This document shows, piece by piece, positions 1 to 64,000 of a DNA stretch of 64,000 nucleotides. The notes below the pieces were generated by a model. The model was not told the DNA's origin. It saw only the letters and a program-made list of their open reading frames with translations, and did no database searches. The stretch is taken from positions 182,528,001 to 182,592,000 of the forward strand of contig NC_042998.1 of the NCBI RefSeq assembly GCF_006345805.1. Reading direction: 5' to 3'. The first letter of the stretch is position 1; each line of letters opens with the position of its first letter. A program made the position numbers and the translations under genes. The stretch comes from Octopus sinensis. Its lineage: Eukaryota.

Positions 1-554
1 TGAATGTATACAGATATATATATATATAGATAGATAGATGATAAAGGTTAAAATACAAAAGCCATAATGGTAACAATGTTTAGTCTCAACATTACAATAA
101 ATACACTGCACTTTTACTGTGAGCACATTTCCTCTTGTACGGAAACTAAAACTAACAAATACACATATGCACACATAGTACATACAGACACTCCCATACA
201 CATATACTCACACACACACCCACACACAACACTTTGCATAAGAATTTAAAATGGTCTTCATTCAGTAATTAATTCATCCACATATTTACAACATCATAAT
301 CTTATCTTCAAGATTATGTTTGTTGGCACTACTTTTATAGTAAGAAGGGGTAATTCAATTTTGACTGTTAAATTTTGTCATCAATCAAAAGTTTACAACG
401 CAAACAGTCAAAATTCAAATTTTGGCAGTAACATTACTCTAAAGTGGTAGCAACACATCCAGCATCTCTTCATTCTGAAGATGAGGCCATGAAGTTCTAG
501 GAACGAACTGAAAGGAAATTCTATGAAAATATGAAAAAGAACTTGATAAAAAAA

Positions 555-832
555 ATGTGCCACATAAAAAGCACTTGTGCTGGTATCACGTAAAAAGCAC
601 ACATGCTGCTGCCATGTAAGACCTACCATGATGGAGTCACATAAAAAGTACCTACACTGGTGTCTTGTAAAGAGCCCTCGCTACATTCTGTAAAGTGGTT
701 GGCATTAGCAAGAACATCCAGCTATAGAAATCATGCTAAAATAAACAATTGAAGTCAGGTGCAGCTCTTCAGATTGCTAGCTCCTGTCAAACCATTCAAC
801 ACATGCCAGCATGGAAAACGGATTTTAAATGA
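555..832 (+). mobile_element. Old RTE-LINE 3' tail fragment inside the tandem unit (repeated in each ~3-kb unit)
   Basis: cacataaaaagcac repeats, gtggttggcattag...catccagct...gccagcatggaaaacgga tail shared with the RTE tails elsewhere in the window. Confidence 0.75.
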
Positions 833-851
833 CTTGTTTAGTTTATTTCTT

Positions 852-1156
852 CAGATTTTCTATAGTAATTATAGTCAGCCCTGATTTTGCTCCAACATTT
901 CTTGAGATCGAAGATGAAAACGGATAGTGGGAATACATGAAATATTTCAGGAATTTTTCCTCTTTCATCAGCACCCAGCCAACCCATAAATCATCCATGA
1001 ACAAATTGATTAAACAGCTACTAAATACAGCTGTGTAACTTTACACAATATACCAATTATCAAAAAACATTTGTGAAGCTGCTGCATAAATATTAATGAC
1101 GTATTATTAATGTCAAAACAAAATTAGTGGTGGCTATAATTTCTATAGAAAATCTG
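852..1156. mobile_element. MITE-like element with 23-bp terminal inverted repeats, present in each ~3-kb unit
   Basis: cagattttctatag(a/t)aattatag ... ctataatttctatagaaaatctg; CAG-start TIR followed by TA is mariner-like. Confidence 0.6.
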
Positions 1157-1330
1157 TAGGGATAACTTTAACGAGTGATGTAATAGTTAACACAGCAGAA
1201 CAGAGACTTATAAAAACATTAGATATAATTTGTAGTATATCATGGTCACATAATGAAATACAGTGTCCCTACACATCATTAATATGGACATCATATATAT
1301 GTATGTATGTATTATATGTAAGTATATGTA

Positions 1331-1374
<44 letters not shown>

Positions 1375-1606
1375 TATATATATAGAGAGAGAGAGAGAAA
1401 GAGAGAGAGAGATAGGCTGTCAGGATTTGCATAAGAAATTTTTATTTAGCTCTTTTGTCCTTTTGAGATTTTTATCAACACACTAAATAAATAGTCCGTA
1501 TCCAAATACTACCTCCATTTCTTTTTAATATATAAAATCTGTACATCACCTCAAATATACATACATACATGCTTTTATGTGTACATACATACATATGATA
1601 TATATC

Positions 1607-1645
<39 letters not shown>

Positions 1646-2733
1646 CATACATGCATACATACATACATATATGTATATAGATATCTACATCATATGTGGC
1701 CAATTCTTTCTTTGGGTGTGCTTGTGGATCTGTTAGCTAATTCCTCATACATTGTTTAATCAATTTCAATGAAACTTGACACGTGAGGAGAACTCATGTC
1801 TAGAAACCTCATGGCATACTCAAAACGTTGAAAAATTGACAGAAGGGCCCCTGGAAGGAATCCTTATATATAAACAAGGGAAATAACCCATTCATTTACC
1901 TAAATTATTTGGTAAAAAGGAAATTGAGTATGCTTATTTCTTAGTATTTGAACTGTTAGAATTATTTTAACAATTTATCCAGTACAGCCTTTAAACAAGT
2001 AAATAGTATTTTACTAAACAATAAATCAACTTATTTCGGTTAGTGACTTATTCACGAATATATCAACACCACCACCCCTGAGGGTAATATTCTCAAGGAA
2101 TGCACGAAAGCCCTTTTCAGAGTTATTTACTTTAAATTGTTATCTCAAATTTGATTAGCCTGTTATTATGTAACATGCTTCACGACTATAGAATAATATA
2201 CTTTATTAGTATTTGCTTCTATGTTCTATATACTCTGGGAATGCATTAAAGCCCTTTTTCGGGCTACTTTATTTGAATTCTTACTATCCGATAACTAATT
2301 TCATGTTATTACATAACTTACTTCACAATTTGGGTATTTGTAATATATTTAGAAGTCCTAAAATCAAGATCCTGTGTAAGAGAGTTCAGTATTCTCTATA
2401 GATGCACAAAAACCGTTTTAAGGGATACATAATTTGTATTGCTGTTATTGGATTACATATAATACGTCAAAAAGAAGTGAACTTGTTATGAAATCCACAG
2501 AATAAAACAAGAGTTCCTCTTTAGCGAATATGAAATATAATGTGTTTTCAATGTTATAATGATAAATCATTCCCTTGTAAAGATTCTGATATATTTTTGT
2601 ACAAGAAATATGGTGGCCCTGTTAACATGTTGAATTTAGCAGTTTTATCTATTATGATAGACATATACATACATACACATACATACACACACACATACAC
2701 ACACACATACATACACACATACATACACACACA

Positions 2734-2766
<33 letters not shown>

Positions 2767-2849
2767 TATACTTATACAAATATAGATGCATGTGTACTAA
2801 AGAAGATATTTGCTTACTAAACCGAGGTCAACATGCACAAAGTAATTAC

Positions 2850-2903
2850 CGTTTCAAATTCTGTCACCTCAATTCTGCTAGATTTAGGAGTTTGGACCAT
2901 TTC
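2850..2903 (-). CDS. Micro-exon 19, type A (EMVQTPKSSRIEVTEFET), identical to exon 17
   Basis: Same splice sites and 54-nt sequence as 8869-8922. Confidence 0.85.
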
Positions 2904-4619
2904 CTGTAAGATTAAATGAAATCAGAAACATTATTGTATTAAAATAATAAATTTTCAAAACAAATCATTTCTAATTTGTTAAAAGAACTCATGAATGTAT
3001 ACAGATATATATATATATAGATAGATAGATGATAAAGGTTAAAATACAAAAGCCATAATGGTAACAATGTTTAGTCTCAACATTACAATAAATACACTGC
3101 ACTTTTACTGTGAGCACATTTCCTCTTGTACGGAAACTAAAACTAACAAATACACATATGCACAGAGTACAACACAGACACTCCCATACACATATACTCA
3201 CACACACACCCACACACACACACTTTGCATAAGAATTTAAAATGGTCTTCATTCAGTAATTAATTCATCCACATATTTACAACATCATAATCTTATCTTC
3301 AAGATTATGTGTTGTTGGCACTACTTTTATAGTAAGAAGGGGTAATTCAATTTTGACTGTTAAATTTTGTCATCAATCAAAAGTTTACAACGCAAACAGT
3401 CACAATTCAAATTTTGGCAGTAACATTACTCTAAAGTGGTAGCAACACATTCCAGCATCTCTTCATTCTGAAGATGAGGCCATGAAGTTCTAGGAACGAA
3501 CTGAAAGGAAATTCTATGAAAATATGAAAAAGAACTTGATAAAAAAAATGTGCCACATAAAAAGCACTTGTGCTGGTGTCACGTAAAAAGCACACATGCT
3601 GCTGCCATGTAAGACCTACCATGATGGAGTCACATAAAAAGTACCTACACTGGTGTCTTGTAAAGAGCCCTCGCTACATTCTGTAAAGTGGTTGGCATTA
3701 GCAAGAACATCCAGCTATAGAAATCATGCTAAAATAAACAATTGAAGTCAGGTGCGGCTCTTCAGATTGCTAGCTCCTGTCAAACCATTCAACACATGCC
3801 AGCATGGAAAACGGATTTTAAATGACTTGTTTAGTTTATTTCTTCAGATTTTCTATAGAAATTATAGTCAGCCCTGATTTTGCTCCAACATTTCTTGAGA
3901 TCGAAGATGAAAACGGATAGTGGGAATACATGAAATATTTCAGGAATTTTTCGTCTTTCATCAGCACCCAGCCAACCTATAAATCATCCATGAACAAATT
4001 GATTAAACAGCTACTAAATACAGCAGTGTAACTTTACACAATATACCAATTATCAAAAAACATTTGTGAAGCTGGTGCATAAATATTAATGACGTATTAT
4101 TAATGTCAAAACAAAATTAGTGGTGGCTATAATTTCTATAGAAAATCTGTAGGGATAACTTTAACGAGTGATGTAATAGTTAACACAGCAGAACAGAGAC
4201 TTATAAAAACATTAGATATAATTTGTAGTATATCATGGTCACATAATGAAATACAGTGTCCCTACACATCATTAATATGAACATCATATATATGTATGTA
4301 TGTATTATATGTAAGTATATGTATGTGTGCATATATATATATATATAATATATATATATATATAATATATATAGACCGGAGCTTAAAATAAAGTATATAT
4401 ATATATATATATATATACATATATACATAGAGAGAGAGAAAGCGAGAGAGAGGTAGGCAGTCAGGATTTGCATAAGAAATTTTTATTTAGCTCTTTTGTC
4501 CTTTTGAGATTTTTATCAACACACTAAATAAATATTCGGTATCCAAATACTACCTCCATTTTTTTTAATATACATACATACATGCTTTTATGTGTACATA
4601 CATACATATGATATATATC

Positions 4620-4654
<35 letters not shown>

Positions 4655-5759
4655 CATACATGCATACATACATACATATATGTATATAGATATCTACCTC
4701 ATATGTGGGCAATTCTTTCTTTGGGTGTGCTTGTGGATCTGTTAGCTAACTCCTCATACATTGTTTTATCAATTTCAATGAAACTTGACACGTGAGGAGA
4801 ACTCATGTCTAGAAACCTCATGGCATACTCAAACTGTTGAAAAATTGACAGAAGGGCCCCTGGAAGGAATCCTTATATATAAACAAGGGAAATAACCCAT
4901 TCATTTACCTAAATTATTTGGTAAAAAGGAAATTGAGTATGCTTATTTCTTAGTATTTGAACTGTTAGAGTTATTTTAACAATTTATCCAGTACAGCCTT
5001 TAAACAAGTAAATAGTATTTTACTAAACAATAAATCAACTTATTTCGGTTAGTGACTTATTCACGAATATATCAACACCACCACCCCTGAGGGTAATATT
5101 CTCAAGGAATGCATGAAAGCCCTTTTCAGAGTTATTTACTTTAAATTGTTATCTCAAATTTGATTAGCCTGTTATTATGTAACATGCTTCACGATTATAG
5201 AATAATATACTTTATTAGTATTTCCTTCTATGTTCTATATACTCTGGGAATGCATTAAAGCCCTTTTTCAAGGCTACTTTATTTGAATTCTTACTATCCG
5301 ATAACTAATTTCATGTTATTGCATAACTTACTTCACAATTTGGGTATTCGTAATTTATTTAGAAGTCCTAAAATCAAGATGCTGTGTAAGAGAGTTCAGT
5401 ATTCTCTATAGATGCACAAAAACCGTTTTAAGGGATACATAATTTGTATCGCTGTTATTGGATTACATATAATACATCAAAAAGAAGTGAACTTGTTATG
5501 AAATCCACAGAATAAAACAAGAGTTCCTCTTTAGCGAATATGAAATATAATGTGTTTTCAATGTTATAATGATAAATCATTCCCTTGTAAAGATTCTGAT
5601 ATATTTTTGTACAAGAAATATGGTGGCCCTGTTAACATGTTGAATTTAGCAGTTTTATCTATCATGATAGACATATACATACATACACATACATACACAC
5701 ACACATACACACACACATACATACACACATACATACACACACATACATACATACATACA

Positions 5760-5792
<33 letters not shown>

Positions 5793-5875
5793 TATACTTA
5801 TACAAATATAGATGCATGTGTACTAAAGAAGATATTTGCTTCCTAAACCGAGGTCAACATGTCCAAAGTAATTAC

Positions 5876-5929
5876 CATTTCAAATTCTGTTGAGTCATGT
5901 TTGCTAGATCTAGGAAGTGGGCCCATTGG
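5876..5929 (-). CDS. Micro-exon 18, type B (PMGPLPRSSKHDSTEFEM)
   Basis: Acceptor tttatttaattttacAG, donor ATG|GTaatt, 54 nt, phase 0. Confidence 0.85.
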
Positions 5930-7345
5930 CTGTAAAATTAAATAAAATCAGAAACATTATTGTATTAAAATAATAAATTTTCAAAACAAATCATTTCTAA
6001 TTTGTTAAAAGAACTCATGAATGTATACAGATATATATATATATAGATAGATAGATGATAAAGGTTAAAATACAAAAGCCATAATGGTAACAATGTTTAG
6101 TCTCAACATTACAATAAATACACTGCACTTTTACTGTGAGCACATTTCCTCTTGTACGGAAACTAAAACTAACAAATACACATATGCACACATAGTACAT
6201 ACAGACACTCCCATACACATATACTCACACACACACCCACACACACACACTTTGCATAAGAATTTAAAATGGTCTTCATTCAGTAATTAATTCATCCACA
6301 TATTTACAACATCATAATCTTATCTTCAAGATTATGTGTTGTTGGCACTACTTTTATAGTAAGAAGGGGTAATTCAATTTTGACTGTTAAATTTTGTCAT
6401 CAATCAAAAGTTTACAACGCAAACAGTCAAATTCAAATTTTGGCAGTAACATTACTCTAAAGTGGTAGCAACACATTCCAGCATCTCTTCATTCTGAAGA
6501 TGAGGCCATGAAGTTCTAGGAACGGACTGAAAGGAAATTCTATGAAAATATGAAAAAGAACTTGATAAAAAAATGTGCCACATAAAAAGCACTTGTGCTG
6601 GTATCACGTAAAAAGCACACATGCTGCTGCCATGTAAGACCTACCATGATGGAGTCACATAAAAAGTACCTACACTGGTGTCTTGTAAAGAGCCCTCGCT
6701 ACATTCTGTAAAGTGGTTGGCATTAGCAAGACATCCAGCTATAGAAATCATGCTAAAGTAAACAATTGAAGTCAGGTGCAGCTCTTCAGATTGCTAGCTC
6801 CTGTCAAACCATTCAACACATGCCAGCATGGAAAACGGATTTAAACGACTTGTTTAGTTTATTTCTTCAGATTTTCTATAGAAATTATAGTCAGCCCTGA
6901 TTTTGCTCCAACATTTTTGAGATCGAAGATGAAAACGGATAGTGGGCATACATGAAATATTTCAGGAATTTTTCCTCTTTCATCAGCACCCAGCCAACCT
7001 ATAAATCATCCATGAACAAATTGATTAAACAGCTACAAAATACAGCAGTGTAACTTTACACAATATACCAATTATCAAAAAACATTTGTGAAGCTGGTGC
7101 ATAAATATTAATGACGTATTATTAATGTCAAAACAAAATTAGTGGTGGCTATAATTTCTATAGAAAATCTGTAGGGATAACTTTAACGAGTGATGTAATA
7201 GTTAACACAGCAGAACAGAGACTTATAAAAACATTAGATATAATTTGTAGTATATCATGGTCACATAATGAAATACAGTGTCCCTACACATCATTAATAT
7301 GGACATCATATATATGTATGTATGTATTATATGTAAGTATATGTA

Positions 7346-7384
<39 letters not shown>

Positions 7385-8753
7385 TATATATACACATATA
7401 TATATATATAGAGAGAGAGAGAGAAAGAGAGAGAGAGATAGGTGTCAGGATTTGCATAAGAAATTTTTATTTAGCTCTTTTGTCCTTTTGAGATTTTTAT
7501 CAACACACTAAATAAATAGTCCGTATCCAAATACTACCCCTCCATTTCTTTTATATAAAATCTGTACATCACCTCAAATATACATACATACATGCTTTTA
7601 TGTGTACATACATACATATGATATATATCATGTGTATATATATATATATAATATATATATAATACATACATACATGCATACATACATACATATATGTATA
7701 TAGATATCTACCTCATATGTGGCCAATTCTTTCTTTGGGTGTGCTTGTGGATCTGTTAGCTAATTCCTCATACATTGTTTAATCTATTTCAATGAAACTT
7801 GACACGTGAGGAGAACTCATGTCTAGAAACCTCATGGCATACTCAAAACGTTGAAAAATTGACAGAAGGGCCCCTGGAAGGAATCCTTATATATAAACAA
7901 GGGAAATAACCCATTCATTTACCTAAATTATTTGCTAAAAAGGAAATTGAGTATGCTTATTTCTTAGTATTTGAACTGTTAGAGTTATTTTAACAATTTA
8001 TCCAGTACAGCCTTTAAACAAGTAAATAGTATTTTACTAAACAATAAATCAACTTATTTCGGTTAGTGACTTATTCACGAATATATCAACACCACCACCC
8101 CTGAGGGTAATATTCTCAAGGAATGCACGAAAGCCCTTTTCAGAGTTATTTACTAAATTGTTATCTCAAATTTGATTAGCCTGTTATTATGTAACATGCT
8201 TCACGATTATAGAATAATATACTTTATTAGTATTTCCTTCTATATGTTCTATATACTCTGGGAATGCATTAAAGCCCTTTTTCGGGCTACTTTATTTGAA
8301 TTCTTACTATCCGATAACTAATTTCATGTTATTACATAACTTACTTCACAATTTGGGTATTCGTAATTTATTTAGAAGTCCTAAAATCAAGATCCTGTGT
8401 AAGAGAGTTCAGTATTCTCTATAGATGCACAAAAACCGTTTTAAGGGATACATAATTTGTATTGCTGTTATTGGATTACATATAATACATCAAAAAGAAG
8501 TGAACTTGTTATGAAATCCACAGAATAAAACAAGAGTTCCTCTTTAGCGAATATGAAATATAATGTGTTTTCAATGTTATAATGATAAATCATTCCCTTG
8601 TAAAGATTCTGATATATTTTTGTACAAGAAATATGGTAGCCCTGTTAACATGTTGAATTTAGCAGTTTTATCTATTATGATAGACATATACATACATACA
8701 CATACATACACACACACATACACACACACATACATACACACATACATACACAC

Positions 8754-8785
<32 letters not shown>

Positions 8786-8868
8786 TATACTTATACAAAT
8801 ATAGATGCATGTGTACTAAAGAAGATATTTGCTTCCTAAACCGAGGTCAACATGTCCAAAGTAATTAC

Positions 8869-8922
8869 CGTTTCAAATTCTGTCACCTCAATTCTGCTAG
8901 ATTTAGGAGTTTGGACCATTTC
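8869..8922 (-). CDS. Micro-exon 17, type A (EMVQTPKSSRIEVTEFET)
   Basis: Acceptor tttcatttaatcttacAG, donor ACG|GTaatt, 54 nt; the other two frames contain stops (TGA, TAA), which fixes phase 0. Confidence 0.85.
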
Positions 8923-10341
8923 CTGTAAGATTAAATGAAATCAGAAACATTTTTGTATTAAAATAATAAATTTTCAAAACAAATCATTTCTAATTTGTTA
9001 AAAGAACTCATGAATGTATACAGATATATATATATATATAGATAGATGATAAAGGTTAAAATACAAAAGCCATAATGGTAACAATGTTTAGTCTCAACAT
9101 TACAATAAATACACTGCACTTTTACTGTGAGCACATTTCCTCTTGTACGGAAACTAAAACTAACAAATACACATATGCACACAGAGTACACACAGACACT
9201 CCCATACACATATACTCACACACACACCCACACACACCACTTTGCATAAGAATTTAAAATGGTCTTCATTCAGTAATTAATTCATCCACATATTTACAAC
9301 ATCATAATCTTATCTTCAAGATTATGTGTTGTTGGCACTACTTTTATAGTAAGAAGGGGTATTCAATTTTGACTGTTAAATTTTGTCATCAATCAAAAGT
9401 TTACAACGCAAACAGTCAAAATTTCAATTTGGCAGTAACATTACTCTAAAGTGGTAGCAACACATTCCAGCATCTCTTCATTCTGAAGATGAGGCCATGA
9501 AGTTCTAGGAACGAACTGAAAGGAAATTCTATGAAAATATGAAAAAGAACTTGATAAAAAAAATGTGCCACATAAAAAGCACTTGTGCTGGTGTCACGTA
9601 AAAAGCACACATGCTGCTGCCATGTAAGACCTACCATGATGGAGTCACATAAAGAGGTACCTACACTGGTGTCTTGTAAAGAGCCCTCGCTACATTCTGT
9701 AAAGTGGTTGGCATTAGCAAGAACATCCAGCTATAGAAATCATGCTAAAATAAACAATTGAAGTCAGGTGCAGCTCTTCAGATTGCTAGCTCCTGTCAAA
9801 CCATTCAACACATGCCAGCATGGAAAACGGATTTTAAACGACTTGTTTAGTTTATTTCTTCAGATTTTCTATAGAAATTATAGTCAGCCCTGATTTTGCT
9901 CCAACATTTCTTGAGATCGAAGATGAAAACGGATAGTGGGCATACATGAAATATTTCAGGAATTTTTCCTCTTTCATCAGCACCCAGCCAACCTATAAAT
10001 CATCCATGAACAAATTGATTAAACAGCTACTAAATACAGCAGTGTAACTTTACACAATATACCAATTATCAAAAAACATTTGTGAAGCTGGTGCATAAAT
10101 ATTAATGACGTATTATTAATGTCAAAACAAAATTAGTGGTGGCTATAATTTCTATAGAAAATCTGTAGGGATAACTTTAACGAGTGATGTAATAGTTAAC
10201 ACAGCAGCAAACAGAGACTTATAAAAACATTAGATATAATTTGTAGTATATCATGGTCACATAATGAAATACAGTGTCCCTACACATCATTAATATGGAC
10301 ATCATATATATGTATGTATGTATTATATGTAAGTATATGTA

Positions 10342-10379
<38 letters not shown>

Positions 10380-11710
10380 TACATAGAGAGAGAGAGAAAA
10401 AGAGAGAGAAAGAGAGAGAGACGTAGGCAGTCAGGATTTGCATAAGAAATTTTTATTTAGCTCTTTTGTCCTTTTGAGATTTTTATCAACACACTAAATA
10501 AATAGTCGGTATCCAAATACTACCTCCATTTATTTTTAATATACATACATACATACATGCTTTTATGTGTACATACATACATATGATATATATCATGTGT
10601 ATGTATATATATATATATATATATATATACATACATACATGCATACATACATACATATATGTATATAGATATCTACCTCATATGTGGGCAATTCTTTCTT
10701 TGGGTGTGCTTGTGGATCTGTTAGCTAACTCCTCATACATTGTTTTATCAATTTCAATGAAACTTGACACGTGAGGAGAACTCATGTCTAGAAACCTCAT
10801 GGCATACTCAAACTGTTGAAAAATTGACAGAAGGGCCCCTGGAAGGAATCCTTATATATAAACAAGGGAAATAACCCATTCATTTACCTAAATTATTTGG
10901 TAAAAAGGAAATTGAGTATGCTTATTTCTTAGTATTTGAACTGTTAGAGTTATTTTAACAATTTATCAGTACAGCCTTTAAACAAGTAAATAGTATTTTA
11001 CTAAACAATAAATCAACTTATTTCGGTTAGTGACTTATTCACGAATATATCAATACCACCACCCCTGAGGGTAATATTCTCAAGGAATGCACGAAAGCCC
11101 TTTTCAGAGTTATTTACTTTAAATTGTTATCTCAAATTTGATTAGCCTGTTATTATATAACATGCTTCACGATTATAGAATAATATACTTTATTAGTATT
11201 TCCTTCTATGTTCTATATACTCTGGGAATGCATTAAAGCCCTTTTTCGGGCTACTTTATTTGAATTCTTACTATCCGATAACTAATTTCATGTTATTACA
11301 TAACTTACTTCACAATTTGGGTATTCGTAATTTATTTAGAAGTCCTAAAATCAAGATCCTGTGTAAGAGAGTTCAGTATTCTCTATAGATGCACAAAAAC
11401 CGTTTTAAGGGATACATAATTTGTATTGCTGTTATTGGATTACATATAATACATCAAAAAGAAGTGAACTTGTTATGAAATCCACAGAATAAAACGAGTT
11501 CCTCTTTAGCGAATATGAAATAAATGTGTTTTCAATGTTATAATGATAAATCATTCCCTTGTAAAGATTCTGATATATTTTTGTACAAGAAATATGGTGG
11601 CCCTGTTAACATGTTGAATTTAGCAGTTTTATCTATCATGATAGACATATACATACACATACATACACACACACATACACACACACATACATACACACTT
11701 ACATACACAC

Positions 11711-11742
<32 letters not shown>

Positions 11743-11825
11743 TATACTTATACAAATATAGATGCATGTGTACTAAAGAAGATATTTGCTTCCTAAACCG
11801 AGGTCAACATGTCCAAAGTAATTAC

Positions 11826-11879
11826 CATTTCAAATTCTGTTGACTCATGTTTGCTAGATCTAGGTGATGGGCCCATTCG
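11826..11879 (-). CDS. Micro-exon 16, type B' (RMGPSPRSSKHESTEFEM)
   Basis: Acceptor tttatttaattttacAG, donor ATG|GTaatt, 54 nt, phase 0. Confidence 0.85.
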
Positions 11880-11967
11880 CTGTAAAATTAAATAAAATCA
11901 GAAACATTATTGTATTAAAATAATAAATTTTCAAAACAAATCATTTCTAATTTGTTAAAAGAACTCA

Positions 11968-13141
<1,174 letters not shown>

Positions 13142-13153
13142 TAATGTATACAG

Positions 13154-13184
<31 letters not shown>

Positions 13185-13199
13185 ATATATATAATAATA

Positions 13200-13485
13200 T
13201 AATATTAGGGAATAAATCCAAACTTACAGGGGAAAAATAAGATTTAGGTTTAAATCCAATTTTATAGTATAAATATATTATATTATATTATATTAAATTA
13301 GAGATAAAACCACTATTAGGCAAATCAAATAGTGAAAAACATAAGCCAATACATAAAATTAATTTAAAAATATAAAAGTTAAAAATAAAAAAATATTTAA
13401 ATAACTTTTATATTTTTAAATTAATTTTATGTATTGGCTTATGTTTTTCACTGTTTGATTTGCCTAATAGTGGTTTTATCTCTAA

Positions 13486-13500
<15 letters not shown>
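13200..13500. mobile_element. Penelope-like inverted-repeat remnant inserted in a (TA)n tract
   Basis: ~90-bp arms 13291-13380 and 13403-13492; the same end motif (tgcctaatagtggttttatctc) recurs at ~55180. Confidence 0.6.
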
Positions 13501-13552
<52 letters not shown>

Positions 13553-13904
13553 TGATAAAGTTTAAAATGCAAAAGTCATTTTCTTGAAGCTAAAGATTTA
13601 ATCTGTCGCTGCTTTGAGCTTTCTACAAGTAGTGGTGTGTTTGCATTGTTTCTCACTGGAAAGCTCTTTTAATACACATTTATTCATATGTATTTGCATA
13701 GATAGATTTTAGTATTTATAATACTTGTTGCAGATAAACATTTTCCTATTAGCCATAGATATTATAAGATATAAAAAAGGAATAATGTAATAGTTAAGTG
13801 TAGTTTCTTCAAAGACCTTGCTGCATAAATATATTACCTAAACAAAGGTGTACAACTAAGAACACTTCAAACCAATCACCTGAGTGCACCAGCAAAAGAA
13901 CATC

Positions 13905-14320
13905 ATAGGCACAAGAGTGGCTGTGTGGTAAGTAGCTTGCTTACCAACCACATGGTTTCGGGTTCAGTGCCACTGCATGGCATGTTGGGCAAGTGTCTTC
14001 TACTATAGCCTCAGGCTGACCAAAGCCTTGCAAGTAGATTTGGTAGACGGAAACTGAAAGAAGCCCGTCGTATATATGTATATATATATATATGTGTGTG
14101 TGTGTGTATGTTTGTATGTCTGTGTCTGTCCCCCTAGCATTGCTTGACAACTGATGCTGGTGTGTTTACGTTGCCGTCTCTTAGTGGTTCGGCAAAAGAG
14201 ACCGATAGAATAAGTACTGGGCTTACAAAGAATAAGTCCTGGGGTCAATTTGCTCGACTAAAGGTGGTGCACCAGCATGGCCGCAGTCAAATGACTGAAA
14301 CAAGTAAAAGAGTAAAGAGT
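13905..14320 (+). mobile_element. tRNA-derived octopus-type SINE (family 1). Other copies: 25615-26010(-), 29990-30420(-), 32470-32660(-), 35240-35690(-), 38380-38610(+), 41395-41860(+), 55255-55690(-), 57130-57370(-)
   Basis: ggagtggctgtgtggtaag...gggttcagtcccactg head, internal (TA/TG)n, tail cagcatggccgcagtcaaatgactgaaacaagtaaaagag; many dispersed copies. Confidence 0.85.
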
Positions 14321-15701
14321 ATATTCAATCTCTTTATAAACAAAGTGTGTACACAAATAAAAAAATAAAATTAGTGTTTATGTTACAAAAATATGCTCAA
14401 GGCTCACTAGGTACACATTTAGAAGCAAGAAACCATCATACATTAATTTCTAGAAACTGGGGGTTATTCAACGTGGTCCATTGAATAATGCCATGACTAG
14501 TTCTGTTTTCTGTTATTAAATGACTTGATTATGGAACTATGGTGTATGTATTTTCATAATTTCATGGTCTGCCAAGTTCTAGAATTTATATAGTGTGGAG
14601 TAAACTGACAAATAACATCCAGTTTTTTCTTGAAGACGTATATCAGTCTGCACTTGTGACAGATGATGGTTTTGTGTTCCTTTAATGTAACATACAGTTT
14701 GCATAGAGTGAAGTATTTTACATGGTTTTCAGCATGTAATTGTGATGCTAGTATTTTCACTTTGTTGCTTATTATATTAGTATCAGTGCACATTTCGATG
14801 ATTGAGATTTTGGAAAGTTCTATTTACTTAGTATATTTAGGAATTTGTGTAATTTATAATTATTTTATTAGATTAATTGATTCTGTTTCTAAGTGTGTAA
14901 GATTTCTAATTCATGGAAGCTTTTTTTTTCTGAAGCCCAATTTATTATGAAGCCATGAGTATGTTTGTATACTTTATACAAAAGAAGTCATTAACTTTAT
15001 TCCTTTTATTAAATATTTAGTTTTCTCCCACAGACACTTTACACAAAGCTTTTATTATTTAATTGTTTATTATTCAGTGAGTAATTGAGAGACTACAACC
15101 CCTATCTAGTACAATACAATGTTAAGGTTAGCTATATATGCCTAGATAGTACAGACTCAAAAAAAAAGAAATCTTTCACAAAAATCGGAGCCTCACAAAG
15201 AGCACCGACTTCTTCAATCTGGACACTACTGCAAAAATACAACAAAATGGCTTTTGGATGGAAAATGCCAATTGAACTGTAGCTTTAAACATTACATGGA
15301 GCTACAGTAAAACATTAGCTAATATTGTTATGGCATATATAATGTTTACAGAGAACAGATATAAATTCTGCAGATTCTGGGTCACAACCAAATCAACTTC
15401 ACTGTCACAATACTTCTGGCAGCTCAACAGTAAATAAATACACACACAGTGGGATATTGTTGGTAAAGATAGACCACAGGATTCAGATAGTAACATTTAT
15501 ATCAGAGAAAAATCCCCACAAAATAATAACATATAATACATCAAAAAGAAGTGAACTTGTTATGAAATCCACAGAATAAAATTAATAGAGTGTGATTTCC
15601 ACAACAGATAAATTCAACAGTCATTGCTGAGTGAAAGATTAACTCAGTTGAGAAACGTTGATTATGGAAACCAGAAAAAATATGTCTAAAACAATTATCA
15701 C

Positions 15702-15755
15702 GTCAGTGTAAGATAGGTCTCCTTTAACAGATTTGTCAAGTGAAGACTTGGATCT
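15702..15755 (-). CDS. Micro-exon 14 (RSKSSLDKSVKGDLSYTD)
   Basis: Acceptor tttttgttttattttatAG, weaker donor GTgata, 54 nt, phase 0. Confidence 0.7.
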
Positions 15756-15896
15756 CTATAAAATAAAACAAAAATAGAAACATTTTTATAGTGGTAGATA
15801 TATTTAAGGATATATACATAAAATACTATAACATATGTAATTTACTGTAAAACTTCAAATGTTTCAGTTAAAAAAAATAAGCCACACACATACACA

Positions 15897-16790
15897 TATT
15901 GGGCCATCCCATAACTAATGCATTTTTTTTATACCTCTTTTATTTTTCAAAATTAAGATAAACAAAGTTCTTTTTTAATCTAAGATATACTCTCCTTTTC
16001 TACATTGCTCTTCCATCTATCTGGTAGACTTGAAAGGCCCCCTTTCCAAAATTCACTTGTCCGTGACAAAAAATACTCCTCCAATACTGTTCTGACCTCG
16101 CCTACAGAATTCATATTTTTTCGTCCAAATGATTTTGAAAACTGCAGAATAAATGATAATCAGATGGGGCAATGTCTAGTGAATATGGAGCGTGGGGTAT
16201 CATTTCTCATTCAAACTGCTCCAGCCTTTGGAATGTCATCCTCTCTGTATGTGGCCAAGCATTATCCTGGTGGAAGAATATCTTCTGTTTTGAAACCAAA
16301 GATGGTCATTTTCCTTCTAGTGCTGACTTAAGCCACTCAAGCTACTTACAGTAGATCTCCTTTTTTATCATTTGATTTAATTTTAATAATTCAAAGTGGA
16401 CTAAACCTTTCATATCCCACCAAACAGATAACAACACCTTACATGGGTGAAAGCCTTCTCTAGCCTGGAGTGTCAGTGTTTCCTCTTTCCCTACCTACTG
16501 TCTTTGGCACTTGGCATTTTTATAGAGAACTCATTTCTTGTCACCAGTCACTATTCGATCCAAAAAATGTTCATTCGTGAGATTTGACAGCAAAGAAGAG
16601 CCACACATTCATTCTCTGTGAGCAATTAGACTTGGAAAGGTTGTGAGGAACCCATTGGCACAATTTGCTGACTTTTCTAATGGCATGCAGGTGTCAATGA
16701 ATGGTTGAATGACCAAATCCAAGCTTCTCTGCTAGTTCCTCAACAGTTATGATGGGGTTTCATTCCACCAGGCTTTGCAGGATGTCTTCA
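15897..16790 (-). mobile_element. Degenerate mariner transposase remnant
   Basis: WVPHNL motif (16637-16654), degraded TGDEKW region, C-terminal EYFLSRTSEFWKGGLSSLPDRW; stops and frameshifts. Confidence 0.85.
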
Positions 16791-16839
16791 TCCAACTATA
16801 CAGATCTTCCAGGACAAGGCTCATCTTCTAGGTTGTAGT

Positions 16840-17250
16840 TTCCGGCTTGGAATTTCTGAGCCGGTGGCACATAAAAAGCATCATCTGAAGGTGGCTGATG
16901 CCAGCGCTTTCTAGACTGGCTTCCATGCCGGCGGCACGTAAAAAGCGCTATCCAAATCGTGGCCAATGCCAGCGCCGCCTTGACTGGCTTCTGTGCTGGT
17001 GGCACGTAAAAAGCACCATCCAAATCGTGGCCGTTGCCAGCCTCACCTGGCACCTGTGCAGGTGGCACGTAAAAAGCACCCACTACACTCACAGAGTGGT
17101 TGGCGTTAGGAAGGGCACCCAACTGTAGAAACACTGCCAGATCAGACTGGAGCCTGGTGCAGCCTTCTGGCTTCCCAGATCCCCAGTCGAACTGTCCAAC
17201 CCATGCTAGCATGGAGAATGGACGTTAAACAATGATGATGATGATGATGA
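16840..17250 (+). mobile_element. RTE-LINE 3' end / RTE-tail repeat. Other copies: 18490-18800, 24050-24350, 27550-27895, 32850-33095, 39630-40045, 56010-56280, 62670-62990, 63920-64000 (+); 18950-19080 (-)
   Basis: Tandem ggtggcacgtaaaaagcacc units, gtggttggcgttaggaagggcatccag, ending aaacgatgatgatg; the same tail terminates the RT-bearing element at 40945-42690. Confidence 0.85.
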
Positions 17251-17897
17251 CCATTGTCACTGGCTTACATTTATTGTCCGATTCCCATAGACTGCATTAA
17301 TATTCCTTGCACTTTCTGTTGCATTGTTGCCTTTATTGAACTCATAAAGTCAAATATGCTGAATATGCTTCTTTGTCACTTCCATTATAACTTTGAAAAA
17401 ATAACTGTTAAAGTCAAACTGCACTCTTCAAAACTTGCACTAAGAATAAGTACAAGGTGAAATTCCCACCTGCTTTTATGGCAAGTTGATGCAGGTAGTT
17501 TATCCAATCTTCTTCCAATTTTTAGTTCATGCAATTGAAAAAGCTGCATTATTTATCGGATGATCCAATATATATATATGTGTGTGTGTGTGTGTGTTGG
17601 TGGTGGGAAATGCAAAACTCTTAAAAGTAATTACAGCATTATGATAATGACTAACACTCTACTTTTCCTAAAATACCTCTGGCTTTTACTCCAATGAAAA
17701 ATATCCACTTAATAATCTCTATATAATAAAGCTTACATCACTGCCAAAACACTATTTTTAACTCAATGTGTTAGTACTTAGATGTGTATGTGTGTGGCTG
17801 TGTGTATGTGTGTGCACACTTGCGTGTACATGCATACACACTTATACACATATAGTTCAGTCTTGGGGAATCACATCAATATATTCAAGATATATAC

Positions 17898-17945
17898 CAT
17901 TTCAGGGTCTGAAAGCTGTTTCTTGGGAATCTTGTAAACTTTTGA
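17898..17945 (-). CDS. Micro-exon 13 (SKVYKIPKKQLSDPEM)
   Basis: Acceptor ttttcattttattttatAG, donor GAAATG|GTatat, 48 nt, phase 0. Confidence 0.83.
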
Positions 17946-18029
17946 CTATAAAATAAAATGAAAATAGAAACAAATCTTTGAATTTATTACGAAATTAAGT
18001 ATAAATTGCTGCAACAGGAAAATTATATT

Positions 18030-18320
18030 GCTTATATGAGAGTTAAAGATGTTATGTATATAAAAATCCATATTATTGCATAAATGCTATTTTTACAATG
18101 ATAGCATAATAGTGCTAATATACATACATACATGCATGCATACATACATACATACATACATACATTACATACATACATATGCATGCATGCATACATAATA
18201 CATATATGCATGCATGCATACATAATACACATGTACATACATATATGCATGCATGCATACATAATACACATGTACATACATATATGCATGCATGCATACA
18301 TAATACATACATACATACAT
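18030..18320. repeat. Compound microsatellite/minisatellite (catgcatgcatacataatacacatgtacatacatatatg units)
   Basis: Directly visible tandem units of ~38 bp built from ATGC/ATAC motifs. Confidence 0.8.
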
Positions 18321-19347
18321 ATATATATACTTTATTTCAAAGCAGCAGAAATTTGTTAACAAAAACTGTCCGACGAACGGGAACGTGAAACTCAGAGTAA
18401 CAGGTTTTGTTGAATTTCTGCTGCTTTGAAATAAAGCATATTACTCTACCCCTGGTATTTGAGTACTCTTTTTTCCATCTTGTTTCACATTTATGTGTTT
18501 ACTCCGGTAGCCAGTCGACTTATACATACCTTTCCTTCTTGGGACACAAAACTCCACTTGTGAAGACCCGTTGAGGCAAGTGAAAATCAAAATCAAACCA
18601 AATCAAATCAGATATCAGAAAGCAGAACCAAAATCGAAGTCGATCAACATCAATGGAAATTGCAGCTGTGATACCAGTGCCGGTGACAAGTAAGCGAACC
18701 ATCCGATCGTGGCCGTTGCCAGCACCGCCCCGACTGGCCTCCGTGCTGGTGGCACGTAAAAAGCACCATCCGTTCGTGATGATGATGATGATGATGATGA
18801 TATATATATATATATTATATATATATATATATTTATATATACACACACACACACACACATATATACATATATATACACATATATATACACACACACATAT
18901 ATACATATATATATATATATGTACACATATATGTATACACACACACACATATATCATCATTATCAACATCATCATTTAATGTCTGCTTTCCATGCTGGCA
19001 TAGATTGGACAGTTTGACTGAGGACTGGCAAGCCAGAAGGTTGTACCAGGCTCCAATCTGATCTGGCAAACTTCCTTGCCATCACAATGTGGTTGTCCTG
19101 AAAGGGACAATGTTACTGTTATTTTAGCCCCAAGAAACATTGTTTCTAGCAGGTTATACAACACACTATCTATGTCCTTATAATTTCGAAGAGGGAGCTA
19201 GAAACGATGTTTCTTGAAGCTAAAACAACAGTAACACCTACCCTTTCAGGACAGACACATTATGTTGGCAAATAGCATTTACTTTAAAGAACTGTTACTG
19301 AATGTCTCTGTTTGAGAGATTTAGAAATAATGATATCTATATCTATA

Positions 19348-19386
<39 letters not shown>

Positions 19387-19394
19387 ATATATAT

Positions 19395-19497
<103 letters not shown>

Positions 19498-19829
19498 CAA
19501 AATGCTATTTTTCATTTGTCTTGCTTGCCTACGTTTCTGGTGTGCTAAATTTTCTGGAGAACAATTTCTTAGTGGTTGAGACTATAGCGGATCTTCTTCT
19601 AGCGTAAGGGTTTCCACATTGTGGTTCCCTCTTATATTTATGTAATTTATGTATATATATATATATATATATAGTTAATCCAAACATGAAAACACAACAA
19701 CATGAGGACGTGGAACAAGTATAGTGTTATTGGACGCTCAGGAAAGGAAAGAAAGAAGGAGGATTTAATGATTCAAGCAGAGCTCTTCGTCAGAAGTATA
19801 GGAGAAGGAAAGATCCAAGGAAGGGAAGA

Positions 19830-21775
19830 CGTGTCACGGGTATGGAAGCCAGTTGGCTGCTCTGGCAATGATCACGCTCGGATTAGCACCCTACTAGCAC
19901 ATGCACAAGTGCCAGTAAGGCGACGCTGTTAACAATCATACTTGAATGGTGCCCTTTTATGTGCCAGTGTCACAGAAGCCAGTTAGCTGCTCTGTCAATG
20001 ATCACACTTGTATGGTGCTCTTTGCACCCTGCTAGCACAGATGCTAGTCATCGAATTGATTTTGGTTTTGATTGATTTTGATTTCACTTGTCTCAACAGG
20101 TCTTCGCAAGCAGAGTTTAGTGACCAAAGAAGGAAAAGGTACACATAAGTGGGCTGGTTACACCCCTGGCATAGGCCACAAGGTTATGGTCTCATTTGGC
20201 TTGCCAGGTCTTCTCAAGCACAGCATATTTCTCAAAAGTCTCGATCGCTAGTCATTTCCTTGGTGAGGCCTAATGTTTGAAGGTTGTGCTTCACCACTTC
20301 CTGGGTCTACCTCTTCCACAGGTTCCCTCAACCGCTAGGGTGTGGCACTTTTTCACACAGCTATCCTCATCCATTCTCGTCACATGACCATACCAGCACA
20401 GTCGTCTTTCTTGCACACCACATCTAATGCTTCTTAAGTCCAACTTTTCTCTCAAGTTGAGTATGCACACTGACATTACACATCCATCGGATCATACTGG
20501 CTTCATTCCTTGCAAGCTTACGCATGTCCTCAGCAGTCACAGTCCATGTTTCACTGCCATGTAGCATGGCTGTTCGTACACATGCATCATACAGTCTACC
20601 TTTTACTCTGAGTGAGAGGCCCTTTGTCACCAGCAGAAGTAATAGCTGATAGTGACTCAGCAATTAGAGCAAGGTCGTCAGCATAGAGGAGTTCCGAGGG
20701 GCATCCTGTCTTGAATTCCTCCGTTTTTGCCTGGAGGACTATGATAAATAGGAGGGGAATGAGGACTGAACCCTGGTGGACCCCAACCTCTACCTTGAAT
20801 TCTTCAGTCTACTCGTTGCCAACCCATACCTTACTTACAGCGTCCCTGTACATAGCTTTCACAGCTCTCACCAACAATTCATCTATCCCTAGTTTCCTCA
20901 TTGACCACCAGATAAGAGATTGGGGTCCCTGTCAAAGGCTTTCTCCATGTCAACGAAAGCCAGGTACAGGGGCTGCAGTTGGGCTATGACCCTCCCCGTA
21001 ACCTTCATACACATTACGATTCTCTCTCACACACTGTCTTGCAACACAAAGCACCTCAAGTCTTTGGTCCTCACGGCGCAGAACATTGGCAAATTTTTTC
21101 TTATCTGCTTCCCCTCTGGCTAAATAAACATGCCTCCTAGCTTCCCTTCTGGCAGTCTGATACACTTCCCTGCTACCACCATTCTTCCAGTCCTTCCAAG
21201 CCTGTTTCTTTTGTCTAATAGCCTTGTCAACAACATTGTTCCACCACCACGTAACTTTGGGTCGAGAGGGGACTTTGTACCATCCACAGATCTGGTCGGT
21301 GGCCCTAAGCAGGTTGTCTCGTAAGAACCTCCAGTTGTCTTCTATACCATGTGAAGCTATATCCCCTTCTATTTTGTCAAGGGCTCTGAGTAATATGTCT
21401 CTAAATCTCTGTCCATTTGCAGGATCTTTAAGTCTCCAGACCCTTCTTCTCCTTGTGGGTCGTCTTCTGGGCATCTATTTAGCCCTGATCCCGAAGTCAC
21501 TAACTACCAGTCTATGTTGTGGGGTACATTCTTTGCCAGGGAAGGTTTTGGCATTTATAAGCAGCCATCTTTCCCTTTTTCTGGTGAGGATCTAGTCAAT
21601 CTGACTAGTGTGTCTGCCAGATCGGTAGGTGACTAGGTGGCTGGCAGGTTTTCTGAAGTTACTATTGCAAACCATAAGATCATTTGCATCACAGAACTCC
21701 AGCAGCCTGGTTCCCTTCTCATTGTGAGAGCCAAAACTGTAGCCTCCACGTATGCCATGGAAGCCCCCGACATGT
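19830..21775 (-). mobile_element. RTE-clade LINE fragment (endonuclease C-terminus, RT, 3' UTR), degraded
   Basis: WRLKDPANGQRF, WWWNNVVDKAIRQKKQAWKDWK, VGVHQGSVL, KGRLYDACVRTAMLHGSETW, GRGRPRKW. Confidence 0.92.
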
Positions 21776-21776
21776 T

Positions 21777-21839
<63 letters not shown>

Positions 21840-23185
21840 GCGTGTGTATATATATATATATAAATATATTATATGTGTGTGTGTGTATATATATATTATT
21901 TTTATTGTTTTTCCTGTCTGTCTTTTTATTGTTTTTCCAGTCCGTCTTTGTACTGCGTATCTGTCTGTATGATTTTTTTTTGTCTGTTGCATTTTTGTGA
22001 ATTATATATACATATATACAACTCTTTTACTCTTTCTTTTAATTCCCCTCATAATTTCTTCTTTCCTTCCTCTTTTCTTTTTCTTGCTCTCCTTGTCTCA
22101 CATTTATTGGCCTTCTCTTTCTTCCCTTCCCTACTTTCCCTCCTCGTTTATCCCCCTTGTACCTTTCTCTATGTCCTTTTGATTTCTTCTCTTTCACACT
22201 CTTCCCCTAATTCTTCAATCCCTCTGCCTCCTACCTCTCCCATTTCCTTCCATATAATCAGTGTTCAGCCAAGCATAATCTTTCTTTCTTGGCTCGAATG
22301 CTGGCTGCAAAGCATCTCTTATATTCCTGTCTCATGACTTACATTACTTATATTCATCTAAGTGTTCCTGCCTCAAGGCTTTCACTCTACACACAACAGC
22401 TCAATTAGATTCATCTTTATTAGTCAAAAGATACCTGTTGTTATTTTCTTGTTTGTATTAATAATTGTGTAACGTTTTCTCTATTTTTTGTCCTTGTCAT
22501 ACACATTTACTTGCTTTTCCCCAAAAATTGTAATGCTCTTAGCTTAGATATTTGGGGCCAGCCAGATTTGAACAGTCTCAAGTGTAATTGGCTGAAACTG
22601 TAAGGATCATCTAGAAACTTGACCGATGAGAGAAGGCTGTGAATGACCTGTCCTTGTTTTTTTCCTGTCTGCCTTTTTATTGTCTTTCTTGTCCATCTTT
22701 GTATCATCTATCTGTCCATTTGTTTTATCATTGTCTGCTGTGTTCTTGATTTTATATATATGTGTGTGTGTATGTGTGTGTGTGTGTGTGTACGATGAGT
22801 ATATAGGGATAAATTATCCAGGCAGGCACTATAAGAGCTCTCAGGTAAAGTCCAGGTAACCCACTGTAATTCTTATGATGGGTAAATCTAGGTTTGCTTT
22901 GCTGGATTATGAATATTTTCAGGAGTGCAAATTCAAAACAATTACAAAGAATATGGAGACTGGTATGCTGTATAATTAACTGTTAAATTAAAAGAAAAGT
23001 TTGAAGATGTACTAGTCTCCATATTCTTTGTAATTGTTTAGGCTTTACACTCTCAAACACACACACACACACACACACACATGTGTATATATACACACAA
23101 ACAGATAGATACATATAGACACATATAGATAGAAAGATATTTGCATCTCCCGCAGAAACCATATGAATATATCCAAAATACATAC

Positions 23186-23227
23186 TATATCAAGGCTGTC
23201 CTTTTTGAAACGTTTGCTGTCTTTTCG
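23186..23227 (-). CDS. Micro-exon 12 (RKDSKRFKKDSLDI)
   Basis: Acceptor ttttcattttattttacAG, donor GTatgt, 42 nt, phase 0. Confidence 0.82.
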
Positions 23228-23452
23228 CTGTAAAATAAAATGAAAATGGAAAAATCTTCTAAGAAAACAAATGCATATCATGATTAGAAATTGCTGGATG
23301 TAAGAAATTATGGAAAATGTGATAATGAAATTGATAAAATAATGCACATTTAAATGTGTGTGTATGTATATATTCGTGTGTGTATGAATGTATGCATATA
23401 TGTATCTATGTGCATGTGTGTGCATATATACATACATATATATATATATACA

Positions 23453-23509
<57 letters not shown>

Positions 23510-25543
23510 TATATATATATTTTTTTTTTTTTTTAATTATGAGTATAATTATAATTAGGGTTCGGCAAAAAAATTTGCTTCACCACATACTGAACTTTAG
23601 AAATAGCAGCCAAAGAACCTAGCTATTTCTTCTACTGTAAGAAACAACTCCCAGACAATATATACTGAAAAACAATAATTAATTGATTAATCAATTAATT
23701 CATTTTACCCTTTATTATTATTGATTATACATGTATATATAATATATATATATATTAATCAAAGTATATAGCATTATGGAAACCATTTCAATTAATGTTA
23801 TCAATTGGAATCACACCAGCTATTGAATAACTGGATATTAGATAACAACATGATTAGGTGGTGCCACATGCTCTTCAGAGATTGCATCTTTGGAGCTGAA
23901 GTACATATATCGTTATTTAACATTGCTGATATATAGTATCCAGTTATTTAACACAGTGCAAAACTGATTGGTAAGTTTGGCTGAAACTTATCTATAATAC
24001 AGTAATACTTTGATTAATATACACACTTTATTGACAAATAGTGGCATGTGAAAAGTTCCATCTGAAAGTGGCCAATACCAGTGCCCCAAAACTAGCTCCT
24101 GTGCTGGTGGCACATAAAAAGCACTATCCGAACATGATTAATGCCAAGCCTGCCTGACTGGCTCCTGTGCTGGTTGTACTTAAAAAGCACTCACTACACT
24201 CTCGGAGTGGTTGGTGTTAGGAATCACTGTAGAAACACTGTCAGATCAGATTGGAGCTTGGTGCAGTTGCTGGCTCTCCAGGCCTCAGTCAAACAGTCCA
24301 GCCCATGCCAGCATGGAAAACAGATGTTAAACAATGATAATGATGATGATGATAATATGGGTGGTTTATTAGCAATTTAACAACCTAAAGGCAAATTTAT
24401 AATCGTTACTAAAGTGACAGAGGGTACTAAGTGGTATAAGCAGTGCTAGAAATAAAGAGTCAAAACGACTCTATAGCCACAAATGCACTGTCTTAATGGC
24501 TGACAAGGGAGATAAATTCCCTAGCAGATGTAGCTATATCGCTGGCAATTTTAAAATTTTGATGCAGGGTATCTCAATTCTCATCTCTGTGGCTCTTACC
24601 ATGCCTAGGTTTAAACTCAACTCACCTTGTCAGCTTATAAGAAAACCATTGAGCTCATGCGCTGATTTCAAAAATGGTAGAAGTTAAAACTATAACTAAT
24701 ATGGGTGGCTTATTAGCAATTTAACAACCTAAAAGCAAATTTATAGACATCACTAAAGGGACAGAAGGTATTAAGTGATACCAACATTGCTAAAAAATAA
24801 GAGTCAAGATGAAAATTAAGATGCTCTGCATCAAAATTCAAAATTGCCAGCGATATGGCTACATCCGATAGGGAATTTATCTCTCTTGTCAATCATTAAG
24901 ATAGTGCATTTGTGGCTATAGAGTCGTTTTGACTCTTATTTCTAGCAATGCTAACACCACTCAGTACCCTCTGCCACTTTAGTGATGTGTATATATATAT
25001 ATATATATATACATACATACATACATACATATATATATATATATCACATAATCACATGACCGACCAGACCATCAGATGTTGCTACACATCGCTGGTCACA
25101 ATGCGCTTCACATTGTTTTAGCCTTTGAACGACGCCACCCCGCTGGCTAAGCGAGCAGGCCAATATATATATATATATATCTAAAGTGAGATAGGGGTTG
25201 CGAGTGTAACCCACTATAGGATAACATTTATCCAGTATACTGCCAGTAAAGTGCCCAGAAAGGCTAATACATAAATGCTAAGAATTGCAATGCATTTAAT
25301 TCATTTATTGTATTATATGGGCGAAGGTAAAATGTTTTACCTCAAATTCATAATACAAAATAAGAAAATGGAGGAATATGTCTTGTTCTTATGGTATTAT
25401 CTTACTCATTGATGTGTACTGTTTTATTCTGTATTATTCTGTTTAATCTGGATGTTCCTAAATAATTAGTTAATAAATTATATGAATTGGTATTATCTAG
25501 TAGTTGATGATTGATTAAAATCTATTCCTCCATTTTCTTATTT

Positions 25544-25581
<38 letters not shown>

Positions 25582-26127
25582 CATATATATATACATATAT
25601 ATACATATTTGTTTTTACTCTTTTTACTTTTTTACTCCTTTCAGAAATTTGACTGTGGCCATACTGGAGCACCGCCTTTAGTCGAACAAATTTTCACCAG
25701 GACTTATTCCTTGTAAGCCTACTACTTATTCTATTGGTCTATTTTGCTGTACCACTAAGTTATGGGGATGGAAACACACCAACAACAGTTGTCAAGCAAT
25801 GGTAAGTGGTGAACAAACACACACACACACACATATATATATACATGATGAGCATCTTTCAGTTTCTGTCTATCAAATCCACTCATAAGGTTTTGGTCGG
25901 CCCGAGGCTATAGTAGAAGACACTTGCCTAAGGTGCCATGCAGTGGGACTGAACCTGGAACCATGTAGTTGGGAAGCAACTTCTTCTTACCAAACAACCA
26001 CTCCTGTGCACATACATACATACATACATACATACATACATACATAAATACATACACACACACATATATACACACATATACATATGTGTATATGTATGTA
26101 TATGTGTGTAATGTGTGTATATATATG

Positions 26128-26166
<39 letters not shown>

Positions 26167-26214
26167 TACCATTTCAGCCTCAGGAAATCAAATCAATAAA
26201 TGTAAGATATATAC

Positions 26215-26259
26215 CATTCTTTTGCTTGTCTCTTTCTTTAATTTGCCTACAATGTCATC
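26215..26259 (-). CDS. Micro-exon 11 (DDIVGKLKKETSKRM)
   Basis: Acceptor tttttattttattttgcAG, donor ATG|GTatat, 45 nt, phase 0. Confidence 0.83.
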
Positions 26260-26659
26260 CTGCAAAATAAAATAAAAACAAAACATTTCTCATCACACTT
26301 ATAAATCAAATATATTCCATGATTGCAAATTGCACGACAGAAAATATATTTTAAAATGCAAAGTAACTTTTGAAACTGATAAAATTTGAAATGAGTATAA
26401 ATGTGTGTGTGTGTAGTAAAATTCAATAAAAAAGACTACAAGGAACTAGCCATGAGGAGTCAAGAATCCAATATTTTAGTCAGAATCCTTCTTCAGGGAA
26501 AAGCTGTCAAGAGTGATACTAAAGAGGGATGGCAGAGTTTTACATCCTCTGTGCAAGAAAAAAAGCTAGTTACTGCTGATGAGAAACACAAGACCATTTG
26601 AACTTCCTACATATAGAGAAAGTACTAAGAGAGATAATTTTTGTGGTGTAGTAGAACTG

Positions 26660-27235
26660 AATCGAATCTCATCACTGCTTTACCCTGACATAGTAAAGAC
26701 ACCAACCGTGCTCCAAACCTCTTAAACTCATTTTCTTTTCTAGTTGGGCAGTTCAAACCTCTTTTCACCACAGACATTAAATCAATCTACACAGTCAACC
26801 TTCACAATAATTGCCTGTCAACCCTCAAAAAGCTTTCAAAACCGTTGCTCTCCATCTGTACCAAGCACTAGAAGACTCATTTGCATAGCTAAGCTTGTCT
26901 TGACCCTCAGTTGATCTATTTTTTCTGGGGAAATATATCAACATGTTCACTATAGGAACCCTAATTGTGCAAACCCCTCTGCAGGCCACATTGAAGTACA
27001 AATTCACCAGACTAATCCCAGAGTTGTATAGTAATTATATTAACAATTGCGTTGGTGCAAGTATATCCAATATCTCTGTTAATTTTTTTGATATCTCTTC
27101 CACCATAAGCAACATCTACCTGCATATTTCTATACACTACAAGCCTACTGACTCTTCTCTCCCCTACTCTTCTTCTCACTCCAAACACATTAAATCTTCC
27201 ATACTATTTATAATACTTTCATATATATTTTCATC
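26660..27235 (+). mobile_element. Penelope-like RT remnant
   Basis: Degraded LFTxDxKSxYT, YI(N)NCVGA and HYKPTDS...YSSSH.KHIKSSI motifs. Confidence 0.7.
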
Positions 27236-27855
27236 ATTATCTTCCGATTTGTAGCACCCATTTAGTGGAAGAGGAGATAGGTAACTCCTTAATACAAAGG
27301 TTTTGGGTTTGGAGAATAGTTTTCCACACTCAATTGTTACATGTTAACATTTCTTTTGGGTCAAATTTCATCTATATACCAATGGAAAATGTGATTAAAT
27401 TCAGCTGTTTGTCAACATAGTAAATATTTGGGGCAGAGATATTCAAAAAGTCCACAAAGAAACTACTACTCCCATTGAAATATTTATAACAGCAGAAGCA
27501 ATTATTCCAATTTCTGCTGATATATATATAATATATATATATATATTTCTGTACCTTGGCATGTAAAAGGGCACTATTCAAGCGTGATCATTACCAATGT
27601 CGCTTCATTGGCACCTGTGCTGGTGGCATGTGTAAAAAGATTCGAGTGAGGTCATTGCCAGTACTGCCTGACTGGCCCCCGTGCCGGTGGCACATAAAAA
27701 GCACCCACTACACTCTCGGAGTGGTTGGTGTTAGGAAGGGCACCCACCTGTAGAAACTCTGCCAGATCAAGACTGGAGCCTGGTGCAGCCATCTGGTTCG
27801 CCAGACCTCAGTCAAATCGTCCAACCAATGCAAGCATGGAAAGAGGACGTTAAAC

Positions 27856-27893
<38 letters not shown>

Positions 27894-28436
27894 CATACAT
27901 AGCGAGAAGTTGAGGTTATAAGAGATAATGGTGTCATTGAGACCCAAGGGTGTCAGGTAATGCTGAATAAGTGCTATAGACAGACCATAATTAATTTCCA
28001 GATTCAGTAATTTTGCTGTATATAAATTCTCTACTGGGAATGACAAAGTTTAAAAATCTGCTGAATCTCACTCATAAAGGAATCTTACATTGCTTATAAA
28101 CTCTATATTTGGAAGGACTCATTTTAAACTCAGTTGGACTTTAGTCATAGGAAATTGGAATATTGTATATATACCATTATGCCTGAAAAATGGATTTAAA
28201 ACTTCAATACCCATGCATATCTTGCATCTATTTTCTTTCCTCCACCTCACTCTCTATTTTGTATTGTATCACATCTAAACTAACTATGACTTAACTATAC
28301 TCTCACACCATCTCTGATGAAGGGATATAATTAATAAATATCCTAGAAACAGCTGTAAGACCTTCTATCTATATATGCTCTAATATCTACACAGTCTTGA
28401 TTTTTTATCTTATTCCACAAAAAATTCTTATATATA

Positions 28437-29337
28437 TACTAGCAGTATCGCCCGGCGTTGCTCGGGTTTGTAAGGGAAATAACTATATAAGCATTTTTAG
28501 AGAGTTATAGCAAAAAAATGCATTAAAAATGGAATAAAAAATTATGGTAATTTTTTTTTTAAATTGTTGACTCATTGTAGACATTTTTAGAGAGTTACTT
28601 CCCCTATATAATAGCAAAAAAATGCATTAAAATGGAAAAAATGATGGTAAATTTTTTTTAAATCGTAGACTCATCGTAGACGCACGCTAATACCCAGAAG
28701 GGCTCGATATGAATCACGACTTTAAGATACCCGGTTTTGGTTAAACTGCACCGCAAAATGTGGGAGTAGTTAGGAATCTAAATCGTAGGAGACAGACACA
28801 CAACTTCACTTTTATATATAAAGATTTGTGCAACAACTAAAACATTCGGTTGTGCAAATTGTTTGCACAGGAAACCTGCCCTGTGTGGCAGTTTTTGCCG
28901 TTTTTATGGATCTGTTTCAGCTTTTTTAGCGATTTCTGTTTTGGCGACTTCAAGCCATGAAGTCGTTGTTCTAAAAGAACGCTGGTCTCCTTGACAACGC
29001 TTTACGACGTTGATTTCCTTACACTCCCTTCCCCACAGCTTCATGAGGGAGGGAAGAAGGGGGAGAAGCAACACAGGTACAGGTGTGAGCATGGACGCCA
29101 ACTCCGCCGCCTTCCCTTTATTTAAAAAATATGCGTTAAAATGGAAAAAATTATGGTAAATTATTTTTAAAATCGTAAACTCATCGTAGACGTGCGCTAA
29201 TATCCGGACGGGCTCGATATGAATCACGACTATAAGATACCCGAATTTGGTCAAACTGCACCGCAAAATGTGGGAGTAGTTAGGAATCTAAATCGTAGGA
29301 GACAGACACTCACACAACTACAGTTTTATATATATAG

Positions 29338-29345
<8 letters not shown>
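28437..29345 (+). mobile_element. Non-autonomous Helitron/Helentron-like element with internal duplications
   Basis: tactagcagtatcgcccggcgttgctcggg start; internal block tagactcatcgtagacg...aatctaaatcgtaggagacagacac occurs twice (28670-28800, 29180-29310). Confidence 0.55.
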
Positions 29346-29395
<50 letters not shown>

Positions 29396-29491
29396 GTATG
29401 TATGTTTGTACTTATATATGCACACGCATACACACACACAAACTTATTTTACAACCTGGAGACATTGAATCCAAATATCTAACGTACATAC

Positions 29492-29545
29492 CATATCTGT
29501 ACCTTTGGATTCCATTTCAGGGTGCTTTTGACTTAGCTCACTTGT
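29492..29545 (-). CDS. Micro-exon 10 (TSELSQKHPEMESKGTDM)
   Basis: Acceptor tttttactccattttgtAG, donor ATG|GTatgt, 54 nt, phase 0. Confidence 0.85.
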
Positions 29546-30214
29546 CTACAAAATGGAGTAAAAACAAAAAAAATATTTCTGATCACATTTTTAAAACAAA
29601 TATATTTCATGATTTTTAGTTTTATAATTCTTTCTAAAAGAAGAAAAAAGGCCTGCAATTTAGAAGAGGAGGTCAGTTGATTACATTGACCTCAGTACTT
29701 AACTGATACTTTACTTATCAACTTTGACCTTGAATTTTGAACTCAGACAATAAAGCCTGAAAAAATACTGCTCAGCATTTTGTCTAGAATGTTAATGATT
29801 CTGCCAGCTAGCCATCTTATGATATTTTAAATTTAGAATGTTAAGTGTTTTGAGTTTGATAAAATTTGTTATGAGCATCTGTCATCTTACCGATGAGTCT
29901 CTTGCTCTCTCTATTTGCTTGACTGTCTATCTGTTTAACTATCTGTCTACGTATATACACATGTATATACAGTGTGTGATAGGTATATTACTCTTTACTC
30001 TTTTACTCTTTTACTTGTTTCAGTCATGTGACTGTGGCCATGCTGGAGCACCACCTTTAGTCGATCAAATCGACCCCAGGACTTATTCTTTGTACGCCTA
30101 GTACTTATTTTATCGGTCTCTTTTTTGCCGAACCGCTAAGTTACGGGGACGTAAACACACCAGCATCGGTTGTCAAGCGATGTTGGGAGGACAAATACAG
30201 ACACACAAACACGC

Positions 30215-30245
<31 letters not shown>

Positions 30246-30424
30246 CATATATACGACGGGCTTCTTTCAGTTTCCGTCTACCAAATCCACTCACAAGGCT
30301 TTGGTCGGCCTGAGGCTATAGTAGAAGACACTTACCCATGGTGCCACGCAGTGGGACTGAACCCGGAACCATGTGGTTCGTAAGCAAGCTACTTACCACA
30401 CAGCCACTCCTACGCCTATGTCAC

Positions 30425-31250
30425 TATTTTATATTTTAATTTCATGCATGCACACTGTTTTTGATTTTGTTGACTACACAGTACAGTAAGGTCTGTTGGG
30501 CACCATCTGTGAGAAAAACAGCACCATGACGAAATTCACTCCACCAGAAGTTTGGAAACGACATGCTGTACTGCTTGGAATTCATGCAGGAAGCTCCAAT
30601 ACAAACATTTCAGAGTGTTTGGGTGTCAATATGAGGACATGTAACAAGAGTAATAAAAATGAAACATCCAGTCAACATCATGGTGTTTGGGATGATCAGT
30701 AGTGATAGCAATGTTCTGCCTCCATTCATCTTCCCACATGGCCTCAGAGCCAACAGAGAGGCCTACATCAAGTGCCTGGAGGGGGTAGTGTTGCCCTGGG
30801 TCAAAATAGTAGCTGCTGGAAGACTCTGTGTCTGGTAACAGGACTCTGCACCATGCCACACAAGCAGGAGAACCCAGTCATGGCTGTCAGACAACTTCTG
30901 TGACCACATCACCCCGAACATCTGAGACTACAACCCTCTTGATTATTATGTGTGGGGTGCAGTTGAACAAGAGACCAACAAAACCCCTTGTAACACCAAA
31001 GGTGAATTGAAGGCAAGGATTACGGCAGCATTCACCAACTTAAACAAGGAGACCATCCAGAAGAGTTTCAGATTCCGAAATTGTCTGGAGGCTGTGGTTG
31101 AAGCCAATGGCGATTTCATTGAAAAAATTTACTTTTTAGTATTTCAAGATATTTTTATGTAATTTTTGTAAATATATCTGTTAAAATGAGATGTCAATGA
31201 TATTTTCATTTTTGCATAATTTAGACGATAGTTTATTCACCACAACTTGT
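30425..31250 (+). mobile_element. Tc1/mariner (maT/DD37D-like) transposase remnant; related fragment at 60270-60590 (-)
   Basis: MVFGMISSDSNVLPPFIFPHGL, VW*QDSAPCHTSRRTQSWLSDNF, DYYVWGAVEQETNKTPCNTKGELKARI with internal stops. Confidence 0.88.
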
Positions 31251-31789
31251 ATGTATTTATCTATCTATCTACCTTTCTCTATATACACATACATATGGTG
31301 GCTGTTGTTTCATTAACTGAGTCTGACATTTCTCAACACCAGCACTAACAGAGTACATTCACATAGGCACCAAACTGGTTAAAAACTAACATCACACAAT
31401 CTCACAAGTAATATGGAACTGAATATTTACAGTTTAAATTACTAGAAGATGGTGTTAGAAATAGTCTACATGTTATGTGACCAGAAATGATGCTTTAGTT
31501 TAGTAAGAGATTTACAAATTTTTCCATACAGGCAACATGAAAATGGATATCATTATTGTGACATTTCATGTGCTTTGTTAACCCAGATTAACTTCTACAG
31601 ATATCATTGCAAACAGAACAAGGCAATTCAGATTGTAACTGTGAAAAGTGGGCCTATATAAGTGCTTCCAATTATGACAAACTAGTCAAGTTTGGAAGAG
31701 ACAAGTATGGTTGCAAGTATCACAAATTAGGAAAGAAAGATCATTGACCACAAGAAACCCTTTCTTGCCACTCTTTTTATCAGTGCCTG

Positions 31790-31975
31790 TTTCTGCTTGT
31801 TACGTTCTGAGTTCAAATTCCGCCGAGGTCGACTTTGCCTGTCATCCTTTCGGGGTCGATAAATAAAGTACCAGTTATGCACTGGGGTCGATGTCATCGA
31901 CTTAATCCCTTTGTCTGTCCTTGTTTGTCCCCTCTATGTTTAGCCCCTTGTGGGCAATAAAGAAATAAAAAGAAA
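31790..31975 (+). mobile_element. SINE family 2. Other copies: 38186-38375(+), 38060-38155(-), 44690-44760(-), 44930-45160(-), degraded 53520-53630(+), 29650-29820(-)
   Basis: gttctgagttcaaattccgccgaggtcgactttgcctttcatcctttcggggtcgataaa core with tail ccccttgtgggcaataaagaaat. Confidence 0.8.
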
Positions 31976-32176
31976 GGAAAAAAAAGAAAAGTGATAACTT
32001 AATATTTGCTTCAAAGACAAGAGACACAATAGACACATTTTGGAAATGGTTTGACTTCATTACTTTAACATAATTCTTGCTATTCCAAACAAATATGGAC
32101 AATTTAACACATACTAAAGAGTTTAATACATGCTTGATTACGGGGAATTTGTAAATTATGATGCTAAAATAGATAC

Positions 32177-32233
32177 CATATCAGTGCCTTCGTCTACAAA
32201 TTTGGTAACTCTGAAAGCTGGCATGCAACTTGT
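32177..32233 (-). CDS. Micro-exon 9 (TSCMPAFRVTKFVDEGTDM)
   Basis: Acceptor ctttttatattttacAG, donor ATG|GTatct, 57 nt, phase 0; shares P5 and F7 with exons 6-8 and the GTDM end with exon 10. Confidence 0.82.
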
Positions 32234-32398
32234 CTGTAAAATATAAAAAGAGAAACATCTCTGATTGTATTAACAGGTCAAACGGATTTCAAACTATGCT
32301 ATATGCATATTTCTTTAAAATTTGAATGAATATCTGAACACATATACATATGCATGCACATACACACATATATATGTGTATATGAACATGCCTGTGAG

Positions 32399-32436
<38 letters not shown>

Positions 32437-32737
32437 CGAGTGTGTGTGTGTAAGTGTGTGTACACATATAATCTTTTATCTTTTACTTGTCTCAATCATT
32501 GGATTGCGGCCATGATGGGACACCACCTTGAAGAATTTCAGTCAAATAAATCAAATTTTAAAGTCTGGTAATTATTCTGTCAGTGACTTTTGTTGGGCCA
32601 CTAAATTATGGAGATGTAAACTCACTATTACCAGTTGTCAAGCAGTGGAGGACAAACACAGATACAAAGACACACACACAGATACACATAGATATAAAAA
32701 CATACATACATACATATATATACTTACACACACACAC

Positions 32738-32797
<60 letters not shown>

Positions 32798-32819
32798 ATG
32801 CATATATATATATATATGC

Positions 32820-32851
<32 letters not shown>

Positions 32852-33559
32852 GCTGGTGACACGTAAAAAGCACCATCTGATTGTGGCCGTTTGCCAGCCT
32901 CGCCTGGCACCTGTGCCGGTGGCACGTAAAAAGCACCCACTACATTCACAGAGTTGTTGACGTTAGGAAGGGCATCCAGCCGTAGAAACATTGCCAGATC
33001 ATACTGGGCCTGGTGCAGCCTTCTGGCTTCCCAGACCCCAGTTGAACCGGCCAACCTATGCTAGCATGGAAAGCGGACGCTAAATGATGATGATGATATA
33101 TAAGATACAAAAATGGGACAAGAATGCAAAACATCCAGACAGACAATACAAAGAAAACAAGGATGGGTCATTTGGAGGTTTCTATCTTCAGTCGAGTTCC
33201 ATATTATCTTTGCAGTTTTGGCTGGTTATACTCGATATTGCTCCAATCAAGCCAGCCACAAGGAAAAACTAAGCTAAGAGCATTAGATTCCTTGGAAGAA
33301 AGCAGTGAATGTATACGAAAAAAAGGACAAGAAAAAACAGAGAAATGTTACAGAAATACAAATGCAATAAACAGGACATAACAACAGGTGTCAAACTACG
33401 AACTAATATAGTTCTTAAATTTGACAGAAAAAGGGAAGCTAATTCGCTGGTGTAAAGATAACACACTTAGTCTTGTTAACAAAGGGATGTGGATTCGAGT
33501 CCCATGCGAATAGGAAAGTCTACTTTTTTCTGTCAAGGGCTTATATATATATATATATA

Positions 33560-34260
33560 TAGCATCCCAATGGATTCCAGGGAGTGCATGGGGGCTCTGA
33601 CTTTGGACCTAGAAATGAGGAGGGAACAACACTGCTGGAATTTTGTGATGCAAATGATCTCATGATCTGAAGCACTAACTTCAGAAAACCAGCCAGCCAC
33701 CTAATCTCTTTACAGTCTGGTGGGCACATAAGCCAGACTGACTGCCTCCTCACCAGGCAATGAGATAGATGGATGCTTAAAAATGCAAAGTTTTCCCCAG
33801 GTGAAGAGTGTACAACCCAAAGTAGGTTACTAGTTAGTGACTTCAGAATTAGAGCTAGAATATCTTGGAGAAATAAATCAATCTGGAAAAGAAGACTATG
33901 GAAGCTCAAAGACACAGCAAACAGACAAAAATTTAGAGATTTCTTAATGGAAGCTTCTGATAAAAGAGAGGAAGAGTTGGAGATATATAACTTAGAGAAC
34001 AATTGGAAGTTCCAGTGGAACAATTACTGAGGGCTACAGACGAAATCTGAGGTTGGTGTAGAGTCCCAGCTAGACTAAGGGCAATATGGTGGTGGAGCAA
34101 ATAGGTAGACAGTGCTATAAAAGCAAAAAGACAGGCCTGGAATGACTGGAAAAATGGTAGAAGTGCAGAATTATATCAGGTAGCCAAAAGGTTTACCTAG
34201 CAAAAAGAATAGCTGAAGGTAAGAGATTTGCAAGTGTTCTACAGAATAAGGATCAGAGAC
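33560..34260 (+). mobile_element. RTE LINE endonuclease-region fragment
   Basis: NEEGTTLLEFCDANDLMI*STNFRKPASHLI, QSRLLVSDFRIR, WKRRLWKLKD; homologous to 20950-21770. Confidence 0.85.
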
Positions 34261-35489
34261 ACTAAGGTACCATGCAGTGGGACTGAATTTGGAATACTGC
34301 CTGTACCTATATATGATGTTTCAGTTGTTCAATTCACTGAATTATCTGCTTATCAATGTAGCATATAAGTGTGTTATGGCGAGATCATGACACCCCCTCT
34401 GAGAATGGACTAGCCAAACTCGTATAAGTAGCAGCTTGTTTTGACTGGGAGATGAAAAATTGAAAGGAAGTCGAAAGGTGTCATTCATAAGTTTGTGGAG
34501 TCTGTTGAGAAGTTGCTATAGTTCATTGAGAGTTGTTTTGGATTGGTTACAGTTGTTGGCAGAGTATTTGGGAATACAACAAGTGGAGACAGTTGGTATA
34601 TGCCCCCTTCCATGGTATTGTATCATAGCCTGTTATAAGTTCATGTTATAAAAGTGGCAACAAGAATATCCACATCATGACAAAGTGGCTGAGTATTCCA
34701 TAGGCACATGTGCCCGTAACATATTCCCAAAGCAGAATCAGTATGACAGTGTACAACAAGGCTGTACCTTTGAATTACACTTACAATACATCCAAAAGGT
34801 TTCCATGCTGTTTTCAGTGGGCCCAAGGCTATAGAAAATAACATTTGTTCAAAATACTATATGAGAAGGATTGAATCTGAGATTTCATGCTTGCAAAGTG
34901 AACTTCACCATTTGGACATACAGCACCTATATTTGTGTGTGTGTATGCATGCATGTGTGCAAAGAAGTATTTGTATAGATTTGTGCCTAAATGTATGTCT
35001 CTGTCCTTCTCTGTATCAAGGTAATGTTGCAGTCGCTTTTAGTTACACTCCTGTAAATTTACTGCGTCTCTAAACTCATGTGAATTTACTGCATTCAGAT
35101 CAATGAAACCACCTTCCAAATTCCCAGTAATTACTCTGTCTCCAGTTTCACAAGGTCTACATCTATTAACTCATCTCCCATGCACTTCCAAAATGAAATA
35201 CTGAGCTCTGTCCATCATTACTATTCTTTTTTTTTTTTTTTTACTTGTTTCAGTCATTTGACTGCGGCTATGCTGGAGCACCGCCTTTAATCGAGCAACT
35301 CGATCCTGGGACTTATTCTTTGTAAGCCCAGCACTTATTCTATCGGTCTCTTTTGCCAAACCGCTAGGTGACGGGGACATAAACACACCAGCATCGATTG
35401 TCAAGCAATGCTAGGGGGACTAACACAGACACACATACATACACGCACATATATATATACATATATATATATATATATGTGTGTGTGTG

Positions 35490-35522
<33 letters not shown>

Positions 35523-36159
35523 CGACGGGCTTCCTTTCAGTTTCCATCTACCAAATCCACTCACAAGGCTTTGGTCGGCCCGAGGCTATAGTAGAAGACA
35601 CTTGCTCAAGGTGCCACGCAGTGGGACTGAACCCGGAACCATGTGGTTGTTAAACAAGCTACTTATCACACAGCCACTCCTGTGCCTATCATTATTTTCC
35701 TTGTAGTTATCCCTCTCATTTCGGTCAAATGCATGTGGTATGCCTGCCCATTTACCAGTTTCAATGAGCTGAACACTTGGAGACACTTCAATGATATTTT
35801 CAATAATTATTTTACATATAAATGAGTGCATGACATGATTGTAAAATACTGGAAGTAAACGTTTTGCTGGTCCAGACATGTCACAAGGGTCACAGATAAT
35901 AGATGAACTTATACTGAGAAAGACAAGTAAGTAAAATAATTTCAGCAAAGATGGACAAAAATGGTGTGATCAAGATAGAATTGAAAGTACATTATAACCA
36001 GCAGTGTATAATAACATCCAATATTCTTATCAACACAGATGATGCATGTGATAGATGATAGACTCTACATATATGTTGAGTTCTTTATTCAACAAATATT
36101 CAGTGTTTATATGCTTAATGAAAGCATGTTGTAATATATGTATATACATATATATATAT

Positions 36160-36207
<48 letters not shown>

Positions 36208-36340
36208 TACATACATATATCTATATATATATATACACACACACATACACACACACACACGCACATATATATATATATATATATATGCATGTATTTGCTT
36301 CCTAGTCTAAAAAGTCAATACATTTAAAATATATGAATAC

Positions 36341-36397
36341 CGTAGAAGCATCTTTCATCTCCTTTGTGGGTGACTCAAAAACTGGAACACTTTGTAC
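36341..36397 (-). CDS. Micro-exon 8 (VQSVPVFESPTKEMKDAST)
   Basis: Acceptor tttttattatattcatAG, donor ACG|GTattc, 57 nt, phase 0. Confidence 0.85.
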
Positions 36398-36539
36398 CTA
36401 TGAATATAATAAAAATAAAAAGAAAGTCACTTGTATAAACATAGTCAATATATTTCATTGTTTCAAATTGCACAGTTTAAAGACACTTTAGAATTTAACA
36501 TGTATACAAGTGTGTGTATATATATATATATATAATATA

Positions 36540-36578
<39 letters not shown>

Positions 36579-36782
36579 ACCTCGTGAGTACCGCTGCCGA
36601 TTTTTTTCCTCTGTCTTCCCTTCTCGGGATCTTTCCTTCTCCTATGTTTCTGACGAAGAGCTCCGCTCGAAACGTTAAACCCTCCTTCTTCCCTTCCTTC
36701 CTGAGCGTCCAATAATACTTTATTTGTTCTACGTCCTCGCGTTGCTGTGTTCATTTTGTTTTTTGTGTTTTCTTGTTTGGAT

Positions 36783-36821
<39 letters not shown>

Positions 36822-36854
36822 ATATATATACATGTATATATATATATATATTTA

Positions 36855-37725
36855 TAATATGCAGTTTAATGCTGAAAAATTCCAGGCCCTGCGCTACCAG
36901 CATCCAAAACTGAATATTAAACTTACAGGATACACCGGTCCACAGGGAATTTCAATCCCAGAGCCTAAGTCTGTGAGGGACCTGGGTATCGACATGAGTG
37001 ATGATACCTCTTTCCAAGTGCACATTACCAGGATGGCGACAAAGTGCAGACGACTGGCTGGGTGGATCCTAAGAACATTCAGAACCAGAGATAAGGAAAC
37101 CATGATGGTCCTCTGGCGGACATTCGTCCTCAGTCACCTGGATTACTGCTCACAGCTATGGTCACCCACATGTGTAAAATTAACAGCGGACCTTGAAGCA
37201 ATCCAGAGAAGTTTCACAAAGAAGATCATCTCTTTGCAACAGCTCAGCAACTGGGAAAGGTTGAAACAGCTAAGACTCTACTCCCTGGAGAGAAGACGGG
37301 AGAAGTATGCAGTAATATATGTCTGGAAGATCCTGGAAGGAATTGTGCCAAATTTTGGCATTGTAAGCTACACCAATGCTAGAAAGGGACGACACTGCAT
37401 AATGCCAAAGATCACAGCAATGCCATCACGCTTCAGGACCAGCTTCTGCAACAGCCTGGGTTTCAAGGGCCCACAGCTTTTTAATATTCTCCCAAAGAGT
37501 CTGAGGAACTTGCACAAAGTAGATGTAGTGGTTTTTAAATCAAAGCTGGACATCTTTCTGTCAAGAGTCCCAGATGAACCTACCTCACGGCAAGAGGTGC
37601 AAATAAGAGTAGCTATATCAAACTCCATTCTTCACCAAGTGCCATATATTAGATGAGGTTCGTCGTAATAACAGTGTAGCACAAAATGGCGGTGCATCAG
37701 CATGGCCGCAGCTCTGAGCTGAAAC
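36855..37725 (+). mobile_element. CR1-clade LINE 3' fragment (RT C-terminus plus 3' UTR), 5'-truncated, with an intact reading frame
   Basis: MQFNAEKFQ, VRDLGI, WILRTFRTRD, SHLDYCSQLWSP, LEAIQRSFTKKI, LYSLERRREKY. Confidence 0.93.
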
Positions 37726-38012
37726 TAGGAAAAAAAAATATATATATATATTGATCTTTGACCTCTGGCCGAAATCAGATCGCCATGTTGATTCGTTAGT
37801 TACTGCACACATTTTTTTTCTCTCCTTCTTTCTGTGTTTTTTTTTTTTTTTCTCTCTGTGTATCTTTCTGTTGAAGAGCATAGGCTCGAAACGTTAAAGA
37901 CTTGTTTTATTTATATTTCCTGAGCGCCATACTAATACAATTGTTTGTTTGTTCCCACCTGCCTTCGTCTTTTGTCTATTTTCATAAAGCTTCCTGTTAT
38001 ATATATGTATAT

Positions 38013-38059
<47 letters not shown>

Positions 38060-38152
38060 CGGGAAGTTTTGCGGAATTTTAACTCAGAACATAACGACAG
38101 ACGAAATCCCGCTAAGCATTTCGCCCGGTGCACCAACGTTCCTGCCAACTTG

Positions 38153-38188
<36 letters not shown>

Positions 38189-38669
38189 CGGGATTTCGTC
38201 TGTCGTTATGTTCTGAGTTAAAATTCCGCCAAGGTCGACTTTGCCTTTCAGCCTTTTGGGGTCGATAAATAAAGTACCAGTTTCGCACTGAGGTCGATGT
38301 AATCGAATTAATCTCTTTGTCTGTCCTTGTTTGTCCCCTCTATGTTTAGCCCCTTGTGGGTAGTAAAGAAAAAAAAGTATATATATGTATATGTGTGTTT
38401 GTGTGTCTATGTTTGTCCCCCTAGCATTGCTTGACAACCTATGCTGGTGTGTTTACGTCCCCGTCATTTAGCGGTTCAGCAAAAGAGACCGATAGAATAA
38501 GTACTGGGCTTACAAAGAATAAGTCCCAGGGTTGATTTGCTCGACTAAAGGCGGTGCTCCAGCATGGCTGCAGTCAAAATGACTGAAACAAGTAAAAGAG
38601 TAAAGAGTATATATATATATATATTCAAATATGAATGAGAAGCAGCACAAGTGTTGTAAACATCAGCAA

Positions 38670-39057
38670 GATGGAAGCACTCCGTCGGTTACGACGACGA
38701 GGATTCCGGTTGATCCGAATCAACGGAACAGCCTGCTCGTGAAATTAACGTGTAAGTGGCTGAGCACTTCACAGACACGTGTACCCTTAACGTAGTTCTC
38801 GGGGATATTCAGCGTGACACAGAGAGTGACAAGACCGGCCCTTTGAAATACAGGTACAACAGAAACAGGAAGTAAGAGTGAGAGAAAGTTGTGGTGAAAG
38901 AGTACAGCAGGGATCACCACCATCCCCTGCCGGAGCCTCGTGGAGCTTTAGGTGTTTTCGCTCAATAAACACTCACAACGCCTGGTCTGGGAATCGAAAC
39001 CGCGATCCTATGACCGCGAGTCCGCTGCCCTAACCACTGGGCCATTGCGCCTCCACT
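38670..39057 (-). mobile_element. tRNA-head SINE (family 3), near full length
   Basis: Minus-strand head gtggaggcgcaatggcccagtggttagggcagcggactcgcggtcataggatcgcggtttcgattcccagacc with A and B boxes, followed by a non-tRNA body. Confidence 0.8.
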
Positions 39058-40109
39058 AAACATCAGCAAACACACATATAGAATGTGTGAACTTTGCTTA
39101 CTCACTAGTTGGTTACAATTTAATGCAGAGAAAGTGACTCTCTCAGAACAACAGGTGTTAAAACACCTATAATTGACAGTCATAGACAGGTGAGACAAGT
39201 AACCACAAGTCCCATTCCACAGCAATGGACATCAATGTTTTTCCATTTTTATGGTTTATGAACATCATATACCTGAACCGAACTGGAGACAACTTGAATC
39301 ACCTGTCCCTGACGATATGTAAAATGATGTAAAAGCCATCTGCAGGTATGTCCAAGCGATTGTCAAGTTGTAATCAAGAGATTGGAAAAGGCTGCTTGGA
39401 GGACCTCCATGGCAACAGGACAGCAAGATGGACAACAATGGTGTAATCAAGACAACTGAACGTGCATTATGACCAACAGTGTATAATATCCAATATTCTT
39501 ATCAACACAAATGACACATGTGATAAATGATACACTCTGCATATATATTAAGTCCTTTATTCAACAAATATTCAATATCTATATGCCTAATGAAAGCATG
39601 TTTTAGAATATATATATATATATATATATGACCTGCTGTTCTTGAGGAGACCCACAGAGTCAAGTACGTCAACACCAACATCAAAATAAAAATAAAATGG
39701 AATTGTAGTTAAGGCACCTGTGCCGGTGACATGTAAAAAGCACCGTCTGAATGTGACAGAAGCCAGCGCTGCCTGACTGGCGTCCGTGTCGGTGACATGT
39801 AAAAGCACCAACCGATTGTGGCCATTTGCCAGCTTCCTCTGGCTCCTGTGCCAGTGGCATGTAAAAAAACACCCACTGCACTCACGGAGTGGTTGGCATT
39901 AGGAAGGGCATCCAGCTGTAGAAACACTGCCAAACCAGACTGGAGCCTGGTGCAGCCTCCTGGCTTCCCAGACCCCGGTTGAACCGTCCAACCCATACTT
40001 GTATGGAAAACGGACGTTAAACGATGATGATGATAATGATGATATATATATACGTAAATGTCGAATGATGAAAATGAGTGCTCAGCACCGCATTGGTGGA
40101 TATCATTTC

Positions 40110-40345
40110 TTTATTTGTGAATTAAGGCTACCATTGGTTTCATGTTAAGAAAAGTAGGAAAATATCCCAGGGTCTTAACAATTTTTCAAGCTGATCACAT
40201 GAAGAAAGGTGTTCACCTCCTTGTTTTCCAAAATGAAGGCAAACACCTTTTTCTGTGTGATTGGCTTGAAAAATTGTTAAGACATTTAGATATTTTCCTA
40301 CTTTTCTTAACATGAAACCAATGGTAGCTTTAATTCACAAATAAA
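40110..40345. repeat. Long palindrome / MITE-like foldback with ~105-bp arms
   Basis: tttatttgtgaattaaggctaccattggtttcatgttaagaaaagtaggaaaatatc pairs with gatattttcctacttttcttaacatgaaaccaatggtagctttaattcacaaataaa; inner segments also pair. Confidence 0.9.
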
Positions 40346-40397
40346 TATATACATATACATAAAAACATGTATCAAAACATCTAAAGTATATGAATAC

Positions 40398-40454
40398 TGA
40401 AGAAGAATTTTTCATGTCCGGTGTGACTGTTTCAAAAGCTGGAGTACTTTTTGC
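40398..40454 (-). CDS. Micro-exon 7 (AKSTPAFETVTPDMKNSSS)
   Basis: Acceptor tttttatcatatttatAG, donor GTattc, 57 nt, phase 0. Confidence 0.85.
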
Positions 40455-40944
40455 CTATAAATATGATAAAAACAAAAAAGTTACTTGTATGGGCATAGTC
40501 AATATATTTCATTGTTTCAAATTGTACAATTTAAAGAGACTTTAGCACTTGAAATGTTTTGGAGTTGCTAAAATAATCAGTGCATGCATAAATGCATGTG
40601 TGTGAGTGTGTTGTGTGTGTGTGTGTGTGTGTGTGTTTGTGTGCATATTTTATAGGTATGCTAGGCAGACAATCTGGTCTATGATGATGGTGATGATGGT
40701 GTTCATAATGTAGGATTAATTTGTTTGTCCATCTCTCTCACATACCTTTGGTGATGGTGGTGGTGATGATGATGAAAATGTTGATGACGATGATGATAAT
40801 GATGATGATGATAGCAAAATGGCTGGTATTTTGTCTCAAAATTCTCACAGTAATACTGATAATGAAGGATTTATTAGGTTGTCCATCTCTATTGCATATC
40901 CTCAGTGTTTATGATGATGATGATGGTGGTGGTGGTGGTCTCTG

Positions 40945-41592
40945 AGGAAGCTAGGAATAGATGAATGGCTTGTGAAAGCAGAATAGGCCATGCACAGGGG
41001 TACTGTTAATAAGGTAAGAGTTGGCCATAGGTACAGTGAGGAATTTAGAGTACAGGTAGGTGTTCACCAAGGGATGGTCCTATTCATCATTGTCCTTCAA
41101 GCCATAACAGAGAAAAGAATTTAAAACTGGAAGCCCATAGAAACTACTATATGCTGATGATCTCACCATCATAGCAGAATCTGTAACAGAATTAGAAAAG
41201 AAATTGCAGGTGTGGAAACAGAACTTGGAATCGAAGAGTCTTAAAATCAACTTACCAAAGACCAAGTTCCTAGTAAGCAAGAAAATGGAAAGGCCCTGCT
41301 TCACATGTAGAAAAGATGTTGGCAGAAATTCATTCAGTGTACCCAGCACAAGCTATGGATACACAAGAGGTGCTGGGGAATAGTAGGAATAATAGGTGTA
41401 GGTGTAGCTATGTGGTAAGAACGTTGCTTCTCAACACATTGTTCCGAGTTCAGTCCCACTGCATGGCCCCTTGGGCAAGTATCTTCTACTATATCTTTGG
41501 GCTGACCAAAGCCTTGTGAGTGGATTTGGTTGACAGAAACTGAAAGAAGCCCATCATATATGTGTGTGTGTATGTGTGTGTGTGTGTGTGTA

Positions 41593-41624
<32 letters not shown>

Positions 41625-42690
41625 TGTGTGTGTGTATCTTTGTGTCTGTCCTTGTTTTTCCATCACAGCTTGACAATTGGTGTTGGTGTGTTTAGGTTCC
41701 TGTAACTTAGTGATTCAACAAAAGAGACTGATAGAATAAGTACTAGGCTTAAATATAATAATTTTTGGGGTCAATTTGTTTGACTAAGACCATTGAAGGT
41801 GATGCTCTAGCATGGACACAGCCAAATGACTGAAATGAGTAAAAGAATAAAGAGAAGATAGTGTTTGTATATGGAAGATGAATGGGAGTCATAAGATCAC
41901 AAATAGAAGGTAGATTGATTTCCTCAAATGTCCTGGTGGACCCCTGGAAGTTGTAGATAATTTTTGCAACCTAATTAGCAGAAAATGTAATTGCTAGAAT
42001 AAGAATAAGATGAAGCAGATTCAGAGAGCTTTTATCTCTGTTGGCAACCAAAGTCCCTCTCTCCAAGCGAAGGGAAGATTGTATGATGCATGTGTACAAA
42101 CTGCAATCCTGCATGCTCGTGAGATGTGAGCCCTGACTGAGAAGGACATGCTATGGCTGGAGGGGAGCAAAACTGGTATGCTCCACAAGATGTGTGATGT
42201 CAGTGTGCATGTGTCAGAGCACTGGTGTATTGAGAGAGAAGTTGAGTATAAGAGGAATTAAAGGCAGTGTGCTAGAGAGAAGACTACACTGGTATGGTCA
42301 TGTGATGCAGATGGATGAGAACAATGGCATTAAAAGGGGCCGATCCCTTAAAGTGGAGGGAGGCTGTGGAAGAGGGAGACTCAGGAAGATACAAGACAAA
42401 TTATTGAAGGCTGAGCCTTACAAAGGAGATGACACATGACTGAAATATGTGGAACATTGGTGCACTCAAGAAGATCCCCCCACCACAAAAGAATCGAGAT
42501 TCTAAAATCAAGATGCCATATAAAAAGCATTCAGCACACTCTGTAAAGTGGTTGGCATTAGGAAGGGCATCCAGCCATAGAAACTGTGCCAAAACAGAAT
42601 ATGGAACCCCTGGCCTTGATAGTTCTCATCAAGCCGCCTTATCCATGCCAGCATAGAAAACGGACATTAAATGTTGATGATGATGATATA
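40945..42690 (+). mobile_element. RTE LINE 3' half interrupted by a family-1 SINE (41395-41860)
   Basis: VGVHQG, LFIIVLQAITE, LLYADDL, ERRLHWYGHVMQMDE, GRGRLRK, then the RTE tail. Confidence 0.88.
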
Positions 42691-42718
42691 TACACTAACA
42701 CATTTATGTATGTATGTT

Positions 42719-42750
<32 letters not shown>

Positions 42751-42859
42751 TGTATGTATGTATGTATGTATGCATGTCTATGTATATGTATGCATGTTCA
42801 AAAACAATGTATTTCATACAATCTTTTGAAAAAGGTATATAATACCGTATCATAGTTCC

Positions 42860-43800
42860 TTGGAGCATCTGATGATGCCAAATCTCAACATGTATTCCTG
42901 GGGCGAGGGATGGAGGGGTAGTTGTGGTTTGCTATCTGGAAATCCAGGTACTCCATGTATGCTAATTAAGACTATGGAGCTGAATTATGATTATTGTAAT
43001 GGGTGAATGTGCATTTCTTAGCATGCATACACAACATGCTATCCTTTTGGATAGTTTGTTAATAATCCTTTCTCTGGTTAGTAAAATAGAGATTCCTCTG
43101 AGCATAGTCCACATCACCTGGAAAGGGCATTGTGTGGTTGTGCATGCCGTATTATTGACCAATATTGTTCATATTTAATCCTGTTCGATTTTGATTCCAC
43201 AGAAAGTCTGCCAAGGATGTTGTGTGCTTTTGCAGACTTTTTAAAGCTGGAGATGTGGTTGCGATATCGATTCTTGAACGAATCAGCCACTGCACCTATG
43301 TACACATATGGGCCTCCTCTTGAATGTACTGTGCAGTTATAAACAAGGTGGTGACTCATGCAGAGGTTATTCAATGGGTATCTTGGTTTGTCTCTACATG
43401 GGCACTTGTTGTTGGCTGTTGTTACTGACCAGTGGTTGTTCTCAGTTCATCTCCAAGTTTTTGTTGCCATTAGGTTCCTATTCCCTATGCTATTATTATG
43501 TGGTCTCCTGGGGTTATTTACGATTTGGTTGCTATTATATGCCAAGTAGTTAATACTATGGACTCTTATGAGTTGCATTTCATCAGCGCTTGTTGAGCGA
43601 GTTGAGCATACATTAATTATGAGTTCACTGGATGTGTTCTCCAAGCCTTTGTTCAGTTTCCAATTGTTGATTCGGTGTATGTAACAAGAAACCAAGTTAT
43701 ATCACCAGAAGAGATGGTTCTGCACTGTGGGGTACATTGGAATTCATTATATAGATTTCCCACCCACGAGGGAACAGTGCAGGATGTGCCAAAACGATTG
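42860..43800 (-). mobile_element. Penelope-like element, GIY-YIG endonuclease end
   Basis: VYNCTV...YVYIGAVADSFKNRYRNHISSF, WSIIRHAQP. Confidence 0.85.
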
Positions 43801-43911
43801 TTGTGATAAATAAAGTTTCCAGTATATTCTATCTTCCATATTAACTGTTTCTACCACACACACATACACACGTGTATATATGAGCATACATATATATATA
43901 TATACACACAC

Positions 43912-43942
<31 letters not shown>

Positions 43943-44626
43943 GAGGAATGCACATATAACTCCACATGCACAACCCCACACATACACACGAACACACACA
44001 TACACTCACACACAGATGCATACACACACTACACATAAAACACACACACAACATATACATACACACAAACATATAAATACACACGCACACACATACTTCA
44101 ATCTGTCAGTCAAAGACCTTTCTACTGACCATTCCTCTAAGCACATGTGAAGAGACGCACAACTACACAAAAGACCACCACTCCTGTTACCATGCTGCTG
44201 AATTCTTCCTACAACATTAGGAGACACAAAGTTCACTCACACATACACATATAAACAACCAACACCACACAAACGCCAAACACAACAGAAACACACACAG
44301 ACTTGCGCAAACGCATATACCCACACATACACACATATACTTCCTTCTCTTACACTCTTAGAAAGAACTTTTTCTTCACCCACTCCCTTCCGGTCATTTC
44401 AAAATGTAACCACATGTGAATTGGTAGTGATTTTTTCCTCTGTCTTCCTTTGCTATTGGACTTTCCTCTGTTTCTGAAGAAGAGCTTTGTTCGAAATGTA
44501 AAGCCACTTTTCTTTCCTTCCCTGAGCGTCTGTTAATACTTTACATGTACCATGTCCTCGTATTGTTGTTTTTGTGTTGTTCTTCATTTTTTTATTTAAC
44601 ACATATATGTGTGTATGTATATGTGT

Positions 44627-44692
<66 letters not shown>

Positions 44693-46909
44693 CTTTATTG
44701 CCCACAAGGGGCTAAACATAGAGAGGACAAACAAGGACAGACAAAGGGATTAAGTCGATTAAGTCTCAAGATTAATCAGCCGAAATTGCTAAGATGATCT
44801 GGTTCTTGACTGATGACTGAGGGCTTCGAATGTCCCGTCCTGTGGTTCTTGTGTCATCTCTGTGGTGTTTCATGTTCTTGTCCATGTCTGTAATTATTTT
44901 TACTGTTTACCTATATATATATATATATATATTTCTTTATTGCCCACAAGGGGCTAAACATAGAGAGGACAAACAAGGACATACAAAGGGATTAAGTCGA
45001 TTACATCGACCCCAGTGCGAAACTGGTACTTTTATTTATCGACCCCGAAAGGATGAAAGGCAAAGTCGACCTCGGCGGAATTTGAACTCAGAACGTAACG
45101 ACAGATGAAATACCGCTAAGCATTCCGCCCGGCGCGCTAACGTGTCTGCCAGCTCGCCGCATATATACATACACACATATATGTGTGTGTTTGTGTGTGA
45201 GTGTGTGAGGGACCTAGAATCCTTTAAGGAATGCTAGCATCCTAGTTCTCTGGTTTATACCAGTGTTCAGGGAAAACTAAATATATTGGTTTTGCCTTGA
45301 TATATATATAGGTATTTAAAATATTTATGGATGAGAAAAGGAAGAAAATGGAAAAATTGACATGCAGACACCAGTTTGTTCAAAGATATTCAAATTCATA
45401 TAATGAAATTCTTGTCCTACTGCCATTTCCATATCCAATTAGTTCAATTACAGAAATTGAATTAAATTAATTTAATTTAAATTTTCATATTGAAACTGGT
45501 TAGTTGGGTATTTCATTAGGAAAAAATTTTTCCAAAAGGGAGTTACATTTCAACATATTGATTGATCAACAATAAACTCAGATGTGTGCGTTGTTTAAAA
45601 AAACCCATTATTATTATATATATACATATAAACAAATATGTTTGATATATTTGTGCATGTGCATATGTAATACATGGTATTTTTTCTTGTTAAGTCCTAA
45701 ATAAATTTACTGAGGCTGGTAGAAGAAGACCTGTTCCTATTATTAGAGGTGTAAATTTGGTTAGAGACACTTTTCTTAACAAAATTTTGTGTAGCCCCTA
45801 TGTAGAAGAAACTTTTACTCTCAGATATCAACTTACATCTGTAAACAACATTCTTTTGTTTACAATAACTTTAAAATAAACATTAACTTTTAACCCTGCA
45901 ATCACAAAAAGTATTATCATTAGTACTCGTATTATTACTCTGTACTAACTTTGGATTAAAGATCCTCTATAACTATATATATTTTCCTTTCCTTATACTT
46001 TATTTATTGATTATACAATACAGAATATATAGTTTTTCTATATATTTTTTGCTTGGACTGAATCGGCGGATTTGGATGTTTAGCCCTTAGTGTTCAGATT
46101 ATTCTGTCAAATGTGATGTTTGTTTATTTAAAATGGTTTGAATTAATCATGCATTATCTTGTAGTTTAGAGATTTCAGTGATGTGATTTTTTAGTTTTAG
46201 AATGACATGGTAGGGCTGAGGTGAGAAGTGAGATCTGGTCAGTTTCAATATAAAACAGGTTAAATATTTTGGCCAGATATGGCCGGTTTGAATGCTAAAG
46301 GGTTAACATCAGTTTGAAGGATTTTGGTCCTGACTTCTTTTCCATAAAAAGGACGGCTTTTTTTTAAACAATGCACACATCTGAGTCAGTCGTTGGTCAA
46401 CCAACATGTTGACATGTAACTCCCTTTTGGGAAAATTCTTACTTGATGAAATACCCAATTAACCAATTTCAATACGAAAATTTTAATTTAATTAACTTAA
46501 TTTCTGTAATTGAACCAATTGGATATGGAAACGGTGGTAGGACAGGAATTTCATTATATGAATTTGAATATCTTTGAATAAACTGATGTCTGCATGCCAA
46601 TTTCTCCATTTTCTTACTTTTCTCATATATATATACTTTCATACATATGCATGTATATTTTATATACCTATGCATGTTCGTATGTATACATATGTGTATA
46701 TATGTGAGTGAGTGTGTGAATGTCTGCGTGCGGGAGTATATTTGTGTATATTTTTTAGATTGATAAAATCAGTAAAATATATTATGCTTTACCTGGGAAA
46801 GGAAATAAGAGCTTGTATCAGAAAGGGCAAACATGGAAAAATGGACTAAAATGAAAGAAAAAAAAATGTATATATATACATATATATATATATGGATATA
46901 TATATATAT

Positions 46910-46966
<57 letters not shown>

Positions 46967-47505
46967 TATATATTATATATATATATATATATACATACAC
47001 ACACATATATATTTATATATACACACACATATATATATATATATACACACATATATATAATATATATATATATATTATATATATATATATATATAATATA
47101 CACACACATATATATATATATATCTATATATATATATATCTATATATATATATATATATATATATTGTTCACTTGACATTTATACATTTGTTATGTGAAC
47201 GATATTTTGAAAACAAAAGTGTCTGATATTTAATTTCACATATATACTCATATATGTGTATGTGAAACTGATAAAAATAAAAAATTTGCAGTTTTATTTT
47301 GATTAAAATACCAATTTCTTCAGAGCAAAACATTTGAATGCAGTTCACCTGCATGCATTCAACACCTCTGACTGTCACTCACTTCCACTCCATTTGTTAT
47401 TTTACTCTGATTTTCCCAGCATGACTTATGAGCCATATATTGTATTTTATTATAAGTAAGATATGCTTCCTAATCTAAAACAATACATTTAAAATAAAGG
47501 AATAC

Positions 47506-47562
47506 CGTGGTGTATAATTTCATTGATATTTTCGATGCTTCAAAACTTGGTACACTTTTTAT
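47506..47562 (-). CDS. Micro-exon 6 (IKSVPSFEASKISMKLYTT)
   Basis: Acceptor ttttatcatatttatAG, donor ACG|GTattc, 57 nt, phase 0; paralogous to exons 7 and 8 including intron flanks. Confidence 0.85.
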
Positions 47563-47703
47563 CTATAAATATGATAAAAACAAAAAGAAAGTTACTTGCA
47601 TGAGCATAGCCAGTATATTTCATTGTTTGAAATTGCATAGTTTAAAGACACTTTAAAACTTGAAATATTTTGAGAATTGTTAAAAAATTTAGTGTGCATA
47701 ATA

Positions 47704-47739
<36 letters not shown>

Positions 47740-48344
47740 TGTATGTATGTATGTATGTATGTATGTATGTATGTATGTGTGTGTGTGTGTGTGTATGGTT
47801 GTATGTATGTATGTATGTATGTATGTATGTGTGTGTGTATGTATGTATGTATGTATGGTTGTATGTATGTATGTTTATATGTATGTATGTATGTATGTCT
47901 GTAGGTATGTATGTATGTATGTATGTATGGTTGTATGTATGTATGTGTGTGCGTGTTTGTATGTATGTATGTATGGTTGTATGTATGGACACTTTTTGTC
48001 TATAGAATAAATAAAATTGAAACAAAAATATCTTTGATTATGTTTATATAACTTGATTTCAAATTTTGTAACATGAACGTTACTTTACAGCTTAATTGTT
48101 TTGTAAAGGCAAATCATTTAAAATTATGATCCATAAATTAAAAATGTTATCATCATTCGCATCATCATCATCAGCACCATCATCATTTAACATCTTATTT
48201 CCATGCTGGCATGATAAAAAAATAAAACAAAAAATGGCAAAACTCTGTTAGAGAGGAGATGTCTAATCTGTGAAGCATTGAAAAGGTGTCATAAAATTGA
48301 TGATGATTGATGTTGATGCGTATACATGTGTGTGCCCAAATGTA

Positions 48345-48390
<46 letters not shown>

Positions 48391-49243
48391 CACATGTGAG
48401 CATGCATGTGTGAATCATAATTTAAAATGATTTGCTTTTACAAAACATCCAAGTTGTTAAGTAATGTTTATAAGGCAAAATTTGAAATCAAGATATGTTA
48501 CAACACACAGTACTGTAATATTTTCCTTAAGGAAATCTCTCACATGGTTTTGTGGTACATACAACCACTCTTGTTTCCCACTTCTTCCAGTGTAAAGAAG
48601 AATACTCATGTAAACCACAAAACAAATATATAAAGGACAAGCCTAAATTCACTACCTACCTACATTCTTTTGTGAAAAAAAAGTAAACACGCCCAATTAC
48701 TAAATACTAGACTTTGTATCTTTGACCAATAATACCAAAAGCAACAAAAATACTGTCACACCTTGTGCTTGCCTAACAAAAGAGAAACACCTAGAGGCTT
48801 GTTTACAAAGTTCTACATACATGAACAAAGTCTAAAGAATAACATAGCCCCAAATTTAATCAATTAAAATTTCTTCAAAACACCTCTCCACTACAACAAT
48901 CATAAAAATCTAATTACCACCCAACTGAATCCCACACGCCCATGGAATATTTTAACTCAACACAGACTATATAAAAGCAAGACTAACTCTCATGCATTAC
49001 ACTCTGATGATGGCTTAGCTGGCCAAAACTTTGTTTTATATATATATATATATATAGGTGAGAGAGTTAGTATGTGAAAGCAAGTGGTTGGATGTATAAA
49101 AGACAAAAAAGAGTGATAAAACTACAGAAGGCTTGCATTATATGATTAAAGAATATATTAAAATTGTTATGTTAGAAAAATGTTAACAAATTTTGCATAT
49201 AGTAACATAGATTTTGGAGAAATAACTGGTTTCGTATATAGAT

Positions 49244-49280
<37 letters not shown>

Positions 49281-49382
49281 TTGATAGATCTTATATATCT
49301 TATATATTTGTATATATGATAGATCATAAATATATGTATAGTTGCTTTCCAATAACAAGATCAATATATGCAAAATATATAC

Positions 49383-49424
49383 AATCTCTGACTCTACCAT
49401 TTCTGAACTTGTTGAACTTCTCAT
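49383..49424 (-). CDS. Micro-exon 5 (MRSSTSSEMVESEI); alternative 27-nt form ends at 49398
   Basis: Acceptor ttttattttattttatAG, donor GTatat (42 nt) or internal GAAATG|GTagag (27 nt); both keep the frame. Confidence 0.75.
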
Positions 49425-49748
49425 CTATAAAATAAAATAAAATAAAAATAGAAAATTCTATTAGATTTGATAAGTAATGAGCATATAAAAATAACAGTAA
49501 TAACAACAACAATAATAATAATAATAATAATAATAATGATAATAATAATAATGATAATAATTTTTTATTATTTAAAAAAAATTTTTTTTTAATTTTTTAA
49601 TTTTTTATTTTTATGTATTAGACATTCACAAGTACAACACCCCCCCCCCCCAAATATATGGCACAGAACTTCCAACCTGTTGTCTCTTGATGTCTCTGGG
49701 TGAGACTTGGAGCCAACTTGTACAGACATAAAGCAAAAGTCAAACATA

Positions 49749-49784
<36 letters not shown>

Positions 49785-49799
49785 TAATAATTGTTACGT

Positions 49800-50244
49800 T
49801 TATATATTTGTTTTGCAAGATTTTTGATGTGAAATCGTGTGTTGAAACATATTGTTGTATTTAGGAATGGTCATTTTGCCAGTTTAGCCAAAGAAACACA
49901 CGCACTATATATTTGGTGTTACTTTGCTTCAGCGTTATTGATTTTTAACATTAATCTTAATCTTATTTTGGCCAGAGTTCTTTCGTCACACTTCTGTGAC
50001 CTCATCAGTGGTCCCTGCTTTCTTCTTTCTTATTTGTGTGTCTCTTCTTACTAACGGTCAGCATTTTGTATTTTGTATTCCTATTCCATGTGTCTTCATT
50101 TGCGCATGCGTATACCTCTATGTGTGTCTATGTTTAGTTAGTGTGGGGGGGGGGAAGTGCCTGTAATATTTGTATCTACTGTTTATTTACGTTCGTGTAA
50201 TTTGTTTTTGTTTATTTTTGTTTTGTTCATGTGTTTACACCTAC

Positions 50245-50285
<41 letters not shown>

Positions 50286-50727
50286 ATTAATATTATTTAG
50301 TCTATAGTATAAGATGTATAGAGGGATGATGCAGTAACAAGACAACGACATATGTAGGGGAAATGGCACGGAGCATTGGAGAGTGGGTAAATGAACATTG
50401 GAGAGAACTTAAGGAAGAAAAGAGTTCATCGGTTCTGTACCAACACGCTGAGCAGGAACACGGGGGTTCACTCAACAACATAGAAGTTAAAATCTTGTCC
50501 ACACATAGAACAGACGCAACAATCAGACAAATTATGGAAGCTACACACAAAATAGAAGATAAACCTAGCCTGAATAGGAAACTGGAATGGAACACTAGCA
50601 CACACCACAGCATATGACAGAAGATCCCCATAAACTGGTGACAATATAAACAAAACTAAAAACATAATAAAATACACAGATAAATAAACAAATGGAAGTA
50701 AATAACTATATACATTAAAAAAAATAT

Positions 50728-50758
<31 letters not shown>

Positions 50759-51160
50759 TAATAATAAGTAGGTGTAAAAACATGAATAAAATAAAAATAA
50801 ACAAAAACAAATTACACGAACGTATATAAACAGGAGATACAAATATTACAGGCACTTCCCCTCCCCACACACTAACTAAACATAGACACACATAGAGGTA
50901 TACGCATGCGCAAATGAAGACATGCAATAGGAATACAAAGTACAAAATGGCTGACCGTTAGTAAGGAGAGACACACAAATAAGAAAGAAGAAAGCAAAGG
51001 ACCACTGATCCAGTCACAGGAGTGTGACGAAAGAACTCTGGCCGAAATAAGATTAAGATTAATGTAAAAAATCAATAACGCTGAAGCAAAGTAAAACCAA
51101 ATATATAATGCGTGTGTTTTTATTGGCTAAACTGGCAAAATGAACATTTCTAAATACAAC
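49800..51160 (+). mobile_element. Penelope-like GIY-YIG fragment (50330-50620) flanked by ~430-bp inverted repeats
   Basis: YVGEMARSIGEWVNEH...SVLYQHAEQEH...LNRKLEW; 49850-50282 is the reverse complement of 50730-51155. Confidence 0.82.
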
Positions 51161-51178
51161 AACAACAACAACAACAAC

Positions 51179-51214
<36 letters not shown>

Positions 51215-51722
51215 TATCAGCTTCTGATCTTAACTGATTGGAAGTGTTATCATGTACATTGTTTTGTCTTGGTATAAAAGATGGGCTACAGCAAATATTC
51301 TGCTCAATACCACAGATTTGCTTCTCACTTGTTTGACCTTAACCAGTTGAGCATGTCCCTTAGTGGCTGACGATATGTGCAGCTCTGATCATAAGTAGAA
51401 GTAGTGGAGGAGCATCATAGCCATGATTTGAGAGGGATTTTTTGGGGTTTGAATAATTTACCTCTGGAAACATCCTTAAACAACCCTTATTCAGGGACCT
51501 TTTGAGTGGAATGGGTTTCTCGACCTGAAGAAAATTCTAATTGGGCCCCACCTGCAAGGTCATGCACTGTTTATCTTGATATGAGATCACCATTTCGCAC
51601 ACATATGGTTATGATACATGTGCCTGGTGTACCCTTATCAGATGGGTAATCATGATGGGTATACTGGGCTTCGTATACTTTACCCCAGTGTCACTTTGAT
51701 GGCATGCACTGATCTGTCACTC
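51215..51722. mobile_element. Dispersed ~500-bp repeat associated with (AAT)n tracts; second copy at 52700-53215
   Basis: Two clearly homologous copies (cttaactga...ccagtgtcactttgatggcatgcactg), each bounded by (aat)n. Confidence 0.7.
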
Positions 51723-51778
<56 letters not shown>

Positions 51779-51844
51779 TAATGATAATGATGATGATGAT
51801 GATGATGATGATGATAATAATAATGATAATAATAATAATAATTA

Positions 51845-52130
51845 CTCTCCTGGTAAAGATGACGTATGAAAGTTCAGCTTTTGTCGAACGAGCTGCACAA
51901 ATTATTTGTTTATAGTGATCAAATGCTCGTGCCACACATTAGCTCACCTTCTCCATCAAATTGACATTGTCTGAACAGGTGCACTGTGTCCCATGCATCA
52001 AGTGTTGAAGTGATCGCAGAACAACATGATGCTTAAGAATACAATGCACCACCTGGTCTAGGAGTTGAAATCACAATCTAGTGATTGTGAGTGCAACGCC
52101 CAAACCAATAGGCTATACACCCTCTCAATA
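51845..52130 (-). mobile_element. Degraded SINE; opposite-orientation copy at 53245-53510
   Basis: Shared ctgaacaggtgcac / gtgcacctgttcag and atttgatcactataaac motifs. Confidence 0.6.
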
Positions 52131-52152
52131 ATAATAAACCTTTCTGCTAAAT

Positions 52153-52299
52153 CAGTGGTTCCAACTTTTCACTACCAAATGAGTTTTCTTATGGACCCCA
52201 GGATATTGAAAGGTCTGTCAGCTTAACATGTTCATGGACCCCCAGTACTATCTTTGTGGACCACTAGGGGGTCTGTGGATCACAGGTTGAGAACCACTG
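52153..52299. mobile_element. hAT-type MITE
   Basis: TIRs cagtggtt(c/ct)caac ... gttgagaaccactg; 8-bp TSD tgctaaat / tactaaat. Confidence 0.8.
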
Positions 52300-52307
52300 T
52301 ACTAAAT

Positions 52308-52640
52308 GCCGTACCAAATGATGTGAACGTTGTGAGTAAAGAGGTTGAAAAAATCACCAAGTACTCCAAATTGAAAGTGGAAATGGCAACATTGTATGGA
52401 ATGCGAGAGGGAAAAATATAAAAGCGATACCAATGGTGATCGAAGTGCTGGGCTCAATCCCATTGAAACTTCATAACTTCTTAAGGCAACTGGAAATCCC
52501 ATGCAAGACTGATGTCTTGCAAAAAGCAGCCTTATTGGGCACAGTGCACATCTTAAGGAAAGTATTATCTGTCTGAGGTCCTTGTGACTTGACAGATCAC
52601 TAAAGACTCTGGTGCATTTTTACCTACACTGTGTTACAAA
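52308..52640 (+). mobile_element. R4/Dong-clade non-LTR retrotransposon 3' fragment (restriction-like endonuclease)
   Basis: KEVEKITKYSKLKVE ... LQKAALLGTVHILRKVL, followed by a long (aat)n tract, the known Dong target. Confidence 0.75.
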
Positions 52641-52641
52641 G

Positions 52642-52703
<62 letters not shown>

Positions 52704-53884
52704 GCCCTGATGTAGTACCAGGCACTGGCTCTCATGGTTTCTCATCTTAACTGACTGGCAGTGTTATCAAAAACCCTGCTCAATACCACAGATTTTCTTG
52801 TCAGTTGTTTGACCATAACCAGTTGAGCATGTCCCTTGGTGGCTGACGATATGCGTCTCTGAATATGTACAGAAGAAGTGGGGGGTAGGCAGCATAACCA
52901 TGTGTTGAGAGGACTTCTTTAGAGTTTGAATAATTCATCTCTGAAAGCGTAGGTGTTTTATTCAACATTCTTAAACAACCTTTATTCAAGGACCTTCTGT
53001 GTGGGGTGGGCTACTGAGCCAGAAGAAAATTCTAACTGAGCCTACCAGCAAGGTATTGAGCAGTTTATTTTGATATGGGTTCACCATGTTGCGCACATAT
53101 GGTTGTGATGCATGTGCCTGGTGTACTATTATCAGATAGGTAATGTTGGGTATACTGGGCTTCATATATTTTGCCCCAATGTCACTTTGATGGCATGCAC
53201 TGCCCTCTTAGTAATAATGATAATAATAATAATAATAATAATAATAAGGGTAGTTACGGTGTTGCACTCATGATCGTGACCGAGAATGGGCAGTGCGTTG
53301 TGTTCTTGAGCATAACACTTCATCCATGTTGCTATGCGATTACTTTGACACCTGATGTGTAGTACACCGTGCACCTGTTCAGGCAATGTTGATTTGATGG
53401 AGAGAATAAGATAATGTACAACACATTCATTTGATCACTATAAACCAATCATTTGTGTAGATCGTTTGGCAAAAGCTGAACACTAATACATCGTCTTTGA
53501 CGGGAGCATCCAGAGGCAGCAAATTGGCAGAATTGTTTGATACCATGTAAAATGCTTAGCAGTAGTTAGCCTGGCATTACTTTCTCAGTTCAAATGCCAT
53601 TGGGGTCACCTTCACCATTCATCCTTTCAGATTTTTACAATAATTCAAATATGATTATTCATATATGAAATGGACATTCAATATTGCCTCTTAATCCATT
53701 GGAAGGGTTTATCAGAATCATGATGTACTTTTTGAGATTGTAAATCCATGTTAACTGTTAAATGTCAGTTTTTGTTTGACATTGTTTTAAAAACTTTGGG
53801 AAAATTGATTTATTATGTCACACCCATCCTAATGATTATACGTACATACATCCCCCCCCCCACATATATATATATATATATTTA

Positions 53885-55210
53885 CATCTAATATAGAATA
53901 AAATTTCTCGATAAAATTCTATGAATGGCCAGCATATTAAAAGATACCTTTAAAGGTTAAATTTATAAACAACTTATAAACAAGGGCAAAAGAAAAAATA
54001 AATAAGCAAATAGAGTTAAATAATATTTTTAAAGAAATAATTAAAATAATGATACAATAAAACTTATTAAAATATCATTAAAAATCTATTTATTCTATTT
54101 CTGTTAATAACGTGTTTCCACGAGTATTCTTATAAACGTTTAAAAGACGTTTTCCATTCTAAAATTTTAGTTAATGACACGGTTTTTGAAAGCTAAGTAA
54201 GCCTTTTCTATCTAAGATTTTTAATGATATTTTAATAAGTTTTATTGTATTGTATTGTATATTATATAACTACTAATTGTTAATTTGATTCTATAATTAT
54301 TTAGTTGTTGATGATATATATTTAATTATTAGATTATAACTGTGCTTTATTTGTAAGATATTACTTAGCCAACGAGATATATAGATTGTAAAATAGTTAT
54401 ACGGTTCTTTTAAGATAGGTTATACATTTATAATTTGATTTTTAATATTTAATTTTTTAATGTATTTCATAAATATATTATATTGATATTTAATATTTAT
54501 GTAAGTAATAATGGACTAATTAATTTATTTATTTTTCATTATATGTCTATATATTTATTGATAGAGTAAATTTTAGATTTTAATTACTATATTTGTTGAT
54601 AATAATTTAGTCATTTTTAAATAATTAGATGTGAACTTAAATCTAAAAATATGAATAGAGATTATTTTGTTAAATTTGGTAATTAAATATTGGACTATAA
54701 CTGAGTTTAGGATATTCGTGAGTTTATTATGTTTTTTTAAGCCATATTATATCTTCATAGATAAATACATATTTCTATCTATTTTTTTACCTTAAAAATA
54801 AATATTTAACATAATAAATGGGTTGTATGACATAATCCTAATGTTTTAAGTTTCTAATTTAGATAATGGAGTTTTTTATAAGAAAAATTATTATTTTATT
54901 TATTTCTTAAAAAATTTTGTTTAACTCTATTTGCTTATTTATTTAACTATTATCATTAACATGAAGATTGACTATAATTTTAGTTTGAATTTAAACTTAA
55001 TTGTAATTCGAATTTAATTATAGCATGAAACGTACGTAGTGTTTTTACTTATTATATTATATTTATCATTCTTTTTATACTTTTTGAAAAAAAAATTTAT
55101 TTATTATATATTACATTAATTATATTTGTATTATTTATTATTTATGTATTAGTTTATGTCTATCACTGTTTGAGTTGCCTAATAGTGGTTTTATCTCCAA
55201 TTCATATTTT
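53885..55210. mobile_element. Extremely AT-rich degraded Penelope-like element with nested inverted repeats
   Basis: 36-bp IR 54052-54087 / 54215-54250; IR ~54000-54040 / 54900-54940; shares its end motif with the 13.4-kb element. Confidence 0.45.
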
Positions 55211-55212
55211 AT

Positions 55213-55243
<31 letters not shown>

Positions 55244-55454
55244 GATATGTATTTTTTTTTACTTGTTTCAGTCATTTGACTGCGGCCATGCTGGAGCACT
55301 GCCTTTAGTCGAGCAAATCGACCCCGGGACTTATTCTTTGTAAGCCCAGTACTTATTCTATCGGTCTCTTTTGCCGAACCGCTAAGTTACAGGGACAGAA
55401 ACACACCAGCATCAGTTGTCAAGCAATGCCAGGGGGACAAACACAGACACACAA

Positions 55455-55518
<64 letters not shown>

Positions 55519-55687
55519 CATATATATGACAGGCTTCTTTCAGTTTCCGTCTACCAAATCCACTCACAAGGCTTTGGTTGGCCCGAGGCTATAGCAGAAG
55601 ACACTTGCCCAAAATGCCACGCAGTGGGACTGAACCCGGAACCATGTGGTTGGTTAGCAAGCTACTTACCACACAGCCACTCCTGCG

Positions 55688-55731
<44 letters not shown>

Positions 55732-55976
55732 CGGAGATGTACTTGCATAGCAAGTGACCTGATCTGAGATTGTGTGCCGAAACAAAAACAATTGCAGTGT
55801 GGAAGGTGCTTATAAACTATTTAAAAATACACAAAAACCGTTAGATTCACTTCAACATTTCAAAGCGACGAAAATATATTGACAAATTAAATTCAAATGT
55901 TGAAGTGAATCTAACGGTTTTTGTGTGTTTTTAAAATGGCTTATTTAATTCCATGCTGCAATTATACATGCATATG

Positions 55977-56019
<43 letters not shown>

Positions 56020-56245
56020 CATAAAATACACCAATCCGACCGTGGCCGTTGCCAGCCTCGCCTGGCACCTGTGCAGGTGGCACATAAAAGGCACCCACTA
56101 CACTCACGGAGTGGTTGGCGTTAGGAAGGGCATCCAGTTGTAGAAACATTGCCAGATAAGACTGGAGCCTGGTGCAGCCTTCTGGCTTCCCAGATCCCCG
56201 GTCGAACCGTCCAACCCATGCTAGCATGGAGAACGGACGTTAAAC

Positions 56246-56278
<33 letters not shown>

Positions 56279-56344
56279 ATATATATATGTATACATTTCT
56301 TTCCCAATTCAAGAAAATCAGATCAATATGTTGAGAATAATTAC

Positions 56345-56395
56345 CGAGTCAAAGTCTGAGTAATCTTCATAAGATACATCTGATGTGTATTTTCC
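56345..56395 (-). CDS. Micro-exon 4 (GKYTSDVSYEDYSDFDS)
   Basis: Acceptor tttttgttattttatAG, donor TCG|GTaatt, 51 nt, phase 0. Confidence 0.8.
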
Positions 56396-56624
56396 CTATA
56401 AAATAACAAAAACGAAAACAGAGGGTTATTTCATTATAGTAATATACATATTAAGTTCATTTCATGGTCACAAATTATGGAAAATATGAATTAACTTTAA
56501 AACATTTAATTAAAGTTGTTTTTGATATCTGAAATTAAGTAGTCAAAGTCATTATTTTAGCATCTGCTTTTTCATGCTTTTATGGATCAGACGGAGTTTA
56601 TTGAGACATCTTATGTTAGTTTAG

Positions 56625-56970
56625 TTAGTTAGTTAGTTAATCTTTTGGCTCAAAAAGCAAAAAGCAAGGCCATGTAGGGGGACATGGAGTTATGTACAGG
56701 GTGGTGTTCATGTAAAGAGTTCAGGCCACTTGTGGTCAAGGGAGACTTTGAACTGAGCGGTCGTCGGCATCTTCACTATCTCGTCCGGCAGCTTATTCCA
56801 CGGATCCGCAACCCGGACGGAGAAAGCCCCTCTCCTTCAATTGAGATGAAATCGTCGCAAATAGAGCTCTGGAGCAGGAGTGAAGAACAGCTCTTTCGAG
56901 AGGTTACACTTTCCGCTTATGATGTTGTGAGCAAGAATGAGATCACCACGGTGTCGTCGTTTTTCTAGAG
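56625..56970 (-). mobile_element. CR1-clade LINE 3' fragment
   Basis: YSLEKRRHRGDLI, FSVRVADPWNKLP, and a (ctaa)n tail. Confidence 0.88.
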
Positions 56971-57181
56971 AATAAAGGTCGAGCGTGCCCTCCCTCCTGT
57001 TGCCAACCCTCACCTGTTTCTGAGCAAGATAATATTTCCCTATGGTCAGACATATTCTTGTAAAATATTGGAAATAAATGAGCACTGCTTGTATGGCAAT
57101 GGCAATCATATTACAACTATCATACAATGTCAAGTCAAGGAGAGACACACACACACAAACGTATGCACACACACATACACG

Positions 57182-57212
<31 letters not shown>

Positions 57213-57814
57213 TGGGTTTCTTTTAATTTCTGTCTACCAAATCCACTCAGAAAGTTTTCAGGGTTATAATAGGAGAAACGCTTGCCTAAGATGCCATGCA
57301 GTGGGCTTGAAATTAGAACTATGTGGTTGGGAAGTAAAATCCTTACCACATAGACATACGTGTACCTAGCCATGCCTGCACCTAACCACACCTGATCCAT
57401 TGTCAAAAAGCAGCTAATGTCTCTGAAATCGAAAATTATAAAATTATAAAATATAATTGCCAACTAAATGTAGAGGTCCCATAGAGGATGATGCTACTGA
57501 TGTTTTTTAGGCCCCAGGAACACATCTCCTCCAGCTGGCTAATGACACACTGTCTCTGTCTGATTTGTATTTGTGAGGGGAGAGAATCATTCTCATCTCT
57601 AGCCTTATATGATGCACACAGATCCGGGTTTCTGGGTAGTAACCTGTTATCAGTGTGTGATAATCATGCACTATGGATGAAAGCTCATTCTGCATGCAAA
57701 ATACTGGCCCTCGATGGGACCGCCACATTTAGTTGGCAATTATATTTTACGTTTCCATACTGCTACTGTTTACTGCTTGCACAGAGATTAATATTGCATA
57801 TATATGTATATATA

Positions 57815-57853
<39 letters not shown>

Positions 57854-58536
57854 TAGATAGATAGATAGATAGATAGGTAGATAGATAGATAGATAGATAG
57901 ATATAGATGTAGATATAGATATATGCATGTATACATACATATATATGTATATACATAAGCATATATGGGTACAGGATGTCATAGAACGTAAACAACATGA
58001 AATACAAAAACATGGAATACAAACTTTTTGCGAACAGCAAAAGAAACAAATGGAAATTAAGACAAGCAACATAAAGAACGACCCTTCATCAGTTGTTGGC
58101 TGTTTTTCTACTCCATATTTCAAGCAATTCACGACAAGATACACCTTTGACAAAGTAAATTAAATAAAATTTGGGATTTTGCGGTGGGTTAAATTTGGTA
58201 ACAAAAATCAGGACAGTGAAACAAACAGAAAGGACTGCTAAGCCTTAACGAGGTGAGGGGGAGAACGCTGGAGGAATGAGCTTTGGCAGGAGACAGACAA
58301 GAATTAGCTTGAAATCACCTCCATGTCTCTTAGGTTAATAGGTTGCTTTGAAAGAATAAAGAAGTATTCCAGATTCTTCAATTGGTCAATGTTGTGGTCC
58401 ACACAGTCAGACAGTTGCCTACAGGTCTCAGGCATTCTGTAAATCCATGTGTATCAATGGCATAATTAGTACATATTGCACAGTGTATAATGTATACAAA
58501 AAAGAATGGTAAGATGAGCTATCCATTCATTTTTCC

Positions 58537-58537
<1 letters not shown>

Positions 58538-58618
<81 letters not shown>
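58538..58618. repeat. (CTA)n microsatellite
   Basis: Perfect trinucleotide run. Confidence 0.95.
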
Positions 58619-58619
<1 letters not shown>

Positions 58620-58679
58620 GCACACATACACATACATACATATATATATATATATATGTGATCTCTTGAGCACCACCAG

Positions 58680-58866
58680 CTCAAATATTTTCTCCTCTGT
58701 CTTCCCTCCTTGGGATCTTTCCTTCTCCTTGTTTCCGACGAAGAGCTCCGCTCGAAACGTTAAACCCTCCTTCCCTTCTTTCCTGAGCGTCAATAATACT
58801 TTAATTGTTCCACGTCCTCGCGTTGCTGTGTTTTTTCTCTTTTTTTCTGTGTTTTCTTGTTTGGAT

Positions 58867-58870
<4 letters not shown>
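58680..58870 (-). mobile_element. Short Penelope-LTR-like repeat. Other copies: 19673-19830(+), 36585-36785(-), 44420-44600(-)
   Basis: gttaatccaaac..gaggacgtggaac..ggacgctcagga..acgtttcgagcggagctcttcgtc motif in four dispersed copies. Confidence 0.6.
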
Positions 58871-58932
<62 letters not shown>

Positions 58933-58967
58933 TTATATACATGTATGTATGTATGTATGTATGTATG

Positions 58968-58998
<31 letters not shown>

Positions 58999-59980
58999 GC
59001 ATGTATACTAAACTTACTACTCAGCGTTGACTGGTAAAGTATTCCCAAAATTGTTTTGTAGAATGGGAATTCATGGTACTTATGCGTGTATATATATTTA
59101 ACCTAACTTCTGGATTTATTTAATTGGAACTATCCAAACAATAGTAATCAATTTACATGAGTAGATTTTTTTTAACAATTTTTTTTTTCCTGAAAATCAC
59201 CTGTTACTTTTATTTTAAAGTGATAGAGAGGAGAAAGTGAAAGATACATGAACGTGTATATGAAATGGATGTCCATGTGCGTGTGTGTGTGTGTGAGCAT
59301 GTGAGAGGGAAAGAGAGAAAGGAGAGAGAGAGAAAGATAGTGTGCCACTTACAAATACATGAAAACACACACGTTCACTCACTCACTCACACACACTCTC
59401 TCTCTCACACACATGCACACATACATGCAAAAAAGATATACACATATATATTGATGTATGTACAACACACCCCTACACTCACTCTCTCTCTCTCTCTCTC
59501 TCTCTTTTCCTGTCTCTCTTTCACTTTAAAGCAAAAGTAAATAAATAAAAAATTTTACGAAAATTAACATACTCTGGATGATGAAATCACATTCAGTTAA
59601 AAATATTTTAAAATTATTAAAATATTGTGTATGTAAAAAAGTCGACGGTATTGTTTTCTTAGAGAGTGCGAAGACTATGTGTGTGTATATATATCACAGA
59701 TAGCAGACGTGTGTTTATGTTAATTGACAAGCCATGACATTCTTTCTATTTGTGTATGTGTGTTGGTGTCATGGAAGCCATCTATTTTTTTGTCAAGAAA
59801 TAATAGAAATTGTGTTTAATCGTTTAAATAAAAGTCCATGTCACACAAATTTGTACTGAACTGCCAACAGTAAGTATGAAAATAAATAAGTACAAAAAAT
59901 TAAGATAAAATATACTATTTCTGAGATATTTCAGTTACACACAAACATCCCTAGAGTTTTAGTATTATCAAGATATATAC

Positions 59981-60028
<48 letters not shown>

Positions 60029-61210
60029 TATAATAGTGTAATAAATAAAATATATGCATACATACATATATGTACGTATCTACAACTACATGTATATATA
60101 CATGCATATATAAATATATATACGTGAGAACAGGACACCACAAATAGACGTAGAACTCAACGAGAAACGAAAACGTAAAAACAAACGTGGAAACGGACCT
60201 AAACGAAAAAAACAGAGTACAAGACAAACTACACAAGGAAAAATCCCCTATCATCAGCTGTCCCTAGTTCAACTCCAGCGTATGGCGTAGGGTCCTGTTG
60301 CCAGACATAGGGTCTTCTAACAGCCATCCAGGTACATCTCAGTTTGCACTGTCCTCAGATTGACACCCAAACATTCTGAAATGGTATTGGAGGTTCTGGC
60401 ATGAATGCCAAGCAGTAGAGCATGTCGTTTCCAAATTTCTGTTGGAGTAAATTGTGTCATGGTGCCCATCTGAACCTACTGAACAGACAGTGCCCAACTG
60501 AACCTACTATACTGTGTAGTTGACAAAATATAAAACAAAGCATGTACAAGCGAAATTAAAAATGTAAAATGGCGACAATTTACTCTGTGTGTGTGTGTGT
60601 ATAATATATGAATAATAATAAAGAGCATGGTGAGATGTACACTCACAAGATTTATTTTTTTGGTTATATGCATCATATTATAATGAACATGTGTTTCTGC
60701 GGCAGTGGCTACTCAAGGTTTCATTTGCAAATGAAACCATACCATATTGTGAGTGCAGCTTCATCAGGGTCTGTCCATTTCGTCATCCTAACAGTTCACT
60801 TTAAGGATGATCAAGTGAACAAACCCTGATGAAGCTGCACTAACAATATTGCAAAGTTAGATTTACAAAAGTAAGTAGTAGCTGAAGCAGAAACACGTGT
60901 ACGTCATTATAATATGTTGTATATAAGTATAAATTACAAGTCCCCATACGTTTTATTCTTATTAATATTAATATATTACTACAGAGAATTTTTACCATTC
61001 AGTGAAGAGTACATGAAATTAACCGTCAGAAGGATTCACAGAGTGACTAATGTAGTGACGCCATGTTACACTAACAACTAAATATTGACAAAGACACTAG
61101 ATACTGATGGTTGTGATTAGCCGTTTACTAGAACTTGACGGAGAGCTAATACGGTATCCACTCGGATAACATAACACTCTAATGGTTGAATAGCTATCTT
61201 AAATAATTAC

Positions 61211-61258
61211 CTTTTCAGTATCCTTGTCATCATCTTTTGGAGTCATAGAAGATGTTCC
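61211..61258 (-). CDS. Micro-exon 3 (GTSSMTPKDDDKDTEK)
   Basis: Acceptor tttcattttattttacAG, donor AAG|GTaatt, 48 nt, phase 0. Confidence 0.82.
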
Positions 61259-63102
61259 CTGTAAAATAAAATGAAATATATAAATAAATTTTATGATTTC
61301 TTTAACGTAGTAGATATATTTTTTGATTTTAGATACTACAACATTTAAATTGATAAGTGTAGAGTCCATATACAGTCAGACAGTTGTCTACTGGTCTTAG
61401 GCATTCTGTAACTCCATATATGTATTAATGGTATAATTGGTACATATTGCAAAATGCATAATTTTCTAAATAAAAAAGAATGGGAAGCTCAGCATATCAC
61501 ATGTATCTCGATAGCATGTTTCTTTATGACAAATATAAAGTACATTATATAATAATTCATAATTCTGCATTGTCACATAACAACCCCATTTAAGAAGCTG
61601 ATATTCAGCCACCATTCCATGAAATACAATCAATCTCTGGGGATTAAGGTCTTTATCCATATAGATTTGACTACAGTTTACCCAGTATCACCTGATGAAA
61701 TGGGATCATTCAGCAACAAAGAGAAATTATGTAACATTAAGTAATGTACTTCGCACCGATAATAAATAATCACACTGTTGAGATGTGTGTAATGATGTTT
61801 TGAGCTATTCATTCAATTTTCTTTTATACACAGTGTAACTCAGTGCTAGAAGCATTATGTCCCACCCACAGATAACAACAAAATTTCCATGTACCCTACC
61901 CCTAGAATCCAAACTACATCTCATCTCCTAAACTGCATCACTTTTATTTCTCATAGTTCCTCTTCATACACTATGATTTTCTTCCACTCCCCATCCTTGC
62001 CTTCAGTGCCCTGCTCATAGTATCGCTACTTTCCCCATCTTTCTCTTTATTTCCAGGTTCCCACCAGCCACTGCATTCCCCACCCTATTCCCTACTCACA
62101 CCTTCTTGGCAATACCTGGCCACATATGTTATGTCCCTGTACCTTGAATGCATGTCCTGGCACTTGCTCCCATTTATCTCTCTTCCTTACTTTGTCATCC
62201 CATCTATGCACTGAATTCCATTGCTTGTGTACATATCCTGGCACTTCACCACTACCTCTCTGCTGCTCTCTGTTGCACTTTTGCTGTCACCCACTCCCTA
62301 TTTCTCTTTCCCTTGCTCTTCCCTCTGGTTGGATAACTATATATCTCCTCTACAGCAGCACACCTGTTCCATCCCTCATTCTTGATTGCTTTCTCTGTCT
62401 TCTCCTGCACTCCCCTCTGGCAAAGTAACTAAGTCTTTCCTTTACAGCAACACACGTTTCTGTTCTCATTCTTGTACCCCCACTTTCCTTTTCCTTCTCT
62501 TCCCCCTCTCTCTTTCTCTCTCTCTCTCTTGGCCTAGTAACCATGTATTCACTCTATAGCAGACACCTGTTTCTGCCTTTCTATCTCTCTGTTACATTCT
62601 AATCTTTCATCAGCTGATGCAAGATCACCTCCTCTAACGTTTCCACTCATCTCAAAATTCCTTGACTTGCAAGTTACTTAGTGACCCTGCTGGTGCTGGT
62701 GCTGGTGCCACATAAAGAGCAGCCAGTCTACACTGTGAAGTGGTTCGCATTTGAAAGAGCATCCAGCTGTAAAACCAATGTCAAAACTGACTTCACATGT
62801 GCTGGTGCCACATAAAAAGTACTCAGTCTTCTCTACAGGGTGGCTGCTGCTAGGAAGGGCAACCAGCAGTAAAAACCACGCCAAAACAAACACAGTAGCT
62901 TGGTGTTGTCTTCTACCTGGCCGGCTCCTGTCAAACCGTCCAACCAATGCTAGCATGGTAGATGGAGGTTAAATGATGGTGACAATGATGACGTGCGTGC
63001 ATGCACGTGCGCGCACACACTCACACACAAAACAATGGTACAGATTGTTAAATAGTTGCTTTAAATCCAGGACAAGCAAATTAATATAGCTTTAATAATT
63101 AC

Positions 63103-63144
63103 CCTGCCAGCACGTGCTCCCCTAGGACTTGCAGCAGATTTACT
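63103..63144 (-). CDS. Micro-exon 2 (SKSAASPRGARAGR)
   Basis: Acceptor ctttccttttgctttacAG, donor GTaatt, 42 nt, phase 0; upstream intron homologous to that of the 61.2-kb exon. Confidence 0.78.
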
Positions 63145-63806
63145 CTGTAAAGCAAAAGGAAAGCATATATATTTATGTTACTATTAAAAAGGTAAATATA
63201 TTTCTTGATTCTAAACAGCACAATTGTTCAGTGAAGACTCTATACAAAGTCAGACAGTTGCCTACTAGTCTTAGGCATCCTGTAAATCCATGTATGTATC
63301 AATGGCATAATTGGTACATATTGCAAAGTGCATCATTTTGTATAAAAAAGAGAATGGAAAGCTCAGCATATCACCACATGCATTTCAATAGCATGGTTAT
63401 TTATGACGAATGCAAAGTACATTAAATAACATTACATAATTCTGCATCGTCACATAACAATCCTGTTTCATCAGGTAACCTTCAGCAACCATTCTGTGAA
63501 ATACAATCAGTCTTTGGAGAAAAAGATCTTTATACTCATAGATTCGACTTTGTCTTACCCAGTATAGCCTAAGGAAATTTTGTGGTTATGCAACAATGCA
63601 AAATTATGCACATTGCACTGGTAGTAGATAATTGCACTATTAAGATGTCTGAGCTCTCCATTAAATATTCTTTACAACACACACACACACACATACACAC
63701 ACACAACACAAAACAGACACACACACACACACACATAATGATATTAATAGTTGAATAATTGCATTTCAATTCAGGACAAACAAATTTATATCTCTTAAAT
63801 AATTAC

Positions 63807-63851
63807 TTTGTCAGCATCCACGAGGTCATAATGGCTGATTTTCTCGGTAAA
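63807..63851 (-). CDS. Micro-exon 1 in window of unknown minus-strand gene (FTEKISHYDLVDADK)
   Basis: Acceptor tatatgctttcatttAG, donor GTaatt, 45 nt, open in phase 0. Confidence 0.72.
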
Positions 63852-64000
63852 CTAAATGAAAGCATATATATATATACACACACATATATATACATACATA
63901 CATACATACATATATATATGTAACAAACACCATCCGAGTGTGGCCGTTCGCCAGCCTCGTCTGGCACCTGTGTCGGTGGCACATAAGAAAACACCATCCG

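Follow-up and report, generated by a model that had tools for sequence, protein, structure and literature searches.

Among the tandem repeats of a minus-strand gene in Octopus sinensis, the exons of neighbouring repeats are 15 to 50 times more diverged than the DNA that surrounds them, and in the four youngest units the exon and its 3-kb carrier repeat have decoupled genealogies. The analysis covered one genome and one 64-kb stretch, which we call the window. As the exon is far more diverged than its carrier repeat, the two have had differing histories, for which gene conversion and a selective burst are the candidate causes. Our best reading, held with moderate confidence, is that the exon variants predate the repeat backbone, and that gene conversion broke the link between the two.

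Self-BLAST and a four-unit MAFFT alignment delimited four tandem units with a period of ~3.0 kb at positions 1 to 12011, each with one minus-strand exon: U1 (1 to 2991, A-type), U2 (2992 to 6017, B-type), U3 (6018 to 9010, A-type) and U4 (9011 to 12011, B′-type), all oriented on the minus strand. Because U1 is homologous to the other units from window base 1 onward, the array probably extends left beyond the window. An old, partly deleted fifth unit, U5 (12146 to 13205, minus strand), flanks the array, so that the order by exon is A-B-A-B′ followed by C. U5 with its exon C was absent from the first-pass annotation. It aligns to unit columns 4 to 413 and 2508 to 3023 only, lacks ~2.1 kb relative to U1 to U4, and its intron differs from theirs by 12 to 15% in substitutions (~14%). 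The earlier description of a young array is thus incomplete, as the array is flanked by an old unit and runs past the left window edge.

The four young exons, each 54 nt on the minus strand, are A1 (2850 to 2903, phase 0-0, peptide EMVQTPKSSRIEVTEFET), B (5876 to 5929, PMGPLPRSSKHDSTEFEM), A2 (8869 to 8922, the same sequence as A1) and B′ (11826 to 11879, RMGPSPRSSKHESTEFEM). A1 and A2 were placed by exact match, B by sequence match and B′ by the unit alignment, each with splice sites and an open frame. Exon C (13024 to 13077, minus strand, 54 nt, ERGPSRISSKTEVSEFEM) was identified by the U5 alignment and a profile search. All four young copies (4/4) have a pyrimidine tract and ttacag upstream and gtaatt downstream. 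Frame 0 is the sole frame open in all four and is open in C too (5/5), and none of the sense or antisense frames examined rendered the exon differences synonymous. Exon C is free of indels, whereas the U5 flanks contain 32 to 72 gap columns per 300 nt, 50 per 100 nt, and 5/5 copies retain ACAGAATTTGAAAYG, the 3′ third of the exon. From these features we conclude that the 54-nt segment is real coding sequence, a mini-exon belonging to a long gene on the minus strand.

Further mini-exons lie upstream of A to C within this gene, at 15702 to 63144. Six were recovered by a DNA profile search without an ORF filter, the first being an nhmmer match to the exon-plus-flank profile: 15702 to 15755 (54 nt, RSKSSLDKSVKGDLSYTD), 17898 to 17945 (48 nt, SKVYKIPKKQLSDPEM), 23186 to 23227 (42 nt, RKDSKRFKKDSLDI), 32177 to 32233 (57 nt, TSCMPAFRVTKFVDEGTDM), 56345 to 56395 (51 nt, GKYTSDVSYEDYSDFDS) and 61211 to 61258 (48 nt, GTSSMTPKDDDKDTEK). 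All six are on the minus strand, 42 to 57 nt long in multiples of 3, with AG/GT borders and open frames. Three 57-nt members of an older paralogous family (e36/e40/e47), also on the minus strand, lie at 36341 to 36397 (VQSVPVFESPTKEMKDAST), 40398 to 40454 (AKSTPAFETVTPDMKNSSS) and 47506 to 47562 (IKSVPSFEASKISMKLYTT). A regex scan with acceptor and donor profiles gave a 42-nt minus-strand mini-exon at 49383 to 49424 (MRSSTSSEMVESEI) and a possible one of 42 nt, with weak profile matches, at 63103 to 63144 on the same strand (SKSAASPRGARAGR). Altogether, at least 15 symmetric mini-exons with conserved acceptor and donor flanks and lengths divisible by 3 occupy one strand over 60 kb. The gene is cephalopod-like and has grown through repeated tandem duplication of exon-plus-intron units. 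Its product is probably a disordered repeat protein rich in S, K, E, T and D; the concatenated peptide is of low complexity, with one Cys in 261 residues, and the gene's N-terminus lies outside the window. The older exon families in the gene have pN ~ pS and even codon-position use, and thus give no sign of standing hyper-selection.

An alternative to a coding exon is a hypermutable or unstable non-coding spot in a satellite-like repeat, where the frame and the splice-like flanks are fortuitous. The exon call was made from DNA sequence, the concatenated peptide had no database homologue and no Pfam domain, and chance 54-nt open frames are not rare. We nonetheless consider this reading highly unlikely, given the many same-strand segments with splice flanks, open frames and lengths divisible by 3, six of them found without regard to open frames, the indel-free exon amid indel-rich flanks, and the conserved 3′ third. 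The substitutions are also biased by codon position, their transition/transversion spectrum does not differ from that of the intron, and they are not adenine-targeted.

Outside the exon, A- and B-type units differ by substitutions at 1.76% of positions (51/2904) with microsatellite columns included and at 1.2–1.5% without them. Fixed A- versus B-type differences occupy 11 of 2446 non-exon columns (0.45%) versus 13 of 54 exon columns (24%). In every A/B comparison the exon was the highest-scoring 54-column window in the unit (binomial P = 2e-14; ~7e-11 once corrected for all window positions), and the next-ranked windows were microsatellite misalignments. The differences form an island at 2851 to 2918 (minus strand, U1 coordinates, with the same columns in U2 to U4), delimited from the variable-column list and flank statistics. 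The island starts at intron position −15, stops at exon nt 53 and packs 17 A/B differences into these 68 nt. Two of these, at −7 and −15, are in the pyrimidine tract. Beside the island there are 0 fixed A/B differences in ~200 nt downstream and 0 in ~260 nt upstream. The B and B′ exons differ at 5 positions where 0.40 would be expected (P = 6e-5; P = 8e-3 if counted as 3 codon events), in units whose introns are 0.74% apart, with 1 difference in ~375 nt of immediate flank; this means that an exon-limited process was active after the last duplication, a point against our preferred reading. The exon positions and difference counts given in the first-pass annotation were all reproduced. It had proposed a windowed comparison of the four units, in which the exon did stand out, and had held that A/B intron divergence similar to that of the exon would overturn its claim; we found 1.2–1.8% in the intron against 15/54 in the exon.

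Tandem 3-kb repeats with long microsatellites are difficult to assemble, and the copies are known from the assembly alone. Collapse or consensus polishing could have inflated the intron identity, or the exon differences could be chimeric. We judge such an artefact very improbable. Unit-specific substitutions (14, 11, 13 and 4 in U1 to U4, the most in U1), together with private indels and differing microsatellite lengths in each unit, argue that the units are not collapsed copies, and the window contains no N (count = 0). Moreover, the exon differences are in frame, without stops or indels, and biased by codon position, which errors would not yield.

Exons A and B differ at 15/54 nt in 10 codons and B and B′ at 5/54 nt in codons 1, 5 and 12, all of them replacements, while A1 and A2 have 0 differences. 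Exon C differs from A at 11 nt and from both B and B′ at 15 nt. Codons 1, 5, 11 and 13 each differ at 2–3 positions, and whole-codon multi-nucleotide replacements (GTG/TCA, CTT/TCA, GAA/CGA) separate the variants. At codon 5, 3/3 positions differ between B and B′, though the flanks are 99.7% identical; the codon is AGT in C, ACT in A and TCA in B′. Such a switch of serine codon family, with the threonine intermediate kept, is typical of long divergence. The reconstructed peptide of the A/B ancestor is E M G P x P x S S K x E V T E F E M. Adenine-specific templated diversification of the DGR type was considered and rejected, as only 5/15 of the A-B differences fall at A in exon A and 3 in exon B; no template copy for it was found within the 64-kb window.

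Does this pattern demonstrate positive selection, as had been argued from the absence of purely synonymous codon differences? That absence is real for both A-B and B-B′, but it is compatible with random mutation: random substitution would leave no purely synonymous codon with P = 0.13 in A-B and 0.33 in B-B′, neither significant. The Nei-Gojobori estimates for A-B are dN 0.43 and dS 0.10, and the resulting dN/dS of 4.4 hangs on a single fractional synonymous step (Sd = 1); dN/dS is >=1 for every exon pair, which lends selection a measure of separate support. So does codon position, with 15/25 parsimony changes at second positions (P = 0.006) and 5 sites with three states, all at codon positions 1–2. 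Set against a simple fast-exon reading are the equidistance of C, the identity of A1 and A2, and the pN ~ pS of the gene's other families. The purely synonymous A-B differences number 0 to 1, and the probability of none is 0.21 at 14% neutral divergence versus 0.86 at 1.4%, so this scarcity slightly favours a young exon over an old one.

The main rival to our reading takes the introns at face value: the units are as young as these indicate, and each tandem duplication was followed by a burst of adaptive replacement in the 18-residue peptide, by point or multi-nucleotide mutation with positive selection, that ended in the A lineage and is still going in the B lineage. The edges of the island coincide with the coding segment, as selection on the peptide predicts; replacements account for 10/10 and 3/3 differing codons, with purely synonymous change essentially absent; the second-position excess and the three-state sites are in keeping with it; and the B/B′ divergence postdates the last duplication. 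It needs no donor, and there is precedent in snake toxin genes, where exons outpace introns (PMC2474615). We regard this burst as possible but somewhat doubtful. It requires ~13 fixed replacements in 18 codons during 0.45% neutral change, or ~50 times the neutral rate, faster than even conotoxins are known to evolve, and then a sudden halt, with 0 changes in both A copies. It also leaves to coincidence the fact that A, B and old exon C are equidistant, neither its dN/dS nor its all-nonsynonymous count is significant individually, and the gene's other exons are at pN ~ pS.

Comparison of the exon and intron genealogies bears directly on this choice. Measured on the exon, the three variants radiate as a star (A-C 11, B-C 15, A-B 15); on the intron they nest deeply (A-B 1.4%, A/B-C ~14%). 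Dated by the intron clock, branches A and B would evolve at 15 and 25 times the neutral rate, and branch C at 0.8 times that rate; with the A, B, C split set at the age of C, the three branches run at 1.5–2.5 times neutral. The absence of change between A1 and A2 since the 6-kb duplication argues that the exon is not intrinsically fast. Within U1 to U4, the intron tree is almost star-like (1.38% between types, 0.98% within). Over the 400 nt adjoining the exon, A-type U3 has 2 differences from the B-type units and 5 from U1, two XXYY sites 100 nt apart conflict with the XYXY tree, and XYXY sites cluster with P between 0.01 and 0.16 by counting method. The evidence for intron conversion, direct and statistical, is modest. 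The equidistant C, the unchanged A1 and A2, and the families at pN ~ pS favour conversion-decoupled histories, and the differences at −7 and −15 match old-level divergence inside the island.

We therefore return to old exon variants as the preferred reading. We hypothesize that A, B and B′ predate the apparent age of the repeat backbone, and that gene conversion or unequal exchange between units makes or keeps the introns near-identical without levelling the exon differences. Two versions can be envisaged. In the first, selection would remove conversions that erase peptide differences, as in the Teshima-Innan "peak of divergence" model. Homogenising introns that were ~14% diverged is mechanistically hard, so under this version the introns would never have been allowed to diverge; the near-neutral exon bodies elsewhere in the gene count against selection guarding exon diversity. 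In the second, short exon-sized patches would be imported from diverged paralogous mini-exons. Homology between old and young units is confined to the exon and ~40-nt splice flanks, so such patches could be exon-limited without any selection. The second-codon-position excess is outside the predictions of neutral patch import. We found no donor for any exon variant within the 64-kb window, and this version thus depends on sequence outside it. A 6-kb (A+B) duplication would then have given A-B-A-B′, which explains A1 = A2, and protein-level selection for replacement changes would also act to some degree. The first-pass annotation had listed, with no preference among them, positive selection on the peptide, homogenisation of the introns that spares the exon, and replacement of the exon through conversion by a donor copy. 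The contrast behind all three is highly significant, but selection was not demonstrated by the argument given, and the 64-kb window holds no donor.

We also considered that the array is a diversification cassette, in which new copies are remodelled within ~0.2–0.5% neutral divergence by exon-restricted, codon-scale replacement under positive selection. This is unlikely in our view. If true, it would take an ASSET-like process beyond venom genes, at a pace faster than any on record, and a cephalopod protein might draw alternative 18-residue modules from it.

Divergence peaks over selected exon sites in converting duplicates are known from the Teshima and Innan model, primate red/green opsin exon 5 and RHCE/RHD (PMC3924837). 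The octopus array has the same near-identical introns in tandem paralogues and a narrow peak on coding sites (15/54 in the exon versus 1.2–1.8% elsewhere), along with a star-like intron tree and some incompatible sites. It differs in that the paralogues are exons inside one gene as opposed to whole genes, that the peak is ~26% and ~70 nt wide as opposed to a few per cent, that many sites differ as opposed to one or two key residues, and that concerted evolution is judged here from the paralogues of one genome alone.

Evolution of exons faster than introns, as documented in snake toxin genes (PMC2474615), and the ASSET-type families offer a second comparison. Here too the exon is more divergent than the intron, with near-identical introns, radical short exon changes and whole-codon switches, without intermediates and without a known donor. 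In the octopus, however, a single gene contains all the copies as tandem exons, exon length is strictly constant, no segment having been inserted or deleted, and the product is a low-complexity repeat protein without signs of a toxin, secretion or a cysteine scaffold. Membership in a secreted toxin or host-interaction family was rejected for the part of the gene inside the window, which excludes the N-terminus, given no Pfam domain or homologue, the low complexity and the single Cys in 261 residues.

Tandem exon arrays such as the Dscam clusters share the equal exon length and phase, homologous splice flanks, diversified exon bodies, and an origin by duplication of exon together with intron; five 54-nt phase-0 exons with ttacag/gtaat flanks in homologous units agree with tandem exon duplication in the octopus array. 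Its 3-kb introns are almost wholly identical, whereas Dscam-type arrays have short conserved elements only. Because exon length is a multiple of 3, all copies could be included together and the reading frame does not enforce exclusivity. An inverted-repeat scan of 8000 to 16000 for docking/selector complementarity returned only microsatellite pairs and a local palindrome at 13289 to 13494. A final parallel is the MHC class I and II genes, where introns are homogenised by recombination and peptide-binding exons keep old, selected diversity. That diversity is allelic or inter-locus and under balancing selection, whereas here it lies between repeats of one gene that has no immune-type domain; common to both systems are exon lineages that seem to predate the introns beside them and a predominance of replacement changes.

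Four head-to-tail units of ~3.0 kb each, designated U1 (1-2991), U2 (2992-6017), U3 (6018-9010) and U4 (9011-12011), fill the leftmost 12 kb of the window and share 96-98% identity by self-BLAST with gaps included. As homology is present from window base 1, the array probably continues leftward, which is the downstream direction in the gene. Each of the four units carries one 54-nt minus-strand segment: exon A1 in U1 (2850-2903), exon B in U2 (5876-5929), exon A2 in U3 (8869-8922) and exon B′ in U4 (11826-11879). A2 is identical to A1, with 0 differences. Read on the minus strand, all of them share an upstream pyrimidine tract that ends in ttacag and a downstream gtaatt, and frame 0 is the sole frame open across all copies. 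Antisense coding was considered and rejected, since the one antisense frame that is open in all copies lacks splice signals and the differences alter its amino acids. More generally, no sense or antisense frame makes the exon differences synonymous.

The first-pass annotation described this as a young array, a label that covers part of the picture, and does not cite an older flanking unit with an exon of its own. This fifth unit, U5 (12146-13205), is alignable with the young unit at both extremities only, lacks ~2.1 kb of it, and has introns that have diverged from those of U1-U4 by 12-15% in substitutions. The gap falls at window positions 12598-12702 and corresponds to columns 413-2508 of the unit (in U4, for instance, 9424-11500), which are present in all of U1-U4. 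It represents either a deletion in U5 or an insertion in the ancestor of U1-U4 before amplification, a distinction that bears on dating of the array. Exon C (13024-13077), the copy in U5, is 54 nt, indel-free and encodes ERGPSRISSKTEVSEFEM. Across the five exon copies there are zero indels, as compared to 32-72 gap columns per 300 nt in the flanks of the C unit. Just beyond the upstream end of the array is a near-perfect palindrome (13289-13494), whose 93-nt arms show 99% complementarity across a 20-nt loop; an (AT)n(AG)n tract comes next. The palindrome is non-microsatellite and single copy in the window, and is a candidate foldback element, MITE-like element or long intronic hairpin.

Exons A and B were initially reported to differ at 15/54 nt in 10 codons, and B and B′ at 5/54 nt in 3 codons, with every differing codon a replacement; our counts agree. 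Outside the exon, the A-type units (U1 and U3) diverge from the B-type units (U2 and U4) by 1.76% (51/2904) with microsatellite columns included, and by 1.2-1.5% with microsatellites masked. Columns that separate the two A-type units from the two B-type units (pattern XYXY) amount to 11 of 2446 outside the exon (0.45%), versus 13 of 54 within it. In all A/B comparisons the exon is the top-diverging 54-column window of the unit, with runner-up windows that are misalignments of (AT)n, (AG)n or (ATAC)n tracts. The binomial P for the exon window is 2e-14, or ~7e-11 when corrected for all window positions, which bears out the observation that the exon is far more divergent than the intron. Between B and B′, 5 differences are seen where 0.40 are expected (P=6e-5), a result that weakens to P=8e-3 when these are taken as three codon events. 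The borders of the island are sharp, running from pyrimidine-tract differences at -15 and -7 through exon nt 53; beyond them, ~200 nt on the downstream side and ~260 nt on the upstream side lack any fixed A/B difference. The result is an island ~70 nt wide and ~26% diverged within 3-kb repeats that are ~98.5% identical. The exon-versus-intron contrast is real, extreme and statistically secure. We consider it very unlikely that an assembly artefact generated the pattern, as each of U1-U4 is distinguished by substitutions and indels found in no other unit and by its microsatellite lengths, and the exon differences keep the reading frame.

The key result is that the exon and intron trees disagree. 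In the intron, A-type and B-type units are 1.4% apart and both are ~14% from C. The exon distances are 15 differences for A-B, 11 for A-C, and 15 for both B-C and B′-C, giving star branch lengths of 5.5 for A, 9.5 for B, and 5.5 for C plus stem. When these branches are placed on the intron clock, the C branch evolves at 0.8x neutral, the A branch at 15x and the B branch at 25x. Fixed A/B changes would then have accumulated at ~50x the intron-site rate, after which the A exon stayed unchanged in two lineages. If the split of A, B and C is instead placed at about the age of the C unit, all three branches run at 1.5-2.5x neutral. Codon 5 (2889-2891, 5915-5917, 11865-11867 and 13063-13065) also looks old, reading AGT (Ser) in C, ACT (Thr) in A, TCA (Ser) in B′ and CTT (Leu) in B. 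We observe that the serine codon families are switched at this codon, with the classical intermediate, Thr, present in A, and that B and B′ are unlike at all three positions while their flanks are 99.7% identical.

The genealogy of the introns is close to star-shaped, with between-type divergence of 1.38% and within-type divergence of 0.98%. Over the 400 nt that border the exon, U3 has 2 differences from the B-type units and 5 from U1, its fellow A-type unit, and the A/B tree is contradicted by two XXYY sites lying 100 nt from each other. The sites that do support the A/B split are bunched at approximately columns 1550-1880 of the alignment, where a 21-nt indel also separates A-type from B-type units, but as proof of conversion this clustering is of only marginal significance (P 0.01-0.16). 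A search of the window with an exon-plus-flank nhmmer profile found no donor for the exon variants. Searching with 10-14-mers of each variant on both strands returned chance-level 10-11-mers only, and therefore the window contains neither a donor nor a local template-switch source.

Positive selection had been argued from the lack of synonymous changes. Zero purely synonymous codons would arise by chance in 13% of cases for 15 random substitutions and 33% for 5, so the argument is not significant on its own for A-B or B-B′. Likewise, the Nei-Gojobori estimate for A-B has dN (0.43) exceeding dS (0.10), with one fractional synonymous step, but this is not significant alone. A parsimony count across the four exon variants (A, B, B′ and C) places 15 of 25 changes on second codon positions (P=0.006), with 6 on first and 4 on third positions, and all five sites showing three bases are at codon positions 1 or 2. 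Taken together, these features lend moderate support, in part post hoc, to the view that replacement changes were favored. A special mutational process found no support, because transition/transversion ratios are alike in exon and intron (P=0.56). Adenine-targeted mutagenesis like that of diversity-generating retroelements (DGRs) is ruled out by the exon sequences themselves, and an inverted-repeat scan of 8000-16000 found no docking/selector RNA pairing.

The exons belong to a larger set. A DNA profile built from the five exons with 30-nt flanks, applied with no ORF filter, detected six further matches, all on the minus strand with AG and GT borders. These are 42-57 nt, each a multiple of three and open in the splice-set frame. 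With extras from a splice-pattern scan, the mini-exons total at least 15 between 2850 and 61258. They have a pyrimidine-rich acceptor flank in common. Among the five exons of U1-U5, the 3′ third (ACAGAATTTGAAAYG) does not vary. We also noted a conserved donor-side intron motif, approximately gtaWWWatttnnnatatattgat, which almost all minus-strand mini-exons have ~10-30 nt downstream with respect to transcription (17863-17897, 23152-23185, 49346-49382 and 56312-56344 are examples). This motif is common to mini-exons with otherwise unalignable introns, and it may either act as an intronic splicing element that helps to define micro-exons or be left over from the ancestral duplicated unit. The concatenated mini-exon peptide (261 aa) is 18% S, 11% K, 11% E, 10% T and 8% D, has no Pfam family, and has zero relatives among 5.8 billion proteins. 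Conserved motifs of the exons, S-S-K/R-x-E and T/S-E-F-E, may correspond to acidophilic kinase sites, which they resemble. The conserved exon/intron junction gave 0 matches in a metagenome DNA scan, and a spurious antisense ORF used as a protein query gave only microsatellite-encoded low-complexity matches. Given the mini-exon architecture, the composition, and the absent Pfam family and relatives, we conclude that the window is the interior of one long gene of symmetric mini-exons, the product of which is low-complexity and probably disordered. The gene grew via duplication of exon-plus-intron units. It is highly improbable that the island is instead a non-coding hypermutable spot, an explanation at odds with this gene-wide exon architecture and with the ordinary transition/transversion spectrum.

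Upstream in the same gene is an older family of 57-nt exons, three of which, with upstream flank, span 36341-36527 (e36), 40398-40584 (e40) and 47506-47692 (e47); e32 (32177-32233) is a more distant member. In this family codon positions are used evenly and pN is about equal to pS, which suggests that exon bodies normally evolve close to neutrality. The ~130-nt upstream intron flank of these exons has diverged 15-22%, versus 28-47% in the exon. The surrounding sequence is AT-rich and rich in microsatellites and SINEs. A dispersed SINE-like family (~16796-17212, 18615-18950, 32638-33054, 39709-39996, 55931-56227 and 62678-62956) carries spurious ORFs, with a 68-nt tandem triplication at 16860-17041, and SINE-related 26-nt motifs (GTGCCACGTAAAAAGCACC...) occur within every array unit. 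Scans of the whole window, this family included, against Rfam and for tRNAs returned no matches. The mini-exon gene introns also contain LINE reverse-transcriptase/ORF fragments at 36724-37656 (plus strand) and 20950-21474 (minus strand), and among named proteins the reverse-transcriptase fragment is closest to a hypothetical one from the octopod Argonauta hians, at 60% identity. This match, along with the AT-, microsatellite- and SINE-rich sequence, hints at a cephalopod-like genome.

The candidate explanations proposed at first pass, namely selection on the peptide, intron homogenization that spares the exon, or conversion from a donor copy, were appropriate ones. With about even confidence, we favor decoupled exon and intron histories produced by non-reciprocal exchange. 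Such exchange dispenses with a 15-50-fold burst that then stops, accounts for the equidistance of A, B and C, and fits the star-like and partly incompatible intron genealogy. It could operate in two ways. Selection may weed out conversions that erase exon differences, or older paralogous mini-exons may supply exon-sized patches, which would be limited to the exon because old and young units can be aligned only in the exon and splice flanks. A burst of positive selection on the exon after duplication is possible though less probable. The weak points of the exchange model speak for it: the window holds no donor, B and B′ have grown apart since the last duplication, there are hardly any purely synonymous differences, and neutral import leaves the second-position excess unexplained. 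Against it is the need for a 15-50-fold rate followed by a halt in the A exon.

If the exons are old and the introns were homogenized, this is an unusually clean intragenic divergence island delimited by selection or homology, useful for studying conversion tract limits and how repeat proteins keep neighboring repeats unlike. If change in the exon followed duplication, the case would rank with the fastest divergences on record for protein-coding sequence and would extend the unexplained snake-toxin exon segment switching to a non-toxin gene of a mollusc. Either reading shows the growth and diversification of a symmetric mini-exon gene, and under either, intron identity is unusable for dating exon duplicates. 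Islands of exon divergence within duplicates that are otherwise homogeneous are a known class, to which this pattern belongs. In primate red/green opsins, divergence peaks at selected exon sites while introns are homogenized by gene conversion, and Teshima and Innan modeled such divergence peaks (PMC3924837). In the ASSET process of snake three-finger toxin genes, exon segments change radically between near-identical introns, with the donor not known (PMC2474615). The octopus case is unusual in being intragenic and in taking a mini-exon form, and it resides in an uncharacterized cephalopod-like gene.
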